DNA from: a virus | Length of the DNA: 64,000 nt | Direction: 5' to 3' (one strand) | IMG/VR virus record: IMGVR_UViG_3300021356_000002 | Shown: positions 1 to 64,000 of the stretch, in pieces | Layout: each line of letters opens with the position of its first letter | How positions within the stretch are numbered: position 1 is the first letter of the stretch | Made by a program: the position numbers and the translations under genes | Notes under the pieces: generated by a model | The model's database searches: none | The model's input: the letters and a program-made list of their open reading frames with translations, nothing else | Told to the model about the DNA's origin: nothing

Positions 1-58
1 AGCCAAACACAGCCACGGCTTTGCGAATTCTTTGATGATAGAAGTACGTGCCGAACAT
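1..58 (-). CDS. gp15: Tail sheath stabilizer/terminator gp15, 5' end only (runs off window)
   Basis: Hand translation from ATG at 58: MFGTYFYHQRIRKAVAVFG, a typical gp15 N-terminus; overlaps the gp14 stop; T4 order 13-14-15. Confidence 0.8.
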   Translation of the reverse strand, partial: MFGTYFYHQRIRKAVAVFG

Positions 59-945
59 TATACAGGATCTCCAAACGGATTGGATTCAGAGAAATCGAGT
101 AATCCCGTTGCTTCAGTGTCGAAGTCTACATTCTGCGCACCTTCTTCTAGCACTTCTTGATTGACTACAGTTGGTTTTCCACCAATACCATCTTCGTTTT
201 CAATGCGATAGTCTGCACTGAATGTGTGATATACACCATCATCTGCGCCTGCGTGAGCAATATAGACTTTATACGACGAAGGAATCGAGGCATCGATCTT
301 TACAACATCACCTGTAATAGTAAAGCCATTTGGATTTGTCTGTGTCAGCGTGTCGCCCACTTCAAATTTACCTGTCATGGTTGCAAGATCAAATGTGACC
401 AGTCTCTGGAATGCTTGCTGTTCGATGTCATCGAGATCAAGACCCGTATCGAAATCTTCATCATTGTATTCGAAGAGTTCTGCACGAATTCTAAAGACAG
501 GCAAATCTTTTAACTGATAGAATGGATTCTCAGTCTCTACCTTTGTGATCTCAAAGAAAGAATCTGACAGTGTGAGATAGATCAGATCGCCCTCTCGTGG
601 ACGATACATGGGCTTGTCATCAGTATTTTCGTAAAATTGTACTTGACTTTTCCACCGACGCCGTGCTACAATAAACGTTGCGGCATCACGAATCTCTACA
701 CCAAACTTCGTAAACAAGTCGCCCTCACCGTCGAACCCTTCGACGTTTTCAATGTACATTTCTAATCGATAGGCATTATCAAAGCGCGAGGTCGAATCGT
801 CGCCAAAGACTGTATCTCTTTTGACTATCTCGCGAGGCAGGTAGTAAACATCTTGACCATAAATTTTAAGAGACTCGATGATTAAATCTTCATAGAGAAT
901 CTGTTCCGATGTCGCACCTTGTCTGAAATACCTATTCGTCGCCAT
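58..945 (-). CDS. gp14: Neck protein gp14
   Basis: LIIESLKIYGQDVYYLPR, GFDGEGDLFTKFG, RPREGDLIY and C-terminal DFSESNPFG motifs; follows gp13. Confidence 0.93.
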   Translation of the reverse strand: MATNRYFRQGATSEQILYEDLIIESLKIYGQDVYYLPREIVKRDTVFGDDSTSRFDNAYRLEMYIENVEGFDGEGDLFTKFGVEIRDAATFIVARRRWKSQVQFYENTDDKPMYRPREGDLIYLTLSDSFFEITKVETENPFYQLKDLPVFRIRAELFEYNDEDFDTGLDLDDIEQQAFQRLVTFDLATMTGKFEVGDTLTQTNPNGFTITGDVVKIDASIPSSYKVYIAHAGADDGVYHTFSADYRIENEDGIGGKPTVVNQEVLEEGAQNVDFDTEATGLLDFSESNPFGDPV

Positions 946-946
946 C

Positions 947-1702
947 TTACCCTACAAAGAAATCGACCGGAAGTTCTTGTTCGTTTCTCAGTTTCTCTTC
1001 AAGTCGTTCAATGTCGGCAGTCGCGTCTTCGTAGATTTGACGACCGTTCATCGTAACTCCACCAGGCAATTGCATGCCTTCGAATTTACTGAGATTGGCA
1101 CCCCATTGTTGTTTGATCAAAGCGGTCGTATAGTCTTTGATAAACATGTCATTGTAGATGCTCGTGTGCGTTTCAGGATCAATCGTCTGAAAAATTTCAG
1201 CAATCAGAAAATCACCTTCTTGCAAATCTTCGTCTTCAAAATCGCCGAAGATGTACAGACGATTCTGTCTCCGCGAGAACGTTACTTGAGGATGACCATG
1301 CAACTGCATATCGATCATACTTAAGTACTGTTCCATTTGATACAGATAGGCTAAGTCACCAGCAAAGTTGATGAAGTCGCCCATATTGTTTAAAAACATT
1401 TGGTAGCGAATATCGAAAAGATTGCCTGAGGTGCTGAATGTAGTTGAGATCGGAAATACTTTCGAAACAAAAATAATGTCAGACGAAATAGGAATGTACT
1501 TGTTCGTCACATCGTCCGCAGTAATCTCGTGTTTCAGATAAGTTCGAATCGTGGCATCACTGTGAAACTCTTGATATTTTTGAATTGCATCATCTACCTT
1601 ATCTTCGATCTGGTCAACGTCCACATTGATTTCAAGCACAGGCTCTCCGAGTCTGCGCAAGCAAAAATCAATCAGGTCGTTGCGTGTTGTAGGTGATGCC
1701 AT
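947..1702 (-). CDS. gp13: Neck protein gp13
   Basis: LIDFCLRRLGEPVLEINVD and KQQWGANLSKFEGMQLPGGVTMNG motifs. Confidence 0.95.
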   Translation of the reverse strand: MASPTTRNDLIDFCLRRLGEPVLEINVDVDQIEDKVDDAIQKYQEFHSDATIRTYLKHEITADDVTNKYIPISSDIIFVSKVFPISTTFSTSGNLFDIRYQMFLNNMGDFINFAGDLAYLYQMEQYLSMIDMQLHGHPQVTFSRRQNRLYIFGDFEDEDLQEGDFLIAEIFQTIDPETHTSIYNDMFIKDYTTALIKQQWGANLSKFEGMQLPGGVTMNGRQIYEDATADIERLEEKLRNEQELPVDFFVG

Positions 1703-1714
1703 TGATTTCTCCTA

Positions 1715-2941
1715 TTAGCCCCAAAGCACAAGTCCAGCAGAATCATAGATTACTAGTCTGAAGCCTTGTTCGTCTCGGAGTGCACCTTGGAATTGCAAGT
1801 CACCTCCAATAGATGCACTGTCAACTGTCGTGAGTTTCTGAACGGTAATTGGCTGATCAGTAGAGTCACCACGTCTTGTTACAGTTTGCAGTGTATCTGT
1901 TTCTGAGTCAAGAAGAGAAAGACCGCCTAAGTTTCTAAAACGTACCTGATCAGAATCGTTCAGAACCAAGAATCGAGTAACGCCTTCTTGCGAATCAAGT
2001 TGGTTCAGTTCAAGACGACCAACACTAATTCTGTCTAGACCAGGATTGTATGTGAATTGAATATCGGTATTGATACTGTCGATGCCGATATAATCACGTA
2101 CGAATAATGGATGATATTCGTTACTGTCATTGACATTGACAACTTGCACTTGCTTCGACGCTAATGCACCTTCTGCACTATCACCCGAAGGATCGCCTGC
2201 AACTACTTCGCCTGTAATTTCGTCAAGATAAAGAACTAAAGTTGTCTGTCTGTTTTCAACGTTCTTAAGAATCAACGTGTTGTTGATCTCAACGGTAGAG
2301 TCAAAGATGGTTGCTTTGTTTAGATTCCACGTATCGCTGGCGGCTTTGTAGTAAATTTGTGCGTTTGCACCAGCAACTGTAATACCTGCACTGTCTGCGG
2401 CTGCCGCACTTAGGGCACTGTCAGCCAGTACAATGTTCTTGTCGTTAATAGACAGTTCTGTTGAGTTAATCGTGGTAGTTGTGCCGTTGACCTGAAGATC
2501 ACCACCGACAATTAATCGACCAGAAATGAAAGCACTGTCAGCAATGACTCTGCCAACATCGATTGCGTTTGTTGTAGTATTACCACGAGCCGTAACTGTA
2601 TCGAGTGTGTCTTCTTCAAAAAAGGCTTCAGACAATTTTTTAACAGCAACACTATCAAGTGTGCCGTCGAAAGGATCGCCTTTGACGAATAGAGCATATA
2701 GCGAAGCAGAATCAGCAGAATCAAGCGAGCCGGGTTTGAAAGCAAGACCGCCCAGCGCAAGTTCGTCGGTCAGTACTCTAGTACCGTCGACCAAAGAAGT
2801 GACTACGGCGCCATCGGAGTCAGGGCGCCCAAAATTTGCTTCCGCTTGATCTAGCGTGATATAAAGAAAGCGATCAGAATCTAACTGACTCGGGTCTCTT
2901 ACCTTTACACGTCCGCTAACGTGTTCTATTCGTTTAGCCAT
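1715..2941 (-). CDS. Virion structural/fibre-like protein, Asp-Ser rich
   Basis: GDLQVNGTTTTINST and DTLDTVTARGNTT fibre-type motifs; inside the late module; 18 DS dipeptides in 408 aa. Confidence 0.7.
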   Translation of the reverse strand: MAKRIEHVSGRVKVRDPSQLDSDRFLYITLDQAEANFGRPDSDGAVVTSLVDGTRVLTDELALGGLAFKPGSLDSADSASLYALFVKGDPFDGTLDSVAVKKLSEAFFEEDTLDTVTARGNTTTNAIDVGRVIADSAFISGRLIVGGDLQVNGTTTTINSTELSINDKNIVLADSALSAAAADSAGITVAGANAQIYYKAASDTWNLNKATIFDSTVEINNTLILKNVENRQTTLVLYLDEITGEVVAGDPSGDSAEGALASKQVQVVNVNDSNEYHPLFVRDYIGIDSINTDIQFTYNPGLDRISVGRLELNQLDSQEGVTRFLVLNDSDQVRFRNLGGLSLLDSETDTLQTVTRRGDSTDQPITVQKLTTVDSASIGGDLQFQGALRDEQGFRLVIYDSAGLVLWG

Positions 2942-3302
2942 TTAGAGATTCCAGATAACTTAATACTAGTTTGAGTTTGCCGCTTGAGCCAGTAGAGCCC
3001 GAGCATCTAACTCTATTTGTTTCTTCTACGATCAATTTACCAGTAATTACACCAACAGCGTCTTTTGGCAGAACAGGAAGATCCTTCACAAGTTCTGTGT
3101 TCAAAACTTCGTCACGATCATAGTGAGTGAACGTTACGGTGTGTTCAGCAGAATCGAGATTCGCGATCTGCGCCATAAGCACAATCGCTGTAATCCCCTG
3201 CGGAACAACGTAGATGACATCGCTATCCCCGGTAAATCCACCAGGAGGTTCCTCTGGAACTACCGCAGTTGTCGTTTTAAATGTATTTAGTGGGATAGCC
3301 AT
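2934..3302 (-). CDS. Small virion structural protein
   Basis: MAIPLNTFKT...IYVVPQGITAIVLMAQIAN...LVLSYLESLNG, a type familiar from marine T4-like structural modules; coupled to its neighbours. Confidence 0.65.
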   Translation of the reverse strand: MAIPLNTFKTTTAVVPEEPPGGFTGDSDVIYVVPQGITAIVLMAQIANLDSAEHTVTFTHYDRDEVLNTELVKDLPVLPKDAVGVITGKLIVEETNRVRCSGSTGSSGKLKLVLSYLESLNG

Positions 3303-3305
3303 TTA

Positions 3306-6300
3306 TCAACCCTCTAGTGCTAGAATGTATGGTGTTAAGATTGCGTACAACGATCTTTCGAACGTCTCGCCCTCGATTCGACCAGCCTGTCTACGAATCG
3401 TCAATTCGGAGCCGATTCTAAAGTCACCAAGTTGATCGGTACTTGTGAATACAACCAAGCCTTCGTTCGTTTCTGAATCGAAGATAACTTCTTTTGTTGC
3501 ATCAGGAATACCACCATTCTGAGGAATGGCAGTAAATGTGTTTGTGCCTGAACCCACATATTCGAACGTGTGGGACGATGACGTAATCACAGAACGTTGT
3601 CTAAACGCGACTCTCTGATTGCGTATCATGTCTTGGTTCAATGGTGGTTCAAACGTAAGATTGTATACACCAGGAGCAACTGAATCGACACCAAGAACCG
3701 TATAAAAATAGTTCTCAGAATCGAACTTCATTGCATCGCCATAGTTTGGCTTTCTATATGATCCGTATACGTTGAGCCAGTCTGAAGAGTCGAGGTTGGT
3801 AACCTCATTAACTTGAATTACATCATCAAACTTCAGATGATCAGAATCGAGTATGCCGTCATAAAGAATCGGACTACTACCAGATGCAACTAGACCTCTA
3901 TCACCGAAACTTGAGTTAGAGTTTGTGATCGAACATTGACCACCAGTTTCGGCTAAGATAGATGTTCCTGTCGAAATCGTAAAGATCGATACTAGCTGTG
4001 CGTAACCACGATTCAGTAGATACGTTCCAATACCAGCCGCGTTGTACTGAGTAAATGCGTCAGATACCATCGAACGCAGACCCCACGCTTTTGAACCATC
4101 GATCTTCATACCAACACCGTCTGTGGTGATAGAAGTACAGTTCTGCACGTAAGGTGACTGAATGATGAACGGACCTGCTCTTGCAGAATCAACATTTGGG
4201 TTAAACGCAACGCAAGCCGCACCACTTTGATGATCTTTAAACGTAATGTCTTTTAAGAAACAACCGCTCTTGACATAGAACAGATCGGAGTCTACGCTTC
4301 TAGGTCGAATCGTGGTCGTTCTTAAGTTATCACCAACGATAGCGACTTTCTCAGGCAACTGAATTGGATTGTTGATTACGTAATCGCCCGACTTCAGATA
4401 TACTACGATATCATTAGTAGCATTACCTCTTTGAACCGATTGCTCAATGATAAGAGGACGTTCGTCATTGATTGCTTTAATTGCCGTTCTAAGTTCAGCA
4501 CTTACGCCTCTAGCCGCTAAACTAGGCTCTTGAACTGAATCAAGCGCATCTAAGTCGCCGTCTTGAATAATAGTGATTAGATTGTCTAATAGATCGTTGG
4601 TAACCTGTGCTTCTGTTGCAGTCGAGTATTGACCACCATTACCAGTAGTGTCAGGACCAGGGAATGCACCAGGATAAGTTCCACCTGAGTACAGATTTGT
4701 AGACAGGCTGTTAGAAAGCAACTCGTCTACGATCTGCTTCAAGTGCTGATAGGTCGTAGCAGTAGCCACAACCTCTGGATCACCTGCACTGTCACCCAAC
4801 TGATTCGTACCAAACGAGTAGTATGCACGTTTGACGATATCAGTAGCAAAGTTACCACCGTATAGTACGTCAAACGTCAGACCATCGACGATAAAGCCAA
4901 CGTCTCTCTTACATCTTACTCGGTCATAAGTTGCAGGACCATTTTGATCAGACCATGCAATCGTGCCCGCTTTCAAATCGGCAGAATCAGCCAAGATCAA
5001 ATTGTAAGATGCAGTCGTTGTTCCGCTAATGCCTGTGAAATCTGGATAGACCAAATCTCTTAATACATTATCGTTATTCGCTTCTAATACTTCATTAATG
5101 ATTTCAATGAGGTCGTCAACACGTGCTTGCTCAGTTGAAGTTGTTACATACGTGTTTACGATATTTTTGAGTTCGTCGTATGCCGCAATCGTAGGCAATC
5201 TCTCTGAGTCACTACCCAACTGATTTACTGCGTTTGAGTAATAAGCATCTGCACTTCTACGCGACTGGTAGTTACCACCGTACAGTACATCGTGCGTTAG
5301 ACCATCTAGAATATAGTCAACGTCTCGCTCACACTTAGTAGTATCATACGTAAGATCGGGATATACACTGTCAAGGAACGCAATCGTAGAGGCGATAATC
5401 GCAGTTTTGTTTGATTGAATTGCTGTGGCAGCCGCTTGCTGATTTGCCGAAGATGCTGGTGCCGCAGGGAATGTAAGTGTGTCTCTGTTCTCAAGACCAT
5501 TTGCAAGAATATCATTGATCTCTGCAATACTAGCATTAATACTTACACGTGAATTCGAATCGATAGCCAGTTCACCGATCAATCGACCTAGTTCGTTGAT
5601 TGCGCCAACGGTACCATCTAACTGCTGTCCGATTACTTTCTGTGTTGATACTGTTGCTCTGTAATAAGAAGAACCCGCAACAACACTGTTAACGTTTGTG
5701 CCGAGCATCAAATCAAGAGTCACAGCATCAATGATAAAACCTGTGTCACGTGAACACAACGTACGATCATACGTTAATGCTGGGAAGTTTTCTGCAATGT
5801 ATTGTACAAGTTCAGCCTTCAAATATTCTCTGTTGTTCTGAAGAATGACTGCGGCATCATCTGCGTCTGTTGTAGGCAAGACAACTGGCACTGGATACTC
5901 AACCGAGTCAGCAAAATTTTCTGTACTCTGAGTGCCGTTGACGAAAATGTCAACAACTTCCGACCAGTGTCTATTATTTCTTTCTACTGCACCGTCATAA
6001 CCAGTGCTGAGTTTTACTTCAGGAATAGAGAAGATGGCGCCTTTCGCTTCGTTGAAGGCACCTCTCGTTGCAGAAATCTGTTCATCAAGAACTTTGTTGG
6101 CTCCCGCTCTTTGATACGAAAGACCAGATGTCACTGCGTTATAGTTTGTTCCGAAAGCAATATCGAACTGCAAGCCATCTAAGATCAGATTTAAGTCGCG
6201 TTCACAAGTTGCTTCGTCAAATTCGAATTCTTGGATATCAGTAATAACACTGACGGCTGAATCGATAGTTTGAAATGCATCGCCAAGGGAAGTACCCAAG

Positions 6301-6512
6301 TTGCCAGGCTTTCCTCCCTTAGACACATAAAAGACTCTTGGCGTAGGATCGTCACCAACTTGAACGATGTCAACAACGCCATCTCGATCTTGCTTGATGA
6401 ACATCTTACCATCATGCGTGTTGATGGCAATTTCACCAAGATCAATATCGGCAATGCCCGGGCGCCTTAGCGGGACATCCGTCTTTTTATGGATAATTTT
6501 TGTTATTGCCAT
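3306..6512 (-). CDS. Large virion structural protein with four CxRD (phycobiliprotein-like) helical repeats inserted in a beta-helix-type scaffold
   Basis: N-terminal GEIAINTHDGKMF; FYVSKGG...G.SLGDAFQTI; four repeats C-x-R-D-h-x-[LFY]-I-h-D-[GA]; C-terminal SGDY..NNPI, QSPYVQNCTS, SMVSDAFTQ, SHTFEYVGSG. Confidence 0.75.
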   Translation of the reverse strand: MAITKIIHKKTDVPLRRPGIADIDLGEIAINTHDGKMFIKQDRDGVVDIVQVGDDPTPRVFYVSKGGKPGNLGTSLGDAFQTIDSAVSVITDIQEFEFDEATCERDLNLILDGLQFDIAFGTNYNAVTSGLSYQRAGANKVLDEQISATRGAFNEAKGAIFSIPEVKLSTGYDGAVERNNRHWSEVVDIFVNGTQSTENFADSVEYPVPVVLPTTDADDAAVILQNNREYLKAELVQYIAENFPALTYDRTLCSRDTGFIIDAVTLDLMLGTNVNSVVAGSSYYRATVSTQKVIGQQLDGTVGAINELGRLIGELAIDSNSRVSINASIAEINDILANGLENRDTLTFPAAPASSANQQAAATAIQSNKTAIIASTIAFLDSVYPDLTYDTTKCERDVDYILDGLTHDVLYGGNYQSRRSADAYYSNAVNQLGSDSERLPTIAAYDELKNIVNTYVTTSTEQARVDDLIEIINEVLEANNDNVLRDLVYPDFTGISGTTTASYNLILADSADLKAGTIAWSDQNGPATYDRVRCKRDVGFIVDGLTFDVLYGGNFATDIVKRAYYSFGTNQLGDSAGDPEVVATATTYQHLKQIVDELLSNSLSTNLYSGGTYPGAFPGPDTTGNGGQYSTATEAQVTNDLLDNLITIIQDGDLDALDSVQEPSLAARGVSAELRTAIKAINDERPLIIEQSVQRGNATNDIVVYLKSGDYVINNPIQLPEKVAIVGDNLRTTTIRPRSVDSDLFYVKSGCFLKDITFKDHQSGAACVAFNPNVDSARAGPFIIQSPYVQNCTSITTDGVGMKIDGSKAWGLRSMVSDAFTQYNAAGIGTYLLNRGYAQLVSIFTISTGTSILAETGGQCSITNSNSSFGDRGLVASGSSPILYDGILDSDHLKFDDVIQVNEVTNLDSSDWLNVYGSYRKPNYGDAMKFDSENYFYTVLGVDSVAPGVYNLTFEPPLNQDMIRNQRVAFRQRSVITSSSHTFEYVGSGTNTFTAIPQNGGIPDATKEVIFDSETNEGLVVFTSTDQLGDFRIGSELTIRRQAGRIEGETFERSLYAILTPYILALEG
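4850..6215 (-). repeat. Four protein-level repeats of ~140-150 aa centred on CxRD
   Basis: CERDLNLILDG (Cys ~6205), CSRDTGFIIDA (~5755), CERDVDYILDG (~5332), CKRDVGFIVDG (~4912); spacing 150, 141 and 140 aa. Confidence 0.9.
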
Positions 6513-6547
6513 GTTAAGTCTCTATCCTATCCATATTGCTGTATTTA

Positions 6548-7699
6548 TTAAAAGTCGCCGCCTTCGAATTCCAACAGTGAAACCTGCCCGTTAGAATCGA
6601 TAGTGAACTGTGCAGAATCGAAAAACGCTACGCCAGGCGTAGTTGAAGTAGCCGTTGGAACTGAAATGGTTAATTTGTCGCTATCGTCTGCGTATGTTAA
6701 AATGATAGCCTGACCTGCACGTAACAATTGGAACACATCGCTGTCAATAAACTCGCTTAGTGTTCTTTCACCAATATTGACTTCACCATTGAACGTTGCA
6801 GTAGAATCGAATGTAGTTGTACCTTGAATCGTTAATGCGCCAGGAATATCAAGGCTTGAATCGATTCTAAGATTATTGACGATAGCAGAGTCGAGTGTAG
6901 TAAGTCCTGATACATCGAGCGTATCATCAAATACACCAGCACCACTTACAGTGATTTTACCAGCAAAGGTAGCACTGTCGTTGAATGCGGCTAAACCTAA
7001 AACACTTAAATTACTATCGACTGTGAGATTATCAACGTTGATACGATCAGCAATAATCTCTACGATGGTTTGTGTGCCAAGCACTTGCAGATCGTTAAAG
7101 ATTGCAGAATCAGATACCGTCAGTCTACCCAGCGTAGCACTGTCTAAATCGATTGAACCGGCTTTTAATTCGTTGACTTTACCTTCGGAGTCTGTTATAA
7201 TAGCACTAGAAGCAGTTAGTACACCATGTGGATGATTCAGTAGATCAGTAAAATACTTACCACCGATTACATCAATGCGTTCTGCTTGTAGTACGCCCGC
7301 AACTGACGAATCGCCGCCAGCACCAATGAACAGACGATCACCGCCTAAGCCGAAGCCATCTGCGGAACTACCAGAGTCTGAAAGATATGAGTATGCTAAT
7401 TCACCTGTTCTTAAAACAAGTGGATCGCCCTGAGTGCCCGAGCGACGAATAAGAATCTGTGCACGATCTGAGTCAGATGGATAAACACGCCCATCGACGA
7501 TCTGCTTTCGAAGTGTTAGTGTGGCTTTCCAGTTACCTGACGCCGAGTCGTATTCGAAGAGTGAACCGTCTACTGCACCCGATGTGACAAGACCTGTGAT
7601 TGCATCAATGTCGGCACTAGCAGAAATAACAGCAGTACGATATGGAGTACCGTACGTTATCTTGCTTACTAATGTCCTGTTTCCTACTTGTACTGACAT
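6548..7699 (-). CDS. Virion fibre-like structural protein, Asp-Ser rich
   Basis: IRRSGT...GELAYSY...GGDRLFIG...VIGGKYFTD motif of marine T4-like fibre proteins; 16 DS in 383 aa. Confidence 0.7.
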   Translation of the reverse strand: MSVQVGNRTLVSKITYGTPYRTAVISASADIDAITGLVTSGAVDGSLFEYDSASGNWKATLTLRKQIVDGRVYPSDSDRAQILIRRSGTQGDPLVLRTGELAYSYLSDSGSSADGFGLGGDRLFIGAGGDSSVAGVLQAERIDVIGGKYFTDLLNHPHGVLTASSAIITDSEGKVNELKAGSIDLDSATLGRLTVSDSAIFNDLQVLGTQTIVEIIADRINVDNLTVDSNLSVLGLAAFNDSATFAGKITVSGAGVFDDTLDVSGLTTLDSAIVNNLRIDSSLDIPGALTIQGTTTFDSTATFNGEVNIGERTLSEFIDSDVFQLLRAGQAIILTYADDSDKLTISVPTATSTTPGVAFFDSAQFTIDSNGQVSLLEFEGGDF

Positions 7700-7706
7700 A
7701 CTGACC

Positions 7707-8060
7707 TCATGTTACCGAAGGCGTTACTGTTATAAGTCCTTCAAGAACTCTTTCTACGATAGTGTTGGCATCGCTATCTTGATATGAGATTTCCATATCA
7801 TAGACATATTTTCTCTTACTATTTAGCGTATCTGTGACGGTGTTTGTCAAAGATAAGTTAACGATACCTGCGGTCGGAGGAACAGTGACATAAGCGTCGA
7901 ATGAAATTTTGTCAGAACTGTCAACATCATATCGCGTACTCATTTTAGCCGCGGCTGAATAGCCTGACAAATCTTTTGCCGAACCATCGATGTTCGTAAG
8001 ATACACGTCCAGGGAAACGTCTGTTCCCTGATCGATAGTTAATTCTTCATACCTTGCCAT
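7707..8060 (-). CDS. Small structural protein (BppU N-terminal-like beta sandwich)
   Basis: LTIDQG.D...DLSGYSAAAKM...G.V.LSL...KYVYD.EI...RVLEG.ITVTPSVT; late promoter upstream. Confidence 0.65.
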   Translation of the reverse strand: MARYEELTIDQGTDVSLDVYLTNIDGSAKDLSGYSAAAKMSTRYDVDSSDKISFDAYVTVPPTAGIVNLSLTNTVTDTLNSKRKYVYDMEISYQDSDANTIVERVLEGLITVTPSVT

Positions 8061-8093
8061 AAGTCTCTAACCTAAAAATGAATCTTATGGCTC

Positions 8094-8101
8094 TATTTAT
8101 A
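8094..8101 (-). promoter_or_regulatory. T4-type late promoter TATAAATA
   Basis: Exact TATAAATA on minus strand ~34 nt upstream of the ATG at 8060; gp33 present in window. Confidence 0.85.
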
Positions 8102-8106
8102 ATAAT

Positions 8107-8787
8107 TTAGGCGTGAATGTCTTCAATAATCCAATCTTGCATTCCTACAGCCATCTCTGATCTGTCGAGTACAAATGCAACTGTCATACGTAAACCTGTG
8201 TCCCCGTTCCGTGCTGTATGATATACCAGCTTCTCTTCAGGATCTTCGTATGCACCAAAGTAACCAACTTTACATTGCCAGCCTTTTTTATCAGGTATTG
8301 TTACCATTTCTTTCTTTTCATTGTCCCAGTGCTTCCACCAGCCGTCGCCAGTTTCGCTCCAAGTAAACACACAATTGAATGCTGAAGCATTCGCATTGTT
8401 GTGCCAAGAAATATATCCACCTGGCGGATAAACCGCAAATAGAGCATTACGTTTCAAATTGAACGTAGTTTGTATTTTTTGTAAAAACGCTTCCTGTTTT
8501 AGAGAGACTTCAGGAATTTTTGCTTGCGAAACTTTCTCTTTAGAGAAATGCATTTGTCCGATACCAAAGCCATGCGACACAACAACTTCTGGAAATCCAC
8601 CGTGACCCATACCTTGTGACTTAATAAGTTTAAAATATGCATCACCTGTATAATAGTCGGCGTCTTCTTTATTATGTTTGTCGGCTTTTGTCTTTACGAC
8701 AGCCTCGTAATTTTTATCTCTGGTAAACCAAAGTGCATCGTTCAAAATGTCGATAGCAAAATCGTTTAACGGTATGTCTCTCATCAA
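8107..8787 (-). CDS. Putative 2OG-Fe(II) oxygenase-like (DSBH) protein
   Basis: YPPGGYISWHNN...YHTA...RMTVAF pattern; H-x-N in place of the usual H-x-D. Confidence 0.55.
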   Translation of the reverse strand: MMRDIPLNDFAIDILNDALWFTRDKNYEAVVKTKADKHNKEDADYYTGDAYFKLIKSQGMGHGGFPEVVVSHGFGIGQMHFSKEKVSQAKIPEVSLKQEAFLQKIQTTFNLKRNALFAVYPPGGYISWHNNANASAFNCVFTWSETGDGWWKHWDNEKKEMVTIPDKKGWQCKVGYFGAYEDPEEKLVYHTARNGDTGLRMTVAFVLDRSEMAVGMQDWIIEDIHA

Positions 8788-9521
8788 AACTCCATGTGCT
8801 TCGCTTCCGAAGCAGAATAATGTCTAATAACAACAGGCTTCTTGTTGTGAGCATATTTATAGCGCGAGAAATAGTTCCATCTGGCATCATCTTCAAAAAT
8901 GCCCACTTTCAAGTCTTGATACTTTGGCTCTTTGTTTACAAGCCACCAAAGAGAAAACTGATCCCATCGTGACAATGATTTAGGATGAGTTTCATAATCT
9001 GCTTCGCCTTTTTCATTTATTGGCCACCATGTACCAGCATACTGTCGTACAGTGAGATCATACCAATCGTCCATAAACTCACGTACCAATGGATTGCGCA
9101 TGTCATACAGACAGACTGCTCCGCATAGTTCGAACTGACCACCAGGCCATTTTAGTTCTGCATAACAGTAAGAGCGTTCTTCGGGCAGACCAGTGTACAT
9201 CACATCATAGCCATTCAGTTCGTCAAAGACATGTTCAATGTCTTCATGCTCGACCTCAGTGTCGGCGTCAATGTAAAATGTAATATCCCACGGTGATTTT
9301 GCCATACCCCAAAGCTTGGCTCGCTTGTGATCGTTGCAGAAAATTATTTCGTCTGCGAGTCTTCGTCCTCGATCATCAAGAAATCTTTCTTCGCAGACCA
9401 AACAAATATTTGCGTCAGGATAGAAATCCCGAATTGAGTCCATTAAATTACATGCAGAAGCATAAAAGAAACTTCGCCGTGACGCAACGATTACGTAACC
9501 TTTAGTTGGCTCCTGCGTCAT
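8784..9521 (-). CDS. GT-A fold glycosyltransferase (GT8-like)
   Basis: KLWGMAKSPWDITFYIDADT (DxD), WDQFSLW, RWNY...IRHYS; probable start MTQEPTK. Confidence 0.7.
   Translation of the reverse strand: MTQEPTKGYVIVASRRSFFYASACNLMDSIRDFYPDANICLVCEERFLDDRGRRLADEIIFCNDHKRAKLWGMAKSPWDITFYIDADTEVEHEDIEHVFDELNGYDVMYTGLPEERSYCYAELKWPGGQFELCGAVCLYDMRNPLVREFMDDWYDLTVRQYAGTWWPINEKGEADYETHPKSLSRWDQFSLWWLVNKEPKYQDLKVGIFEDDARWNYFSRYKYAHNKKPVVIRHYSASEAKHMEF
8854..8861 (-). promoter_or_regulatory. Possible late promoter TATAAATA inside the GT gene
   Basis: Exact match ~67 nt upstream of the oxygenase-like gene start. Confidence 0.45.
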
Positions 9522-9978
9522 CTTTGTCTCCATAATAGCCCAATTCTTTCGCAATCAAAACTGCACATAGCGCATTCATTTCCACTGCACTTTGCGCTCG
9601 ACGGATTTTGCCACGTAATATACGATCTTCAGAATTTTTAATTTGCTCAATTTCAAAAGCCTGAAGTTTGAGATTAAAAAGTTGCTCTAGTTCAGCAGTC
9701 TTTTTCTTTTGCTCGTGATGTGCGCGTTTTTCTCTGTTCTCGCGCTCTTTTCGCTCTTTGCGTTCAGCGGTATTTTCGTCGATCTTTACGACACCAACTT
9801 TGTCAACCACTTCTTTATAATGAGGGCATTCAGAACCGTCCGGACGAATCTTGCGAAACTCCATTACGTCTTTTTTCTTACCCTTTTGACCTTCAAGCGT
9901 AGTTAGCCTAATACATTTTAGAACTGAGCGATCCTCCGTTTCCCAAAATGCATTATCTAAGTACTCATACTTTGCCAT
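9502..9978 (-). CDS. Hypothetical charged protein directly downstream of the giant fibre gene
   Basis: 158-aa ORF with GGAG SD and a coiled-coil-like centre. Confidence 0.75.
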   Translation of the reverse strand: MAKYEYLDNAFWETEDRSVLKCIRLTTLEGQKGKKKDVMEFRKIRPDGSECPHYKEVVDKVGVVKIDENTAERKERKERENREKRAHHEQKKKTAELEQLFNLKLQAFEIEQIKNSEDRILRGKIRRAQSAVEMNALCAVLIAKELGYYGDKDDAGAN

Positions 9979-9993
9979 AATTTACTCCATATT

Positions 9994-12900
9994 TTAAGCA
10001 ACACGTACGTATAATGTATATGTCTCAATTGTTACCGGTGTTGATGTTAATTTAGCGTCATCCAAATATGCTTCTGCAATGTTAACTACCAAGTTGTAAT
10101 CAGATTCGTAACTAGAACCTTCGTATGGTGAACCGCCATAAACTTCTAAGTCGCCTGTGCCTTCAAACGCACCTATGTATTCTTCAGCATCATCGCCAGT
10201 AATATAAGTGCTGTAGTCTTGAGTCGATTCGAAATCGGAAGAGTAAGTCTCTACATATGCATCACCAGTATAACTGACTTCAATGTTTCTTGTATAGTCT
10301 AATGATATGTAGTCAACCGAAAACTCTTGGGAATACGATTGTTCAGTGTAGTTTGAAAGATACTCGCCAACATAATCTCCTGGTGCACCTTCATAGTCGG
10401 GCGTATAGTCACCAGTATAAACTGTTTCGTATGTCGGAGTATAGTTACCGATATATGCAGTAACATAAACGTCTTGTGCTATGTAGTCTTCAAGGTAATC
10501 AGACTCATAATCTTGTACATATGTTTCAACAAAATCACCAGTGTAGTCAACTTCATAATTGCCTGTGTACGTTACGATAAAGTCGCCTGTATACTGTCCT
10601 TCAAAATTAGAAAGGTAATCGCCTGAGTAATTCGCTTGATAGTTACCAGTGTAATCAGACAAGTAATCGCCAGTATACTGACCTTCAAATATTGATACAA
10701 AATCGCCTGTATACACAGATTGATAGTTACCGATATATGCTTTTACGTAATCGCCAACATATTGACCTTGGAAAATCTGTAAGAAGTCCCCAGTGTAAAT
10801 TGCGACATAATCGCCAGTATAGTCAGACTGATAATTGCCAGTATACTGACCTTCAAAGTCTTGTACGAAGTCTGCTTCATAAGTTTCTAAGAAGTTGCCA
10901 GTGTAGTTTACGTTAAAGTCGCCGACATACTGTCCTTCAAACGTAGCAAGAAAGTCGCCTGTATAGCCTGATGTATAATCGCCTGTGTACGTAGTTTCAT
11001 AGTTTCCTTCGTATTGGCCCGCAAACCCTTGCAAGAAATCGCCAGAGTAAACCGCAGTAAAATCACCAGTGTAGTCTTGCAAGAAGTTTCCAACATACTG
11101 ACCTTCAAACGTGGCAGTGAAGTTACCTTGATAATTTGATACGTAGTTACCAGAGTATTGTGCCTGAGCATATGTCGAAATATAATCACCAGTATAGATG
11201 TTGGTAAAGTCACCCGTGTAAACTTGAGTAAAGTCACCGCCATATACTTGATCAGCATAATTTCCTATGTAGTCACCAGTATATCGAGAAATATAATCGC
11301 CTTGATAATTACCAGTATATTGAACAGCAAAATTGCCAGTATAGTTCGATATGTAATCACCAGTATACTGTTGCGAAACAAAGTTGGCTGTAAAGTCGCC
11401 AGTGTAATCAGAGATATAATCGCCAGTATATGTTGTGACGAAGTTACCAGTGTAGTTTGCTTGAACGTATACTGTAGTATATGTGCCAGTATATGTTGCT
11501 AAAAAATCACCAACATATTGACCCTGGAAAGTCTGAGTAAAGTTTGACTGATACTGAGTGTTAAAATCAGCATTGTATGTCTGTAAGAAATCACCGACGT
11601 ACTGCCCTTGGAATGTGGCTGTGAAACTAGAAACATAGTTGCTGAGATAATTACCAGTATACTGTGCCGCAAAGTTACCAACATATTGTCCCTGGAACGT
11701 AGCAAGAAAATCACCAACATAGTTTCCAGTATAAGCCGCCGTAAAATCGCCAGCATATTGTGAGATATAGTTACCAGTGTATGGTGCAGTAAAGTTGCCG
11801 ACATATTGACCCTGGAAAGTCTGAGTAAAGTCGCCAGTATATTGTTGAGTAAACGTTGCGACATAACCTGATACGTAGTTACCTTGATACTGACCTTGGA
11901 AAGTCTGTAAGAAGTCGCCAACATACTGACCTTGGAACGTACCCAAGAAGTCTCCCACGTAATTCGATACGTAGTTACCCACATAGTTCGCATCAACAAA
12001 GGTCGCTAAGAAATTGCCTTGATAGGTTCCAGTGTAGTTACCCGTATATGTTCTTAAAAAGTTACCTGAGTAGTTTGCATCAACGAACGTCTGAGTGAAG
12101 TTGCCCGTGTATCGTGACACATAGTCTCCCGAGTAACTTGCAGTAAAGTTACCCGTATAGTTTGCATCAACGAACGTCTGGGTAAACGAACTGGTATACG
12201 ATTGATTAATTGTTCTTGTATACTGACCAGTATAGTTACCAGTATAGTTCGCATCAACGAATGTTATGTTGACAGCAGAAACGTAACTACCAACGTACGA
12301 CTGTTGAATCGAGCCAACATAGGTTTGCTGAATCGAGCCAACATATGTTCCTGTATAAGTGCCGCCGCCACCAGTATATCCGCCAGTGTATGTTAATCCA
12401 GTTAAAAGGAATCTTCTTCGAACTTCATAATATCGATAGGTCCCGCTGAAGCTGCCAGTGCCGAATCGGAAATTACCTCTATCATATTCATAGCCTCCTC
12501 GAACAACCGGAGTTGTCAATCCAGGTTCGGTCAGTGCGTAAATGGTGCTAGCCCAACGAAGCTGGTTATTACTTTCTATTCCGCTATTTCGAGGCTGAAA
12601 AGTCCGCCAGTAATATTGAGGAGAACTAAAAGTGAAGAAATACGCTGAATAGGCACCTGGACCAACGTAGCCGCCTTGATAAGAGGTTGCGGCACTTGCA
12701 TAACCACCAAGATAGTTTCCGACATATGTGCCAGTGTAGTTACCGACATATGTGCCTGTGTAAGTCCCTTGATAATTTGCAGAAAACGAACCCGTATACT
12801 GCCCTTGGAACGTAGCGGCAAATGAACCTGTATAACTTTGGTTGATTGTTCTTGTATACTGACCAGTATAGTTACCAACATACTGTCCCTGGAATGTGGC

Positions 12901-15900
12901 TAAGAAGTCGCCCAAATAAGCCTGAATAAAGTTGCCATCATAGTTGGCTAAGAAATCACCAACGTACTGACCCTGGAATGTTCCTAAGAAGTCACCAGTA
13001 TATCGAGCAACAAAGCTACCAGCGTATCCAGATACGTAATCGCCTTGATACTGACCTTGGAACGTAGCAGTAAAGTCGCCTGAGTAAGTTGCTAAAAAGT
13101 TACCAGTATAGTTCGCGTCAACGAACGTCTGTAAGAAGTTGCCTGTATAGTTCGCTTGTGCGTAATTCGAAATGTAATCACCAGCATATGTTACGTTACG
13201 ACCTCCAGTATATTGAGCCGTAAAGTTGCCCACATAGTTCGCATCAACGAACGTTGTAACAAAGTCACCGGTATAACGGGCAAGAAAATCGCCAGAATAT
13301 TGTGCGAGGAAGTTACCAGTGTAAGCCGCACGAATATAATCCGAAGCATAATTACCAGTGTAGTTTGCATCAACGAATGTAGTTAGAAAATCGCCTTGAT
13401 AGTTTGCGGTAAAGTCGCCAGTGTAAGTAGCGGCAAAGTTACCAGTATAGTTGGCTTGCACATAAAGCGAAACGTAGTTACCAGTATATGCCTGCAAGAA
13501 ATTACTCTCGTATTGCGAGATGTAATCGCCTGTATAGTTAGCAGAAATAAATGTGTTTACAAAGTTACCAGTGTACGGCTCTTCGTAAACAGTAACGTAC
13601 TGCCCTTGGAATGTCTGAACAAAATCACCGACATAATTCGAAGTGTAGTTACCAGCGTACGTCGAAAGATAGTTACCAGTGTACTGACCTTCAAACGCTT
13701 GAGTGAAGTTGCCTGAATAAGTAACTAAGAAGTCACCAGTATAGGTAGCTGTGACGTAATTTGATACGTAGTTACCGTCATAGTTGACTTGATAATTGCC
13801 CTGATACTGACCCTCGAAGCCTTGAATGAAATTACCAGTATAATTCTGCGTAAAGTTACCAGTGTATTGAGACTGATAGTTACCTTGATACTGTCCTTCG
13901 AACGTTGCAATAAAGTCGCCAGAATAACTTACAATGAAGTCACCGGTGTATTGTGCTTGAGCGTAGTTTTGTGTAAAGTCGCCAGAGTATTGAGACTGAT
14001 AATTTCCTGTATAGTCAGAAATATAGTTACCGGTGTAAGTCTGTTGCTCATAGGTACCAATATAATCGCCAGAATAGTCTGACTGATAGTTACCCTGATA
14101 TTGAGACTGATAGTTACCAGTGTACTGCGCTTGAGCATAAGTCTCAGTGAAATTGCCAGTATAGATGTCAGTAAAGTCACCGGTATACTGTTCTATGAAA
14201 TTACCACCGTAGACTAGCTGAATATAAGTTTCTAAGAAGTCGCCTGTATAGGGCACTTGATATTCAGAAGCGTATTGTGACTGGTAATTACCAGTATAAT
14301 TTTCTTGTGCGTAAGTGACTGTGTAAGACGTTGAATATGCCTGAAGAAAATCACCCGTATAGGGCTGAGTAAAGTTACCAGCATACTCTGTCTGAATATA
14401 GTTGACAGTAAAATTGCCTTCGTAATTTTCTGTGTAGTCACCAGTGTACACATCGATGTAATTGCCAGTATAGACATCATCGATATAATTCTCTGTAAAG
14501 TTACCGCTGTAGTCGATAACATAATCACCGACATATAGCTCAGTGAAGTTACCTGTATATTCTTCTTCAACATAAGCGGCAACGTAGTTACCAGTGTAGA
14601 TAACTGGCGCATCACCATACAATTCAGCATAGTCTGCGGCATACACTTCAAGCGTATCATCCGCTTCGTAGATAGTTGTATACTGCTCTTCGACTGTAAG
14701 ACCAGAATAGTTAGGAATATATTCTCCTTCGTAACCGCTCTCATAGGATTGTGCGTACGTAAGAAGATAATCACCTATGTAACTTTGTGCGTAGTCGCCG
14801 CTAAACGTACCAATGTACGTAGCCTCATAATCACCAGTATAGGAAGATGAATACGTAGCACCGTATTCGCCAACATAGTTCGATTCATATGTGTCTACGT
14901 AATTTCCGATATAGTCAGGAACATAAGACCCTTGATACTGTGAAGTGTAATTGACATCATACGAATCAACTGAGACATAAGCAGTCTCAGATTCGTATGT
15001 CAAGTTGGTATCAATCGCAGAACCACGTGCTTCCCAAGTTCCCGGAGCAGTCGGTGGACCATCAGCAGAAGATCGAAGTTGATATTTACCAATGCCAGTG
15101 TCTTGAATGACTTGCTTCATTCGCTCGCCGAAGGTCATCTCAACTTCAGCATCACCAAGATGCTTGATTCCTTCAAACTTGTTAGTCACTGCTTGACGTA
15201 AAGGCGAAATGGGCTTAACTACTGCTGGAACAGTTGAGTCTGTCTTAACCCAGATAGAATATGTTACAAGAGATCCATCGCCTCGAGTGTCTTCGAATAC
15301 GTCTGCGATAAACTCTGACCACTGTGCGCCTGGAGATACTGTAGCAAGTCGATACTGACCAGGATAATCGTTCGAAAATATTTTTAAAAGAAGTCGTTGT
15401 ACTACAACGTCGAGTTCTGCATCGCTCATTTCTTTCAAGCCAGCAGGCGTTGCAGTTCTATCCCAGTAAAGTGGATTCTTTTTCAGATCACTGTCGTTGT
15501 CAATTATTGCTACAGCCGTATCGTTCTGATATAACTCATACAGAGTGGCAGAAGTAGTTGGCTTCAACTGTGGCTCTACACGCACAGAGGTTAGTACCTC
15601 AGCATCGCTCGCACCAGCAACACTATTTTGCAGATCAGTAGTAGAACCGTTGATAGTAAAGTTGATTACGCCATCGTCAGTGATGGGAACAGTCCACGTG
15701 ACTTCATAAGAGCCAGTGAGATTGCCATCAGGATAATTTTCCCACGAAACAGAACGACCGTTTGAAGTTGTGTGAGTCGCAGTAGGCGTTGTCGATGTTG
15801 TAATCGTGCCTATTGCCGCAGAACCCGAAATACCCAACTGATATTCGATTTCTTCAAATCCAACACCAGTATTTGTTGCGGTGCCTTGGAGCGTTAGTTC

Positions 15901-16230
15901 AATGGTGTCGCCAACATAGACAACACTAGGCAATGGCGTATAAGAACCAATGGTAACTGTATGCGTTGATCCTGCTGGATCAGATGCGTGAGTAATCGTA
16001 AATGTTCGACTAGTCGTAGTGCCAGGAATAGGACCTATACCAGATGTATAAAAAGTGTCTTCAAACGTGCCAACAAGTTCGGCTGCCGCGTTCGTAGAGA
16101 GCGCAGACAAATCACTTGTTGTCATTTTACTTAAATGAACACCCGCTCGATAAGCCAGATAATCTTCTTCAGAAGTCAGTAGCTCTTTGAACGCACCTTC
16201 ATTTAAGTGTTTGAGAGGACGATAAGACAT
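9994..16230 (-). CDS. Giant (2078 aa) repeat fibre protein with central non-repetitive tip domain
   Basis: ~410-aa N-terminal domain, ~770-aa Y/F-x-G-x arm, ~90-aa unique domain (12395-12660), second ~770-aa arm; late promoter upstream. Confidence 0.8.
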   Translation of the reverse strand: MSYRPLKHLNEGAFKELLTSEEDYLAYRAGVHLSKMTTSDLSALSTNAAAELVGTFEDTFYTSGIGPIPGTTTSRTFTITHASDPAGSTHTVTIGSYTPLPSVVYVGDTIELTLQGTATNTGVGFEEIEYQLGISGSAAIGTITTSTTPTATHTTSNGRSVSWENYPDGNLTGSYEVTWTVPITDDGVINFTINGSTTDLQNSVAGASDAEVLTSVRVEPQLKPTTSATLYELYQNDTAVAIIDNDSDLKKNPLYWDRTATPAGLKEMSDAELDVVVQRLLLKIFSNDYPGQYRLATVSPGAQWSEFIADVFEDTRGDGSLVTYSIWVKTDSTVPAVVKPISPLRQAVTNKFEGIKHLGDAEVEMTFGERMKQVIQDTGIGKYQLRSSADGPPTAPGTWEARGSAIDTNLTYESETAYVSVDSYDVNYTSQYQGSYVPDYIGNYVDTYESNYVGEYGATYSSSYTGDYEATYIGTFSGDYAQSYIGDYLLTYAQSYESGYEGEYIPNYSGLTVEEQYTTIYEADDTLEVYAADYAELYGDAPVIYTGNYVAAYVEEEYTGNFTELYVGDYVIDYSGNFTENYIDDVYTGNYIDVYTGDYTENYEGNFTVNYIQTEYAGNFTQPYTGDFLQAYSTSYTVTYAQENYTGNYQSQYASEYQVPYTGDFLETYIQLVYGGNFIEQYTGDFTDIYTGNFTETYAQAQYTGNYQSQYQGNYQSDYSGDYIGTYEQQTYTGNYISDYTGNYQSQYSGDFTQNYAQAQYTGDFIVSYSGDFIATFEGQYQGNYQSQYTGNFTQNYTGNFIQGFEGQYQGNYQVNYDGNYVSNYVTATYTGDFLVTYSGNFTQAFEGQYTGNYLSTYAGNYTSNYVGDFVQTFQGQYVTVYEEPYTGNFVNTFISANYTGDYISQYESNFLQAYTGNYVSLYVQANYTGNFAATYTGDFTANYQGDFLTTFVDANYTGNYASDYIRAAYTGNFLAQYSGDFLARYTGDFVTTFVDANYVGNFTAQYTGGRNVTYAGDYISNYAQANYTGNFLQTFVDANYTGNFLATYSGDFTATFQGQYQGDYVSGYAGSFVARYTGDFLGTFQGQYVGDFLANYDGNFIQAYLGDFLATFQGQYVGNYTGQYTRTINQSYTGSFAATFQGQYTGSFSANYQGTYTGTYVGNYTGTYVGNYLGGYASAATSYQGGYVGPGAYSAYFFTFSSPQYYWRTFQPRNSGIESNNQLRWASTIYALTEPGLTTPVVRGGYEYDRGNFRFGTGSFSGTYRYYEVRRRFLLTGLTYTGGYTGGGGTYTGTYVGSIQQTYVGSIQQSYVGSYVSAVNITFVDANYTGNYTGQYTRTINQSYTSSFTQTFVDANYTGNFTASYSGDYVSRYTGNFTQTFVDANYSGNFLRTYTGNYTGTYQGNFLATFVDANYVGNYVSNYVGDFLGTFQGQYVGDFLQTFQGQYQGNYVSGYVATFTQQYTGDFTQTFQGQYVGNFTAPYTGNYISQYAGDFTAAYTGNYVGDFLATFQGQYVGNFAAQYTGNYLSNYVSSFTATFQGQYVGDFLQTYNADFNTQYQSNFTQTFQGQYVGDFLATYTGTYTTVYVQANYTGNFVTTYTGDYISDYTGDFTANFVSQQYTGDYISNYTGNFAVQYTGNYQGDYISRYTGDYIGNYADQVYGGDFTQVYTGDFTNIYTGDYISTYAQAQYSGNYVSNYQGNFTATFEGQYVGNFLQDYTGDFTAVYSGDFLQGFAGQYEGNYETTYTGDYTSGYTGDFLATFEGQYVGDFNVNYTGNFLETYEADFVQDFEGQYTGNYQSDYTGDYVAIYTGDFLQIFQGQYVGDYVKAYIGNYQSVYTGDFVSIFEGQYTGDYLSDYTGNYQANYSGDYLSNFEGQYTGDFIVTYTGNYEVDYTGDFVETYVQDYESDYLEDYIAQDVYVTAYIGNYTPTYETVYTGDYTPDYEGAPGDYVGEYLSNYTEQSYSQEFSVDYISLDYTRNIEVSYTGDAYVETYSSDFESTQDYSTYITGDDAEEYIGAFEGTGDLEVYGGSPYEGSSYESDYNLVVNIAEAYLDDAKLTSTPVTIETYTLYVRVA
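10090..14990 (-). repeat. Coding tetrapeptide-period repeat (YTGN/YTGD/FxxT) in two arms
   Basis: Aromatic residue every 4th position, punctuated by FQGQ/FEGQ units and 5-residue FVDAN/YAQAN units. Confidence 0.95.
12209..12877. repeat. 33-bp perfect direct repeat flanking the fibre tip (12209-12241 and 12845-12877)
   Basis: attgttcttgtatactgaccagtatagttacca at both positions; copies 636 nt (212 codons) apart, in frame. Confidence 0.9.
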
Positions 16231-16262
16231 TAATTTTCCGACAGCACAAAAACAATTATTCT

Positions 16263-16496
16263 TTATTTATAAGATTTGTGGATCAAGTGATTCAGCATAC
16301 TTTTTATTTCATCCAGATCCTTTTCGATAGTCTCTACCTTTTGTTCAAGTGATTGTTTTTGGGCTTTTTCAAGTTTACGGAGGCGTTTGCGCTCTCTGGC
16401 TTGTTCGATCTCCTCAGCATTGGTGTTAATCAATGCGTTGGTTTTCATGTCACGAACTAAGCCAGAGTGCCCCTTGACAGGTACATATCTGCTCAT
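16263..16496 (-). CDS. Conserved small T4-like phage protein
   Basis: VKGHSGLVRD..TNALINTN plus C-terminal coiled coil. Confidence 0.7.
   Translation of the reverse strand: MSRYVPVKGHSGLVRDMKTNALINTNAEEIEQARERKRLRKLEKAQKQSLEQKVETIEKDLDEIKSMLNHLIHKSYK
16264..16271 (-). promoter_or_regulatory. T4-type late promoter TATAAATA
   Basis: Exact match ~34 nt upstream of the fibre ATG (16230). Confidence 0.85.
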
Positions 16497-19400
16497 TATA
16501 CTGCCAGATATCTGTATCTCAGATTCTTAATTGATGGTGCTCTGTCTCCACCAATAAACACGAACTTAAACTGTGCTTGCTGAAAAGGCTTCAGATCACC
16601 ACCGAGACCACCTGGTAGCCACTGAGCATCACGATAAACTTGAGAATTGTCAAACGGAATATTGTCAACAGGTTCTTGATATATCCAGTACTTATCGTTG
16701 ATGTTTTCATCACCGCCAGCAGTTCTGAAATACATTTGGATATCAGCGTCATTAGGAATGTTTACTAATCCTCTGACTTCTATACCCACAGCGTCCAAAT
16801 CGAGGAATACAGGAGTTGTAATATGTTTCGAACCCGTTGTTCCTGAAGTAGGACTTGTTTCGTCTACAGGCAGAATTGCAGGCGTGACAGATGGATCGTC
16901 AAGCTTGAATCCAGCGAGCGTAATAGAAGCCCTCTGCATGTCAACAATTGGAGAAACATAGTCATTGGCAGTCTTCATGTCAAGCTTTACGTAAACTGAA
17001 GCAACACCAGCACCCAGATTTGCTTCTTCTGCCGCTAAGTTGTAGATCGCTTTTGGTGTATCAAAATCAATGTTTTGCATCAAAGTGATTCTAGAATAAT
17101 CAGCGTCTTGAGTCCATCTCTGAGCCTTAGTGATGCGTGTACTCGACAACATCTTGCCTTCTGTCCACTTAGCACCAGCATCGATTGATGTAAAGTTTGG
17201 TACTACAGTTTCAACCGTAGGCATTGCTGTGTTGAAAATTGCATTTCGTCTTGATAGTGTCCAGTGACTAGAACCAAGTCCAGAAGACGTTTCTACTGGA
17301 TGGGCAGCGTCATATGTGAACGAATAACCGTTAACGTCAGCAGAGTCAACCGTGTGTGCGCCTTCAATATAACTTATAATATCAGAACTGCTAGTAAAGA
17401 CACCAGAACCATCAATTCTATCTGCAAATCCACCAGGACCGATTCCAGAAGTTGCAACACTATCGAGACGACAGAGATCGCCAGGCTCTAGACCATGATT
17501 AGCATGATGAATGTAAATCTTTCTAGAACCAGCAAACGTCTGAATGTTGGGTTTATTCGCTTCTTTTGTAGGATCAACTTCGCCAATCAACTTCGGAGGT
17601 AACGGCACATTCTTAAGAATTAGACTACCGCCACCAAGATCGAACTTCGCACGATTTAGTTTGTACATCAAATCTTGATCTTTTGCTTCGATCCAAGACA
17701 AGCCGTTTTGAGGCAAGTAAAGAGAGCCTGGAGCATTTTGCGTAGATGTAATACGTGACGTAGATCCAAACACAGGCAGTAACGTCTTCGAACTAAACAG
17801 TTCATATTCGGTTGACTGAGAAGTAACTACAATCGCATATGATGTCCAAGGCTTCAGATATACTGGCTCATCAAATGTAAACGTTGTTGGTCGTGCTTGA
17901 ATAACCGAAAGCACTGGATCTGTACCAACTACTTGTACATCACTTGCTTTCAAAACAACTTGCGAATCAGGAACAATCTCATTGTGCGCAGGCTTGCCAT
18001 TGATTACAGGACGTAAGTGGATTTGTACTGGTAGATTACCAGCGTCTTTTGCTCTGAAGTAGAGTTGCAAACTTGTCAGTGTAACACCGAACTGATTGTC
18101 AACAAAGAAGGTCTGAGCCATAGGATTCTGTGGCGCAGTCAACACATTCGTTTCTGTTCCTGCAAACTGATTCTGATCTACATCGATGTAATCAGAAAGA
18201 ATCTGCGACATCTGACCATTCGCGTCAAGTCCTGTTAGAGCGGCACCAGATAGCGCGGCAGTGGCAGGTCCATACAAGCCAGAGAATCTAGGATCCACGA
18301 GATTTACAGCAGAAGACCGTATCTGATCCAGTGTATCTCTAAGTTCTTTTGGACTGTAAATCTGTGCCCAGTGAACCCAATACGACAACGGCCACCAGTA
18401 ACCCCAAGGTCTTGAAGTGATCATATTGTGCCAGTGATGCCAAATCGCACCAACTGCGGCATAATATGCAAAGCACTTACTATCAGCGTTGCCCCAATCA
18501 TTACGTGACGTGTCAAGCAATTTAAATTCGCGAATACCTGTTTTAAAGCAAATGTTCGGAGAGTTTGCTTGTGTTTCTCGATCGGTCGCTCTAGTATTCC
18601 AACGCCTCGCAGTGTTCGGAATCCAAAGAGAACCAATGATTTCTCCGTTAGCGTCAGAAATTAGATCAGTAGAGCCATCGGGATGTTCAGTCTGCCAGTA
18701 CGGGTCTTGTGGATCTGTTTGATCAGTTCGATCAGACCATCGTAAAAATGCTGGCTCTTCACGCACAAAACTAGCCATGTTGTCGCCGTCAAAGAAAGCG
18801 TAGTGTTTGGTGTTTGGCTTAAGACCCTTTGCGTGAAAGAAAATCTTTCTGGAACGCAACCAAGGAATCAACGCAACGTCGATGATACGATTACCAACAG
18901 CTTGTCGTAGTGTTTCAGATGGAACAACGCGAGAAACGAATCGACCTCCAAATCGCGTAAACGAACTTCTGCCAGAGAAGTAACGTTCTCTTAACTCGAC
19001 CAATCTACGGCGACGAATTCCAATAATTGACGTTTCTCTTTCGTAGTATGGATTCCATTGTTCAAGGTCTTCAGCACTTCTGCCTGCCCAGTTCCATACC
19101 CAGTTGTTCCACAGATATGCTTGTCTACGGTCGAGACGACCTTGACCAGGCACTGCTCGATCAGCACGAGCTGGATCTTTCCATTCATCACTCGTGGGTG
19201 AAAGCTTTAGTGTTCCCACGTTATCGACCAAGCCAAATGGATTGATTTTAACTGAAGTAGACGCAAGGTCTTGAACCGCCCATGCTTCTGAGTCATGAGT
19301 CAGATAAACATTGTCACCTTTCTTTACAATGCCACTAGACTGTGTGTTATCAACAACCAAACGAATGTTGTTTTCGTCGAACATAGGACGAATCAGTTTG

Positions 19401-21964
19401 CTTTCAGGATCCAAAGATGCTGAGTAGTCTGGATTGTTGGTATCTGCTCCCGTTTGATCGTTATTATCATCGCAAAGATTACCACATTCCGTTCTTGCAT
19501 TGCCAGCACTGTCGAGCGCGGCAAACAGTTTTTGTTCAAGCTCGAGGAGACTGAGTTCTGTGTATTCTTGCAGATCATCTATCTTCGCTTCGAGTTTGGC
19601 AATATCTGCCATCGTATAACGTCGATGCTCGATTGGTGTGATTCGACAATCATCAAAGCCATGCATGTTGCCGTTGACCAAAACCTTTGCAAGTTCTAAC
19701 GTATTGTCTGGCGTTGGCTTGTACTGCGGATTGCCTGCAGGCTGACCCATCAGTACTTGAACTTCACCCTCTTGCGTCAGAAGAATTTTGTCTGCTCGTG
19801 GCAGCCAGTAACTGACTGTGGCTGTTACACTTGATCCGTTTCGTGGCAAATCAAACGTACTAAAGGGTGATCCTTCGTCAGGTCTAAAATCAAGATAGTT
19901 CTTAGGATTAATTACGGTACCGTCTTGTTGAATCTGATCTAAAGTACCACCAAAATTATTGCCTAAGACAAGAGATTCTGGATACGAAGTTGCATCAAAG
20001 AAGTCGCCGCCAGCACCACGCGCATAATAGTCATAATAAACATTTAATGTTGTGGGAACACTATCATAATCGCTATTTAAGATTAATCTACTTTTAGCAT
20101 AATAGTTGTCACGTACGCCACAATCTAATCTAACGTCACCAGTCATATCACGACCGTTAATGTTATTGACGTTTACTTCGCGAACTTCGTTGACATCAAC
20201 GTAAGGAAACTCGTAGTAATACTGCCTAGCCGCTGAATCGTATGCTACAGTCAGCTTGCCGTTGTTAACTGTGGTTAACGTTTTGGATTTTCTCGTAGCA
20301 GTTTTCTGAACATAGCAGAGAACTTCGTAAGTGCTGGATGGAGTTAGACCCGAAATTGTAACGTCACGTCCACTGTTAGTGGGCGTTCCGACTGTATGTG
20401 CTTCAGCAGAGGCTGAACTTGTTGATACGACCCAAAGAGTAGTGTCTGTATATGATGAGCCAGTCGGAAGTGTAGCAAGAGTAATTTCTCCGCTACCGTT
20501 TGCTACGAGTCCGCTTTGATGTTGCTGTATCGTAATTGTAATATCAGAGAACGACTCGGGTCGAGGACGTGACAGAGGGAACAACAGATTATTATTATCA
20601 ACTGTTCCGTTAAGAGTCGCACCTTGAGTGCCTTGCGTTATATTGAAAACATCAGACGAGCCAGAGCCGATACTTTTAATGCTTCTTAGTGAGCTGGCTG
20701 AATCGACGCGAACATCATACACATAGACACGATAATTTGCACCATCTTCTTCGACAGCACGAATTCTTGCAGTGCCTAACGAAGATCCACCAGCCTGAAA
20801 ATCGTCATATAGATTGACTTGTGCATGATCCAGATCAGGTAGACCACGATTACTGTCTGCTAAGAAGTAATTACCATAACTGATCGGAATGACATCATTA
20901 TCGACAGTCTCAGTTACTAGTGGCTTAGGAACACTCAAACGAGTAGCAGTTGCTCTTTCGACACGATAACCATTGACATATGCCATACCTGGTGATACAA
21001 TCACATCGAAATTAGAATCCCTTGCACTGAAAGTTCTTTCGTCTACACTTACTCTGAATGGATCGACGATGTAGTTACCAGACTCTTCGAACGTTCTTTG
21101 TGCAATTAGATCGTTGATCGTGTTGTATGCATCAATCTCTTTGACTTGCTCAACGATCTTTGAATTTTCGATATTAGCCACAAACACGAATGTGTCATTA
21201 GCAGTTACTTTACTCAATTCGGTAAGTTGCAGATTGATTCTAAGACGATCAGCACCAGGTGAAGCCGTGTTAACAATACCATTTGCGTTGTCGAACAAAG
21301 AAGTGTCATCATTGACAGTGACAACTTCTTGAACAACCTTAAATCCTACAGTCGTAGTCGCAGAGGCTGTATATGGAGACAGAATAATAGACTGTTCAGT
21401 TGTGTGAACAAAGTGACCTAAAACAAAGAAGTCTCCTTCGCCCAAAGTAAATCTAACGCCCTTACCAGTCGCATTAGGAGTTTCAGTAGTAATCTGATAA
21501 CCACCACCAGACTGATCAAACAAAACTACTCCATCATCAAACTTCTCATTTGCACCCGCGCCAGAATTTACATACTGGACATAAAGAGTATCAAGAACAA
21601 AACCTTCATCAACGTTTCTAGGCTTTAAGTCGATTACTTTCGCTTCAACACCTGTGTTGGTGTCTTTGAATATGGTACCAATAGGAATATCAGTAAACGC
21701 ACCGCCAGCATTTACAGCCGAGACTTTGATATAGTCAATACTTGCATCAACAGCCATGCCTCCAGTATTGACCGCGGCACCTTCTTTGAAAACGTTTTTA
21801 CCAAATCTAGCAAGTTCTTGAAAGATGATTGTCTGTAGTTGCGTCAACTCTCGCGCTTGTAGAGCGCGTCCGTTGTTAAAGAGGACTTGATGAAAATTGT
21901 TATCCTCATTAAAATCATCTGAATAAATGCCAGATAGCGTATTGGATGTGAATTCTGTTGCCAT
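16496..21964 (-). CDS. Large baseplate-associated structural protein (VrlC/DUF4815-like)
   Basis: Y.DDF..D.NFHQVLF..GRALQARELTQLQ, PGADRL, RTFEESGNYIV, RRYTM.DI.KLE, PMAQTF motifs. Confidence 0.85.
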   Translation of the reverse strand: MATEFTSNTLSGIYSDDFNEDNNFHQVLFNNGRALQARELTQLQTIIFQELARFGKNVFKEGAAVNTGGMAVDASIDYIKVSAVNAGGAFTDIPIGTIFKDTNTGVEAKVIDLKPRNVDEGFVLDTLYVQYVNSGAGANEKFDDGVVLFDQSGGGYQITTETPNATGKGVRFTLGEGDFFVLGHFVHTTEQSIILSPYTASATTTVGFKVVQEVVTVNDDTSLFDNANGIVNTASPGADRLRINLQLTELSKVTANDTFVFVANIENSKIVEQVKEIDAYNTINDLIAQRTFEESGNYIVDPFRVSVDERTFSARDSNFDVIVSPGMAYVNGYRVERATATRLSVPKPLVTETVDNDVIPISYGNYFLADSNRGLPDLDHAQVNLYDDFQAGGSSLGTARIRAVEEDGANYRVYVYDVRVDSASSLRSIKSIGSGSSDVFNITQGTQGATLNGTVDNNNLLFPLSRPRPESFSDITITIQQHQSGLVANGSGEITLATLPTGSSYTDTTLWVVSTSSASAEAHTVGTPTNSGRDVTISGLTPSSTYEVLCYVQKTATRKSKTLTTVNNGKLTVAYDSAARQYYYEFPYVDVNEVREVNVNNINGRDMTGDVRLDCGVRDNYYAKSRLILNSDYDSVPTTLNVYYDYYARGAGGDFFDATSYPESLVLGNNFGGTLDQIQQDGTVINPKNYLDFRPDEGSPFSTFDLPRNGSSVTATVSYWLPRADKILLTQEGEVQVLMGQPAGNPQYKPTPDNTLELAKVLVNGNMHGFDDCRITPIEHRRYTMADIAKLEAKIDDLQEYTELSLLELEQKLFAALDSAGNARTECGNLCDDNNDQTGADTNNPDYSASLDPESKLIRPMFDENNIRLVVDNTQSSGIVKKGDNVYLTHDSEAWAVQDLASTSVKINPFGLVDNVGTLKLSPTSDEWKDPARADRAVPGQGRLDRRQAYLWNNWVWNWAGRSAEDLEQWNPYYERETSIIGIRRRRLVELRERYFSGRSSFTRFGGRFVSRVVPSETLRQAVGNRIIDVALIPWLRSRKIFFHAKGLKPNTKHYAFFDGDNMASFVREEPAFLRWSDRTDQTDPQDPYWQTEHPDGSTDLISDANGEIIGSLWIPNTARRWNTRATDRETQANSPNICFKTGIREFKLLDTSRNDWGNADSKCFAYYAAVGAIWHHWHNMITSRPWGYWWPLSYWVHWAQIYSPKELRDTLDQIRSSAVNLVDPRFSGLYGPATAALSGAALTGLDANGQMSQILSDYIDVDQNQFAGTETNVLTAPQNPMAQTFFVDNQFGVTLTSLQLYFRAKDAGNLPVQIHLRPVINGKPAHNEIVPDSQVVLKASDVQVVGTDPVLSVIQARPTTFTFDEPVYLKPWTSYAIVVTSQSTEYELFSSKTLLPVFGSTSRITSTQNAPGSLYLPQNGLSWIEAKDQDLMYKLNRAKFDLGGGSLILKNVPLPPKLIGEVDPTKEANKPNIQTFAGSRKIYIHHANHGLEPGDLCRLDSVATSGIGPGGFADRIDGSGVFTSSSDIISYIEGAHTVDSADVNGYSFTYDAAHPVETSSGLGSSHWTLSRRNAIFNTAMPTVETVVPNFTSIDAGAKWTEGKMLSSTRITKAQRWTQDADYSRITLMQNIDFDTPKAIYNLAAEEANLGAGVASVYVKLDMKTANDYVSPIVDMQRASITLAGFKLDDPSVTPAILPVDETSPTSGTTGSKHITTPVFLDLDAVGIEVRGLVNIPNDADIQMYFRTAGGDENINDKYWIYQEPVDNIPFDNSQVYRDAQWLPGGLGGDLKPFQQAQFKFVFIGGDRAPSIKNLRYRYLAV

Positions 21965-21967
21965 TTT

Positions 21968-23344
21968 TTATCCTAATTGAATAACTATTCTAATGTCTTC
22001 GGTTTGATCTGCTTCACGAGTAATTGCTTCATCGAGTGTATTTATGTATAAAATCTCACCTGAATATGCATCAATGTCGGGATCAACAACACCTGTAATC
22101 GTTGCTGTACCGCCCTGTTCGTTAACTAATGCCATTCCAGCAACAAAGGTGCCGTTTTCGGATTGCGGGCTTTCAAATCCTGTTTCAACGTCTTGATAAT
22201 AGTAAAGAGTGTTTGTATCAAGATAAAGAATCTTGCCTGTGATTGTTGCTTGTGCATTAGTGAAAGTGTCGCCTTCTATCCATACACCTGTAACACCATC
22301 TACCGTCAGTACTTTAGAGGCTTGTCCTGTATTTCCATTGTAAGCAGAATCAGTGCCGTATCGTGTCAATCCCTTAATAATTCCCACTTGATGAAATTCA
22401 GTGTCGTTGGCTACGATAGTGCCCTCTTCGCGACCTATGAAATCTGTTTGTAGCATGAGTTCTCGACACTTAAGATCGCTGATTGGATCAGCACCGAGTC
22501 CTATTCGTGGTGCGATTACTGGTCTGAGAGATGCACCAGAACCACCGCCTGGATCTGTAACTGTAATAGACGCATAATCATAATCTGCGCCGTGCAAGAA
22601 TCCACCAAGTCCGTTTGAATCACATCTTACATTTACGATTCTATTATCGAAAATGTCTGCTATAAATCGAGCACCTGCTCCATTACCTGTGAACGTAAGT
22701 GTAGGGTTCGTATAATTGTCGCCACCACTGTCAATGATAACGCCTAGAATCTGTCCACCAATAGCACTATCTTGCAAATTCAGTTGTTGAATCTCTTCGG
22801 GAATTGTAGTCGTTCTGTCAACTATCTGTTTGATTGGAGCGTATTGTCTAGTTTGAAAACTACCAGCCGCAAAGTTACTGATTGTGTACATGAAGCGCCA
22901 AAGATAGCCATCGTTCGTTCTAAAAGACTTTGCTTGATTTTTTGCTTGAAAAGAATTAGGCTCAGTAAATGCAGGCTGAATACTGCCATCATCCAAACGA
23001 CCCTGCTCAAGGCACAAAAAGACTTCACGGGCACTGTTAATTACGTAGAAATTTGTTTGAAAAGGATCGTTGTTGTCGTAAGGCTCGTATATCTGACCGC
23101 TTTCCCAATTGACAACCGAAATCACATACGATGCATTACTCATAATTTTAACTGATTGCAAAGTATGTCTAAACTTATCTTGATTAAATTTTGAGCCTAC
23201 GATAGCCTCAGTAATCCCATCAGCGTCGGTAATGGGATCTGATCTGGCAATTCCTATATGATAAGGCGGAGAAGAACTATCAACATCTGCTTTAAACAGA
23301 GTCAATAGATGCTCTCTCATACTGTTAGTTGCGGATGCTGGCAT
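21968..23344 (-). CDS. gp8: Baseplate wedge subunit gp8
   Basis: FYVINS..VFLCL, DGYLWRFMYT, YSGEILY, ITREADQTEDIRIVIQL. Confidence 0.85.
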   Translation of the reverse strand: MPASATNSMREHLLTLFKADVDSSSPPYHIGIARSDPITDADGITEAIVGSKFNQDKFRHTLQSVKIMSNASYVISVVNWESGQIYEPYDNNDPFQTNFYVINSAREVFLCLEQGRLDDGSIQPAFTEPNSFQAKNQAKSFRTNDGYLWRFMYTISNFAAGSFQTRQYAPIKQIVDRTTTIPEEIQQLNLQDSAIGGQILGVIIDSGGDNYTNPTLTFTGNGAGARFIADIFDNRIVNVRCDSNGLGGFLHGADYDYASITVTDPGGGSGASLRPVIAPRIGLGADPISDLKCRELMLQTDFIGREEGTIVANDTEFHQVGIIKGLTRYGTDSAYNGNTGQASKVLTVDGVTGVWIEGDTFTNAQATITGKILYLDTNTLYYYQDVETGFESPQSENGTFVAGMALVNEQGGTATITGVVDPDIDAYSGEILYINTLDEAITREADQTEDIRIVIQLG

Positions 23345-23368
23345 AAGTAATTCTCTTTAACGATGTTC

Positions 23369-23376
23369 TATTTATA
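23369..23376 (-). promoter_or_regulatory. T4-type late promoter TATAAATA
   Basis: Exact match ~25 nt upstream of the gp8 ATG, overlapping the gp6 stop. Confidence 0.8.
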
Positions 23377-25156
23377 ACGTATCTGTAATAACTGCACGTG
23401 CACGTGATGCTTGATTGTCATAACGAACGATATTGTTTCGTAGAGGACTAATTACTGACGGATTAGCTGGCGTTGCGACAACCCTAATGTATGCACCATT
23501 CAAAATCGTGCCAGTAAAATTAAGTAATGTAATAGTTCCATTCACAGCATCATATGTGCCGGCATTATCGATCAAAGGATTGCCAGATGCAATCTCAATG
23601 ATTTCTATAATGTTTGTGTCTAGCCTATTTTTTAAGACACACGGTTTACTTTGAAAGTTGAAAGGATCCGATTCTACAATGAAATTGTCATCGTCTGGAG
23701 CAGAAATGGCAGCCGCAAAGAAAATAGTTTGTGACGGCGAGCCATCGGGCACAAATCTCTTCTGCATTTTAATGTCCGCTCTACTAGACAATATCGCATC
23801 ATCTGTTGCGTCAATTTCAGTCAACATATTTGAACGACGGAAAGCCTGATTGAATCCACCTGTGCTTGTGTCGAAATAACTCTGCATAGCCGCCAAAACT
23901 GAATTTTCTACTGTTGTTGTATCAAGTGATGTCAACTGTGGATTAAACTGAAATGTCGTAGTAACTTCAAGAAACGTTTCGACAGGATCTGTAAATTGAA
24001 CATCAAACGATGCAATCGACAAATCGTCAGCAAGCGCAGTGATGTCACTTTTCGTGTTCTCAATTACTACGGCATCATCTGTGCTAAAGACGATTGACAG
24101 ATATACAGAGCCATAGTCAGCAGGTATATTATCTTCACCACCCCACGCTTTAATGTCACTCACCACATTAGAAAAGTTTCGTTTAACAAGTGCGGCGTAG
24201 TCTTGTGCTGTTACCATTCGATTCTGGGCTGCCCACTGAAATGGCGCGTTCTTTCGAATAGACTCGATCTCTTCTTTAAATGAACCACTTGAAGAAACAG
24301 AGACAGTAGTAACACTCAACGTCTTGCCGTCGATAGTTGTTGTGGGAACAAATGTTTTACCACCATTGGCTTCTGGTCCAGCAACAGCAGAGTAGATGAC
24401 TTCAATCTTGTCACCCGCTTGAGGGAATCGACCAAGTCGAACGCCATTACCAAATGTCAGTTCGTAATAGCCGTTAGGCGATTCTTTCATAACATAAATT
24501 CGTGACGTTTCGTCAATTGTGGTTGTGTCAAAAATATTAATGTATTGATCATATCGATTAGATGTGATACTATCGTATACACGCACAACTACAGTATCGA
24601 GATCGAGATTTTTCACGGGAAGAACGTATGTGTCATTTTCGCTCGATGGACCTGCAATGAAAGTTTTGCGCTTAGTCACTCCTTCATAAATCGGAACGTT
24701 TCGATTGCCATTCAGAGTAAACTGATAAACGCCTGTGCCGTCTGCTAAAGCAGTTAATGCATCTCGCGTCTGAAACGTGTAACTTTTACTGTTGATAGTA
24801 GTAGTGAATTTTGTGCCAGACGGAATAGTCATTGAGGATGGATTGTCGTTGTTTGTGACTTGCAAATTGACCACAGCAAACGAAGCCTTTCTTGATCCTA
24901 CGCTATAGCCTAGACCGCCAGCAAGACCTACGAGAGACGATCTAAGTTGCGCAGAACTTAAAAACGATTCGTTCAAAGCAAAGTTAGCCATTAACGCATT
25001 GTAGTGCGTATTGTAAGCGAGAACATCAAGCAGATTTGAAAGACCAGACGCTTCGAAGTTATAGTCGGCAAACTCCGGTTTCTGTGCCAAAAACAATTTC
25101 AAATTGTTCTTGATCGTGTTAAAATCTAGTTCTGTTGACTTAATGGTAGTCGCCAT
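23372..25156 (-). CDS. gp6: Baseplate wedge subunit gp6
   Basis: LDFNTIKNNLK..L, DYNFEASGLSNLLDVLAYNTHY, AQNRMVTAQDY, AWGGED. Confidence 0.95.
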   Translation of the reverse strand: MATTIKSTELDFNTIKNNLKLFLAQKPEFADYNFEASGLSNLLDVLAYNTHYNALMANFALNESFLSSAQLRSSLVGLAGGLGYSVGSRKASFAVVNLQVTNNDNPSSMTIPSGTKFTTTINSKSYTFQTRDALTALADGTGVYQFTLNGNRNVPIYEGVTKRKTFIAGPSSENDTYVLPVKNLDLDTVVVRVYDSITSNRYDQYINIFDTTTIDETSRIYVMKESPNGYYELTFGNGVRLGRFPQAGDKIEVIYSAVAGPEANGGKTFVPTTTIDGKTLSVTTVSVSSSGSFKEEIESIRKNAPFQWAAQNRMVTAQDYAALVKRNFSNVVSDIKAWGGEDNIPADYGSVYLSIVFSTDDAVVIENTKSDITALADDLSIASFDVQFTDPVETFLEVTTTFQFNPQLTSLDTTTVENSVLAAMQSYFDTSTGGFNQAFRRSNMLTEIDATDDAILSSRADIKMQKRFVPDGSPSQTIFFAAAISAPDDDNFIVESDPFNFQSKPCVLKNRLDTNIIEIIEIASGNPLIDNAGTYDAVNGTITLLNFTGTILNGAYIRVVATPANPSVISPLRNNIVRYDNQASRARAVITDTL

Positions 25157-25168
25157 TTTTTACTCCGA

Positions 25169-25930
25169 TTAATCGATAACTTGTTCTGGTAGCAAGAAGT
25201 CTTCGCCGTTCTGTAGTGATATCTGATCACCATCTGGCACTGTAAGAATACCCTCAAGAAGATCAGAATCAATAAGCAGTACGCCTTCAATAAAGCCATT
25301 GAACAATGCGAAGATCATATCTGAATCTGGATCTGTCAGCAGTGCATCAACAGGCGGTATTACCAGATCACGTTTGACCAAATCACCACGATATGTGGCA
25401 AGACGATCATCATTCTCTGCACGAATAATATCATTGTAGATAATAAACGGCTCGGTTGTAATCGGCAGTGAAGGAATTTCAGTTGGCGCAGATGGATTAA
25501 GAGAAACTTTTAGTGTTTCAACTAATCCAGTAGCGACTACTCTAAACTCAACCACCACCGATACATTATTGTAATCTGGTGTTGCTACAACTTTAACATT
25601 TAATACTTTAGCCCTAGGCTCGTAACGCTGAATTGCTTTCTTTATTTTGCCGATGATCTCTTCACCGGTGTCTTCATCCATCAACTCAAATAGAAGACCA
25701 CCAAGATCAGCGCCATAATTTGGACGATACGGCTTTTCGAATCTGTTCGTCATCAACAGATTCTTAACAGCCTGTTTTACAGAAGCCGCATCAGTCTTTT
25801 TAAAAACATCTCCGTCAGAAGTTGGCGTTCTGGCATTTAAAGACAAGTCAATATCCGAGTAGTCACGCTCTTTTACAACGCGAATGCTCGTTTCTAGATT
25901 GCCGTCTTCTGTAGAGAATTTTTTAGCCAT
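25169..25930 (-). CDS. gp25: Baseplate wedge subunit gp25 with ~110-aa acidic C-terminal extension
   Basis: YSDIDLS, SVKQAVKNLLMTNRFEKPYRPNYG, IQRYEPR. Confidence 0.9.
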   Translation of the reverse strand: MAKKFSTEDGNLETSIRVVKERDYSDIDLSLNARTPTSDGDVFKKTDAASVKQAVKNLLMTNRFEKPYRPNYGADLGGLLFELMDEDTGEEIIGKIKKAIQRYEPRAKVLNVKVVATPDYNNVSVVVEFRVVATGLVETLKVSLNPSAPTEIPSLPITTEPFIIYNDIIRAENDDRLATYRGDLVKRDLVIPPVDALLTDPDSDMIFALFNGFIEGVLLIDSDLLEGILTVPDGDQISLQNGEDFLLPEQVID

Positions 25931-25955
25931 TGTAAACCTAAAAAGCTTTTTCGTT

Positions 25956-25963
25956 TATTTATA
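25956..25963 (-). promoter_or_regulatory. T4-type late promoter TATAAATA
   Basis: Exact match ~26 nt upstream of the gp25 ATG. Confidence 0.85.
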
Positions 25964-26701
25964 TCAATCGTCAGGAAGAATTTCTAGCAGTTCGTTTTTA
26001 GTCTGAAGTTCGCCGTTATATGTTGTCTCTACGTTGTACGAGTACGAAACGTCATAACTCGATGGCACCTCAGGCATTTCTAAAACTATTTGGCACGTTA
26101 AGTCACCATTTGGATCGTATGTGTCGTAATCCAGGGTTAATTTGTCGTAATCGATGTAATCTTTCCAAAACACCGCTAGATCAAATGTCTTGCGTGGATC
26201 AGTCTTGCCATTCTTATCAATTAACTGATACACAATTGCTCGACCCTCTCTGCGCAAATCGTTTACGCTACCACCGCTGGGTCGTTCACCAACATACAAA
26301 GGAATACGTGCAATCCATCCTTCGGGTCCTTTACCAAAAGAACCGCCATCGTTTTCACGTGCAAGTTTCTTTGCCTGATCTTTTGATCCAGCTGGTATTT
26401 CTTGAATCTCAAATTTTGGATTTGGCTCGTAGATACCTTCAGACACAATTAGTCGATGCTGTCCGAACGTCATATTGCCAATCACCGTCTTCATTGCATT
26501 TGCGTGTAACACAAGATTACGTGCAATCTGTTTTAGATCGGGCGCTCCAAAAAAGCCTTTTGCATACAGCTTTTCAAACTGTGTACGTGAGCCACGCGCA
26601 CCCAGAAACTTTGCGCACGTGATGCCTGGACCTAGTTTAGTCGATGACGTAATCTGACTTTCAAACTCAGGATTATATTGTGGATCAACTAATATCTTCA
26701 T
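25964..26701 (-). CDS. Baseplate-region protein, possibly a degenerate peptidase M15-like fold
   Basis: IARNL...IVSEGIY...S.ND..REGRAIVY echoes the M15 layout without the metal ligands; lies between gp5C and gp25. Confidence 0.4.
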   Translation of the reverse strand: MKILVDPQYNPEFESQITSSTKLGPGITCAKFLGARGSRTQFEKLYAKGFFGAPDLKQIARNLVLHANAMKTVIGNMTFGQHRLIVSEGIYEPNPKFEIQEIPAGSKDQAKKLARENDGGSFGKGPEGWIARIPLYVGERPSGGSVNDLRREGRAIVYQLIDKNGKTDPRKTFDLAVFWKDYIDYDKLTLDYDTYDPNGDLTCQIVLEMPEVPSSYDVSYSYNVETTYNGELQTKNELLEILPDD

Positions 26702-28164
26702 TACTTATTCACTCGGAATCGTTTGCTTCTGTTTTCAGCAGGATTGTTGCCTATCAAGTTAGTACCAAATCGAATCGTGCCCTGCTTCGAAGCAGATCGA
26801 CCAATGTTCTTTGGTATGTTCTTCTTAAAGTCTTTATTGAGTTTACCCTGTGACACAAGATAACTCGTAAACTTACCGTTATTGAAATGTTGCGGATCAC
26901 GCAACTTAGAACGTACTTCAGAGATCGTTGGATCAAAGTTAAATAGTTCTTCATAATCGTCTGACTTGAGAATCTTGTCTTTTAATTTGGGATCTACTAC
27001 TACGTTACGAACACCATAATTGCTCGATGCCAACTGCATTTCTACTACCGCTGGATTAGGAATAGGTGCAGTAGCGGGCAAAGGAATGTACGGCATAATC
27101 CCCGGCTTGGGCGGCACAGGAATTGGAGGCTTTCCAGCGCCAAGTTTAATCGCTTTCAATGCTGTAGCGGCAGCACCTGCACTCTTTGAAAAACCAGCTT
27201 GTGATGCAAACATTGCATAGTCAGCGTGAAATGCTTCAGTCGCACGACCGACAAGTGAGCCATAAAACGTAGCCAACTGTGTGATGCCTGCAGGAAAACC
27301 ACCGTACGTCTTGCCGTAGTGATCAAGCAGAGGTCCACCAATCGTGCCTTTGTGACCAATCATACTTACGTGACGTGCAGTAATGTTTGCTGTAGAAGAT
27401 GCGGCTACCCACTCATTTACAGCAGTTGTGATAAGATTTTCTCCTGCTAGTATTTCAGTTGTGCCCTGAGTAAACTGATTGAGATCGCCTCCTGTAATAA
27501 GATTCTGATCACCAAGCACTGTAGACGTAGCCATCTCTACAACCTGTTCGCTTCGTGAACCACGTATTGTGTAGTTCTGATCGCGATTGACTACTTTTGT
27601 GTGTCTTCCTTTGATGTCTTCTTTCTTGTCTCCGGCAACATTGAGATTGTAATTACCAGCAACATCCACATTGAAATCACCGTCGATACGTAGATTAACA
27701 TTACCTTTGTAAACAAGTGTTCCTTCTCCCTCGACGATAGTGGTTGCGTCTCCCTGAGATACTTCTACTCGCTGAGACTTAGATGATATGACAACAGAAC
27801 CGTCAGCCCGCATTTCGATGCCAGCACCGGTACGATGCTTGAACAATACGCGCTCACCACCAGGAGTGTCATCGATTTCGATAACGTGACCAGATGGCGT
27901 TTCTTGCACTTGATTGTATGGGTATTGTGACGGCTTCTGGTCAGGCACGTCAAGTGCGACTCCAAAGTCTCCACCACCCAAATCGAGATTGTTGATTCTT
28001 TCGCCCGTTGCGGCTTTGTTTACACTAGTACCGAAAAAGTAATCGCGATTAGGATACTCACCAGACGCATCAGCGAAGCCTTCGTTAGGAACGCCAACAG
28101 TTTCTTCTTGACCTTCGCCAAGTTCATTGATTCTGCCTTGAAGATCGTCTAACTTATTCGTCAT
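26701..28164 (-). CDS. gp5: gp5 C-terminal part (baseplate hub/spike beta-helix)
   Basis: GFADASGEYP, SQYPYNQVQETPSGHVIEIDDTPGGER...HRTG, then V.GD/GN beta-helix repeats. Confidence 0.85.
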   Translation of the reverse strand: MTNKLDDLQGRINELGEGQEETVGVPNEGFADASGEYPNRDYFFGTSVNKAATGERINNLDLGGGDFGVALDVPDQKPSQYPYNQVQETPSGHVIEIDDTPGGERVLFKHRTGAGIEMRADGSVVISSKSQRVEVSQGDATTIVEGEGTLVYKGNVNLRIDGDFNVDVAGNYNLNVAGDKKEDIKGRHTKVVNRDQNYTIRGSRSEQVVEMATSTVLGDQNLITGGDLNQFTQGTTEILAGENLITTAVNEWVAASSTANITARHVSMIGHKGTIGGPLLDHYGKTYGGFPAGITQLATFYGSLVGRATEAFHADYAMFASQAGFSKSAGAAATALKAIKLGAGKPPIPVPPKPGIMPYIPLPATAPIPNPAVVEMQLASSNYGVRNVVVDPKLKDKILKSDDYEELFNFDPTISEVRSKLRDPQHFNNGKFTSYLVSQGKLNKDFKKNIPKNIGRSASKQGTIRFGTNLIGNNPAENRSKRFRVNK

Positions 28165-30112
28165 CGCTTAAAATCTCGTCAACTGTTAGTGGTGCTTGAT
28201 TCAGTATGTCAGTAAACTTCGATGTCTTTCCAAAAACGTTTTCAACGTAGTTGATGACTTCAAAGCCAGGATCAACTTCTTCTTCGTCAATCTCGCTGTG
28301 ACCAACGATTTGACCACCAGGAAATACTGCATAAAATGCTCGACAAAAATGATCGAATGTGTTAAGCTGGCTACGGGTCAATGACTGCGAAGACAAAAAG
28401 TTTTCTGGGTTTGGTGTACCAGACGGCACATTGATTCCACCCACAAACACAACGCCTATACTTCTTTCGTCATGATTATTCGTTGGCGCATGTTGACCCT
28501 TAGTGTTGATCGGTCTCGCTCTTTGCAGTGATCCGTCTCGACGAATGACATAGTGGTAGCCAATTCCATCGAGTCCCAACTCCAAGTGGTATTTATTTAT
28601 TTCTTCTGAACCAATATTCTTGTCAGTGTGCGTTTCTGTCCAGTGAACAACTGCCTCAGTAATGTCGCGTTTAGCATAGCGAAGTTCTGCCTGCAATTCT
28701 TCAATCGAAGAAATGTATGGGAATCTAGGATCATCTTGCCCTTTGTTCCATTCTTTTTCGTAATTACCAATTACATAAGGTTCATTAAACACAGCGTCCT
28801 CAGGAGACACTCTGGTCGAATTTTCTATGGTAGTGTCAATTGTCTTTAAGAATTGGCGGATCGTGTCAACTGGTTTACCTGTCTTATCAAACAAGAGGCG
28901 AACAGCCTTTGAAATTTCGTCAGAACTGCCCTGCGACCAGTTGATAATGTTATTGACTTCTTCTGAACTTAATTTGCCATTTCCAAAATCACGAACCTGC
29001 TTCTTGACATCTGTAAGTGTTTCTGTACTAATACCTTGAATAACACCTGTCTCAGAACCTTTCGCAACACGTGTCTTCACAAGTGAGCGATATGCATCAC
29101 CCTTTGAAGTATAGTTTGCACGTGAACCCGAAGCTCCTTGTACGGAGTTTAAAACAGCTTCACCATCTTTACCGCCAGTAAGATTTTCGAAGTCAGACTT
29201 AGCGCCTTCTAGATTCTGCTTGATGTTCTTCGCATCAGTAAATGAGTTTGACAGGTCTGCAATAGGATTGGTCTTGTTCTTGAGAATGCCTGTATTAAAC
29301 TCAGAACTGTCTGTGTTGCCTGCCGTAATTCTAGACGATACTTCATTGACGGTGTTGTATATCAATTCGCCAGCACCATCAGAATCAATACTAGTAATCT
29401 TTTGTACCGTAGTGTTTAGATTAGAAATATTTGAAAGAGTATCACCGACAGCCGTTTCTAATTCATCGGTTACACTCGTGATAGCATTACTTGCAAAATC
29501 TTTAATACCTTGTGCAGAAAATGCGCCCATCTTTCCATCTAATAAATCTTTACCTGCATCAAGAATGCCTTGAGGACTACCTTCTACAATCGCTTTCTGT
29601 AGATTACCTGCGTCAACGCCCAAGCCCGTGATCAACTGTAGCACTGCGGCTACTGTGCCTGAAATGCCGCCCTCTGCATCGAGCGATGCTTCGATAGGAA
29701 ATACAATGCCGTTTGAATCTGGTTCGCTGAATGTGACTTCGACCTTAGATGCAAACTTAGAAGCAAGATTAGAAATGGCTTCTTCAACCATTTCAGTTCC
29801 CATGTTCTCAAGGCTTTCAATTCCGTCGTCGAGCAAGCCTTCTACAGTGCCAGCAGGATCGTTCAGTTTATCCTGAAACTTATCAAATTTTGACGAAAGG
29901 CTTTGAATGCCGCCTTCTACTTGTCCAGCAATACTGCCCGCAGTAGTTTCTAAAGAATTTGTGAGATCATTTGCCGCTTGAGTCGCAGTCGATTCCAACT
30001 GTGATGTGTCAATCGATGACGCAGTGTTTGCTACTTCATCCGCTAACTGTTCTTTCGCCGTCTTTGCGGCTTGTTTGACAAGCGTTTGACCCGCTTCTAT
30101 TTTAGATACCAT
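28154..30112 (-). CDS. Long helical protein with C-terminal N-acetylmuramoyl-L-alanine amidase (T7-lysozyme/Amidase_2 type)
   Basis: VVHWT, GIGYHYVIRRDG, GQHA, SIGVVFVGG, GHSE...DPGF (His/His/Asp zinc ligands). Confidence 0.85.
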   Translation of the reverse strand: MVSKIEAGQTLVKQAAKTAKEQLADEVANTASSIDTSQLESTATQAANDLTNSLETTAGSIAGQVEGGIQSLSSKFDKFQDKLNDPAGTVEGLLDDGIESLENMGTEMVEEAISNLASKFASKVEVTFSEPDSNGIVFPIEASLDAEGGISGTVAAVLQLITGLGVDAGNLQKAIVEGSPQGILDAGKDLLDGKMGAFSAQGIKDFASNAITSVTDELETAVGDTLSNISNLNTTVQKITSIDSDGAGELIYNTVNEVSSRITAGNTDSSEFNTGILKNKTNPIADLSNSFTDAKNIKQNLEGAKSDFENLTGGKDGEAVLNSVQGASGSRANYTSKGDAYRSLVKTRVAKGSETGVIQGISTETLTDVKKQVRDFGNGKLSSEEVNNIINWSQGSSDEISKAVRLLFDKTGKPVDTIRQFLKTIDTTIENSTRVSPEDAVFNEPYVIGNYEKEWNKGQDDPRFPYISSIEELQAELRYAKRDITEAVVHWTETHTDKNIGSEEINKYHLELGLDGIGYHYVIRRDGSLQRARPINTKGQHAPTNNHDERSIGVVFVGGINVPSGTPNPENFLSSQSLTRSQLNTFDHFCRAFYAVFPGGQIVGHSEIDEEEVDPGFEVINYVENVFGKTSKFTDILNQAPLTVDEILSDDE

Positions 30113-30981
30113 TATGAAAAGACCTCATCGTACGCTCTCTGTGCGAGCCTATCAGTTTGATTAGTTCCTTTGATATAGTCGCGATTAATAATAGCACTCG
30201 CATCTTTAATATTTGTGGTCACAATTAATTTGCTGTTTGCGAGATTGAATCTTGTTCTCAGTTCATACAGAACGAATTGTAACTGTAAAGAAAATAGTCT
30301 CCAGTCTGAGCTAGGAGAAAACTTAACAGCAAAGTTCAATAGATCAGCAAATCGACTACCGACTTCTGTAGTGTTCTTCCATTTTACAATTCCAACGGTG
30401 GCAGATGTAGTATCGTCATCGTACGTTACAAAAGATGACTTACCCTCAATTGCGCCCGTAATAGCCGCGGCATGTATAATCTCGTAGCCGTTGTCAATAA
30501 AAAACTTCATACACTGTTGACGGCGAAGACCGACACCAACGTCATCTTCACGATCATCTTTTAAAGGTGTTGTGACAACATTCTGAAGTCTTTCTTGGTT
30601 ATATTCGAACTTGTCTTCGAACGAAATACTACGACCGCTTTGTATAGCAGTAGGAAATTCAACACGAGGCACAGAACCCAACACTAAAGGAATCTGCGAA
30701 GAGCAACCGTCAAGAAAAACACCAAACACAAATGCGCCAGACGTTAGTTGAGGAATACGACCAATGCCAGATGAGCCGCCTTCGGTTGTCGGTAACAAGA
30801 CTTGTGCCCATGGCAGATCGCGCTCTGGTATTTCGTCTGTGACGGGATTGTGCACTCCGTAGATACGCACTTTCACGCGCCCTTCAAGACCTGCTGGCGG
30901 ATGAGAGTTTACTACCGTACCGAAGAACCAGCGATAGTCATCACCGTAATACTCTTTTTGTATGGGTCTTAGTACATTCAT
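30112..30981 (-). CDS. gp5: gp5 N-terminal OB-fold fused to a degenerate phage tail-lysozyme-like domain
   Basis: WFFGTVV...GRVKVRIYGVH...DLPWAQVLLPT...FVFGVFLDG..QIPLVLGS; C-terminal AAAITGAIEGKS...GIVKW...QLQFVLYEL. Confidence 0.8.
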   Translation of the reverse strand: MNVLRPIQKEYYGDDYRWFFGTVVNSHPPAGLEGRVKVRIYGVHNPVTDEIPERDLPWAQVLLPTTEGGSSGIGRIPQLTSGAFVFGVFLDGCSSQIPLVLGSVPRVEFPTAIQSGRSISFEDKFEYNQERLQNVVTTPLKDDREDDVGVGLRRQQCMKFFIDNGYEIIHAAAITGAIEGKSSFVTYDDDTTSATVGIVKWKNTTEVGSRFADLLNFAVKFSPSSDWRLFSLQLQFVLYELRTRFNLANSKLIVTTNIKDASAIINRDYIKGTNQTDRLAQRAYDEVFS

Positions 30982-32342
30982 AGTTTAAAGTTCCGAGGCA
31001 GATCGCCCAACTTAGTCAGTCGTAATACTGAAGTGTGCTTTTCGCTCACCAACTTATGATTTATAGCCAGTATTAAATAGTCACCAGATTTTCTCTTGTC
31101 GATTTGCTTCAGCGTGTCTTTGTCATCTCCCTCAACGTTTGAGTTGAGGAACAGTATTCGTATCTTTTTGCCGACTGGCACAGTTCCCTGGAAGAAAAGA
31201 GAGCCATTCATTCCAATATCAATGATATTCTTTTTCAGAATCATTCGAATGATCTTGTTCTTCACCTTCAGGCGCGACTCTATGATGGTGTTGTTGTCAT
31301 CAAGAATCGAAGTTTCGTCATGATAACTCTTAAACTGATTGTATGTGCCGCTAGAGAATATTTGGTGTATGTGTAACGAGTTGTATTCGTCAGATAACTT
31401 ACCGTTAATTTCTAAAGACGGATCAAAGATGCTCTGTATCGTATCTGGCGAAATGGTCTCTGTAGAATAAAATTCGTCAACGATGTCTCTGATTGTTACA
31501 TGGCTGCCTACCACAACGCCTGTGCCTGCGTCGATGTTTGCATAGTACGATCCTATTGCACCATTCTCGTACATGGCTTGCGCGTTCTCAGAACCAGCTT
31601 CACGGAATGACATGATTTCATAATAAGGTCGTAGATTATCATCTGTGTCTGGTGCTGAGTTAATTGCCGCACTGTATCGCAAAGGCAGTTTGTCGTTAAT
31701 TACATCCTCTTTTAGCAGACTGTCTAGATCAGACAGAATGAGACGATCAGCATACAAAGATGCGTACAGAAAGATCGGCGAGCCTGTGCGAGTCGTAGCA
31801 CGGTCACGAATCCATTGAATCGCTTCTAGTGGACTCATGTAGGGCACTAGTATTTTTCGAATGCCTTGAATTGATCCTTCGAAGAATTGCGGCGTAACTT
31901 CTTTGCCTAACTCATTGTCAGCAATTGTTCCAATAATGTTTTCAAGAGTGTCTGTGTACGATCGGCTAAACTGTTTGATCGAGTCAACGTAGAGATGTTC
32001 TTCGACCAGATTGATCGAAAGCATCTCTGATCTTTCATTCATCTTTTTCGTATCAACGATCTGAGAGAAGAAGAAATACTTTATGACAATAGGCTCTTCT
32101 GGTTTTTCTGCATCACCTAAAACCAGCTTGAGTCTTTCTGTGCCTTGAATCGACAGAGTGTCTTTTAAGCCAAAGTCATCGATCAAAACAACATGACCAT
32201 CGACATATGGCTTATACAGATTTTCATAAAAATTCAGTTCAAGGATATTACCACGAACGTCAACAACCTTATCTTCGTCTTTGACTGACGAAAGAATGAT
32301 TGACGCTTCTAGTAGACCGAACTGAGATTGATTTTGAGCCAT
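30978..32342 (-). CDS. Baseplate hub protein (gp27-like)
   Basis: LNFYENL.KPYVDG...IQGTERL and C-terminal DKRKSGDYLILAINH; lies between gp53 and gp5. Confidence 0.65.
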   Translation of the reverse strand: MAQNQSQFGLLEASIILSSVKDEDKVVDVRGNILELNFYENLYKPYVDGHVVLIDDFGLKDTLSIQGTERLKLVLGDAEKPEEPIVIKYFFFSQIVDTKKMNERSEMLSINLVEEHLYVDSIKQFSRSYTDTLENIIGTIADNELGKEVTPQFFEGSIQGIRKILVPYMSPLEAIQWIRDRATTRTGSPIFLYASLYADRLILSDLDSLLKEDVINDKLPLRYSAAINSAPDTDDNLRPYYEIMSFREAGSENAQAMYENGAIGSYYANIDAGTGVVVGSHVTIRDIVDEFYSTETISPDTIQSIFDPSLEINGKLSDEYNSLHIHQIFSSGTYNQFKSYHDETSILDDNNTIIESRLKVKNKIIRMILKKNIIDIGMNGSLFFQGTVPVGKKIRILFLNSNVEGDDKDTLKQIDKRKSGDYLILAINHKLVSEKHTSVLRLTKLGDLPRNFKL

Positions 32343-33097
32343 TAAACCCTCTCAAGCAATCGCTTAAATTCGCCCACTACTTTTTCGATGTACTCTTTTT
32401 TAATTACACGAATTTTTCTTGCTTCGGTGTTCTGTTGCTCAAGAAACTCAAGATTGGTAATAGGTATTTTTCCTAGACCTCCTACAGCGGAATCGGTCTG
32501 ATAGAAGAAGTCAACCCAATTTTCTGAATCGTCTTCGTAGTGATGAATGCCTTGATACTCATATGCAATACCGCTCAAGGCATATAGATTTGTTCCGTCA
32601 GCATATGTTACGGCGCTTTTACCTGTGATATCACTGTCCGAAGAAATAGTCATTTCGCCTAGATCGACGTTCTTTCGAACAACAACGCCTTGACTGCCTT
32701 GCACTAACACGTCCTGTCCAACAGGATATAATTTTGCAAACGTTCTTGCATCTGCACTATCTCTTTCTTGAAACCCAAGCTTGGCTGTATAGTTCGGAAA
32801 AAGAGTGTTCTGAGCATATTCATAAAGTTGCTTCGTGTCTTTTGGCCAGCCAGTTTCACGAAGTCTTTCATTCATCAAAAAGAATGTCCAATCATACTCA
32901 CTCTTGCCGTACAATTTATATGACAGCGTGTCTGGTCTATCTCCGTCCCGAATCTCATACTCGATGTATGCGCCTTGATCGTCGCGAATCGTATCAATCA
33001 ACTCAACATATTGCGTCAACTTCTGAAAGAGTACGGGCTCTTCTTCATCACCAAATAAGTAGAGTACTTTCGGAAAATTTTCAAAGTAATTCGACAT
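32342..33097 (-). CDS. gp53: Baseplate wedge subunit gp53
   Basis: MSNYFENFP, YEIRDGDRPDTLSYKLYG..YDW, WP, HHYE, TNLEFLEQQN..RKIRVIK. Confidence 0.92.
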   Translation of the reverse strand: MSNYFENFPKVLYLFGDEEEPVLFQKLTQYVELIDTIRDDQGAYIEYEIRDGDRPDTLSYKLYGKSEYDWTFFLMNERLRETGWPKDTKQLYEYAQNTLFPNYTAKLGFQERDSADARTFAKLYPVGQDVLVQGSQGVVVRKNVDLGEMTISSDSDITGKSAVTYADGTNLYALSGIAYEYQGIHHYEDDSENWVDFFYQTDSAVGGLGKIPITNLEFLEQQNTEARKIRVIKKEYIEKVVGEFKRLLERV

Positions 33098-34395
33098 TAG
33101 TAACCTTCCCTAACCTTCGCTTTATCGAGCGCAACAATCTCTTGAAACGACAGCGAGATATCGACTTCGATGAATTGACCATCAGTGTGCATACCAGCCG
33201 CAGTAGCATTGAAAGAAGTCTGAATATCTCTCAAGTAACATCTCTGTATTTTAAACGCGGGATTTTCGCCAAATCGATTCTTGATGTCGATCTCAAACAT
33301 ATTAGGAAATTTGTAGCCAAGAGGCACGCCAGATTCACCAAGCGGAATCTTTTCAGGATATAACTCTTGTCGAAAGAACTTGACGATGTTTTTAATTTCT
33401 CGGGCTTCCTGTTCGTTGTTCGCAATCATTTTGAAAGCAAAAGCAAAGTTTCGAATGTTGACCTGAGAGAACAGTGTTCTTTGATTAGGCGCAGTGGCGA
33501 TACGTGTCGCACTTCGTACAGCGGGCGACATTCCATCGAATGTATTACCCGCAACAGACGTACCCAGAATAGCACCGGGTCCTCGTCCAACAGCGGCACC
33601 GATCGCCGCACCTGTCGCTTCACCCACACCTTTCGCAATCGCTTGCGCGGCAAGGGCAGATGCAGTCGTAAGAAATTGTCCCTGCTGTGTCGCACCCGTA
33701 AATGGATTCTGCCCTTCTAAAGCACCTTCTAGCGCACCGCCAATCGTGCCTAAGTTCGCAGTCTCGTATTGAGCCGCATCAGAAAATCTTAAGTCTCGAG
33801 GCAAGGGAAGAGTTACTTGACCAACTGTCTCACCACCACCACTATTCTCATATGACATTAAAGATTGTTCTACTTCTTTTTCTGCTTGAGCAATGTCTTG
33901 TTTTGTTTCTGCATCGACTCCTTCGTCAGCCACTGAAGCGGTTGCGCTTTCGTCATTTCTTCCCTGTGCTAATGTTTTTCCAACAGCGGCGGCGCCCTCA
34001 CCAACAATACCAGTAGCAAGACCCGCACCAATACTGCCAGCAGTCAAGCCAAGTGGAGTCGCGTTGTATGCCGCACTGCCAATTCCTTTGAGCAGAGATG
34101 AGAATCCGCTACCAATCTTTTCTGCAAGATCAACACCATCAACTTTGATTGCTTTGAAAATAATACGAGCAGGATAGTTTGCAGAGAGAGTTAACGGATA
34201 TCTGTATTTTCTGCTTGCTTCTAAGGCTTCAACTGAGGGATCAGTTGCCTGTTCATTTTCATTATCGGGCAAGGTTTCTTCTGCAAGAACAGTAGTTTCG
34301 CCTGCTGTATTAGGCTCTGCAACGCCAGCCGCTTGACGTATTTGCTCAGGTGTTAGCTTGTCACCTACTTTAACGTCATAAATATTTTCTGCCAT
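33097..34395 (-). CDS. gp48: Baseplate tail-tube cap gp48
   Basis: YRYPL, LPLP..L.FSD..QY, PNQRTLF..VNIRNFAFAFKM...EAREIKNIVKFFR..YP; probable start MAENIY. Confidence 0.8.
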   Translation of the reverse strand: MAENIYDVKVGDKLTPEQIRQAAGVAEPNTAGETTVLAEETLPDNENEQATDPSVEALEASRKYRYPLTLSANYPARIIFKAIKVDGVDLAEKIGSGFSSLLKGIGSAAYNATPLGLTAGSIGAGLATGIVGEGAAAVGKTLAQGRNDESATASVADEGVDAETKQDIAQAEKEVEQSLMSYENSGGGETVGQVTLPLPRDLRFSDAAQYETANLGTIGGALEGALEGQNPFTGATQQGQFLTTASALAAQAIAKGVGEATGAAIGAAVGRGPGAILGTSVAGNTFDGMSPAVRSATRIATAPNQRTLFSQVNIRNFAFAFKMIANNEQEAREIKNIVKFFRQELYPEKIPLGESGVPLGYKFPNMFEIDIKNRFGENPAFKIQRCYLRDIQTSFNATAAGMHTDGQFIEVDISLSFQEIVALDKAKVREGY

Positions 34396-34405
34396 TTGAA
34401 ACACT

Positions 34406-34441
34406 CTAAATAATGGGTGAGTTGTTGTTCATCTATTTATA
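34406..34441. promoter_or_regulatory. Divergent late promoters between gp48 and gp4
   Basis: TATAAATA on minus strand at 34434-34441; variant CTAAATA on plus strand at 34406-34412. Confidence 0.7.
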
Positions 34442-34449
34442 GAGTTTTT

Positions 34450-34935
34450 ATGGCATATAAAGGAAAGTATCGAGTTAAAAACCCCACAAAGTATCATGGC
34501 GATCACACGAACGTAGTGTATAGATCATTGTGGGAAAAACATGCGTTCAAGTGGTGCGACGATAACTCTGAAGTAGTAAAATGGTCAAGTGAAGAAACCA
34601 TCATACCTTATCTATATGAAGTTGACAAGAAGATTCATAGGTACTTTGTGGATCTAAAGATAGTCTATAAATCGGGGCGAACGATCATTGTGGAGATAAA
34701 GCCCGAAAAAGAAACGAATCCACCTGTCGGCAATCGTCGAACCAAACGTTACATCACCGAAGGCTACACTTATATTAAGAACATGAATAAGTGGGAAGCG
34801 GCGAATGAGTACGCCAAAGATCGAGGTTGGGAATTTCAAATCTGGACAGAAAAGACTCTTCAGGCTATGGGAATTATGCCTAAAGCATTGAAGCCTCTCA
34901 AACCTTACACGAGGAGAAAAAAGACGTATAAATAG
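34450..34935 (+). CDS. gp4: Head completion nuclease gp4
   Basis: MAYKGKY..KNP.KY.GD..NVVYRSLWE, WSSEE, HRYFVD, EIKP, KWEAA; the ATG at 34450 fits better than 34417. Confidence 0.92.
   Translation: MAYKGKYRVKNPTKYHGDHTNVVYRSLWEKHAFKWCDDNSEVVKWSSEETIIPYLYEVDKKIHRYFVDLKIVYKSGRTIIVEIKPEKETNPPVGNRRTKRYITEGYTYIKNMNKWEAANEYAKDRGWEFQIWTEKTLQAMGIMPKALKPLKPYTRRKKTYK
34927..34934 (+). promoter_or_regulatory. T4-type late promoter TATAAATA
   Basis: Exact match immediately upstream of gp2. Confidence 0.7.
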
Positions 34936-34939
34936 ACGC

Positions 34940-35530
34940 ATGAGTAATCTATTTCAGACAGTAGAGCAAGAAGCGTTTCGTGCGGGCATTCAGCCACGTA
35001 CCAGAGAATCACGTGCGTGGTTTAGGCGTAAAGTGCAGAACATGCGTAACATCAATCGACGCGAGTTGATGCGAGAAGATCCTATACAGTCAAAAGCAAA
35101 GTCTGTGTCGGGTTCGATGTACATGTTTTTCTATGACGCAAAGCACAGACAGACGCTTCCATATTGGGATTCGTTTCCTTTGATCATTGCAGTGGGACCA
35201 GCAGAAAAAGGTTTTTATGGTATGAACCTTCACTACCTGCCTATCCCGCTTCGTGCTAAGTTTCTCGATGCTCTCATGGACATTACGAACAACAGTAAGT
35301 ATGATGAAACGACCAAGTTCGAAGTGTCATACGAATATTTGAATCGAGCCGCGAAGTTTAAATACTTCAAGCCATGTTTCAAGCACTACTTGACAACTCA
35401 AGTTGAAGGTAAGTTAGCCTACGTTCCACCACCTGAGTGGGAGATTGCGACATTCTTACCCGTTGCGCAATGGAATAAGAGTTCTGCTGGTCAAGTCTAC
35501 AAAGATTCACGGAGAATAATGAATGCTTAA
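34940..35530 (+). CDS. gp2: DNA end protector gp2
   Basis: GSMYMFFYDAKH..TLPYWD.FPL, G.NLHYLP, FKPCFKHYL. Confidence 0.92.
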   Translation: MSNLFQTVEQEAFRAGIQPRTRESRAWFRRKVQNMRNINRRELMREDPIQSKAKSVSGSMYMFFYDAKHRQTLPYWDSFPLIIAVGPAEKGFYGMNLHYLPIPLRAKFLDALMDITNNSKYDETTKFEVSYEYLNRAAKFKYFKPCFKHYLTTQVEGKLAYVPPPEWEIATFLPVAQWNKSSAGQVYKDSRRIMNA

Positions 35531-36206
35531 GTCAGGATCAGTTGAAGAACTAAAGGGTGTTGTCACGGGCGGCAGAGGCTTTGCCCGTACGAATCTGTAT
35601 TATGTCTATTTACCGACGTTGACTCCAAAGCAAGGCACTTACGATTTTGGTGTTTTGTGTAGTAGCGTAACGTTGCCTGCGCGTCAGTTGTCAAGTATCG
35701 AGCGAGTACTAGGTCCTACACAGCAATCCGTTGTTCACGGATTCGTAAACCCTAACGTCACAATGTCGTTTCGTATTCTAAACAATCAGAAAACACGAGA
35801 CTACTTCGAAGGCTGGCAAGCACTGGCTATGCAACAATACGATGACATTGAAGGACGCTTTGAAGTCAACTATCCAGATCGATATGCCAAGAACGTTCAG
35901 ATCCATCAATTAGAGAAAGGCGTCAGTTATCCAATCCTCGACAGAAATGTCGAACTTGGTCCCGTCAATCTAAACTTTGATCTCGATCTTGGCACACCTC
36001 TTGAAAAAACATACACGTGGACATTAGATCGTGCCTATCCTGTAAGTGTCACGTACGAAACATTATCAGACCAATCTCAGAATGAGATTAGTCAGGTGAA
36101 CGTAGAATTTGCTTATCACTACTGGTACGGTGAAAGCAGAGATCCGAAGAATAAAATTCAGAAAGCAATCACTGGAGTTTTAGGAACAATCGGCGCAAAT
36201 ATTTAA
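35523..36206 (+). CDS. gp54: Tail-tube initiator gp54 / gp19-like protein
   Basis: GFARTNLY, LCSSVTLPAR, YFEGWQ, AYP.SV, VEFAYHYW. Confidence 0.7.
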   Translation: MLKSGSVEELKGVVTGGRGFARTNLYYVYLPTLTPKQGTYDFGVLCSSVTLPARQLSSIERVLGPTQQSVVHGFVNPNVTMSFRILNNQKTRDYFEGWQALAMQQYDDIEGRFEVNYPDRYAKNVQIHQLEKGVSYPILDRNVELGPVNLNFDLDLGTPLEKTYTWTLDRAYPVSVTYETLSDQSQNEISQVNVEFAYHYWYGESRDPKNKIQKAITGVLGTIGANI

Positions 36207-36220
36207 TGGAGAATTAAATC

Positions 36221-36913
36221 ATGGCATTACCCGTATTGAATGATACACCCAAGTACGAGTTGGAGATTCCTTCTACAGGACGACCCATCAAGTTTCGACC
36301 GTACCTGGTCAAAGAAGAAAAAGTTCTAATGATGGCGGCTGAGACGCAAGATGGTACTCAGATGATGAACGCTATTTTAGACACCATCAAAGCCTGTGTT
36401 CAAGGCGACTGCAAAGTCGAAGAGTTGACCACATTTGATCTAGAGTACTTGTTCATCAAGTTGAGATCGAAGTCTGTGGGTGAAACGTCTAACATCATGC
36501 TAGCCTGTAAGTCCTGCGAAGCACAAAACGAGCATACGATCAATCTAGAAGAGATCGAGTGTGTTGGATCAGGCTCAGAGAAATTCATCGAACTTGACGA
36601 TAAAGTCACGGTCGAAATGAAGTATCCGGGCTACAAAGACTTAGACATTAATGCTGACGATGATGAGATGGGATTCAACGTACTTGCAAATAGTCTTAAG
36701 GCTGTCTTGGTCGGTGATGAACGGATCGAGATCGAAGATGAAACGCCTGAAAACGTTCGTGCTTTTCTGGAGTCTATGACAAAGGATCAGTTCGAAAGAA
36801 TCGGTGAGTTTTTGCTGAAGATGCCGCAGGTCAAGCACGATGTCGTATACGATTGTGTGAAGTGTGGTGAGACCAATACAACAGAACTAAGAGGAATCCA
36901 AAGTTTTTTCTGA
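36221..36913 (+). CDS. gp26: Baseplate hub assembly protein gp26
   Basis: MALP...PKYEL.IPSTG..IKFRPYLVKEEKVL, FDLEYLFIKLRSKSVGE, two CxxC, ends GIQSFF. Confidence 0.9.
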   Translation: MALPVLNDTPKYELEIPSTGRPIKFRPYLVKEEKVLMMAAETQDGTQMMNAILDTIKACVQGDCKVEELTTFDLEYLFIKLRSKSVGETSNIMLACKSCEAQNEHTINLEEIECVGSGSEKFIELDDKVTVEMKYPGYKDLDINADDDEMGFNVLANSLKAVLVGDERIEIEDETPENVRAFLESMTKDQFERIGEFLLKMPQVKHDVVYDCVKCGETNTTELRGIQSFF

Positions 36914-37098
36914 TATGCCTCTCTCACGATGACTTAGCAAATTTTTTCAAAACAAACTTTTTGCTACAAAGGCATCATAAATACACATTGACTGAGATAG
37001 AAATGATGATGCCGTGGGAGAGGGAAGTACACATAATCCTACTGCTTCAGGCATTAGAAGAAGAAAAACAAGCACGAGAGCAAGCACAAAATGGCTAG
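36904..37098 (+). CDS. gp51: gp51-like baseplate assembly ORF absent from the ORF track; no canonical start, likely reached by -1 frameshift from gp26
   Basis: Hand translation FFLICLSHDDLANFFKTNFLLQRHHKYTLTEIEMMMPWEREVHIILLLQALEEEK...NG*; matches the gp51 motif; in the -1 frame relative to gp26. Confidence 0.8.
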   Translation, partial: FFLICLSHDDLANFFKTNFLLQRHHKYTLTEIEMMMPWEREVHIILLLQALEEEKQAREQAQNG

Positions 37099-38443
37099 TA
37101 TAACCCTTAGAGACTTAGTAGAAGAGCAAGAAGAAACAAACATGCGATTGGATGAAATCGATGATCGGTTTCTTCAGTTCTTTGATATGTTGCGGGCTGA
37201 TAAACTCGACATGCTTGAGATCATGTCAGAACTAAAAGATCAAAGACCAACAGTTCCTGCTGTGCCGCCCGGTGCTCCAGAAACTACACCTACGCCAGAA
37301 GTGGCTAGTGGTCTAAAGTTTGGTTTCGGAACATTAGTTACAAGTCTAGGCGTTGCACTTACAGCGGCTTGGGCAGCCTATATCAAAGAGATAGGAACGT
37401 TGTTTAGAGCCCTCGGAAGAGGACTGGGCAAAATACCAGGCGTAGGTTTTATAACAAGAACCATAGGTAACATCGGAAGTTACTTCACGAATCTAAGAAG
37501 AGTTTTTTCTGGTGTCGATAGCACAATGCGCACCGCGTCTGGTCAATTCCGAAAGATGAATTTCTTTGAAAAAGGCATCAAGTCTATAGGTGCATTTTTC
37601 AGAAGCGTTGGTGGTATGTTCAGTGGTTTTTCTGGTGGAGGTTTCATGGAAAAAATGAAGCCGCTCTCAGACTTCTTTGCTAAATTTAAGCCAATGTTCG
37701 GAAAACTGCTTGGCATTTTCAGAGCGATTGGTCGAATCTTTCTTCCTCTCACTGCAATCATCGAAGTCGGCTTGGGTATCTTCAGAGAAGTGTCTGCGCT
37801 TGAAGAGGGTGCTGGCTTTATGGATTATCTTGAAGCTGGCGTTAAAGGTATCATCAAGGGTCTAGGAAGATTAGTCACAATGCCTCTTGATCTGCTCAAG
37901 TCTGGCATCTCATGGATCGCTGGTAAATTAGGATTTGATCAGGTTGAAGCAATGCTGGACAAATTCTCATTCACAGAACTATTTGATAGCATGGTTGATG
38001 GCGTAGCAGAAATTGTTAAAAAGATTTTCAGATTCCCAATTGCTGTAGCAAAGGCTGGTAAAGCGGCACTTGGTGCGGCTTTCACTCCAGGTGAAAGTGC
38101 AACCGAAACGTTTGGTAAAGTCTTTAGTGAAGTGATGGCTGGTGGAGATACAGCCGAATCTGGCACTGTCACTGCTAGTGCAACGAGTGCATCAGCCGCG
38201 TCAGTAAATGAACCACCACCAGAAGAAGCCTCGCGTCCACGCACACGTGCAGACGTACGTAGACAGAGAATGGAAGCACGAGCGGCTGAAGAAGCGGGTC
38301 AAGCACCAACAGTTACAGTTGTCAATAACACTAATGCTCCGACAACAACTACAAACAATAGTACGACAACTGGCGGTGGAGCACCTCTACCACAACCTAC
38401 TCAATCAAACGGATCGCGAGCCGACGCTTACGCTGGGGCATAA
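37091..38443 (+). CDS. Putative tape-measure / gp29-like protein
   Basis: Follows gp26-gp51; long amphipathic helical G/F/I-rich region; C-terminal VVNNTNAPTTTTNNS typical of this position. Confidence 0.55.
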   Translation: MASITLRDLVEEQEETNMRLDEIDDRFLQFFDMLRADKLDMLEIMSELKDQRPTVPAVPPGAPETTPTPEVASGLKFGFGTLVTSLGVALTAAWAAYIKEIGTLFRALGRGLGKIPGVGFITRTIGNIGSYFTNLRRVFSGVDSTMRTASGQFRKMNFFEKGIKSIGAFFRSVGGMFSGFSGGGFMEKMKPLSDFFAKFKPMFGKLLGIFRAIGRIFLPLTAIIEVGLGIFREVSALEEGAGFMDYLEAGVKGIIKGLGRLVTMPLDLLKSGISWIAGKLGFDQVEAMLDKFSFTELFDSMVDGVAEIVKKIFRFPIAVAKAGKAALGAAFTPGESATETFGKVFSEVMAGGDTAESGTVTASATSASAASVNEPPPEEASRPRTRADVRRQRMEARAAEEAGQAPTVTVVNNTNAPTTTTNNSTTTGGGAPLPQPTQSNGSRADAYAGA

Positions 38444-38469
38444 AAAAAGGGAGCCCGAAGGCTCCCTTT
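38442..38469 (-). terminator. Rho-independent terminator with cUUCGg tetraloop (possibly bidirectional)
   Basis: Minus strand AAAGGGAGCC-TTCG-GGCTCCCTTTTTTT, between convergent gp32 and tape-measure-like genes. Confidence 0.92.
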
Positions 38470-38481
38470 GCACTACTACGA

Positions 38482-39390
38482 TCAATCTTCAGCGGCGAGT
38501 TTCGCAAAGTATGAAAGAGTATCTTCTTCACCATCTGCTGAAAGGTCTGCGGTTACAACTTCAGGTTCCGCAGGAGCACTTGCTCGGATGGGCGTTGGTG
38601 CACGGGTTGCATCTAGATCAACGTCTGCTCTTGCAGTCCGAGGAGCCGCTTCACCAAGTACAAGAGCAAGACGGGCTTTGAGTTCGTCATAGGTCTTGTA
38701 CTGTGCAGGATCAGTAAACTCGTTCAGATCAAAGAGTTGATCATAGACTTGCTCAAGTTCACCATCGTCACCACCAAGCAGAGGAGCAGGAGATGCAAAC
38801 TCTGACTTGTCATAGTTTCGATAGCCTTCGACATTCCGAATCTTCAGTTTGAACGAAGCACCTTCCCAGAAATCAAATGGGTTTACGGGATCTTCGTCTT
38901 GGAACTGTGGTTGCATCACGTCCATGATCTTGTCGAAGATTTTCTTACCGAAGGTGTACAGAAAGACTTTGCCCTCATTCTGAGGATTCGCTGGGTCAGA
39001 TTCGACAAGAACGTTTGCAACGTAGTGAAGACGGCGCTTCTGTGAACGTGCAGTTTCTTTGTCAGCCTCATTACCAGAGTTCCACAAACGAGAGTTCAAT
39101 TCGCCAACAGGATCTTGCTGACCAATCGAAGTCAAAGACTTTTCGATATACCATTGACCGGTAGGACCCTTGAAGCCATGATCCCAGTATCGAACCCAAG
39201 GCAGTTCGTTGCCTTCGGGTGCAGGTAGAAAACGCAGGACTGCGTAGCCATTGCCTGCTTTATCAACGGTGGGCTTCCATTGACGTTCATCGACGTAGGA
39301 CTTCTTTTCGGTGGGGGCATCACCCGCTGTTGCGGCGGAGACTAGGTCGGAGATAGAATTGCGATTACGCTTGAGATTTGAAAAAGACAT
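38482..39390 (-). CDS. gp32: Single-stranded DNA-binding protein gp32
   Basis: DER.WKPTVDKAGNGYAVLRFLP, HGFKGPTGQWYIE, GKKIFDKI, NPFDFWEGA, YRNYDKSEF, DTLSYFAKLA. Confidence 0.97.
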   Translation of the reverse strand: MSFSNLKRNRNSISDLVSAATAGDAPTEKKSYVDERQWKPTVDKAGNGYAVLRFLPAPEGNELPWVRYWDHGFKGPTGQWYIEKSLTSIGQQDPVGELNSRLWNSGNEADKETARSQKRRLHYVANVLVESDPANPQNEGKVFLYTFGKKIFDKIMDVMQPQFQDEDPVNPFDFWEGASFKLKIRNVEGYRNYDKSEFASPAPLLGGDDGELEQVYDQLFDLNEFTDPAQYKTYDELKARLALVLGEAAPRTARADVDLDATRAPTPIRASAPAEPEVVTADLSADGEEDTLSYFAKLAAED

Positions 39391-39453
39391 ATGTATTTCC
39401 TTGTATAAACAGTGTATTTAAATTTGTCCACTTTATTCATAATATAGATGTAT

Positions 39454-39482
39454 ATAGTATCACAAAAATTTTCACCAGTCAA
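39454..39482 (-). promoter_or_regulatory. sigma70-like promoter for gp32
   Basis: TTGACT-17 nt-TACTAT followed by an A/T-rich leader. Confidence 0.6.
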
Positions 39483-39834
39483 CTTTTTTCCAAATTGAAT
39501 CTGCTGTAAACTCATACGATCCTAGATACTCTTTATTCCAAGCCTGAGGTTCAATCAGACTTAGAGTAATCTTGCCACTTTCGATTCGATACAAATGGTA
39601 TGTCTGTCCTACTCGTGGCACAAAATTGTACTGCGCTTGATAGATCATTTGATTATCTTCTGCAAGCTCCACTAATTGATTGTACTCTTCGTTAAGGAGA
39701 GCCAGTTTGTTTTCGAAATAATTCTTGGCTAACGATCCACGTTCCGATTTAAATAGTTCAGTATCGGGTAGCGTTATTGCTGGCGCACTGATCTCGCCGC
39801 CATACGGAAGTAACGCTTTCTTCTTTTCGGTCAT
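39472..39834 (-). CDS. DUF2452-like protein
   Basis: LLPYG...APAI and YNFVPRVGQTYHLY...LSLIEP..W. Confidence 0.6.
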   Translation of the reverse strand: MTEKKKALLPYGGEISAPAITLPDTELFKSERGSLAKNYFENKLALLNEEYNQLVELAEDNQMIYQAQYNFVPRVGQTYHLYRIESGKITLSLIEPQAWNKEYLGSYEFTADSIWKKVDW

Positions 39835-40049
39835 TCAAGAGGCAGTTCATTTCCGCGCGGCAGAAAGTTTAGTTTCATAGCCTCAGCCTCAATCTTACTT
39901 TTGATCGGACCTGCAATAAACTTCTTTACATCGATTTCATCGAGGTTGTTCTTTTCACAGAAGTACAACACGGCATCAATGTAACTTAGATTTTTGAGTC
40001 TGACAATCTCCTCGATTCGCTTCGCAAATTTAGGCTTTGTCATAATCAT
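39831..40049 (-). CDS. gp33: Late-transcription coactivator gp33
   Basis: KF...IE.IV....SYIDAVLYFCEKNNLD...I..KIEAEA..LNFL; real start likely at 40049 or 40043. Confidence 0.85.
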   Translation of the reverse strand: MIMTKPKFAKRIEEIVRLKNLSYIDAVLYFCEKNNLDEIDVKKFIAGPIKSKIEAEAMKLNFLPRGNELPLE

Positions 40050-40060
40050 ACTACCAACTG

Positions 40061-40801
40061 TCATTCCATTTCTCCCCAAACTGCTCCGATGTCTCTGTAG
40101 TATGTACCTTTGGTTCTTACAATACAACCATCTTTATCATACGCTGGTGCGATACAGACAGGAACAATTTTGTTTTCTCGGCGCTCGCCATAGTGTGAAT
40201 CAAGCCAGACACCACTCTTAAGATATGTCTGCATGTTATACACGTATGTACGCGCGGTTATTTGTTCTTGTGTCAGTTTGTCGTTGTTCTTCGACGCAGA
40301 CACAAACTTTTTCCAGTAATCAATCCACTGCTTCACTTTCGTAGGATGAAGTTTATGATCATCATCAAGATCAGCAATCGATGGATGAATGGGTGGCTCA
40401 TAAGCCATATGTTCGCGCAGTTTGTCTGATTTGTCAATCATCTCAAACAGTTGTCTTTTGAACTGCACCTTTACTTTTTCGGGCATGTACCCGAGTAAAT
40501 AGGCTTTCCATCCGCTCTTACCAATAGTGGCAAGAAACACGTCTGGTATCTTCAACGTCTCTTCGTAACAGTCCCAATCAGTACGATCACGAATAAACTT
40601 TTTAGTTGAATGCAGATACTCGCGCTCAGTGACTTCGGTGTGCACAAAGGCATCACACTCTAGCCAAGCGGCAATCTGTTCTTCTTCTGTCTTAGCCTTC
40701 TTAAGTTTCTCCCAGTTAGGTTCGGGAGTCAAGGTCTTCTTTTTCTTGGGAGTAAACTTAGCGCGTTTCGGCATATCGATCTTCAGTCCATATGTTTTCA
40801 A
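40061..40801 (-). CDS. Hypothetical protein
   Basis: Long ORF; C-terminal YVYNMQTYL.SGVWLD..YGE...APAYD.DG...RT.G; start possibly 40774. Confidence 0.75.
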   Translation of the reverse strand: MKTYGLKIDMPKRAKFTPKKKKTLTPEPNWEKLKKAKTEEEQIAAWLECDAFVHTEVTEREYLHSTKKFIRDRTDWDCYEETLKIPDVFLATIGKSGWKAYLLGYMPEKVKVQFKRQLFEMIDKSDKLREHMAYEPPIHPSIADLDDDHKLHPTKVKQWIDYWKKFVSASKNNDKLTQEQITARTYVYNMQTYLKSGVWLDSHYGERRENKIVPVCIAPAYDKDGCIVRTKGTYYRDIGAVWGEME

Positions 40802-40985
40802 TAACAGCGTTTTCTGCTACTTCTTCGGCTTTGTCCAATGAAGTTAGACCCTCACGTAAAATCGCGACCAGTCTAGCGTCTCGATAAATCTCAACAAAGT
40901 AACCATCGTTATCTTTGAGAACAATCGATTCAAGCGTACTGTCATCAGACCAGTAGTTGCTAATTTCTATAGGATCTCTAGCCAT
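40758..40985 (-). CDS. Hypothetical protein
   Basis: 75-aa ORF coupled to its neighbours; AEEVAEN motif. Confidence 0.6.
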   Translation of the reverse strand: MARDPIEISNYWSDDSTLESIVLKDNDGYFVEIYRDARLVAILREGLTSLDKAEEVAENAVIENIWTEDRYAETR

Positions 40986-41142
40986 TTCTAGGGTCCTGTG
41001 CCTGTTCTTTCTTTTTACGTTTTTCTTCGTCAGTAGGAACGTTTTGATTACTTTGCTTCACAGCGAAAATTCTGTCCCAATTACTTTCGAACACTTTGCG
41101 ATCAACCGAGAACGGTCTCGGTTTGCTCCCTTTTCCACTCAT
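40978..41142 (-). CDS. Small conserved phage protein
   Basis: MSGKGSKPRPFSVDRKVFESNWDRIF; ATG at 41142. Confidence 0.6.
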   Translation of the reverse strand: MSGKGSKPRPFSVDRKVFESNWDRIFAVKQSNQNVPTDEEKRKKKEQAQDPRNG

Positions 41143-41689
41143 GCGTGTTCCACCAATCTGGGGCATCACGATTAGTCCATCGAGCAAAAGCGGCTTTCGC
41201 TTCAATGTAGTAATTGCGATACGATGTTATTGAATCACCTTCGACAATGCATTGCGGGTAATGGTTCATCGCTGGTGTTGGCTCAGTAAAGCCTTCACTA
41301 GAGAACTTTTCAGGAGGTAAAAGAAGATGATAGTTCAACTTCCGATACGACTCGTGGGTTCTACCATAACGATGTTCATACTCACAGTGTAGTGCCGTCC
41401 ACATGTCATACAACCACGAGTAGTTTGCAGATGAGTAGCGTACCCATTTAGCAGACGGATGGTTGATGTGACAAGCTTTATATAGCTCTTGATTCATGGT
41501 GGGATCTGGATGAAAGTATCGCTGAATCTTGCGACCCGCAGTTGATCTACCATACCAGAGTTCGCCATCTAGCACTCGATGTGCAGTTGACATGAGTTGG
41601 GCATACTCGACCAGCATTTTGACAACATGCTTATCGCAGTGCTGTTCGGCACAAACGATAGGGTCGGGATGCAGATAAAAGACATTCAT
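41102..41689 (-). CDS. Pyrimidine-dimer DNA glycosylase / endonuclease V-like protein
   Basis: MNVFYL...CAEQHCDKHVVKM..EYAQLMSTAH, HINHPS..W, EY..RYG..H, YRNYY..K. Confidence 0.75.
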   Translation of the reverse strand: MNVFYLHPDPIVCAEQHCDKHVVKMLVEYAQLMSTAHRVLDGELWYGRSTAGRKIQRYFHPDPTMNQELYKACHINHPSAKWVRYSSANYSWLYDMWTALHCEYEHRYGRTHESYRKLNYHLLLPPEKFSSEGFTEPTPAMNHYPQCIVEGDSITSYRNYYIEAKAAFARWTNRDAPDWWNTHEWKREQTETVLG

Positions 41690-41835
41690 TGCTTAGGAAC
41701 TTTCCTCGTCAGTGAAAATTTGTAAACGTCACTCAACAGTTTTCTTTCTTCTGCTGATAGACTATTATACATCTTTTTATCTTTACGTTCAACCTTGCCA
41801 ACTTTACGCATCAACTTGGCTTTCTTAGAATTCAT
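41686..41835 (-). CDS. Small basic hypothetical protein (49 aa, not in ORF track)
   Basis: MNSKKAKLMRKVGKVERKDKKMYNSLSAEERKLLSDVYKFSLTRKVPKQ*; ATGA overlap with the next gene; GGAGG upstream. Confidence 0.65.
   Translation of the reverse strand: MNSKKAKLMRKVGKVERKDKKMYNSLSAEERKLLSDVYKFSLTRKVPKQ
41764..41792 (-). promoter_or_regulatory. sigma70-like promoter
   Basis: TTGAAC-17 nt-TATAAT upstream of the DenV-like gene. Confidence 0.6.
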
Positions 41836-42529
41836 AGTGAGCCTCCACTGCCTTTGCAACGTCAGGAAAATGTTGTTTCAAAACATCCCAGCATTGATCA
41901 GCGACTCGCATATGTTCTTTCTGCGTACCGTGTGCACGTCGAAGTTCACAGTAGTGAATCCACGAGCGAAGCGTACCAGCCATGTACAGCGTTGTCTCGG
42001 TGTTACCTTCGGGCAGTACAGCGCGGGCTTGCTCTTTTGCAATGCCGTTGTCTAGTGCCCACTGATAAGTGCGCTTCGCAAGATTAACCACTTCAGACTG
42101 CTTCATATTCCAGTTTTCGTACAGACGCTCTTGCGGAGTCTTATTGCCGCCTTTACCAAAGTCATCGGTGTCTTCTAGTTCAATAGAGTTCTGTCGATTC
42201 TTTGGATCTTGCAAGCGAGCCTCACGAAGAGCAAATGAATCGCTCACCGCATAGCGTTGCGAAAACTCTTGAAACGAGAACGACCGATGTCGCAATATCT
42301 GGCGAGAAATGTCACGGGTTGTCACAATCTCCATAGTGACTGACACCATTTCAAAAGGCGACCAGTGATTCTCGCGAATCAAATATTCAATAAGTTTAGG
42401 CGCAGTTTTCTCATTGTTCTGATTGGCTGGATTACTTACACGAGCCGCATATGCAATCAATTCATTCGCAGTGTTACAGCCAGTGGACGCACTGGGCGTT
42501 GTCATGCCCACAAGTGCCACTCTACTCAT
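41825..42529 (-). CDS. thyX: Flavin-dependent thymidylate synthase
   Basis: AYAARVS, HWSPFE, RQILRHRSFSFQEFSQRY, EQARAVLP, TQKEH; probable start MSRVAL. Confidence 0.97.
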   Translation of the reverse strand: MSRVALVGMTTPSASTGCNTANELIAYAARVSNPANQNNEKTAPKLIEYLIRENHWSPFEMVSVTMEIVTTRDISRQILRHRSFSFQEFSQRYAVSDSFALREARLQDPKNRQNSIELEDTDDFGKGGNKTPQERLYENWNMKQSEVVNLAKRTYQWALDNGIAKEQARAVLPEGNTETTLYMAGTLRSWIHYCELRRAHGTQKEHMRVADQCWDVLKQHFPDVAKAVEAHYEF

Positions 42530-42662
42530 AGTCTTTTCCTTTATGTTTAATGTAACCAAGGCGAGCCGCTTTTTTGCGGTCCGCCATCACCTGTGCCCGA
42601 TTGAACTTGCGAGCATGTTTCGCGACCAGATTGTTAATCGTCTTTTTCTGTGTAGAAGACAT
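42522..42662 (-). CDS. 46-aa basic protein with ArfA-like pattern (not in ORF track)
   Basis: MSSTQKKTINNLVAKHARKFNRAQVMADRKKAARLGYIKHKGKDYE*; fills the gap between the hydrolase and thyX. Confidence 0.6.
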   Translation of the reverse strand: MSSTQKKTINNLVAKHARKFNRAQVMADRKKAARLGYIKHKGKDYE

Positions 42663-43347
42663 GATCGTCGATCACCATTGTTTGAGTGAAACTATTTATC
42701 CACCAAGGGCTAGAATAGTCTGCATGATAATACAAGCTTCCGCTCGTAATGTCAAGAGGCTTGTCCTCAACTATCGTAGTAACAAGACTCAATATTCCTC
42801 GGTACGTCTCTTCGTCTTTTGGTATATCACTAAGACCATCGCACCACCAAGAGAAGTGACACTTGTTACGCACAGGCAGTTCGTTGCCCTTCCAGTTTTT
42901 ATACGTAGGCCCTTGTTGAATAACATCACAGATGGTGTTTGGAAATCGAGGACTCTCAACTCGATTTAACACCACTTGAGCGACAGCGATTTGACCAGCA
43001 ACAGATTGGTTTCTCGATTCAAAGTACGAGTTAAGTGCTAGACACTCAAGCTCCCGCTCATTGTATTTAGTGACCTCCGACTCAAGAGGCTGAGAGAGAG
43101 GTGAGAGAGATGCCTCTTGAGCCGAAGGATTTTCAGAAACTTCTGGACACCATATGTCGATACAGCCATCAGATCCATAATCTGACATATGCAAGCCCTC
43201 ACCAGACTCTTTGTCCACTTTTGTACCGCCAGGAAGATCGAAGATGTAACTACCGATCAATGCCGCCGATATAATCATTACACAAGCAACGCCACCCCAG
43301 AAAAAATTTTCATCAGTCAAATCAGACTGATCTAGTTTATTTCTCAT
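42634..43347 (-). CDS. SleB-like cell wall hydrolase (Hydrolase_2) with N-terminal membrane anchor
   Basis: CLALNSYFESR, VAQVVLNRV....FPNTICDVIQQ, CHFSWWCDG, YYHADY..PWW, IDDHVFY. Confidence 0.92.
   Translation of the reverse strand: MRNKLDQSDLTDENFFWGGVACVMIISAALIGSYIFDLPGGTKVDKESGEGLHMSDYGSDGCIDIWCPEVSENPSAQEASLSPLSQPLESEVTKYNERELECLALNSYFESRNQSVAGQIAVAQVVLNRVESPRFPNTICDVIQQGPTYKNWKGNELPVRNKCHFSWWCDGLSDIPKDEETYRGILSLVTTIVEDKPLDITSGSLYYHADYSSPWWINSFTQTMVIDDHVFYTEKDD
42727..42755 (-). promoter_or_regulatory. sigma70-like promoter inside the hydrolase gene
   Basis: TTGACA-17 nt-TATTAT upstream of the ArfA-like ORF and thyX. Confidence 0.6.
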
Positions 43348-43613
43348 ATGCCCAACAAACCCTCAACATAAAATAATGCTTGTATGCTTTTACCACCAAC
43401 ATGCCATTGATATTTGACGCCCGAGCGAGACAACTCGCCACCATCAAAATCTTTCCAATCATAGATTGTAACAGGTCCGTACTCAGACATCAACTCCCAC
43501 TCAGTATTCACTTTACCGTCAGCAGAGGGATTTGAGTACGTGGGCTGACCAAGCGTCTCAACCAAATGTTGATATGTAGTATTAACGTAACCCTGTAATG
43601 AAGTGCCCATCAT
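43344..43613 (-). CDS. Conserved small phage protein
   Basis: GTSLQGYV.TTY..LV..LG.P...DGKV..EW...TIYDWK...WHVGG. Confidence 0.7.
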   Translation of the reverse strand: MMGTSLQGYVNTTYQHLVETLGQPTYSNPSADGKVNTEWELMSEYGPVTIYDWKDFDGGELSRSGVKYQWHVGGKSIQALFYVEGLLGI

Positions 43614-43750
43614 CGTAGCATCCTTGCACAAGTCAAAAAAGAATTCTCATTCAAGCAATCAGACCAGATGAAGTGAACATACCAGCCCACCATAAACACA
43701 ACTATCGCTAAAGCAGTTGCATAGATTCCAAGTTGAAGCCAGTCTCTCAT
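43610..43750 (-). CDS. Small membrane protein (46 aa, not in ORF track)
   Basis: MRDWLQLGIYATALAIVVFMVGWYVHFIWSDCLNENSFLTCARMLR*; ATGA overlaps at both ends; GGAGG SD. Confidence 0.65.
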   Translation of the reverse strand: MRDWLQLGIYATALAIVVFMVGWYVHFIWSDCLNENSFLTCARMLR

Positions 43751-44247
43751 GCCACCTCCGGAAGAGGCGCCAATTCTCCTGCCGCCTCTTTCTTTGCGAA
43801 GTATTGTTCTAACTCATCCATGTCATCAAAGGTGAGGAGTCGCATCTCAGAGCGACCTTCTTCGGTTTGATGCCATGAACGCTCACCGAACGGAGTCGCA
43901 TCCATGTTGTACTTACGTGCAATCTGCTTGCACATGAGTTCGTCACGGTCTGACATGAGAGCGCAGTAAATGGGAGATTCCCACTCATCGCAGTGATCCG
44001 ACTCTTTAAAGTCGATATCATCGACCAGAGTCTCACCAATGATGTACTCCTTAGAGTAGTCTGAAGAGTGCTCGATGCACTTCGCAACACGAGCGTAGAA
44101 CGACTTGTCCTGCGCTTCCTGCAGGTTCACATCGACGATGTAGGTCTCACCGCCCTTGAACTTCCAGTACTGCGGACACTCGCCCTTACCGTCCCAGTCA
44201 TGGGCGCCGTAGTTCTCGCAGAATTGGGTTTGGATAACAAGTTTCAT
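43747..44247 (-). CDS. Conserved early hypothetical protein
   Basis: MKLVIQTQF.ENYGAHDWDGKGECPQYWKFKGG; first gene after a strong promoter. Confidence 0.8.
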   Translation of the reverse strand: MKLVIQTQFCENYGAHDWDGKGECPQYWKFKGGETYIVDVNLQEAQDKSFYARVAKCIEHSSDYSKEYIIGETLVDDIDFKESDHCDEWESPIYCALMSDRDELMCKQIARKYNMDATPFGERSWHQTEEGRSEMRLLTFDDMDELEQYFAKKEAAGELAPLPEVA

Positions 44248-44277
44248 AATCAAAGCCTCTCTCTAACTTACGCAGTA

Positions 44278-44330
44278 ATTATCTCAGAATTTAGTCAGTC
44301 TGTCAACACTTTTTTTAGACTTTTTTGTTC
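44278..44330 (-). promoter_or_regulatory. Strong early sigma70 promoter with A-tract UP element
   Basis: AAAAAAGTG-TTGACA-17 nt-GATAAT with TG extended -10; near-copy at 45187-45238. Confidence 0.85.
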
Positions 44331-44450
44331 TAAGAATATAACCGAAAAGATGGTGCCAGTATTGGGTTAGATAGGGACTGGCAAAACCTACTCGCAAGGT
44401 TGTTAACCCTCGCTACAGGCCGACCTACTGTTTTCAGTCTCCTGCTCTGT

Positions 44451-44518
44451 AAAAAAGATGGGGTAGTGCCACATAGCAATCAGTAGCAATTTTCGAAAGC
44501 ACATCCCCATCAAAAAAC
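44451..44518 (-). terminator. Large-loop hairpin followed by U-tract (terminator-like)
   Basis: Minus strand GATGGGGATGTGC...GCACTACCCCATC-TTTTTT right after the stop at 44519. Confidence 0.5.
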
Positions 44519-44695
44519 TTAAATCTCTAGCACGTCCTCGCAGTAGACATCCATGATCTCTTGATCACTCAGTCCAGCTTGACGCAATCGGTAGATGAAA
44601 GCGTCACTGGTGATCATCTTATCACTCAGAGACTCAACCAAACTCAAGACATACTCGCCCATCTCACCACGGGCATACCACTTCACTTCACTCAT
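44519..44695 (-). CDS. Small hypothetical protein (58 aa, not in ORF track)
   Basis: MSEVKWYARGEMGEYVLSLVESLSDKMITSDAFIYRLRQAGLSDQEIMDVYCEDVLEI*; TAATG coupling. Confidence 0.6.
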   Translation of the reverse strand: MSEVKWYARGEMGEYVLSLVESLSDKMITSDAFIYRLRQAGLSDQEIMDVYCEDVLEI

Positions 44696-44880
44696 TACTC
44701 TACTCCCATAATAATACCAATGCGCTTTTGCTTGTTCACATTAACCGTTACTGAGTCACCAATTCGACGGCGAGGTTCACCGACAACATCAAGATAATGC
44801 AGAGTCTCAGTGACTCGATTACCGTACTTGGTGAACTCGACCAAGTACGGATTGTAAACATACGTAGGCATTTTAAACAC
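44695..44880 (-). CDS. Small hypothetical protein
   Basis: 61-aa ORF coupled to its neighbours; GGAGG SD. Confidence 0.6.
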   Translation of the reverse strand: MFKMPTYVYNPYLVEFTKYGNRVTETLHYLDVVGEPRRRIGDSVTVNVNKQKRIGIIMGVE

Positions 44881-45155
44881 TAAGCGACCTCCTTAGGTGC
44901 AAACAATTTAGAGAAACCTTCGACCAAGAGATTGTAAGAGAATATCTCATATCGCCAATCATTGTCGAAACTGTAGTCATCAGACTCGTAAGCTTCGTTT
45001 TCAGCTTTTTCGTAACGCTTCTCAAAACCCATAAGGGCGTCAAGGGTGCTTTCAGTGCCCATGAAACCTTTGATAATTCGAAGGGCTTGATTGAAGTCAA
45101 TTTCGTTCTCAAGACCCTCTCGATCAAACTCACACTGGTAAATAATTCTAGCCAT
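44880..45155 (-). CDS. Early hypothetical protein
   Basis: Start MARIIY with AGGAG SD downstream of the promoter. Confidence 0.7.
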   Translation of the reverse strand: MARIIYQCEFDREGLENEIDFNQALRIIKGFMGTESTLDALMGFEKRYEKAENEAYESDDYSFDNDWRYEIFSYNLLVEGFSKLFAPKEVA

Positions 45156-45186
45156 AACAACTCTCCTATCTCTCAATTACATGGTA

Positions 45187-45238
45187 ATTATCGCAGGATT
45201 TGGAGAAATGTCAACACTTTTTTCGAAGTTTTTTTCGA
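45187..45238 (-). promoter_or_regulatory. Strong early sigma70 promoter with A-tract UP element
   Basis: AAAAAAGTG-TTGACA-16 nt-GATAAT, TG extended -10. Confidence 0.8.
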
Positions 45239-45670
45239 TTATTCCGCTGTTTTTGATCGATTTCTTCGATCATACTCTTCTTTAGATCCTGGATATCTCC
45301 ATGACCAGACCACGATACCAGCCATAAAAGCGGCTGACCAGAGAACAGCAGTCAGATTGTGGGTTGTAAACCAAAGAAAGGTTAGCGAGCTGGACATGAC
45401 GATCAGCATCGCATATTTGAGTCTTGTCGGAAAGACTCGATACTCGACCCAGTTCGTGAGAAATGGTCCGAAATACTTGTGATTGTAAAGCCAGTCGTGC
45501 CACTTCTGACTAGACTTACTAAAGCAGATGGCGGCAAATACAAGGAAGATTGAGAACGGAATGCCAGGCGTCACAAAGCCAATGTAAGCAATACCTACAC
45601 TAATGATTCCTGCAATCTTCCAAAGCGCCCTTTTAATAGGGGAATTGGATACGTTTAAATCTCTCGACAT
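45239..45670 (-). CDS. YbaN/DUF454 family inner-membrane protein
   Basis: G...V.PG.P...FL..AA.CF.KSS..WH.WL..H..FGP.L..W...R..P.R.K signature. Confidence 0.85.
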   Translation of the reverse strand: MSRDLNVSNSPIKRALWKIAGIISVGIAYIGFVTPGIPFSIFLVFAAICFSKSSQKWHDWLYNHKYFGPFLTNWVEYRVFPTRLKYAMLIVMSSSLTFLWFTTHNLTAVLWSAAFMAGIVVWSWRYPGSKEEYDRRNRSKTAE

Positions 45671-46298
45671 ATTCTCTCTCCATTCCCAAAACGTTTGTCA
45701 TCACGTCTTTACTTCTCTCGTTTTTCAACTGACCTTCGCAGTAATCTATTTTGCCCTGCTCATGCGACATTAGCGCAAACTCATTGATAAGCGGATCGCC
45801 CATGTCTAGATGTTCGAACCAAGCGTTTGCCATGAGATAACCTATGTTACAAACTTGTTCGATATCGCTTTCGTTGTTAGTAGCACCCATGACAATCATG
45901 TTGTCACTAAAAAAGTTTGCCCATTCAGGCAACTCGCGCTTACGTGCTGGTTCAAAATTTCGTGTGATGTTTTTCCACACGCTGTCAATCTTATTTTTTG
46001 AACCAGTTGGCGACATGTCATGAAAACAACCCGTCACTTTCTTTTCACCGCAGATAACATCAAAGCCATAAATGGGCATAGGATATTGCGGGCTAGCAAA
46101 AAAGGCTGTGTGCATCATCCACAAGCCTCTTTCCTCTCTAAGATCAACAACAGACGTGTGAGCCATCTCACACCGAACAGAACTGTAGAATTTGTTTATG
46201 TGATTAGGATGCCAAGGTCCTCGCTCTTCGGGCGAGCCACATTGACTTTTACATAAGTCATCAAGATCATTGGTTAACTCGATAAACTTATTCCACAT
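45633..46298 (-). CDS. Ferredoxin-dependent bilin reductase (PcyA/PcyX-like)
   Basis: AHTSVVD...GLWMMH..FF.....PIYGFDVI.G..KVTGCFHDMSP, RELPEWANFFS, YC..Q.KN; His88 and Asp105 equivalents present, Glu76 equivalent absent. Confidence 0.88.
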   Translation of the reverse strand: MWNKFIELTNDLDDLCKSQCGSPEERGPWHPNHINKFYSSVRCEMAHTSVVDLREERGLWMMHTAFFASPQYPMPIYGFDVICGEKKVTGCFHDMSPTGSKNKIDSVWKNITRNFEPARKRELPEWANFFSDNMIVMGATNNESDIEQVCNIGYLMANAWFEHLDMGDPLINEFALMSHEQGKIDYCEGQLKNERSKDVMTNVLGMEREYVERFKRIQFPY

Positions 46299-46818
46299 TT
46301 TTTATCCTTTCTAGTTCTTCCATCAACTTGATTTGATAACGGAAGCCTTCTTTGACTTGCTCTACGTCAAGTTCTAGTTCGCGAATGTTTTTAATACACT
46401 CTTGTCTCGACTCAAACTTATATATGTTTCCTGGAGTCGGCACTCCTTTCGACACAATACTGCCACCAAACATCATGCCAAGATAGTTGAGATACATGTG
46501 CGAGTTTTTTTCTGCATCACGCCATTCATCAACGCCCAAAATGTAGTCAGCATAATAGCAAGCCGAGTAAGGAGTAATCAAGCGCGAAGGTCTCTTGCCT
46601 AGAGAAAGCAAATCTTTTTCGATGGCTTCACAGCGATAGAGTGCATCGTTCGGAATACGATATTCGAAATGATTTTCCATAGCGTCAAAGATTACATACT
46701 GCGCATTCAAGTACCGAACGTAATCGTCTTCGTCATAGTCACCATTGACAAGACGTTGTGAAAACGTTGTCTCTTCTACTTGATCGTGCAACTCTTTAGT
46801 CGCTTCTTTAATATTCAC
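46288..46818 (-). CDS. Heme oxygenase (HemO/Ho1-like)
   Basis: IKEATKELHDQVE proximal His motif, Y..YL..QY.IF..ME, HMYLNYLGMMFGG distal helix; adjacent to the bilin reductase. Confidence 0.88.
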   Translation of the reverse strand: MNIKEATKELHDQVEETTFSQRLVNGDYDEDDYVRYLNAQYVIFDAMENHFEYRIPNDALYRCEAIEKDLLSLGKRPSRLITPYSACYYADYILGVDEWRDAEKNSHMYLNYLGMMFGGSIVSKGVPTPGNIYKFESRQECIKNIRELELDVEQVKEGFRYQIKLMEELERIKNVE

Positions 46819-47750
46819 TCAACACCCCAATTCGTCACTAGCTTCATGCCGTAGTTGTTCACACCCTTCGGCACTTCGATCCCTTCTTTAAATGCCAACT
46901 TGTTCTTCTTGAAAGAATCATAGTTCACGTGATGGTGCCAGCGACCGTATCGCCACACCATCTTTGCCACGTCAGGATGCATGTCAACGAGCATCTGTGA
47001 CTTAGCGACAGTACCGACCACATTGTATCTATCTTTTACTTCAAGTAGATCATCCGCTTTGAGTGCTTCGCCAGTTTTAGGATCGTAGCCAACTTCTTTG
47101 TGATAGAACTCAGCAGAGTTACCACCCTTGACAGTCTGCGTTGCGGCTTTGCCTTGTAGAAACGCATTGAACTGTACGGTGCAGTCACCGTCTTTGAGAA
47201 CGCGCAGACAGATATCGGTGTCTTCGTTGTAACGACCACGCCAGCGGTGCTTGCAATCGTTCTCGATCAGTAGACACGAATAGATGCGCGTGTTCGCCAC
47301 ATAAGGCGGATACTTTTGATTAGGTGCGCAGAAGAATCGATACTGAGGACCAGCGATCTTCACATTAGTGTATCGATCAACAAAGTCTTCCATCACACGA
47401 AAGCAGACACCAGACTCGACACGAATACGCACGTTTTTATGCAGACGATAAAAGTCTTGAATATTGTCATCAAGAACCCAGTGACGCTTTGCACCAAGTT
47501 CTATTGAGTGATCCCAACACCAGTTTCTAGCCCGCCCAGGACCGTCACCGTGATTAGAGAAAGGTGCAACCAGTAGAGTAACAAACTCCCGTATCCCAAA
47601 ATTGTCCAGTGCTTGTTCGTAATCTGCTTCATCTTGTGGCTCAATTGCAATGTAGTGTGGTACTTTCATACGCGCCAACGAGCGCGATGTAAACATCGAC
47701 TCGTGACGCCCTTTCGAAATAATGTAAACAGGATATCTTGGATTAGTCAT
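46815..47750 (-). CDS. TAGT/GREB1-like GT-A glycosyltransferase
   Basis: YPVYIISKGR, EPQD...Y, GPGRARNWCWDHS, HWVLDDNI, RIYSCLLI, WRGRYNEDTD, T..GGN, RWHHHVNY. Confidence 0.7.
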   Translation of the reverse strand: MTNPRYPVYIISKGRHESMFTSRSLARMKVPHYIAIEPQDEADYEQALDNFGIREFVTLLVAPFSNHGDGPGRARNWCWDHSIELGAKRHWVLDDNIQDFYRLHKNVRIRVESGVCFRVMEDFVDRYTNVKIAGPQYRFFCAPNQKYPPYVANTRIYSCLLIENDCKHRWRGRYNEDTDICLRVLKDGDCTVQFNAFLQGKAATQTVKGGNSAEFYHKEVGYDPKTGEALKADDLLEVKDRYNVVGTVAKSQMLVDMHPDVAKMVWRYGRWHHHVNYDSFKKNKLAFKEGIEVPKGVNNYGMKLVTNWGVE

Positions 47751-48081
47751 CGTTATCCTCAATCCAACGCATGAGTGCGTTTTTGGTAATCTCTAATCGA
47801 GGATGCCAAATCGATTTTGTCTTTCCCGATAGAGGTTGCTCGATCAACTTTGCAAACTCTTCGTAGTCTTCTTTGGTACGAAAGTGTACGTTGATCGTCT
47901 TGTAGGGTTTGTTGTCTTCTTGCTCAAACTCAGGCATGCCCTGCCAGTGTTCTTGCCACGGCTCTTCGAAGATTGCATCTTCATCTTCGCCAAGAAACTC
48001 TGCTAGAGTAGCAGGTCGATTGTCTTGCTCTTTCTTACCGATAAAATTATCGTATACAGTTTTTTCTTCAACGTTTGCCAT
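47743..48081 (-). CDS. Small acidic partner of the TAGT-like GT
   Basis: WQGMPEFEQED...VHFRT.EDY..FA.LI.Q....KTKSIWHP; probable start MANVEE. Confidence 0.65.
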   Translation of the reverse strand: MANVEEKTVYDNFIGKKEQDNRPATLAEFLGEDEDAIFEEPWQEHWQGMPEFEQEDNKPYKTINVHFRTKEDYEEFAKLIEQPLSGKTKSIWHPRLEITKNALMRWIEDNDD

Positions 48082-48751
48082 TTTTTCTACGTTGCCTCGC
48101 TTCATACTTCTCAATAGTTTCTATCAAGGGTTTTGTCCAGTTATCACGATGTTCGATAAAGACTTGTGGCTGTTCATCATCAACTGCAATCAATGTAACC
48201 AGTTGTGTGATGGGTATGCCAGTTCTTTCTTCGAACATTATAGCATATGCAGACTCTTGCATAAAGTAGTTTTCGATATATTTTTTCTGCTTAAGTTTGC
48301 GTGATGTCTTGAAATCAATGATCGACAACACACCATCAAACTCAGCAACACAGTCAACTCGACCAGCAACTCTCAAGTGATGAGAGAACATCGGAACTTC
48401 TTGTGCGTATATCTTACCTATACGTGTATCTAGGATTTTTTTCAGAGGTAGAAAATTGTCAATGATGTTAAGAGGATATTTCTCTTTGTAGTCTTCGACG
48501 TTGTTGAGATAGTCTTCAACGATAGCATGAACAGCCGTGCCGCGTTTAGAGGCTCGTGATGATATACGATTAGCCTCTTCTTCACCGACACGTCTGCGCC
48601 ACGCTTGAATGGCGTCTTGTGACAGAATCGAAAGAACAGTAGTAATAGACGGATACTTTACGCCGTCTGGTGTTTCGTATAATCTGCCAGATTCACTCGT
48701 GTTAGACTCTAGGTCGTCATAACCTAAGTCTACACCAACATGTTCAAACAT
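48068..48751 (-). CDS. Cas4-like PD-(D/E)XK exonuclease
   Basis: R.Y.TPDG.KYPSITTVL, RGT.VH, AGRVDC, IIDFKTS, YFMQ..AYA. Confidence 0.88.
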   Translation of the reverse strand: MFEHVGVDLGYDDLESNTSESGRLYETPDGVKYPSITTVLSILSQDAIQAWRRRVGEEEANRISSRASKRGTAVHAIVEDYLNNVEDYKEKYPLNIIDNFLPLKKILDTRIGKIYAQEVPMFSHHLRVAGRVDCVAEFDGVLSIIDFKTSRKLKQKKYIENYFMQESAYAIMFEERTGIPITQLVTLIAVDDEQPQVFIEHRDNWTKPLIETIEKYEARQRRKNGKR

Positions 48752-49500
48752 TATTTTGCCTTGCGTTGCATCGCTTCTTGTGCACGTCTCTGCTTACGAT
48801 TGAGTGGTGCAGTGTCGATAGGGACTTGCATTCCACGACCGTCGCTGATATCGCTCACATCATTGCGAGTCTGTGTTGCTGATAACTTATCATTATACAC
48901 TTTCACTTCAACGTTGTCAAGCTTGGGTATTTTCAGGCTGTCGTGGTTGTGATGGAGAACAAACTTGGTGTTCTTGAACTCACGGAAGATATCTCTCCAG
49001 ATCGGACGCCAGTTGTTTAGTAGACGATAGTTGTTAGTGTCACCACGATCACTAGACAGCACCAAGTCTGTCACGCTCCGCATGTTGAAATCGAAGATGG
49101 TATCGAATCCATACATATGAATCTCATCTGCTTTGTGCTTGTTTGCCGCGTAGTGAACTGCCATGTGACCACAGTTAAAGTTGGTCGCATTGCCCGCATA
49201 CTTAGGCACGTGAGTATAGAATTCACGAACACGATTGGCATACTTCAGATAAAATGTGCTTCGCTCGTACATCCAGATTCGAGGGCGAGTGCCGAGTACC
49301 CATTCATACTGATCAAGTTTGATCGAGCCTTCGGTCAAAGCCATCATCATCTTAAAGTCAACCATGCATGTTGCGTAGACTTCTTTAGGATCCATTTCGA
49401 ACGGAGGCATGTTACATAGCAGTTTCATACCCTCGCGTTTTTCGCGAGTGTAGTAGTGTGCCTTGTCACCGTTTCCTAATACATGAATTACTTTACTCAT
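48751..49500 (-). CDS. Putative glycosyltransferase, Maf/GT29/GT42-like Rossmann type
   Basis: IHVLGNG, CN, VD, NCGHMAVHYA, EIHMYGFD. Confidence 0.5.
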   Translation of the reverse strand: MSKVIHVLGNGDKAHYYTREKREGMKLLCNMPPFEMDPKEVYATCMVDFKMMMALTEGSIKLDQYEWVLGTRPRIWMYERSTFYLKYANRVREFYTHVPKYAGNATNFNCGHMAVHYAANKHKADEIHMYGFDTIFDFNMRSVTDLVLSSDRGDTNNYRLLNNWRPIWRDIFREFKNTKFVLHHNHDSLKIPKLDNVEVKVYNDKLSATQTRNDVSDISDGRGMQVPIDTAPLNRKQRRAQEAMQRKAK

Positions 49501-50161
49501 TATACATTTTCTTCCGTATCACGTCATTGCCTTTTTGACCAGTCCAATGCATAGCCAACTTTTTAGGAGAATCTTCGCCGTCGATGATTTGAATGCGAAG
49601 CCAATTGTATATATTTGGTATGTCCGAGATGTGTGTCAGTCGCATCAAAGGGTTGAGATTCACAATGCTGTGTAACACTTCTTGATCTCCGACATTAGGC
49701 TTACCACGACACTCGTTAGCCCACTTATGCAACATTGCTGGCTTACCACGAATTGCTATAACGCCAGAGTTGTGCCACTTTTCGCCTCGACGCTTGCTCC
49801 AAGGCTTGTCTTCGACCATACCAATCTTGTTATCTTCAACGTACTTAAAAATGCCAGACATGTCGCCTAGCACTTCGATGTCAGTATCAATCCAACACGT
49901 CTCTACACAAGGAGAGGCTAGCATCGCAGTTGGCTTATAAAACCAACCACCAACACGTTGTTTCGGAATCTCGATAATGTCAGCAAAGGCACTTACTTGC
50001 CAAATCCAAGATCGCATCTCTTCGCTAACACCAAAGTCAGCAAATACAATTGGCGTCTTGTTATGCTTAAGATAGTTCTCTAAGAACCACTTAAGTTGCC
50101 ATTCAGTCTTTTCATCACATCCCGTGATAAAACATCGCTCATTAGACGGTAAGGATTTCAT
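49493..50161 (-). CDS. GT-A glycosyltransferase (GT8-like)
   Basis: W..KP, CWIDTD, NSGV, GDQEVL, YNW, HWTG. Confidence 0.75.
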   Translation of the reverse strand: MKSLPSNERCFITGCDEKTEWQLKWFLENYLKHNKTPIVFADFGVSEEMRSWIWQVSAFADIIEIPKQRVGGWFYKPTAMLASPCVETCWIDTDIEVLGDMSGIFKYVEDNKIGMVEDKPWSKRRGEKWHNSGVIAIRGKPAMLHKWANECRGKPNVGDQEVLHSIVNLNPLMRLTHISDIPNIYNWLRIQIIDGEDSPKKLAMHWTGQKGNDVIRKKMYNE

Positions 50162-50786
50162 AGCCACCATTATAGCCGTGCTTTGCAACACAGCCCTCTA
50201 GTCGTTGAATTGTAGTAAACGTTTCTTTTACAACCACTGGCCAAGGGTAATACTCTTCAAGCCAAGGGAAGTAATCTGCGTTCAAGTAAATGTCAGTAGG
50301 TCTAGCATCTGTCTTTGCTCGATGCAATAAAGTCTTAGCACCAACAGGCTTAAGACGATAAGCATGAGCACCAGGAAAGTATCTTTTACTTGACAGTGGT
50401 CCAACACCAATTTTCATCGGCGTTTCGAATCGTCCATAGCTAGGAGCACCCAATGAAATACACCCTTGATACGGTATAAACTTTGGAATGTTGTTAGTAC
50501 ATACTGCGTCATGCTCAAAGATTTGGTACTCAGTCTTTTCTTCGTAGCACTTCTCCCATAACGAGTGATGAGAAAGAAAGGCTGATACACAGTTTTCGAT
50601 GCGTGAGTATCCCTCTTTGAATAGATCGATCGGTATGCCCTTTTTCTCTGCAATCTTAAACGGATTGTCTTTTGGCGTGATTGCAGGAAACATCTCAATG
50701 TTGTACTCAGGCATTGAGTCGATGCACCGTTGTGCACTCTCAACAGACCTTGGCTCAGACATAATTGTAATTACGTATGATTTCAA
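50142..50786 (-). CDS. GT25-like glycosyltransferase
   Basis: YVITI, FLSHHSLW, IFEHDA, GAHAY.L.P.GA..L. Confidence 0.75.
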   Translation of the reverse strand: MKSYVITIMSEPRSVESAQRCIDSMPEYNIEMFPAITPKDNPFKIAEKKGIPIDLFKEGYSRIENCVSAFLSHHSLWEKCYEEKTEYQIFEHDAVCTNNIPKFIPYQGCISLGAPSYGRFETPMKIGVGPLSSKRYFPGAHAYRLKPVGAKTLLHRAKTDARPTDIYLNADYFPWLEEYYPWPVVVKETFTTIQRLEGCVAKHGYNGGYEILTV

Positions 50787-51574
50787 AATATCATTCTCAC
50801 TTTTTCTCGGTCAACTTTTCTAACAGACCTTGAAAGACCAGCACCACCATCGTAGTGTTTCCATCGATGATGACTTGTGCCATCAACCATAATTTGCCAC
50901 CAACCAAACTCTGCGGCTAGCAGTTTCTTTTCTTTATGTAGCGTTTGCACAAACTCGCTATTCCAATCGTCTCTTCGATGTATTATCAGACCTTGATCTT
51001 GAAACATGTCAAAGCATATCGGCGCGTCAATCGTGCCATCAGGTCTTCGATGTTTGATATGCGGCGCATGAGTGCCGTGATCTTCGCCTATGTGCAAAAG
51101 ATCATCCCAATAATCTGATCGTGTGTTTATAGAAATTACACAGGAGTTATTATAGCATTCTTTTGCATACGATGTAAAGTCTATTAGAGGCGAAACCCAC
51201 GTGTCCCATCTAACACGAACAATCACATCATACTTTGATCCGTGTAACTGCATAAGATGATCATGCAGTAGCATCTGCTTTGTTTGGTGCAGATGCCGTT
51301 CGTTTGGATTCTTCAGTTTTTTCTTGTATTGATAATGTTCGCTGGCGGTAGGATTATCTAGATATGGACTGTAGTGAATATCAAAGTTAGGTATCTTTTC
51401 TAAATCACCCAGTGAGATCGTATTCAGCAGTCTTCGATGTTGCTCAACTTCATAGTCCCATACCAAATACTTAAACTCCGCAGTGGGAAATCCATTCTCT
51501 AAAAGGTCGAGACAATATCTTGCGTCATCGAAATCATTTCGAATTTGACCTGTAACGAAGACGCCTATTTTCAT
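50783..51574 (-). CDS. Putative glycosyltransferase-like protein (paralog of 55238-55978)
   Basis: MKIGVFVTGQIR, HQTKQMLLH, YDVIVRVRWD, L.AEFGWWQ. Confidence 0.5.
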   Translation of the reverse strand: MKIGVFVTGQIRNDFDDARYCLDLLENGFPTAEFKYLVWDYEVEQHRRLLNTISLGDLEKIPNFDIHYSPYLDNPTASEHYQYKKKLKNPNERHLHQTKQMLLHDHLMQLHGSKYDVIVRVRWDTWVSPLIDFTSYAKECYNNSCVISINTRSDYWDDLLHIGEDHGTHAPHIKHRRPDGTIDAPICFDMFQDQGLIIHRRDDWNSEFVQTLHKEKKLLAAEFGWWQIMVDGTSHHRWKHYDGGAGLSRSVRKVDREKVRMIF

Positions 51575-52281
51575 AACGTTGTAGTCGATTCAACGCCTTG
51601 CACTTTTGTGTTGAACATCGTAACAATGCCGAGTTTCTTAGGCATTAGCTGGCGGCACATAATTGCATCGTTTGGCCATGCACCATACTCCGATACAAGT
51701 TTAAGAAGTTTACGTGCTCCTTCTGGTTTAATGAAGTATGCAGAGTTGCCAGGCAGACCTTGAGGAATTTGATCTTGATCAATCTTAGGCACAGGCACAA
51801 CTTTCTCGGGCAGTCTCAACTTAACTGCTTGGTAGTATTCGCTAGATTTGCGAGTAGCACCACGAGGATCATTTAATGCAATAATGTCAAAAGAACTCTC
51901 GTTTAACATAGTCACGTCTACTCGCTCAATGAACTCTGCATCGTGTTCGAAGATAAACATACCCTCTTCATTTTTTGCACACATTTTCCACAAAAGATAG
52001 TGCGACAAAAAACAGGCAATACGTTTCTCTGATACGGCGGTGACGTAAGGATGTTTCCATAGTCCTGTTTGCATGTCAAGCACAGGTTCCGTTAGTGGAT
52101 AGTTCCACTTGAGATTGTGCAACTGCATCAGAGAAATTACTCGCTCGGGAATAATGCCATAGAACTTAATAGGTTCGAACTCATTATTTACTGCTCGGGA
52201 AGATTCGATAAGTTTTTCAGCGCAAGACTCTGACAGGTCATTGCCTTGTAACGTGATCACATATGCATCATTCATTTCCAA
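51571..52281 (-). CDS. GT25-like glycosyltransferase
   Basis: AYVITL, IACFLSHYLLW, IFEHDA, GNSAYFIKPEGARKL. Confidence 0.78.
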   Translation of the reverse strand: MEMNDAYVITLQGNDLSESCAEKLIESSRAVNNEFEPIKFYGIIPERVISLMQLHNLKWNYPLTEPVLDMQTGLWKHPYVTAVSEKRIACFLSHYLLWKMCAKNEEGMFIFEHDAEFIERVDVTMLNESSFDIIALNDPRGATRKSSEYYQAVKLRLPEKVVPVPKIDQDQIPQGLPGNSAYFIKPEGARKLLKLVSEYGAWPNDAIMCRQLMPKKLGIVTMFNTKVQGVESTTTL

Positions 52282-52787
52282 GTCTTCTCTCGTGAATTAG
52301 ATTTAGGGAACTGAGATAACTTCGTTTCAATCCCAAGAAAGTCTGTAACTTTGCTTACAGGATCGCCACCAATAATATCAAGAATCAACAAGTCATCGGG
52401 TCGATCACTGAAATAGTTTCGAACGTCTTGATCATGGCGCTCGTACGCTTTCCCGTACGTCTCACGATCCCAGTCTACGCTTCCGTACACCTGTCTGCGA
52501 ATCTCTAACTGCGCCGATGCTTGATTGACACGTCCTTTCTTTCGAAGAAAGTATGGCTCTACTGCATCGACCCAGTTATCACGAACCGTATAAATGAACT
52601 TAGACTTAGGAAACATCTTATCGAGTTTCTTATAATGTAGTACAACGGGTATGTCGCTTGCACCGTCGCCAAAGCCACCGAACAGTTGTGTCTCATTCGG
52701 ATAGTGTAGAATGTTATAGCCACAGCGAGCCATAAAATCGCTGAAGCTTGTAGTGCCTGTACGAGACAAGCCGATACAATAGATCAT
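52272..52787 (-). CDS. Sulfotransferase family protein
   Basis: IGLSRTGTTS PAPS-binding loop, SKFIYTVRD, V..YF..R..DLL; probable start MIYCIG. Confidence 0.78.
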   Translation of the reverse strand: MIYCIGLSRTGTTSFSDFMARCGYNILHYPNETQLFGGFGDGASDIPVVLHYKKLDKMFPKSKFIYTVRDNWVDAVEPYFLRKKGRVNQASAQLEIRRQVYGSVDWDRETYGKAYERHDQDVRNYFSDRPDDLLILDIIGGDPVSKVTDFLGIETKLSQFPKSNSREKTWK

Positions 52788-53629
52788 CGAATCATTACGC
52801 CGTTTTGCATTTGTGTCCATTCAGTCTTGGGTCGATTCGCAACTGTCCAGTGCCATTTGTCAGACTGATTATCAGCACCTCTCATTTGAATGTGCACGAA
52901 CTTAGTATTCTTTGTTTTAGAATCAACAGCAAGTCGAGCAAACCCAGAACCGTTGTCGTATGGATCCCATGTGATACAGCGATTCCATTCGGTGTCTATC
53001 TCAACGAAGTCAATGTCCATAGATGTTGCCATTGCATGTAGATAACCCTGATCAGTGCCATACACTTTGCCACCACAGATAGGATCACGATCAACTAATT
53101 GAACGTACTCTTGAAACGGCTTAAACTGTTCACGGCATTTGCGTAGACCAGCATTAGAGTATAACACAACACCTGAGTTGAATACAAGTAGGCGATTTTT
53201 ATCGTCGCGCGGCAAATCACAGCCGTACTTTTCTGTCACCAGTTTAGCCCAGTGTTCTTCGGTTTTCGAATTGCACTGCTTGTTCAGTTTTTTGTCGTAC
53301 CGATACTGAGGCTGTAAAGGCTCTTGACCCATGCCTAGTTCACCAGTAAATGATTCGAAAACGTTTTCTTCTAGTCCATCGACTGGAAATATATCAGTAT
53401 CGCAAAACAGAATATTATCGTAATCAAGATATTTGTCGTCGAAGACAGGCTTGAAACATCCATAATAAGGGGTTACTCTTCCTAATCCATACTTCTTACC
53501 GAACTGTGCATTTCTATCGAACACATACTCAGCACCAATTCGCTCTGCATATTCGCGCATACAGTCAGAGCCGTACTGTGCGCTAGGTCGAACATTGCCG
53601 TCCCAATACTGATAAATTACATTCTTCAT
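52784..53629 (-). CDS. GT-A glycosyltransferase
   Basis: YA..IGAEY, YDNILFCDTDIF, FNSGVVL, DQGYL, WN, FVH. Confidence 0.7.
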   Translation of the reverse strand: MKNVIYQYWDGNVRPSAQYGSDCMREYAERIGAEYVFDRNAQFGKKYGLGRVTPYYGCFKPVFDDKYLDYDNILFCDTDIFPVDGLEENVFESFTGELGMGQEPLQPQYRYDKKLNKQCNSKTEEHWAKLVTEKYGCDLPRDDKNRLLVFNSGVVLYSNAGLRKCREQFKPFQEYVQLVDRDPICGGKVYGTDQGYLHAMATSMDIDFVEIDTEWNRCITWDPYDNGSGFARLAVDSKTKNTKFVHIQMRGADNQSDKWHWTVANRPKTEWTQMQNGVMIR

Positions 53630-54561
53630 GAGTAATGCTCCATGTACCATTTTACAAAGTTGTCAACACCCTCTTCGATTGGCGTAGAAGGATTGTAACC
53701 AAGTTTCTGAAGTTTTGTTGTGTCGCTCCAGGTCTCTGTCGCATCAGCGGGATGCTTAGGTCCATAGTTCTTATTAGCCTTTTTGCCCAACGATGTTTCG
53801 ATAGCAGTAACAAATCGCTCAAGTTCAACCTGCTTACCGTAGCCAATATTGTACATGTCACGAGGCGTCATGTTATTGGCAACAAGCCAGATGCCCTGCA
53901 CAATGTCATCGATGTACGTAAAGTCACGCTTCATGTCACCGTAGTTAAACAGAGTGATTTCATTACCTGCCAGAATGTTCTTCGTAAAGTCAAACAGAGC
54001 CATGTCAGGTCTTCCCCACGGACCATACACAGTAAAGAATCTCATGCCAACAGCGTTCGGAATCTTAGAGATCGCAAACTGCGACTCGTTGATGCACTTT
54101 GTATAGCCATACGGATTGATCTGCTGATACAGATAGTCATCTTCTTTCCATGGTAATGGATTGCCGTGCATCACACAAGACGTAGAAGCATAGATGACGT
54201 TTTCAACACCAGCCTCTTCACAAGCCTTAATCAAGTTCAAAGAACCCGTCACGTTGTTATCAACGTACTCTTGAGGATTGTCCATCGAGTATCGAACGCC
54301 TGCCATGGCACCAAGATGCACTACTAGATCAGGCTTAACGTCTTTTATCCAGTCTGAGAAATCGTCGAGATTTTTTAGATCCATATTACGACAAATGATG
54401 CCGTGATCAACATTCAGTTTACCTGCTCGCTTCATCTTTAGCGAGGGATCATAGTATGAATTAAAATTATCAAAGCCAGTTACGAAATGTCCGGCTTGCT
54501 TGAAATGAACAGCAGTATGAAATCCAATAAAACCTGCCATTCCTGTAATCATTACTTTCAT
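53626..54561 (-). CDS. NAD-dependent nucleotide-sugar epimerase (UDP-glucuronate 4-epimerase-like)
   Basis: ITGMAGFIG, HLGAMAGVRYS, YGYTK, RFFTVYGPWGRPDMA, RDFTYIDDIV. Confidence 0.92.
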   Translation of the reverse strand: MKVMITGMAGFIGFHTAVHFKQAGHFVTGFDNFNSYYDPSLKMKRAGKLNVDHGIICRNMDLKNLDDFSDWIKDVKPDLVVHLGAMAGVRYSMDNPQEYVDNNVTGSLNLIKACEEAGVENVIYASTSCVMHGNPLPWKEDDYLYQQINPYGYTKCINESQFAISKIPNAVGMRFFTVYGPWGRPDMALFDFTKNILAGNEITLFNYGDMKRDFTYIDDIVQGIWLVANNMTPRDMYNIGYGKQVELERFVTAIETSLGKKANKNYGPKHPADATETWSDTTKLQKLGYNPSTPIEEGVDNFVKWYMEHYS

Positions 54562-55241
54562 TCAAGTATTCCTTGCGATACTAATTTTCTATAGTTCAAA
54601 ATCTTGTCTTGTTTTGGCGATGGTCTGCCGGGCGTGTTCTTCATCTTACGCCTTACGTGGATTATATATCCATCACTTACGTTCTCTTCAAACGACGACC
54701 GATTCCACTTGTCTTCGTCGAGATAGACATCAGGCGTTTCTTTGAGATTTGCTTTGATAGCGAGACGATGCATGATGCCTTCGTCTTCGTAGTTGTTATT
54801 AAAATGATCCATCTCCCAGTCTACCATGTGCACTCGGAGTTTCTTGCGAATGTCTTTGTCTAGACGATAGATGGATCCACCCCAATATGGATATCTGGTG
54901 TCACCAAGTAAAGGGAATCTTTGAAAGAGTTTCTGTCGTAGCGAAGGCTGAATGCCAAAGTGACGACCAATGCCTGTATCGTCAGTGAAGATGTTCTTTG
55001 TCATACCCTTGCGAGTAAACATGTCGATGTCCATCATGACGACCATATCGTACTCATCGAACTGCGAGTCAAGCATTATCATCTTTTGGCATGGTGCTGA
55101 TAGATGTTTTCTAAACACGTTACCAGATATCAACTGGTAGTCTGCACCGCATAACTTAGCATACTCTTCGATGTTTGCTTTTGAACGTTCTTCTAGTTCA
55201 CCTAGAGGTCCTGTCCAGTGCTGTAGTATGATCTTCTTCAT
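54558..55241 (-). CDS. GT-A glycosyltransferase
   Basis: YAKLCGADY, YDMVVMMDIDMF, DEGIM, WN, IIH; resembles 52784-53629. Confidence 0.62.
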   Translation of the reverse strand: MKKIILQHWTGPLGELEERSKANIEEYAKLCGADYQLISGNVFRKHLSAPCQKMIMLDSQFDEYDMVVMMDIDMFTRKGMTKNIFTDDTGIGRHFGIQPSLRQKLFQRFPLLGDTRYPYWGGSIYRLDKDIRKKLRVHMVDWEMDHFNNNYEDEGIMHRLAIKANLKETPDVYLDEDKWNRSSFEENVSDGYIIHVRRKMKNTPGRPSPKQDKILNYRKLVSQGILE

Positions 55242-55978
55242 CTAAAGAATCTTTCCAAAACGTTTTTGTCATGATTGACCCAGCCGTCAAAGCATCGATG
55301 TGTGCTACCGTTAGGCTTGCTCAACACTTGATACCAACCCATCTCTGCGGGATGCAAGCGTTGCTCTTCGTGTAACCTATCGACGTACGCCCTATCGATA
55401 AAACTCATCGGATGCATAATCAACTGATCGACGATCCAATTGTGATGTCTACCAGCAGGATTAGTATCAAACTGACGCAACATATCAAAGTAATTTTGTT
55501 TCGTGGCTGAGAACGAATTGATACGGTTGTTCTCATAAGTGTCGATCACATAAGGTATAAAATCTGCGTCTTTGTATATCCACGTATCAAATCGTGCACG
55601 AACCACCACATCATAATCATCCTTTATCTTATCACAAAGCCATGCATGAATCAAGTGTTGTTTAGTGTGATGTGAAGTCCACTCACGCCTGTGCATACCA
55701 CCTCGCTGTATAAACGATTTGGTCTCTGCGAAACGATTAGACTCCCAGTGTTCTGGCGGAATGTCGAAGTAAGGATGATAGCCTATGTCAGGCTCAGGAT
55801 AATAGTGTGCAGTTTCTTCGGGAAAATTGTTTTCAAACGTTCTCTGAAAACTAGACCACGTAGCGAAGTGATAATCATAGTCTGGGAAGAATTGCTTGAC
55901 TCTACTTAGATTTTTTTGCAGATTGGTGTTAGGATTCTTACTGACGCAAGCGCCAGAAATACAGACTGCAACTCTCAT
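55238..55978 (-). CDS. Putative glycosyltransferase-like protein (paralog of 50783-51574)
   Basis: MRVAVCISG, HHTKQHLIH, YDVVVRARFD, L.PAEMGWYQ. Confidence 0.5.
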   Translation of the reverse strand: MRVAVCISGACVSKNPNTNLQKNLSRVKQFFPDYDYHFATWSSFQRTFENNFPEETAHYYPEPDIGYHPYFDIPPEHWESNRFAETKSFIQRGGMHRREWTSHHTKQHLIHAWLCDKIKDDYDVVVRARFDTWIYKDADFIPYVIDTYENNRINSFSATKQNYFDMLRQFDTNPAGRHHNWIVDQLIMHPMSFIDRAYVDRLHEEQRLHPAEMGWYQVLSKPNGSTHRCFDGWVNHDKNVLERFFR

Positions 55979-55980
55979 AA

Positions 55981-56643
55981 TTAAACTCGCTGAAAGAAAT
56001 GATCTACATGAAACTGATCGACCTGTTTATAGTTTAAATCTTTCAGCAGAGCAAAGCACTCTTCTGTATTAGGATTTAAATTGTTGAATTCAATTTGAAG
56101 CAAGGGCCAATCATTTTCTTCTAGTGTATGTAGCATTCCCTTAAGAGGACGAAGCACAAAGCCTTCTGTATCAATTTTAATAAAATCAATTTCGGTGAAT
56201 TGGTAATCGTCTACTACTCTTGTCTCCATCTTGATTTCTTTAGGATTGTAACCCGCTCTGGTTTTATAGTGGCGCGTTTCGTCCGTAAGAATTAAAGACA
56301 GACCAGTATTGCCCGCCCGCATAATCATTGTCATCTCTTCGTCTGCATCAGAAACAGCATAAGGATACACTTCGATGTTAGTGACATGACTCAGATTTCG
56401 ATTCATTATCTCATGATAGAGAGGTTCGAACGAATAGACTTGCTCAAAGTTATTAGCATAACGTAGTGCTGTAGTCCCAATGTGACCACCAATATCTAAA
56501 CAGCCACGCTTTTGATCTAGATATTTCTCTGCGATTTCCCAATCAGGCAGAGTCATTGAATAGAGTTCGCCTCTACTTTTAAATCCTTGGTAGAAACTAT
56601 CTCCTTGAAATAACTCCCAGTCGCTCGGTTCTTCAAATTTCAT
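55981..56643 (-). CDS. FkbM family methyltransferase
   Basis: LDIGGHIG, VYSFEP, AVSD, IDFIKIDTEG. Confidence 0.88.
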   Translation of the reverse strand: MKFEEPSDWELFQGDSFYQGFKSRGELYSMTLPDWEIAEKYLDQKRGCLDIGGHIGTTALRYANNFEQVYSFEPLYHEIMNRNLSHVTNIEVYPYAVSDADEEMTMIMRAGNTGLSLILTDETRHYKTRAGYNPKEIKMETRVVDDYQFTEIDFIKIDTEGFVLRPLKGMLHTLEENDWPLLQIEFNNLNPNTEECFALLKDLNYKQVDQFHVDHFFQRV

Positions 56644-57988
56644 TATCGAAGTTCTTCAAGTAGTAATCTAGATCCTCAGGTGTTCCCAAGCCCCACATCT
56701 TGGTCGCTTCATGTGTACGAATCGTTTTACAATCTTGAATTGCTTCGTTAAACACTGGGCAGACATAAAACTCATTGTTGACACGAATGTCTTTTTCAAT
56801 CATCTGCTTTGCGTACTTGACAAAATCTCTGCCGTGCTTCCAGTAGTAGTAACCGACAGTAGCGTTGTCGCTAATAGGATTCTTTTCTGCAACTTCAGTA
56901 ACAAAGCCGTTATCGTCTACTCTGGCAAACGACCATTTAGGGTGAGTGGCTTTGAACGTAACAATGCCACCATCGGCTTGTGTTTCCTGCATCTTGTACA
57001 TGAAGTCAACAGGATCCCATTCGACGTACTGGTCACTGTTCGCAAAGAAGAGCGGTGCGTCCCAGTCAATAAATTCTTCTGCGAGTAGTGCAGTACATGC
57101 CGCACCCTCAGTCATGCCATCGACCTCGACAATCTTACAGTTCGGCGCAATGAGACCAAGCATGGTGTCTAGGTTGTATTGCTCTCGGTGCTCTTTCTGC
57201 ACAACAAAAATAAAGTTTGCATCAAGACCTAGATTCTCTACAACAACTTGAATCATTGGCTTGCCATCTACATCAATCAATGGCTTAGGAAATGTATAGC
57301 CTGCTTGTGCGAATCGAGAGCCAGCGCCTGCCATCGGAATCAACACGTTCAACTTATCATCTTTCCACTTATTCACAATTGGCTCTCCATTAATCTTAGG
57401 CATTATATTTTCGACTGTCACTTGTGACGGGTCTGTTACTCTTATATATTTGGCTCTAGAACGTTCAGCCGCCAGCAGTCCGGGCGGTGAGTCTTCTATA
57501 ATAATCGTCTCTTCGGGCAGACAGTTCATCATCGACATAGCTTTCCAATACATCTCAGGATGTGGCTTGCTATTCTTTACGTCTTCGTTAGAAATGATGA
57601 CTGAGCAGTGTTCGATAAGTTCAGACTTTGCGAGTGACGTTAGCACAGTTGAACGAATGCTATTAGAACATACACCAATTTTGTAGCCATTTTCAACCAA
57701 TCTGTTGAATAGCTCGACGATTTGTGCCTGAGGTTTAAGTTCGCGAATTTCGAAGTGCGTCAGAAGTTGTTTGCGATTGTAAACTCGATCATGCTCTTCA
57801 AGAGGCAAGCCCTTGTTTCGTGTAAGCATATCAAGTTTCTGACGGGTCTTGTGACCATCGTAGATGTTAAGATGTTCTTCAGGAGTGATTGCATAGTCCT
57901 TACCGAGCGCCTCGTTTAGCGTTCGGTAATGGATGTCTTTTGCGTCGATCAATACCCCATCAAGGTCGAATAATATAAGTTTGATCAT
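56633..57988 (-). CDS. HAD phosphatase fused to sugar nucleotidyltransferase
   Basis: FDLDGVL, KPHPE, EDS; then IPMAGAGSRF...PKPLI, ANSDQ, EK..IS. Confidence 0.9.
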   Translation of the reverse strand: MIKLILFDLDGVLIDAKDIHYRTLNEALGKDYAITPEEHLNIYDGHKTRQKLDMLTRNKGLPLEEHDRVYNRKQLLTHFEIRELKPQAQIVELFNRLVENGYKIGVCSNSIRSTVLTSLAKSELIEHCSVIISNEDVKNSKPHPEMYWKAMSMMNCLPEETIIIEDSPPGLLAAERSRAKYIRVTDPSQVTVENIMPKINGEPIVNKWKDDKLNVLIPMAGAGSRFAQAGYTFPKPLIDVDGKPMIQVVVENLGLDANFIFVVQKEHREQYNLDTMLGLIAPNCKIVEVDGMTEGAACTALLAEEFIDWDAPLFFANSDQYVEWDPVDFMYKMQETQADGGIVTFKATHPKWSFARVDDNGFVTEVAEKNPISDNATVGYYYWKHGRDFVKYAKQMIEKDIRVNNEFYVCPVFNEAIQDCKTIRTHEATKMWGLGTPEDLDYYLKNFDNEI

Positions 57989-57990
57989 GT

Positions 57991-58557
57991 TTAAGAACTT
58001 GTGTCGCGGTATCTCACTGGGTAGTCTGTACAGATTGCGTTAAAATCCGTAGTGTCTGTGTTGTGTCTTTCGGGCATCATCGCAATTGTTGTAGGAGTTA
58101 CGTCAATATGAAGAGGACAATGTTTATCAGGATACGCAACGATGCTTGACTGTGATGTTAATGTATAATCATCACTATCGTGGAAAAAATATTCGAATGC
58201 AGGACCATGTTCTACTGTCATCCCAATCATGTGAGCCAAAGCTTCGCCATTTTTACAATGGATTAACAGACGATTTGAGCGATTGATAAAAAATCTATCG
58301 ATGACATAATTGTCAAAGATGTCGCTGTCGCTTGGATAATCGTGACCCAGAACCATAGTACCATTGATGTTCCAAACATCAACTTCAACTTTAAATCCTT
58401 GACCAATTGCAGAGTCGATGTGTGAAATCGTATTCTCTAGTTCTGGATTAGGTCCGTAGAGATTGCCTCTGTGCGCAATATAAGTTTTTGACACTTCTGT
58501 AGCGAATTCATCACCGCCAGAATCCGTCATGCCATCTGAGTCTATAAAGTCTGTCAT
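57991..58557 (-). CDS. Glycerophosphodiester phosphodiesterase-like protein
   Basis: IAHRGN, EN, VEVDV, LGHD, IHCKN, ICTDY. Confidence 0.78.
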   Translation of the reverse strand: MTDFIDSDGMTDSGGDEFATEVSKTYIAHRGNLYGPNPELENTISHIDSAIGQGFKVEVDVWNINGTMVLGHDYPSDSDIFDNYVIDRFFINRSNRLLIHCKNGEALAHMIGMTVEHGPAFEYFFHDSDDYTLTSQSSIVAYPDKHCPLHIDVTPTTIAMMPERHNTDTTDFNAICTDYPVRYRDTSS

Positions 58558-59096
58558 TTAAACCAACTCACTAATACTAGTCTATGTCCTTGTTGAACCT
58601 GCGTAACACCGTGCAGAGTTTTGCCGTCGTAGATCATTGACTGACCGTCAGTCGTTTCCACGATTACCGGTATAATATCTCTTCCATATGGACCATGACC
58701 ATTACCGGTTCTCTTCGCATATTTGAATGCGGGTCTTGGCTTCCTATTGTATTTATCATAAATCAAACTACCACCACCAATTAAATCTTTCGTTTCTATC
58801 ATGGTAATGATAGTTAATTTTATGACTTTATCATCGTCTGTATGTATTCTGGTAAATGCATCCTTTCCATACATTACAAAATAATGAGCGTGAGTAGTGA
58901 GACCTTCACTTTCGCCTCTCGCAGAAATTTTCTGTATGATGTCATTCCACTGTTTAGGATGTATGTCCCGTTTGTCTACATCAAACAAATTGTAATCTTG
59001 ATGAGCAAGTTGAGGATCGAGGGTGTTGAATAGTTCTCTAAGTTCTGCTCTCTCTTCCTCGGTAATCAGTTGCTCTATCTTATAGTTAGTAGTCAT
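58554..59096 (-). CDS. 2OG-Fe(II) oxygenase
   Basis: Y......IHTD, GG, LHGVTQV..G.R.VLVSW. Confidence 0.8.
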   Translation of the reverse strand: MTTNYKIEQLITEEERAELRELFNTLDPQLAHQDYNLFDVDKRDIHPKQWNDIIQKISARGESEGLTTHAHYFVMYGKDAFTRIHTDDDKVIKLTIITMIETKDLIGGGSLIYDKYNRKPRPAFKYAKRTGNGHGPYGRDIIPVIVETTDGQSMIYDGKTLHGVTQVQQGHRLVLVSWFK

Positions 59097-59664
59097 GTCT
59101 CAGTGCTAAACCAGAGTAGACTCCTTCGCTGTTGTATATAGTAGAAAGATTCAACTCAACATTTAGAAAACCAAACGTGCGAAAAAATTCACGCCACATG
59201 GCTTTTGTCCATCGAACGACATGCGTAGGATCAACTCGCGAACATTCCAACACGTAGTCTTCACCAGGCTTTGCGCAGATCGGCATACGAAATACGATTG
59301 CCTTGGTCTTGATGTTTTTAAAAAAGTTTTCAAGCGCATCATAGTCCATGTGTTCGAACACGTCAAGACCAAACACTACACCGTGATTCGTTGACCAATC
59401 TACTTCACCTCTAGCATCGTGTCCACGTTCTCGTGCTTTAGCTAAAGCCCATGTTGAGATGTCTACACCATAGCAGTCTAGATTTCTGCCCTCAAGACCC
59501 TTGAGTAAAAAGCCAACAGCACAGCCGAAATCAAGTACTGGCTCTTGTAGTAGATTCATCTTACCTAAGAAATCACTGACTTCTTCTGCGAGACGAATGT
59601 AACGATCTTGTCGGTCTAGGTAGTTGGTGTAGTTGTTGCTTTCATAATATTCCTTGTCAAACAT
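59086..59664 (-). CDS. Class I SAM-dependent methyltransferase
   Basis: VLDFGCAVG, GVDIS, DVFEH, DPTH. Confidence 0.85.
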   Translation of the reverse strand: MFDKEYYESNNYTNYLDRQDRYIRLAEEVSDFLGKMNLLQEPVLDFGCAVGFLLKGLEGRNLDCYGVDISTWALAKARERGHDARGEVDWSTNHGVVFGLDVFEHMDYDALENFFKNIKTKAIVFRMPICAKPGEDYVLECSRVDPTHVVRWTKAMWREFFRTFGFLNVELNLSTIYNSEGVYSGLALRHDY

Positions 59665-60771
59665 TTATGCAAAATTCCTATCGTCGAGGTCCATTCGTTG
59701 TGCTACTGTATGAAGCAAACGGTTGTTGTTGTAGTACAAACACGTACCGCAAGCCTTGTCCCAACACTTACCTTTATTGTCTCTTACTTCATACGGATAT
59801 CCATTCATAGAGTAGTTCAGATTAGCATTATCCCATATCTTGATTACGTTGTCAATGCTACCCAAAGAAAATTCTAGTTTGTATGTGCGATCTTCTAGCA
59901 CGTGACTCGTGCACATATACACTTGATAATCGCCACCGTCTGGATGTGGTGCAATGTATGGGCGTGTCAAGCCGACATAACAACCTTCTTCAAAAGGTCG
60001 CGTTGCGTCCCAGATGTCTTTAATAAAGAACTTTGATAGACTGTCGATCTCTTCGATCACAGGTCGCCACTTGTTCTGAATCTCTGTTTGATAGCCATCA
60101 ACTAGTGCGTTGCCTGCAACACGGCAGAACTTAACTTCGGGATTTAGTTCAATCAGTCGAGCGATCTTTTGAATCGACTCTTTCGTAGTGCCAATATACG
60201 GCTTCTTCGTGCGAGACAGTTCGTCAGGCACACCACCGGTGCCGTCGTAGATAATATACGACAGACCGATCTTGTCACGAGGGAATGATCCGAAATCATA
60301 GTCTTCGGGATTCTTACCTTCGTCAAGTTTAATCAGACTGATACGAATCCAGTTGAGCCACTTAAATGCTCGTTTGTCTAGGTGACGCTCAATGTTTTCG
60401 CTGTTGGTGATGATACCCACATCGAAGCCAAGTTGACCGCATAACTCTACTACGTCTGTGATATTCTTCTTATGCTCTTTGTCGCGATACAGCATAGGAT
60501 TACCACCACCCGTGATCTCTACTGCTTTAGCACCAAGTGTCTTAAAGTCTTCCATCATCTTGACCAACTTAGGCCATGAGATGTAACTCTTTAGTGGACG
60601 TGCCGCAACAGAACAGAACGGGCAGTCGCTATCGCAGATTTCACACAGCGATAACTGAACGTTGATGGGCTTGAACTTGTCTTCGTATTGAATCGAGTAC
60701 AGCACGTCCGTATGCTGAAGATACTTGTCGCCCCACGTGCTGTACTTCTGAGTTTTTTCTTCGTAACTCAT
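59665..60771 (-). CDS. Radical SAM enzyme with SPASM/twitch-like C-terminus
   Basis: CDSDCPFC, ITGGGNP, C-terminal C..G...VYMC...CGTC; probable start MSYEEK. Confidence 0.88.
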   Translation of the reverse strand: MSYEEKTQKYSTWGDKYLQHTDVLYSIQYEDKFKPINVQLSLCEICDSDCPFCSVAARPLKSYISWPKLVKMMEDFKTLGAKAVEITGGGNPMLYRDKEHKKNITDVVELCGQLGFDVGIITNSENIERHLDKRAFKWLNWIRISLIKLDEGKNPEDYDFGSFPRDKIGLSYIIYDGTGGVPDELSRTKKPYIGTTKESIQKIARLIELNPEVKFCRVAGNALVDGYQTEIQNKWRPVIEEIDSLSKFFIKDIWDATRPFEEGCYVGLTRPYIAPHPDGGDYQVYMCTSHVLEDRTYKLEFSLGSIDNVIKIWDNANLNYSMNGYPYEVRDNKGKCWDKACGTCLYYNNNRLLHTVAQRMDLDDRNFA

Positions 60772-61562
60772 ATTTGCTTCATTAGTTCCTGAACGTCTTC
60801 GCCACGATTGGGCAACTTGTCTTTCAAAAAGAAATGGACGAAATGGCAATCAGAGATTGATTCATGTGCTGTAAACAAGCCATTCCACTTGCTGTCCATA
60901 TACTTAGTAGGCACGTTATATTTTTTGATGAAATAATTTAGTAGCGTTTGATCTGTGCTCCACTTCCATGCGCCTTTACCATTCACAAAGTCCATAAACT
61001 CGACTCGTTCAATAAACTGCTTTGCGGTCTGACCGTTTAGATACGGCTTAAACTTTTCGCTGTTCAGTAGTATCATACCCATGTTGAAAAATTCGTACCC
61101 TAGACGACCTGGCTTAAAGTCGGCTTTCTTTTGTTTTTGAAGCAAGTCATACTGCATCATAGAGTAGTTAGTGATCTTATCTTTGTACCACTTCTGAATT
61201 GGCATGTCTCGCTCGCAGACAGCACCAAAAGCATGATCAGTGCCAAAGTCTTCGAAGATATTGGGCGAGCCTTCGCGAATGTAGATATCTGCGTCAACGA
61301 TGGCAATCTGATCGTAATCGTCTAACAGATCGAAGGCATTTTCTTTCTCGTAGATAGGCAAAAAGCCACCGTGATTAGCAGTGGCTTCTTTACTGCGATT
61401 AGTCATAAATGGATCTGGCGCTATCTTTAACTTAGGGCTGGACAGCACAATGTGGTCGATCTGATTCTTCCAACAATAGTCCGCAACTGACTGAATACAC
61501 GTTGAATAGAGTGCAGAGTTTTTCGCTTTGCCTAAGCAAACTTGATATATGAGTCTTTTCAT
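60768..61562 (-). CDS. GT-A glycosyltransferase (GT8-like)
   Basis: YDQIAIVDADIY, FFNMGM, TDQTLLNY, KWN, FVHF. Confidence 0.78.
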   Translation of the reverse strand: MKRLIYQVCLGKAKNSALYSTCIQSVADYCWKNQIDHIVLSSPKLKIAPDPFMTNRSKEATANHGGFLPIYEKENAFDLLDDYDQIAIVDADIYIREGSPNIFEDFGTDHAFGAVCERDMPIQKWYKDKITNYSMMQYDLLQKQKKADFKPGRLGYEFFNMGMILLNSEKFKPYLNGQTAKQFIERVEFMDFVNGKGAWKWSTDQTLLNYFIKKYNVPTKYMDSKWNGLFTAHESISDCHFVHFFLKDKLPNRGEDVQELMKQI

Positions 61563-62191
61563 GTCTTAAAGGGTCTACCCGGATGATTGTGTTCGATTGT
61601 TACGCCAACTTCGTCATTCTTGAATTGCATACATGCGGTTTCATTCCATCTGCCGAACTTATCACACGTTCTATGTATCCAAGCATCTGAGTTGTATATA
61701 ACTTTTTTATGGTGCCGAATTCTCATTAGTTCTCTTGCGGCATTAGGTGTCAGATAATATGCACCGCCCGCAAGTTTAGCGCGACCGTAAAGTTTTCCTT
61801 CTTTGTTGATGCGTTCGTCATGACACAGGCACGTGATATTCGTCAAATAAAATTTAGGATTAATGTCTTTTTTTAGCCATGCATCATGTTCCGCAACAAT
61901 GAAAGGCGTCTGTTCGTCCCAGCATTTTTTCCACGCATGATAGTGACTGTACCAAACAGCTTTCTCTGTTTGAGTAAACTCAACATCTACGCCGCGTGAA
62001 TAACTGTGCTTCATCGTGAATGGAAGAAAGTTACATTCGTCCGTCTCAAGGTCTTTCGGTGTCTTCGCTTCAAAATGATTGACCTTGAAGCCGTGTTTCG
62101 TCCAACTGGGAGTACAATGCTCTTTATAGTACTCTGATATGGGATTGCCTGTGATTGCAATCATCCATACTTCTGGCTTATCGGTAGTCAT
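61559..62191 (-). CDS. GT25-like glycosyltransferase
   Basis: TEKAVWYSHYHAW, VAEHDA, GAYYLTP..A. Confidence 0.7.
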   Translation of the reverse strand: MTTDKPEVWMIAITGNPISEYYKEHCTPSWTKHGFKVNHFEAKTPKDLETDECNFLPFTMKHSYSRGVDVEFTQTEKAVWYSHYHAWKKCWDEQTPFIVAEHDAWLKKDINPKFYLTNITCLCHDERINKEGKLYGRAKLAGGAYYLTPNAARELMRIRHHKKVIYNSDAWIHRTCDKFGRWNETACMQFKNDEVGVTIEHNHPGRPFKT

Positions 62192-63149
62192 CTAAGTTAA
62201 ACTCTGTTCCAATCATTTTATGTAAGTCTCGATCATTGTTAGTATACACTAATACTTCAGGATCGTCAAGAAGAAAATCACAATTCTTACAGTAGTCTGG
62301 ATAGTCACCAGTGCGATGAGACTGTCTTAAAGCCGAGTACTCCGGTCCTCGGATGACTTCTTCGATTGTGTTTTCAGAACAGTGTCCGAGAACTGCTTCT
62401 TCGTCCCGTCCCAGAACTTGACAACAAGGATGTACAGCCCCCCGTTTACCGTCAAGACCGCCAGCACGTATAACCACATCGGGACTAAATGGTCTTCCAC
62501 AAGTCTTTACCTTTCCTTTTCTTGCATTGTCTCCGATGTCCCATGCGCCAGACCAGTTATGCATTTTCCAGATTTCTGTTTTACAACCTAGTTCTTCGAC
62601 AAGTTTTTTGTAGTTCTCTAGTTCAGATTCAATGTTGTTATTGTCTGTGATCAGATGATACGTCTCAACAACACAACTTGAGCCAGACGCTTTTACGTAG
62701 TCGATCATCTCTTTGATGTTCTTCTTAATCAGATGATAGTTACTGCCGCGTGTGTTGTACATCCACTTATCGTAGTCTTCGGGCGTAGATCCAATAAACG
62801 AGAAACGAAAGAAGTCAAGACCTGCATCTACACAGTCACGCATAAATTGACCGTGCATTTTAAATCCGTTTGAAAAGATCACTGCTTGTGCGTCATACTT
62901 CTTAACAATCTTGATGTACTCGGGCAAATTGCGATTGATAGTTGCTTCGCCCGAACCATCTAAGTTAACAACACGTAGTCCATGCTTCTTGCAGTCTGAC
63001 ACATACGTCTCAAACTCAAGCAAAGACATCTTGGTAAGAAAGCCCGGATGACGACCACCTTCACGCTTGTCTTGAGGACACATCGAGCAATCAAAGTTAC
63101 ATGCACCCTGTACTTCAATCACTGCTCTATCAATATTAATCGTTGACAT
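62178..63149 (-). CDS. Radical SAM enzyme with SPASM domain
   Basis: CNFDCSMC, GSGE, SNG, C.RPF...VHPCC...YCKNC. Confidence 0.9.
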   Translation of the reverse strand: MSTINIDRAVIEVQGACNFDCSMCPQDKREGGRHPGFLTKMSLLEFETYVSDCKKHGLRVVNLDGSGEATINRNLPEYIKIVKKYDAQAVIFSNGFKMHGQFMRDCVDAGLDFFRFSFIGSTPEDYDKWMYNTRGSNYHLIKKNIKEMIDYVKASGSSCVVETYHLITDNNNIESELENYKKLVEELGCKTEIWKMHNWSGAWDIGDNARKGKVKTCGRPFSPDVVIRAGGLDGKRGAVHPCCQVLGRDEEAVLGHCSENTIEEVIRGPEYSALRQSHRTGDYPDYCKNCDFLLDDPEVLVYTNNDRDLHKMIGTEFNLDDYR

Positions 63150-63999
63150 TTAACTCACCTAATATTTTGTTCTTATAGCGATTCGCTCTCTGGTCCATAT
63201 GACTCAGAATTTGTGGCATCTTATCGAGATACTTATAGAAATCGTTATCCGGTAATCCCGGCTTTGTGAAGTGTACACCTTGCGGATTATGAACTTCTAG
63301 AATCCCGCTATCGCCTAGCGAGATGACAGGCTTGCAAAGATTTCTTGCAATGTACTGCCACATGCCATCATAGAATATACAGAATCTACAATGTCGAATG
63401 TGGTACATTGCTTCGCGAACTGGCGTACGATAGGTCAACTCGACCATATTGAACCCTCTCATCTCTAAGAGTTCAATGATACGTTCCCAGTCTTCAGGAA
63501 AAAATGTGCGCTTCCAGCCTCGAGGAGTCTCTGCGTTGAACAGAGGTCGCCAGAAGCACACTTTATTTTCTACAGGATCAGCCCAAACATCTTTGCGAAA
63601 TATCCATGAAGGGAGACCATCGAGTACAGCAAGAGGACTTCGTTGTCGTTGAAATCCTCTGTGCCGCAGTTTGGTGATCTCGTAGTCAGTGGAGTTGAAA
63701 ATATGATTCATCTTCACTGCGTCTTTGTCATAATAAAAATTATGAAGATACTCGGCTCGCTCGATGATTGTTTCAGGATCTTCGAAGTGATGTAAGTGAT
63801 CTTCAGAATGTTCCCAAAAAACATTCATCGTCATCTGCTCAAGCGGACGGCGCTTTCGTATTAGATGAACCATCATGTGAACTGCATTCAACCCAAAGAG
63901 TATGTCCCCAACTCCAGGAGTGCCTCTCCAATCGACTTCTGTGTCGTAGGTGAAGAGATAGGGATGTTTTCTTATAGGATCATGATACAGTTCAAAATT
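63136..63999 (-). CDS. Putative GT-B (GT9-like) glycosyltransferase, 5' end off window
   Basis: Frame stays open to the window edge (..WRGTPGVGDILFGLNAVH..); KR....W, FYDGM..IA..L.KP.I.L. Confidence 0.55.
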   Translation of the reverse strand, partial: NFELYHDPIRKHPYLFTYDTEVDWRGTPGVGDILFGLNAVHMMVHLIRKRRPLEQMTMNVFWEHSEDHLHHFEDPETIIERAEYLHNFYYDKDAVKMNHIFNSTDYEITKLRHRGFQRQRSPLAVLDGLPSWIFRKDVWADPVENKVCFWRPLFNAETPRGWKRTFFPEDWERIIELLEMRGFNMVELTYRTPVREAMYHIRHCRFCIFYDGMWQYIARNLCKPVISLGDSGILEVHNPQGVHFTKPGLPDNDFYKYLDKMPQILSHMDQRANRYKNKILGELNVND

Positions 64000-64000
64000 C

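What the first reader, a model, noticed from the sequence alone, without database searches (positions are those of the whole stretch)
1715..7699. Strong Asp-Ser enrichment in virion proteins: candidate O-glycosylation sequon
Seen (hand counts): 18 DS in the 408-aa protein (only about 4 SD), 16 in the 383-aa protein, about 15 in the 1068-aa protein, and further DSA/DSD/DSV sites in gp8, gp53, the gp25 extension and the VrlC-like protein. I see none in gp32 and only about 3 in the D/S-rich 2078-aa fibre, so it is not just composition. The sites are dispersed rather than a tandem repeat, and DSA is frequent. Established: Bacteroidetes O-glycosylate D-(S/T)-(A/I/L/V/M/T), and some phages glycosylate their virions with their own glycosyltransferases. 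Inference: DS is a selected modification tag on surface-exposed virion proteins, served by the phage glycan cluster, giving a glycan-coated particle.
Basis: partly seen in the sequence, partly recalled or inferred. Interest (0 to 1): 0.82.

Follow-up and report, generated by a model that had tools for sequence, protein, structure and literature searches.

The report
Asp-Ser motif in phage tail fibres
Three neighbouring tail-fibre proteins of an uncultured marine T4-like phage carry three to five times more Asp-Ser pairs than chance predicts; the pairs most likely form turns and caps in the fibre fold, and a sugar-attachment role is unproven but not excluded.

Summary
The counts are exact: 18, 16 and 15 Asp-Ser (DS) in the 408-, 383- and 1068-aa proteins against 3.5, 4.2 and 7.1 expected. 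Selection acts on the protein. Both serine codon families are used, SD is at chance, DT is depleted and ES is absent. The excess is confined to these host-recognition-cluster fibres, with a weak signal in gp53. All other virion proteins in the window have 37 DS against 45.5 expected, so this is not a virion-wide tag.

Homologues down to about 37% identity keep the excess, with many invariant D+S columns. The context is hydrophobic-D-S-Ala-x-hydrophobic, and the sites sit mostly at strand ends. The 383-aa protein is confidently predicted as an intertwined trimer. Where DS is lost, other turn residues replace it.

T4, Melnitz, HTVC008M and S-PM2 fibres lack the excess. A syntenic relative and phage C48C1 have it, but the enzyme genes they share are also markers of that clade, so the link is confounded.

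The Bacteroidota sequon fails on Thr use, on the third residue and on cell compartment.

Best reading: a lineage-specific structural corner or cap motif (0.5). A serine-modification tag remains possible (0.3).

This scan has noted the same motif on other marine T4-like phage DNA, with split verdicts.

The parts
1715..2941 (-). 408-aa fibre protein with the strongest DS excess (18 against 3.5). Six D+S columns are invariant in 18 homologues.
2934..3302 (-). 122-aa small protein (phrog_1276) that always sits directly upstream of the 408-aa gene in related loci. It has 2 DS.
3306..6512 (-). 1068-aa tail-fibre or tailspike-like protein with 15 DS against 7.1. The seven C-terminal sites (741-1012) are mostly near-invariant in 19 homologues. 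The N-terminal sites are mostly variable.
6548..7699 (-). 383-aa fibre protein with 16 DS against 4.2. It has an N-terminal anchor domain shared with Melnitz, Mosig and P-HM1 fibres, followed by a shaft and a C-terminal domain.
6770..7141 (-). Codons 187-310 of the 383-aa protein: the predicted intertwined homotrimeric shaft (triple beta-helix-like), holding DS sites 197, 228, 241, 270, 280 and 298.
7707..8060 (-). 117-aa protein resembling a tail-fibre assembly protein (phrog_3304), conserved upstream of the 383-aa gene.
8107..8787 (-). 226-aa conserved protein, possibly cupin or 2OG-oxygenase-like (weak leads only), inside the fibre cluster. A candidate modifying enzyme, unproven.
8784..9554 (-). 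256-aa conserved protein with a DAD motif, likely a GT-A-fold nucleotide-sugar transferase, inside the fibre cluster. A candidate modifying enzyme, unproven.
9994..16230 (-). 2078-aa giant fibre, used as a contrast: it is DS-poor (3 against 9.1, with 14 SD).
32342..33097 (-). gp53-like baseplate protein with a weak DS excess (4 against 1.0). Its G002 orthologue has 7 against 1.6, all DS[A/V].
46815..47762 (-). TET-associated glycosyltransferase (TAGT). Orthologues in Aeromonas T4-like phages are annotated as hydroxymethylcytosine-DNA glucosyltransferases, so it is probably a DNA-modifying and not a protein-modifying enzyme.
48751..49500 (-). 249-aa protein with colinear GNGPS..CN..SG..GxD motifs and a weak profile match to the Cst-II sialyltransferase (GT42/Maf-like). 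It is restricted to the DS-rich clade among the genomes tested.

Best explanation
The DS pairs are a lineage-specific structural motif of the fibre modules in this phage's host recognition cluster. The local pattern is hydrophobic, Asp, Ser, small residue (mostly Ala), any residue, hydrophobic. The two hydrophobic residues pack into the core of a trimeric, intertwined beta-structure or of a helical segment. Asp-Ser-Ala between them forms the corner, turn or N-cap that links successive strands or helices. Fibre units are gained, lost and exchanged between fibre genes, and each unit brings its own DS. This is why several fibre proteins of one clade are DS-rich, while the rest of the virion and other T4-like phages are not.

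Shown here: the enrichment, its selection at the protein level, its conservation, the sequence context and the predicted trimer. Inferred: the corner or cap role.
For: 1. Context. A hydrophobic residue occupies position -1 in 58% of sites and +4 in 46% (background 32%), and Ala occupies +1 in 35% (background 8%). This phase shift between two core positions fits a turn, or a helix N-cap with a hydrophobic staple.

2. AF2 monomer secondary structure of the 383-aa protein. 12 of 16 DS lie in coil against 50% of all residues. Five are the first residue after a strand and one is at a helix N-cap. In the shaft, 5 of 7 sit at strand-to-turn boundaries.

3. Homotrimer of residues 160-383. Score 0.87, best of 3 controls 0.01. 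That mark was reached by 20 of 30 proteins solved as pairs of one chain and by 1 of 23 solved as single chains. The runs agree in at least 95% of contacts and the partner pLDDT is at least 90. Every residue from 187 to 310 is in the interface, with an i to i+5/6 offset. The tightest pairs involve the -1 residues (227, 269, 297) and the +4/+5 residues (233, 245, 274, 302/303) of DS sites, never D or S itself.

4. Conservation. Six DS columns are invariant in 18 homologues of the 408-aa protein at 39-90% identity. Four of the seven C-terminal sites of the 1068-aa protein are D19 with S18-19 of 19, and the other three are D13-19 with S17-19.

5. Replacements. Where DS is replaced, the substitutes are polar turn or cap residues (DT, SN, ES, DP, SS, DN, DG, NG). 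A non-T4 phage has NN at site 135, and S-PRM1 has SS and DA at sites 21 and 41.

6. Inserted units in homologues bring their own DS.

7. In C48C1 the DS excess comes from an 88-residue tandem repeat with DS at the start of each helical sub-unit. In G002 a 525-aa neck fibre has ADSA at the start of Ala-rich helical segments.

8. Modules are shared between DS-rich proteins (hhalign 88.6% between the 408 and 383 families).

9. The excess is absent from the giant fibre in this window, and from the capsid, sheath and portal genes of the relatives G002 and C48C1.
Against: A purely structural role does not explain why one clade uses D-S almost exclusively where other phages use a mix of N, D, S, T and G.

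It also does not explain why the excess appears in proteins of different folds: a beta shaft, a helical fibre, a beta-helix domain and gp53 loops.

Distant homologues keep gaining DS at new positions at about twice the composition rate (5-7 new sites against 2.3-3.2 expected).

Ser to Thr is rare (DS:DT is 28:1 at those columns), and Glu almost never replaces Asp. This strictness resembles enzyme recognition.

The monomer models are of low confidence (pLDDT 39 and 58). No coordinates were available to measure exposure. No solved homologue exists.
Confidence: 0.5

Rival explanations
1. DS, mostly as DS-Ala or DS-Asp/Glu, is a recognition tag read in the cytoplasm by a phage-encoded enzyme that modifies the serine of exposed fibre corners. 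The modification is most plausibly a sugar. Candidate enzymes are the GT-A-like 256-aa protein and the cupin-like 226-aa protein inside the fibre cluster, and the Cst-II/Maf-like 249-aa protein in the glycan cluster.
For: The D and S identities and their orientation are strict: SD is at chance, ES is 0 against 6.3, and DS:DT is 28:1.

The excess occurs in several protein families of different folds.

New DS sites keep appearing in distant homologues.

The sites lie at corners and loops, which are likely to be exposed.

Among T4-like genomes tested, the window, G002 and C48C1 have both the DS excess and the three candidate genes; G001, whose DS content was not measured, carries a 408-family homologue and the 249-aa and 256-aa genes. 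Melnitz, HTVC008M, S-PM2 and T4 have neither.

The 256-aa protein has a DAD motif and Atlas feature scores of 0.97 to Nucleotid_trans/GT8 clusters. The 249-aa family shares four colinear motifs with Cst-II.

Known precedents for an Asp-flanked serine as acceptor are SdgB/SdgA on staphylococcal Ser-Asp repeats (PMC3794999, PMC8561734) and the Bacteroidota motif (PMC12871550).
Against: No modification has been shown.

The co-distribution is confounded by phylogeny, because the enzymes and the DS-rich fibre families are markers of the same clade. There are at most two semi-independent contrasts.

All enzyme assignments are weak. The 256-aa and 226-aa proteins have no Pfam hit of their own, and the Cst-II match has E 0.015.

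Site-by-site invariance over 40% identity is unusual for a coat of dispensable glycans.

The largest exposed fibre is DS-poor.

In C48C1 the excess is explained by one tandem repeat.
Confidence: 0.3
2. DS-(A/I/L/V/M/T) is the Bacteroidota general O-glycosylation sequon, and the virion proteins are glycosylated by that kind of system.
For: 55% of the 49 sites (27) fit D-S-[AVILMT]. Asp is required and Glu is not tolerated, as in Bacteroides fragilis.
Against: Thr is avoided (DT O/E 0.6), whereas that system uses both Ser and Thr.

The third residue is A, then D, V, E, N, with almost no L or I. The Bacteroidota order is L, I, V, T, A, S, M.

Invariant DSD and DSE sites do not fit the sequon.

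That system modifies only non-cytoplasmic proteins in the periplasm (PMC12871550), whereas phage virions assemble in the cytoplasm (established knowledge).

The nearest relatives with a known host infect SAR11, OM43 and cyanobacteria, not Bacteroidota.
Confidence: 0.02
3. The Asp-Ser pairs have another direct function at the fibre surface or axis. Examples are cation binding that stabilises the trimer in seawater, or contact with the host receptor.
For: Asp and Ser side chains are common metal ligands. The sites are regularly flanked by core residues in a threefold shaft. The proteins are host-recognition fibres.
Against: There is no match to any known metal-binding repeat, and no evidence that the side chains point to the axis. 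A receptor-binding role would not need 15-18 dispersed sites that include anchor domains.
Confidence: 0.08

Closest known systems
Host recognition cluster (HRC) of pelagimyophages and cyanomyophages (Zaragoza-Solas et al. 2020, PMC7029224)
   Same: [quoted passage not shown] That block holds tail fibres interspersed with glycosyltransferase-like genes.
   Different: The paper reads the glycosyltransferases as modifiers of host LPS and does not describe any Asp-Ser signature. The cultured members tested here (HTVC008M, Melnitz, S-PM2) lack the DS excess.
Triple beta-helix and other intertwined trimeric phage fibre shafts (such as the T4 gp5 C-terminal needle, gp12, and the endosialidase stalk; from general knowledge)
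   Same: The 383-aa protein is predicted as a homotrimer with a continuous interface over residues 187-310 and an i to i+5/6 inter-chain register. Core hydrophobic residues flank polar corners.
   Different: There is no sequence or fold match to any solved fibre. T4 fibres show no DS excess. The corner residues here are almost always Asp-Ser-Ala.
Bacteroidota general O-glycosylation sequon D-(S/T)-(A/L/V/I/M/T) (PMC12871550, PMC8550257)
   Same: Asp directly before the hydroxyl residue is obligatory, Glu is not accepted, and a methyl-bearing residue often follows.
   Different: Here the motif is Ser-only, the third residue is often D, E or N, and the targets are cytoplasmically assembled virion proteins. 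The Bacteroidota system is periplasmic, and the host here is not known to be Bacteroidota.
SdgB/SdgA O-GlcNAcylation of staphylococcal Ser-Asp repeat adhesins (PMC3794999, PMC8561734; abstracts seen)
   Same: Serines flanked by Asp are the acceptors of dedicated soluble glycosyltransferases. About a quarter of the sites here are DSD or DSE.
   Different: Those are long tandem (SD)n runs in disordered stalks. Here the sites are single, dispersed and embedded in folded fibre modules. No SdgB-like GT-B enzyme was looked for or found.
Cst-II (GT42) sialyltransferase and Maf flagellin glycosyltransferases
   Same: The 249-aa family shares the colinear GNGPS, CN, SG and GxD blocks and gives a weak profile match to Cst-II (E 0.015-0.03). 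Its G002 orthologue gives a weak MptE-like hit.
   Different: The scores are below significance, the catalytic region is not aligned, no nonulosonic-acid pathway was found in the window, and no link to the fibres has been shown.

Membership tests
Bacteroidota general O-glycosylation sequon | Both Ser and Thr are accepted after Asp | tested here: not met
   DT is 9 against 14.9 expected in the three fibres. At DS columns of homologues, DS occurs 1871 times against 67 for DT.
Bacteroidota general O-glycosylation sequon | The third residue is A/I/L/V/M/T (order L, I, V, T, A, S, M) | tested here: not met
   Only 27 of 49 sites fit. Ala dominates, L and I are nearly absent, and D/E/N follow in about a third of sites, including the invariant DSD741, DSE931 and DSE345.
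Bacteroidota general O-glycosylation sequon | The targets are non-cytoplasmic proteins modified in the periplasm | not tested
   No signal-peptide prediction was run. By established knowledge tailed-phage virions assemble in the cytoplasm, and the review states that only non-cytoplasmic proteins are modified.
Bacteroidota general O-glycosylation sequon | The host belongs to Bacteroidota | not testable with these tools
   No host is known. The nearest phages by gp6 infect Methylophilales, SAR11 and cyanobacteria.
SdgB/SdgA-type Ser-Asp repeat glycosylation | Long tandem Ser-Asp dipeptide repeats serve as acceptor | tested here: not met
   The sites are dispersed, with spacings of 3-118 residues, and there are no SD runs.
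Intertwined homotrimeric phage fibre shaft | Homotrimer with a continuous inter-chain interface along the shaft | tested here: met
   Prediction only. Score 0.87 against a best control of 0.01, pLDDT 91, all of residues 187-310 in contact, with an i to i+5/6 register.
Intertwined homotrimeric phage fibre shaft | Similarity to a solved fibre fold | tested here: not met
   No PDB sequence match. Foldseek gave no match at E <= 0.001 on a low-confidence monomer model.
Host recognition cluster of marine T4-like myophages | A variable fibre block between the VrlC gene and gp13/gp14 that contains glycosyltransferase-like genes | tested here: met
   The gene order is VrlC-like (DUF4815), 2078-aa fibre, 158-aa, 256-aa GT-A-like, 226-aa, 117-aa, 383-aa, 1068-aa, 122-aa, 408-aa, gp13, gp14.
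GT42 / Maf-like transferases (249-aa protein) | Significant profile match and conserved catalytic residues | tested here: inconclusive
   The profile match to Cst-II has E 0.015-0.03 over positions 1-133, with four colinear motifs. There is no Pfam hit in 22 members, and the catalytic His region is not aligned.

The most novel reading that the evidence does not exclude
A clade of uncultured marine T4-like phages marks the exposed corners of its host-recognition fibres with Asp-Ser, which serves as the acceptor site for a phage-encoded cytoplasmic enzyme that modifies the serine, probably with a sugar. The candidates are the GT-A-like and cupin-like pair inside the fibre cluster, or the Cst-II/Maf-like protein. 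This would be a sequon-directed virion modification system in a Gram-negative-infecting phage.
Probability: 0.3. Interest if true: 0.8.

Novelty: new variant of a known kind. Interest (0 to 1): 0.45.

Why it matters
If the motif is structural, it is a simple sequence signature for a family of marine phage fibre modules that has no solved structure. It would help with annotating and modelling host-recognition proteins of abundant uncultured phages.

If it is a modification tag, it would be the first sequon-like protein modification system described for T4-like marine phages. It would also change how the many 'LPS-type' glycosyltransferases in their host recognition clusters are read.

Either way, the motif defines concrete serines to test by mass spectrometry and mutagenesis.

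Tried and rejected
DNA-level motif (GANTC-like): rejected. DS uses both serine codon families, and GAYTC is not enriched out of frame.

Composition artefact: rejected by shuffles and by the SD, DT and ES controls.

Generic property of phage fibres: rejected. T4 gp34-37, gp12, gp10 and wac, and the fibres of Melnitz, HTVC008M and S-PM2, are all at chance.

Near-identical cultured phage: none found.

Solved homologues of the 408 and 383 families: none.

AF2 monomers: poor (pLDDT 39 and 58). Foldseek on the 383 model gave only insignificant beta-solenoid rows.

Pfam and PDB searches for the 256-aa and 226-aa proteins gave nothing significant. Only Atlas feature leads and weak GT2 hits were obtained.

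CST-I (PF06002) search of relatives: uninformative, because nothing rang even in the controls.

IMG/VR records G007 and G008, which are DS-poor and lack the candidate enzymes, turned out to have no gp6. They are not T4-like and so are unfair comparators.

Whole-genome analysis of the window's own phage was impossible because no genome is held.

I did not test register periodicity of DS in the shaft beyond inspection. The spacings are not a clean multiple of one period.


Full report
**Observation.** The window is the baseplate and fibre module of a T4-like phage (1-34 kb, minus strand). It is followed by gp32, ThyX, heme oxygenase with a bilin reductase, and a sugar-related gene cluster.

| Protein | Coordinates | DS observed | DS expected |
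|---|---|---|---|
| 408 aa | 1715-2941 | 18 | 3.5 |
| 383 aa | 6548-7699 | 16 | 4.2 |
| 1068 aa | 3306-6512 | 15 | 7.1 |

In 2000 shuffles of each protein, 0, 0 and 4 reached the observed count. The reverse pair SD is at chance. Pooled over the three proteins, DS has O/E 3.3, DT 0.6, and ES is 0 against 6.3 expected. DS is written with both TCN and AGY serine codons, and GAYTC is not enriched out of frame, so selection acts on the protein.

**Scope.** The excess is not virion-wide.
- All other virion proteins in the window together have 37 DS against 45.5 expected. Non-structural proteins have 24 against 30.3.
- The VrlC-like, gp25-like and gp8-like proteins are at chance.
- The 2078-aa fibre is DS-poor (3 against 9.1).
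- Only the gp53-like protein is nominally high (4 against 1.0).

The three DS-rich genes lie between the VrlC-like gene and the neck genes gp13/gp14. This is the host recognition cluster described for pelagimyophages and cyanomyophages (PMC7029224).

**Conservation.** There is no close cultured relative. By gp6 the nearest are phage C48C1 (40%), Melnitz and HTVC008M. Metagenomic homologues of all three proteins keep the excess. DS O/E is 2.2-5.3 across the sampled homologues of the 408-aa protein (37-99% identity) and 2.1-4.8 across those of the 383-aa protein (34-98%). It is lower (1.4-2.7) in the 1068-aa family.
- In 18 homologues of the 408-aa protein, six D+S columns are invariant: 21, 74, 96, 135, 288 and 400.
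- In the 1068-aa family the C-terminal sites 741, 908, 931 and 943 are D19 with S18-19 of 19. Sites 775, 889 and 1012 are slightly more variable.
- There is also turnover. The 18 sequences hold 38 distinct DS columns. Distant homologues carry 5-7 DS at positions where the window has none, against 2.3-3.2 expected.
- At the window's DS columns, homologues keep DS in 62% of cells. Replacements are polar turn or cap residues (DT, SN, ES, DP, SS, PA, DN, DG, NG), and DS:DT is 28:1.

**Structural context.** The site pattern is hydrophobic (-1), D, S, Ala or another small or acidic residue (+1), any residue, hydrophobic (+4). That is a phase shift between two core positions. It fits a beta-arc or turn, or a helix N-cap with a hydrophobic staple.

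The AF2 monomer models are poor (pLDDT 39 and 58). In the 383-aa model, 12 of 16 DS lie in coil against 50% of all residues. Five are the first residue after a strand and one is at a helix N-cap.

A homotrimer of residues 160-383 is predicted with score 0.87 against a best control of 0.01. That mark was reached by 20 of 30 proteins solved as pairs of one chain and by 1 of 23 solved as single chains. The runs agree in at least 95% of contacts and the pLDDT is 91. All of residues 187-310 lie in the interface with an i to i+5/6 register, which is the signature of an intertwined triple-stranded shaft. The tightest contacts involve the -1 and +4/+5 residues of DS sites, never D or S.

Further points in the same direction:
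- Inserts in homologues bring their own DS units.
- The 408 and 383 families share a module (hhalign 88.6%).
- A non-T4 phage sharing that module has NN where the window has DS135.
- Cyanophage S-PRM1 has SS and DA at sites 21 and 41.
- Melnitz keeps DS at site 170 of the shared anchor domain.

**Comparison across phages.** The fibres and baseplates of T4, Melnitz, HTVC008M and S-PM2 are at chance.

A syntenic IMG/VR relative, G002 (152.7 kb, 91% complete, 37-70% protein identity), has no genome-wide excess (215 DS against 238 expected). It has four enriched proteins:
- the orthologues of the 383-aa and 408-aa proteins;
- the gp53-like protein (7 against 1.6, all DS[A/V]);
- a 525-aa neck fibre in which ADSA opens Ala-rich helical segments.

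C48C1 has unrelated, coiled-coil-like fibres with DS[D/E] at 17 against 3.2 and 10 against 2.4. In the first of these, most DS come from an 88-residue tandem repeat with DS at the start of each helical sub-unit.

**Candidate enzymes.** Part of the 'glycan cluster' is probably not protein-directed. The TAGT gene (46815-47762) has 43-50% identical orthologues in Aeromonas, Vibrio and other phages, and several of those records annotate them as hydroxymethylcytosine-DNA glucosyltransferases.

The cluster also holds two GT25 genes, a GT8-like gene, two radical SAM genes, methyltransferases, an epimerase and a HAD-nucleotidyltransferase. Genes 52272-58557 are absent from G002's cluster; only the epimerase has a homologue elsewhere in G002.

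Three conserved genes are better candidates for acting on fibres.
- The 256-aa protein inside the fibre cluster has a DAD motif. Its Atlas feature score is 0.97 to Nucleotid_trans/GT8 clusters, and 7 of 11 members give weak GT2 hits.
- The adjacent 226-aa protein has only weak cupin or 2OG-oxygenase leads.
- The 249-aa protein (48751-49500) has a family profile that weakly matches Cst-II (E 0.015-0.03), with colinear GNGPS, CN, SG and GxD blocks.

Among cultured-collection phages, all three occur only in C48C1. G002 carries all three, and G001 carries the 249-aa and 256-aa genes. So the DS excess and these genes co-occur, but both are markers of one clade. The contrast set is small, and the link is confounded by phylogeny. 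G007 and G008 lack gp6 and are not fair comparators.

**Against the Bacteroidota analogy.** That system accepts Ser and Thr, prefers L, I, V, T, A, S, M after the acceptor, and modifies only non-cytoplasmic proteins in the periplasm (PMC12871550). Here Thr is avoided. Only 27 of 49 sites fit the third-residue rule, and invariant DSD and DSE sites exist. The targets are virion proteins, which assemble in the cytoplasm by established knowledge. The shared feature is the strict need for Asp and not Glu. SdgB/SdgA glycosylation of staphylococcal Ser-Asp repeats (PMC3794999, PMC8561734) is a precedent for Asp-flanked serine acceptors of soluble transferases, but those acceptors are long tandem repeats.

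**Verdict.** The most economical reading is a lineage-specific corner or cap motif of the fibre modules of this clade's host recognition cluster (confidence 0.5).

That reading does not fully explain three things: the exclusive use of D-S, its appearance in proteins of different folds, and the continuing gain of new sites. A phage-encoded serine modification therefore remains a live alternative (0.3). The Bacteroidota-type mechanism is very unlikely (0.02), and another direct role such as cation binding is possible (0.08).

Earlier notes of this scan report the same motif on other marine T4-like phage DNA, with split verdicts between structural and tag. I used them only as leads.

Noticed in passing
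window 8107-9554 (-): A 256-aa GT-A-like protein (DAD motif) and a 226-aa cupin-like protein overlap each other inside the fibre cluster. They are far better conserved (58-91% identity in 23-25 related loci) than the fibres around them (about 37-57%).
   Followed up: partly
window 46815-47762 (-): The TET-associated glycosyltransferase has 43-50% identical orthologues in T4-like Aeromonas phages and in Vibrio, Tenacibaculum and other phages, several annotated as beta-glucosyl-HMC-alpha-glucosyltransferase. This suggests glycosylated hydroxymethyl-pyrimidine DNA. No TET/JBP gene was seen in the window.
   Followed up: partly
window 45239-46818 (-): Heme oxygenase, a ferredoxin-dependent bilin reductase-like gene and a DUF454 gene lie in a row. 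This bilin pathway is shared with G002 and absent from C48C1.
   Followed up: no
window 9994-16230 (-): The 2078-aa giant fibre is DS-poor (3 against 9.1 expected) but has 14 SD, the opposite bias to its neighbours.
   Followed up: no
window 57991-58557 (-): A 188-aa protein of unknown function (phrog_34507) inside the sugar cluster has 5 DS against 1.6 expected (3 DS[D/E]). It has no orthologue in G002 or C48C1.
   Followed up: no
window 52272-58557 (-): A block of eight genes is inserted in the sugar cluster relative to the syntenic relative G002: 182-aa, 288-aa, epimerase, 227-aa, 246-aa, FkbM methyltransferase, HAD-nucleotidyltransferase and 188-aa. This is a variable sugar-nucleotide cassette.
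   Followed up: partly
L101:16306-21012 (phage C48C1, OQ984149.1): A 1568-aa 'baseplate wedge tail fiber connector' is built from about 88-residue tandem repeats, each with three or four helix-start DS motifs (IRT-DS-E, LI-DS-K, VT-DS-D, LI-DS-A).
   Followed up: partly
G002 139485-141062 (L099/L100): A 525-aa fibre after the neck genes repeats ADSA at the start of Ala-rich helical segments. It also carries the G-x-DS-V-N-x-D-x-x-F-T-Y-N-P module that is found in the 408-aa protein.
   Followed up: no
window 58554-59096 and 61559-62191 (-): Two small proteins in the sugar cluster give weak PHROG hits to 2OG-Fe(II) oxygenases (phrog_61). They sit next to two radical SAM genes.
   Followed up: no

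Follow-up and report, generated by a model that had tools for sequence, protein, structure and literature searches.

A putative giant phage fibre with mirror-complementary repeat arms that may pair as an antiparallel hairpin

In the SMC and Rad50 chromosome proteins, the N- and C-terminal parts of one chain meet at one end, long matched arms lie antiparallel with a globular domain at the turn, and irregularities fall at matching places in both arms. These arms are alpha-helical coiled coils, whereas the putative virion protein described here carries beta-type repeats; the two are unrelated, and the comparison is one of functional analogy only. Among phage proteins, the T4 tail fibre protein gp37 is described as having a thin needle in which each chain runs out to a distal receptor-binding head and back, giving two antiparallel strands per chain, with the variable binding part at the turn (PMC9659904, PMC6957217). 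The needle core holds seven Fe ions on His motifs (PMC6957217). A different architecture is found in the triple-stranded beta-helix of gp5C, which is built on the octapeptide VxGxxxxx (PMC3004832).

This study examined a 64,000-nt window of viral DNA (the whole stretch that was analysed), in which one gene encodes a protein of 2078 aa (P0001; 9994..16230, minus strand, open frame throughout; all features given below lie on the same strand). The comparison with gp37 concerns the tail fibre of a T4-like myovirus and, at the sequence level only, a gp37-like reversal of the chain at a head, as the two repeat arms of P0001 are mirror-complementary about a central domain. The differences are of scale, core and register. 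The gp37 needle is ~15 nm long and is formed by no more than the final ~200 residues of an otherwise parallel fibre, whereas the hairpin of P0001 would take up about 1,490 of 2,078 residues and that of a longer relative (L007, 3237 aa) about 2,300. In place of the Fe/His core reported there, an aromatic core is proposed for P0001, whose 1,486 arm residues contain no His and thus none of the gp37 His motifs, and the register would be set by paired units of four and five residues. Searches of Pfam and of PDB chains with phmmer gave no sequence relationship of P0001 to gp37 or its Pfam families. With gp5C, likewise a phage tail protein, P0001 shares a period of eight residues, a Gly at the third of them and residues that face inward and outward in turn, but the gp5C chains are parallel and intertwined, run without reversal over only about 18 strands, and have neither mirror-complementary halves nor the extra unit of four or five residues after each third octad. 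A purely parallel helix of this type would not be expected to show the mirror complementarity of P0001.

The gene, its domains and its relatives

A T4-type late promoter motif (TATAAATA, 16264..16271) lies 33 nt upstream of the ATG, and the motif occurs seven times in the window, against 2.4 copies expected. The gene is placed between VrlC-like and baseplate wedge genes on one side and other tail-fibre genes on the other. The product is probably a virion fibre, expressed late, from a marine T4-like (Kyanoviridae-like) myovirus, a reading which, together with the hairpin discussed below, is given a probability of roughly 0.6.

The protein begins with a conserved N-terminal domain (residues 1-410, 15001..16230; 46-61% identity in full-length relatives), presumed to be the virion attachment end, for which an AF2 model from alignment A2 reached a pLDDT of 92.9. 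Within it lies an Ig-like beta-sandwich insert (residues 87-222, 15565..15972) that VIA-align matched to pilin Ig-like domains as a generic fold (Z 8.7, rmsd 3.0, 122 residues aligned). The insert is specific to the subfamily of P0001; other subfamilies do not have it, and their N-domain matches begin near query residue 225. The N-arm (residues 411-1190, 12661..15000), a central domain of 94 aa (residues 1191-1284, 12379..12660) that is rich in Arg (10 R), and the C-arm (residues 1285-1990, 10261..12378) follow, and the protein closes with a conserved C-terminal tail (residues 1991-2078, 9997..10260) ending in TPVTIETYTLYVRVA. The two arms are approximately equal, at 780/788 aa.

Relatives of the N-domain are numerous, with 296 found at E up to 1e-3 and 79 at E up to 1e-30 among 1.84 billion representatives. 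A Pfam search with P0001 returned nothing besides noise at E up to 1, a PHROG profile search returned no family above threshold, and phmmer against all PDB chains returned nothing below E 0.6. Of 112 relatives with at least 450 aa, about 100 combine the N-domain with a TYTLYVR-type tail motif (ETYTLYVR at the very end). The family is defined here as an arrangement of N-domain, two arms with aromatic residues at a period of four, central domain and TYTLYVR tail, with hundreds of members and none named; by its sequence, P0001 belongs to this unnamed family of marine Uroviricota proteins. Across the family the middle region is hypervariable, differing in its sequence, its size and the domains it contains, and the N-domain and tail are conserved.

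The gene is highly repetitive, and short-read contigs of public runs break within it, which would speak for a mis-assembled region or a non-coding open frame. The DNA repeats within the gene are only 60-80% identical, though, and an identical, collinear relative of 2080 aa is shared by three IMG/VR contigs from different metagenomes. Another metagenome gives a partial copy at 99% identity, an independent seawater run yields contigs that cover the gene piece by piece and show no indels, and hundreds of relatives have the conserved ends. Judged from these sequences, mis-assembly is unlikely in view of the identical relative in three metagenomes and the indel-free tiling, and an artefact of either kind is considered highly improbable.

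Mirror complementarity between the two arms

Both arms are built from octads of the form Y-x-G-[ND]-[FY]-x-x-x, with a connecting mark after each third octad. In the 102 octads, Y1 and G3 are invariant, with N/D at position 4 and F/Y at position 5; odd positions hold Y, G, F/Y and A/S/Q, and even positions hold T, N/D, L/T/V/I and T/N, a profile that suggests beta character for the arms. Successive aromatic residues are spaced by four residues in 317 instances and by five in 35. The resulting super-repeat comprises three octads and a connector of four or five residues (24+4/5), for a period of 28/29 residues.

The motif runs listed in the preliminary description were all recovered, in the order and at the places given there, and read outward from the tip they form four opposing blocks. 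The innermost consists of four FQGQ marks on the N-arm (residues 1057-1144, 12799..13062) and four FVDAN marks on the C-arm (residues 1324-1415, 11986..12261). Seven five-residue marks on the N-arm (residues 894-1040, 13111..13551) then lie opposite six FQGQ marks and one doublet of G-units on the C-arm (FQGQ block at residues 1432-1571, 11518..11937), and four F[EQ]GQ marks with one five-residue unit inside (residues 777-877, 13600..13902) lie opposite four five-residue marks (residues 1588-1691, 11158..11469). The outer blocks are eight five-residue marks on the N-arm (residues 553-760, 13951..14574) and seven F[EQA]GQ marks on the C-arm (residues 1708-1879, 10594..11109). Block sizes are therefore matched across the arms (4/4, 7/6+1, 4+1/4+1 and 8/7).

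The correspondence was assessed by a single ungapped unit-level alignment of the N-arm with the reversed C-arm, at 147 units per arm. All 21 C-arm marks fell opposite an N-arm mark of the other class (F.GQ against a five-residue unit) and none opposite its own class, confirming the roughly 20 reciprocal register marks proposed from inspection. In 5000 shuffles of super-repeat segments, opposite-class pairs averaged 6.8 (sd 1.2, maximum 12), placing the observed anticorrelation of motif classes at a z of about 12, and the direct, non-mirror orientation gave no more than 10 pairs of opposite class or 11 of the same class. In 127 of the 146 pairs, a unit with Gly lies opposite one without. When strings of aromatic, Gly and other residues were aligned with gaps allowed, the test gave z 8.7 for the mirror orientation vs 3.6 for the direct one. 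The mirror complementarity of the arms is real and far above chance.

Irregular features are mirrored as well. The gaps between marks, counted outward from the tip, run 28, 28, 28, 21, 13, 29... in the N-arm and 29, 29, 29, 21, 12, 28... in the C-arm, and the start positions within the 21 pairs of marks, added up by hand, sum to 2458-2468, which places the dyad at approximately residue 1232, within the central domain. Three five-residue units of the N-arm have no paired mark: those at 965 and 825 lie opposite an extra G-unit at 1500 and 1638 (YTGN YVGD and YTGN YQGD), and that at 553 is situated past the outermost C-arm mark. YTRTINQS, an irregular eight-residue unit, is present as a single copy per arm, at mirror places (residues 1125-1132, 12835..12858; residues 1337-1344, 12199..12222), and its two DNA copies form the closest repeat pair in the gene (family D15; 81% identity over 75 nt). 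Covariation between the arms inside unit classes is weak.

Complementarity is conserved in relatives, and compensated changes in the two arms occur there, as the preliminary description had anticipated. L007, which has 58% identity to P0001 in the N-domain, gives 40 opposite-class pairs and 0 same-class pairs (null 14.5 +/- 2.6), complementary units in 280 of 291 cases and a gapped mirror z of 19.1. Relative to P0001, its N-arm has gained 21 five-residue marks and its C-arm 19 F.GQ marks with the inner blocks unchanged, so that ~20 super-repeats were added in each outer block, which now hold about 28 marks in the N-arm and about 27 in the C-arm. In a closer relative (L004, 85% identical), the arms contain no indels and are about 90% identical to those of P0001, against 47% for the tip, the most divergent part of the protein; of its six Gly changes, two form a mirror pair (losses at 1010 and at 1455, summing to 2465).

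Across 52 two-arm members (476-2078 aa), the central domain lies at the midpoint, with the N-arm contributing 0.53 +/- 0.10 of the total arm length and 29 members having a share of 0.45-0.55, against 5.2 expected under uniform placement. Of 44 proteins, 29 have a higher z in the mirror than in the direct orientation (Wilcoxon p 0.0017), and for about one family member in three the mirror orientation scores no higher than the direct. Under a crude segmentation, several relatives show arms of unequal length (P0011, 404/333; P0139, 324/425; P0125, 233/157; P0223, 323/121).

Models for the pairing of the arms

The permutation and homologue results together give good support to the earlier proposal that the arms pair antiparallel with a register encoded in the sequence. 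Pairing within one chain, as a giant hairpin like the T4 gp37 needle, is the most likely form (probability about 0.6). The chain would leave the N-terminal attachment domain, run outward along the N-arm, form the variable tip at about residues 1191-1284 and return along the C-arm, antiparallel to and touching the N-arm, so that the conserved TYTLYVR tail would end beside the N-domain. Each arm would be a beta-type repeat with an aromatic residue at each fourth position and Gly, Ala or Ser between the aromatics on the same face, and a four-residue unit with Gly would lie across from a unit without Gly. After each third octad, a four-residue F.GQ on one arm would meet a five-residue unit on the other, leaving three vs four residues between aligned aromatics, which is classic beta-bulge geometry. 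The ~21 putative bulge marks, in blocks that alternate between the arms, would leave one fully complementary register, and the zipping of the arms would thereby be dictated by the sequence itself. If the gp37 needle is taken as a model, three hairpins probably join into a trimer of six strands with the aromatic face buried, and the tip may be the receptor-binding, fast-evolving part. Points that count against the hairpin are the unequal arms of several relatives, the one-sided globular inserts of the cultured relative described below, the family members in which the mirror orientation has no advantage, and the weak covariation between the arms.

The mirror pattern fits pairing between chains about the central-domain dyad equally well. 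Two chains or two trimers joined head to tail would form a rod twice as long, with an N-domain and C-tail at each end and the variable domains mid-rod; such an arrangement would produce an identical mirror pattern, arms of equal length and expansions that compensate each other, and the co-occurrence of N-domain and C-tail is also compatible with contact in trans. It would, however, put the most variable part (47% vs about 90% identity), with its swapped domains, in the middle of the rod instead of at a free end, an unusual place for a receptor-binding module. The phage fibres known to us are polar with one attachment end, and the gp37 precedent is intrachain. In phage fibres the proximal part is usually conserved and the distal part variable. 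The hairpin is favoured over the rod only indirectly, because conserved and co-occurring termini with a most variable centre would fit this rule, and the interchain arrangement is regarded as unlikely.

Less likely still is an ordinary parallel fibre or beta-solenoid in which three octads and a connector form each turn and the arms make no contact, the mirror layout arising for some other reason, for instance a bend or twist that alternates along one rod, or a symmetric binding partner. The octad Y-x-G-x-x-x-x-x does resemble the VxGxxxxx of the parallel gp5C helix (PMC3004832), the 28/29-residue period equals 3 x 8 + 4/5, and an AF2 model of the tip-centred 600 aa, unusable at a pLDDT of 44.6, is all-beta with periodic strands. 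A parallel rod nevertheless offers no reason for Gly/non-Gly complementarity about one dyad (127/146 and 280/291 pairs), and leaves unexplained why the two arms expanded in step with different classes of mark, why the central domain lies at the midpoint across the family and why Gly losses are paired. Alternating blocks alone would give class anticorrelation about a block boundary, but not matched block sizes or mirrored irregular gaps. The super-repeat of three octads plus connector also fits a three-sided coil, and the extended-ribbon geometry and the 250 nm length derived from it are therefore provisional.

For the antiparallel hairpin, a broader proposal is advanced at slightly less than even odds: a new fibrous fold, widespread in marine myoviruses, in the form of a self-registering antiparallel 'aromatic zipper' of 780 to about 1,200 residues per arm and possibly hundreds of nanometres long. 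A paired 4:5-residue beta-bulge barcode and Gly/non-Gly complementarity would fix its single register, matched expansions would tune arm length, and the receptor-binding cassette would sit mid-gene. If the arms pair as suggested, this would be the longest known fold-back fibre and a rare fibrous assembly with a register readable from sequence, a protein-level palindrome of complementary units. Annotation would then shift the receptor-binding module from the C-terminus to mid-gene, with a bearing on host-range prediction in abundant marine cyanophage-like viruses. The family would be a natural system in which to ask how out-of-register pairing is prevented in long beta-fibres and how matched expansions in two arrays change fibre length in evolution. 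It would also supply a simple design rule for long beta-ribbons of specific register, namely a ladder of aromatics, Gly placed across from non-Gly, and bulges at regular intervals.

A cultured relative and the genes downstream

The only relative in the cultured-phage collection is a protein of phage C48C1 (WJE88074.1; OQ984149, Kyanoviridae), annotated as hypothetical only. It matches 76% of P0001 by tblastn at 27% identity and ends in ETYTLYVRVA, as in the P0001 family, and its gene follows a VrlC-like gene. It differs in its length of 3347 aa, in its R-rich 12-residue repeats and in its many globular inserts, which are confined to the C-terminal half, and a simple two-arm mirror code is not evident in it. 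The three genes downstream of P0001 (158, 256 and 226 aa; 8107..9978) travel with the fibre gene: they share synteny with the trio that follows the C48C1 homologue, at 39, 61 and 40% identity, and occur in the same order in a further relative (L005). They may encode assembly or modification factors.

Repeat anatomy and mirror complementarity of the two arms

A single open frame on the minus strand (9994..16230) encodes the 2078-aa fibre protein, which consists of a conserved N-terminal domain (residues 1-410), a first repeat arm (N-arm, 411-1190), an Arg-rich central domain (1191-1284, ten Arg in 94 residues), a second repeat arm (C-arm, 1285-1990) and a C-terminal tail (1991-2078) ending in ...ETYTLYVRVA. 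Along the arms, consecutive aromatic residues are separated by 4 residues in 317 cases and by 5 residues in 35, and the arms are built of octads of the form Y-x-G-[ND]-[FY]-[TLVI]-[ASQ]-[TNQ], with Y1 and G3 invariant in the 102 clean copies. An additional unit, of four residues (F-[QEA]-G-Q) or of five ([FY]-x-x-A-[NQ] type), follows each third octad, producing super-repeats of 28 or 29 residues; these extra units are referred to here as marks of the F.GQ or the five-residue class. The arms (1,486 residues) contain no His, Cys, Met or Trp, a single Lys and ten Arg, and their acidic residue content rises toward both outer ends. Within the gene, DNA repeats are 60-80% identical, a sign that, as DNA, the repeats are old.

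The preliminary description had listed ordered runs of motifs in each arm and about 20 reciprocal register marks; every run was recovered in the order claimed, and pairing each C-arm mark with the N-arm mark equally far from the centre yielded 21 pairs with start positions summing to 2458-2468, a small drift of the size (one residue either way) that 4:5 pairs should produce. When the N-arm was aligned, ungapped and at the unit level, with the reversed C-arm (147 units per arm), each of the 21 C-arm marks fell opposite an N-arm mark of the contrasting class, never of its own. The anticorrelation of mark classes predicted earlier was thereby borne out by permutation, with 21 opposite-class pairs vs. 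6.8 +/- 1.2 (maximum 12) across 5000 shuffles of super-repeat order, and arms aligned in the same direction gave no more than 10 opposite-class and 11 same-class pairs. On these comparisons, the pairing of marks is not due to chance.

In the same mirror alignment, units carrying Gly at position 3 lie opposite units lacking it there in 127 of 146 pairs, and the marks are the points where this alternation breaks in both arms together. Two five-residue units of the N-arm that lack an F.GQ partner sit opposite an extra Gly-containing unit (YTGN YVGD at 1500 and YTGN YQGD at 1638), and irregular spacings between marks are also mirrored (21, 13/12, 42/40 and 41/41). Additionally, each arm carries one copy of YTRTINQS, the single 8-residue unit, at the mirror places 1125 and 1337; the two DNA copies are the most similar repeat pair of the gene (81%). 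A gapped alignment test on strings coded as aromatic, Gly or other gave z 8.7 for the mirror vs. 3.6 for the direct orientation. Cruder marks, defined as adjacent Gly units or adjacent non-Gly units, did not separate the mirror from the direct orientation or from shuffles (17 vs. 13.2 +/- 2.3, matched in 160 of 2000 shuffles), and mirror positions shared little mutual information within unit classes. Since an inverted repeat in DNA cannot yield a palindrome in protein, protein-level selection must be what keeps the layout in place.

The gene is not an assembly artefact. Short-read contigs from public runs break repeatedly within 9994-16230, with chimeric joints between repeat copies, and given these breaks and joints the automatic assemblies of relatives may be truncated or collapsed.

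Matched arms across the family

A total of 296 relatives of the N-terminal domain, none of them named, were found among 1.84 billion representative proteins, ranging from ~200 to 4046 aa and including short members of 476-510 aa. Approximately 100 of the 112 relatives of at least 450 aa share the TYTLYVR-type C-terminal end, and the middle region of the family is hypervariable in length with assorted globular inserts. The sole relative from a cultured phage is a 3347-aa hypothetical protein at the equivalent genome position of Phage C48C1 (Kyanoviridae); matches to a 'structural protein' of Synechococcus phage S-RIM2 are low-complexity (TGNVTGN) and do not mark relatives. Near-identical DNA was found in salt-marsh, seawater and marine metagenomes, with no RNA runs among the public runs listed as carrying it. 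The fibre protein had no family match in Pfam or PHROG, no match among PDB sequences, where a profile of the 28-residue super-repeat also returned nothing at E up to 10, and no usable match in the ESM Atlas.

The expectation that indels in homologues would be compensated between the arms was favoured by three comparisons. First, the 3237-aa protein of IMG/VR contig L007, with an N-terminal domain 58% identical, carries the same code in arms of ~1,170 residues, with 40 opposite-class and 0 same-class pairs (null 14.5 +/- 2.6), 280 of 291 units complementary and z 19.1 in the gapped test. Its inner blocks are the same as those of the 2078-aa protein, whereas its outer blocks hold 21 more five-residue marks in the N-arm and 19 more F.GQ marks in the C-arm, such that each arm is expanded by ~570 residues with the right mark class. 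Second, the arms of L004, L005 and L006 (2080 aa, 85% identical overall) are both free of indels; they are ~90% identical and the central domain only 47%. Six Gly gains or losses were seen in these arms, and those at 1010 and 1455 pair as mirror partners, summing to 2465.

The third comparison took in 52 members of 476-2078 aa whose two-arm layout is simple; in these, the non-repeat centre lies at the midpoint, the N-arm taking 0.53 +/- 0.10 of total arm length and falling within 0.45-0.55 in 29 members vs. 5.2 expected for random placement of the centre. The gain over unit shuffles was larger for the mirror than for the direct orientation in 29 of 44 proteins (Wilcoxon p 0.0017). Exceptions are members whose arms are unequal by our own segmentation and C48C1, which has many inserts within its C-terminal half. 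The Gly/non-Gly unit code did not transfer to distant relatives. In one relative, P0018, the block layout is mirrored, with 4-residue units at ~417-614 and 2272-2470 and 12-mers at ~619-750 and 2121-2272; a candidate Arg-vs-Gly pairing in this protein was set aside, as it holds in just one of three equally good registers, and a mirror seen by eye in another relative, P0110, was not significant in the gapped test.

Two further relatives (P0020 and P0049) have the same repeat arms, but FG-GAP-like (PF14312) and LamG-like (PF13385) domains stand where the N-terminal region usually lies, suggesting that non-repeat parts are exchanged as modules. The C-terminal half of the C48C1 protein (L001 8725-18768) and of P0022 resembles beads on a string, with at least 7 globular inserts of 110-215 aa between short FxGE/YxRx repeat stretches; relatives of this type carry one insert as a nearly exact duplicate, around residues 2000-2130.

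The predicted model of the N-terminal domain (pLDDT 92.9) was compared with PDB and BFVD by Foldseek and with the pdb_via_wide and pdb_via sets by VIA-align, and only the Ig-like insert at residues 87-222 was matched, generically, these searches scarcely probing the conserved core (residues 1-60 and 225-410). This insert, an Ig-like or pilin-like beta-sandwich (15565-15972, minus strand), lies within the N-terminal domain of this subfamily; most other family members lack it, their matches to the query beginning near residue 225.

A proposed antiparallel hairpin and its precedents

Complementarity, matched lengths and compensated changes are together what would be expected of two arms lying antiparallel, each against the other. 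A parallel fibre whose arms have no mutual contact would leave the complementarity unexplained and is considered quite improbable. In the antiparallel arrangement, as judged from the sequence, aromatic residues would be aligned with aromatic residues, placing Gly 3 opposite position 7 (Ala/Ser/Gln) of the other arm, and at each mark three residues (Q-G-Q) would face four (e.g., V-D-A-N), the classic form of a beta-bulge. The odd positions (aromatic, Gly, aromatic, small) would make a face that must be buried, and the hairpin therefore probably oligomerises.

An antiparallel rod paired between chains predicts the same sequence pattern as a hairpin within one chain and is a possible, if unlikely, arrangement. 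The intrachain hairpin is favoured, at a probability of roughly 0.6, because the termini are conserved and co-occur, because the centre evolves fastest and is exchanged most often, and because phage fibres are generally polar, attached at one end and variable at the distal tip. The length of ~250 nm put forward previously would apply to a fully extended fibre, at ~0.33 nm per residue, and the fibre would be much shorter, in the tens of nm, if the 24+4/5-residue super-repeat formed a three-sided coil. A single-sequence AF2 fold of the tip-centred 600 residues (933-1532) gave a mean pLDDT of 44.6 and a pTM of 0.35, too low for use.

Published accounts describe the T4 gp37 tip as a six-stranded antiparallel needle in which each of three chains runs out to a head domain and back (PMC9659904, PMC6957217), with a core of iron bound by His (PMC6957217). 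Fold-back needles are known on a small scale, and the gp37 tip is the closest solved precedent for the proposed hairpin; in contrast to its iron core, the core formed by the His-free arms would be aromatic. The arms of SMC/Rad50 proteins are alike in architectural logic, but the form proposed here is beta. A fibre that is nearly all one hairpin, the aromatic octad repeat, a register code of mirror-complementary units and length change via matched expansions of two arrays were not found in Pfam, PHROGs, PDB or the literature searched, and the literature searches returned no description of this protein or its pattern.

Genomic setting and adjoining genes

Judged by its neighbours, the fibre gene belongs to the tail module of a T4-like myovirus. 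On its upstream side are genes for a VrlC-like 1822-aa protein (phrog_358, E 8e-293), baseplate wedge subunits (phrog_438 and phrog_219) and a hub/lysozyme, and downstream are several tail-fibre-like genes. The T4-type late promoter motif TATAAATA is found on the minus strand 33 nt 5' of the fibre ATG. It occurs 7 times in the window vs. 2.4 expected, a count reached by no shuffle, with minus-strand copies mostly directly 5' of structural genes (8094, 8854, 16264, 23369, 25956 and 34434); read from sequence, these copies are T4-type late promoters.

A charged 77-aa ORF (16264-16496, minus strand) separates the VrlC-like gene from the fibre gene. Its start and the VrlC-like stop codon overlap in TAATG, and its end overlaps TATAAATA. 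In C48C1 and S-RIM2, a ~76-aa 'virion structural protein' directly follows the VrlC homologue, the likeness to the 77-aa ORF being one of place and size. After the fibre gene, three genes (8107-9978, minus strand) encode products of 158, 256 and 226 aa that are syntenic with, and 39, 61 and 40% identical to, those of the three genes that follow the C48C1 homologue; the IMG/VR relative L005 has three post-fibre genes in the same order. These three proteins had no match by sequence in Pfam, PHROG or PDB, and may be fibre assembly or modification factors. The 256-aa protein contains a DxD-like motif, YIDADTEVE.
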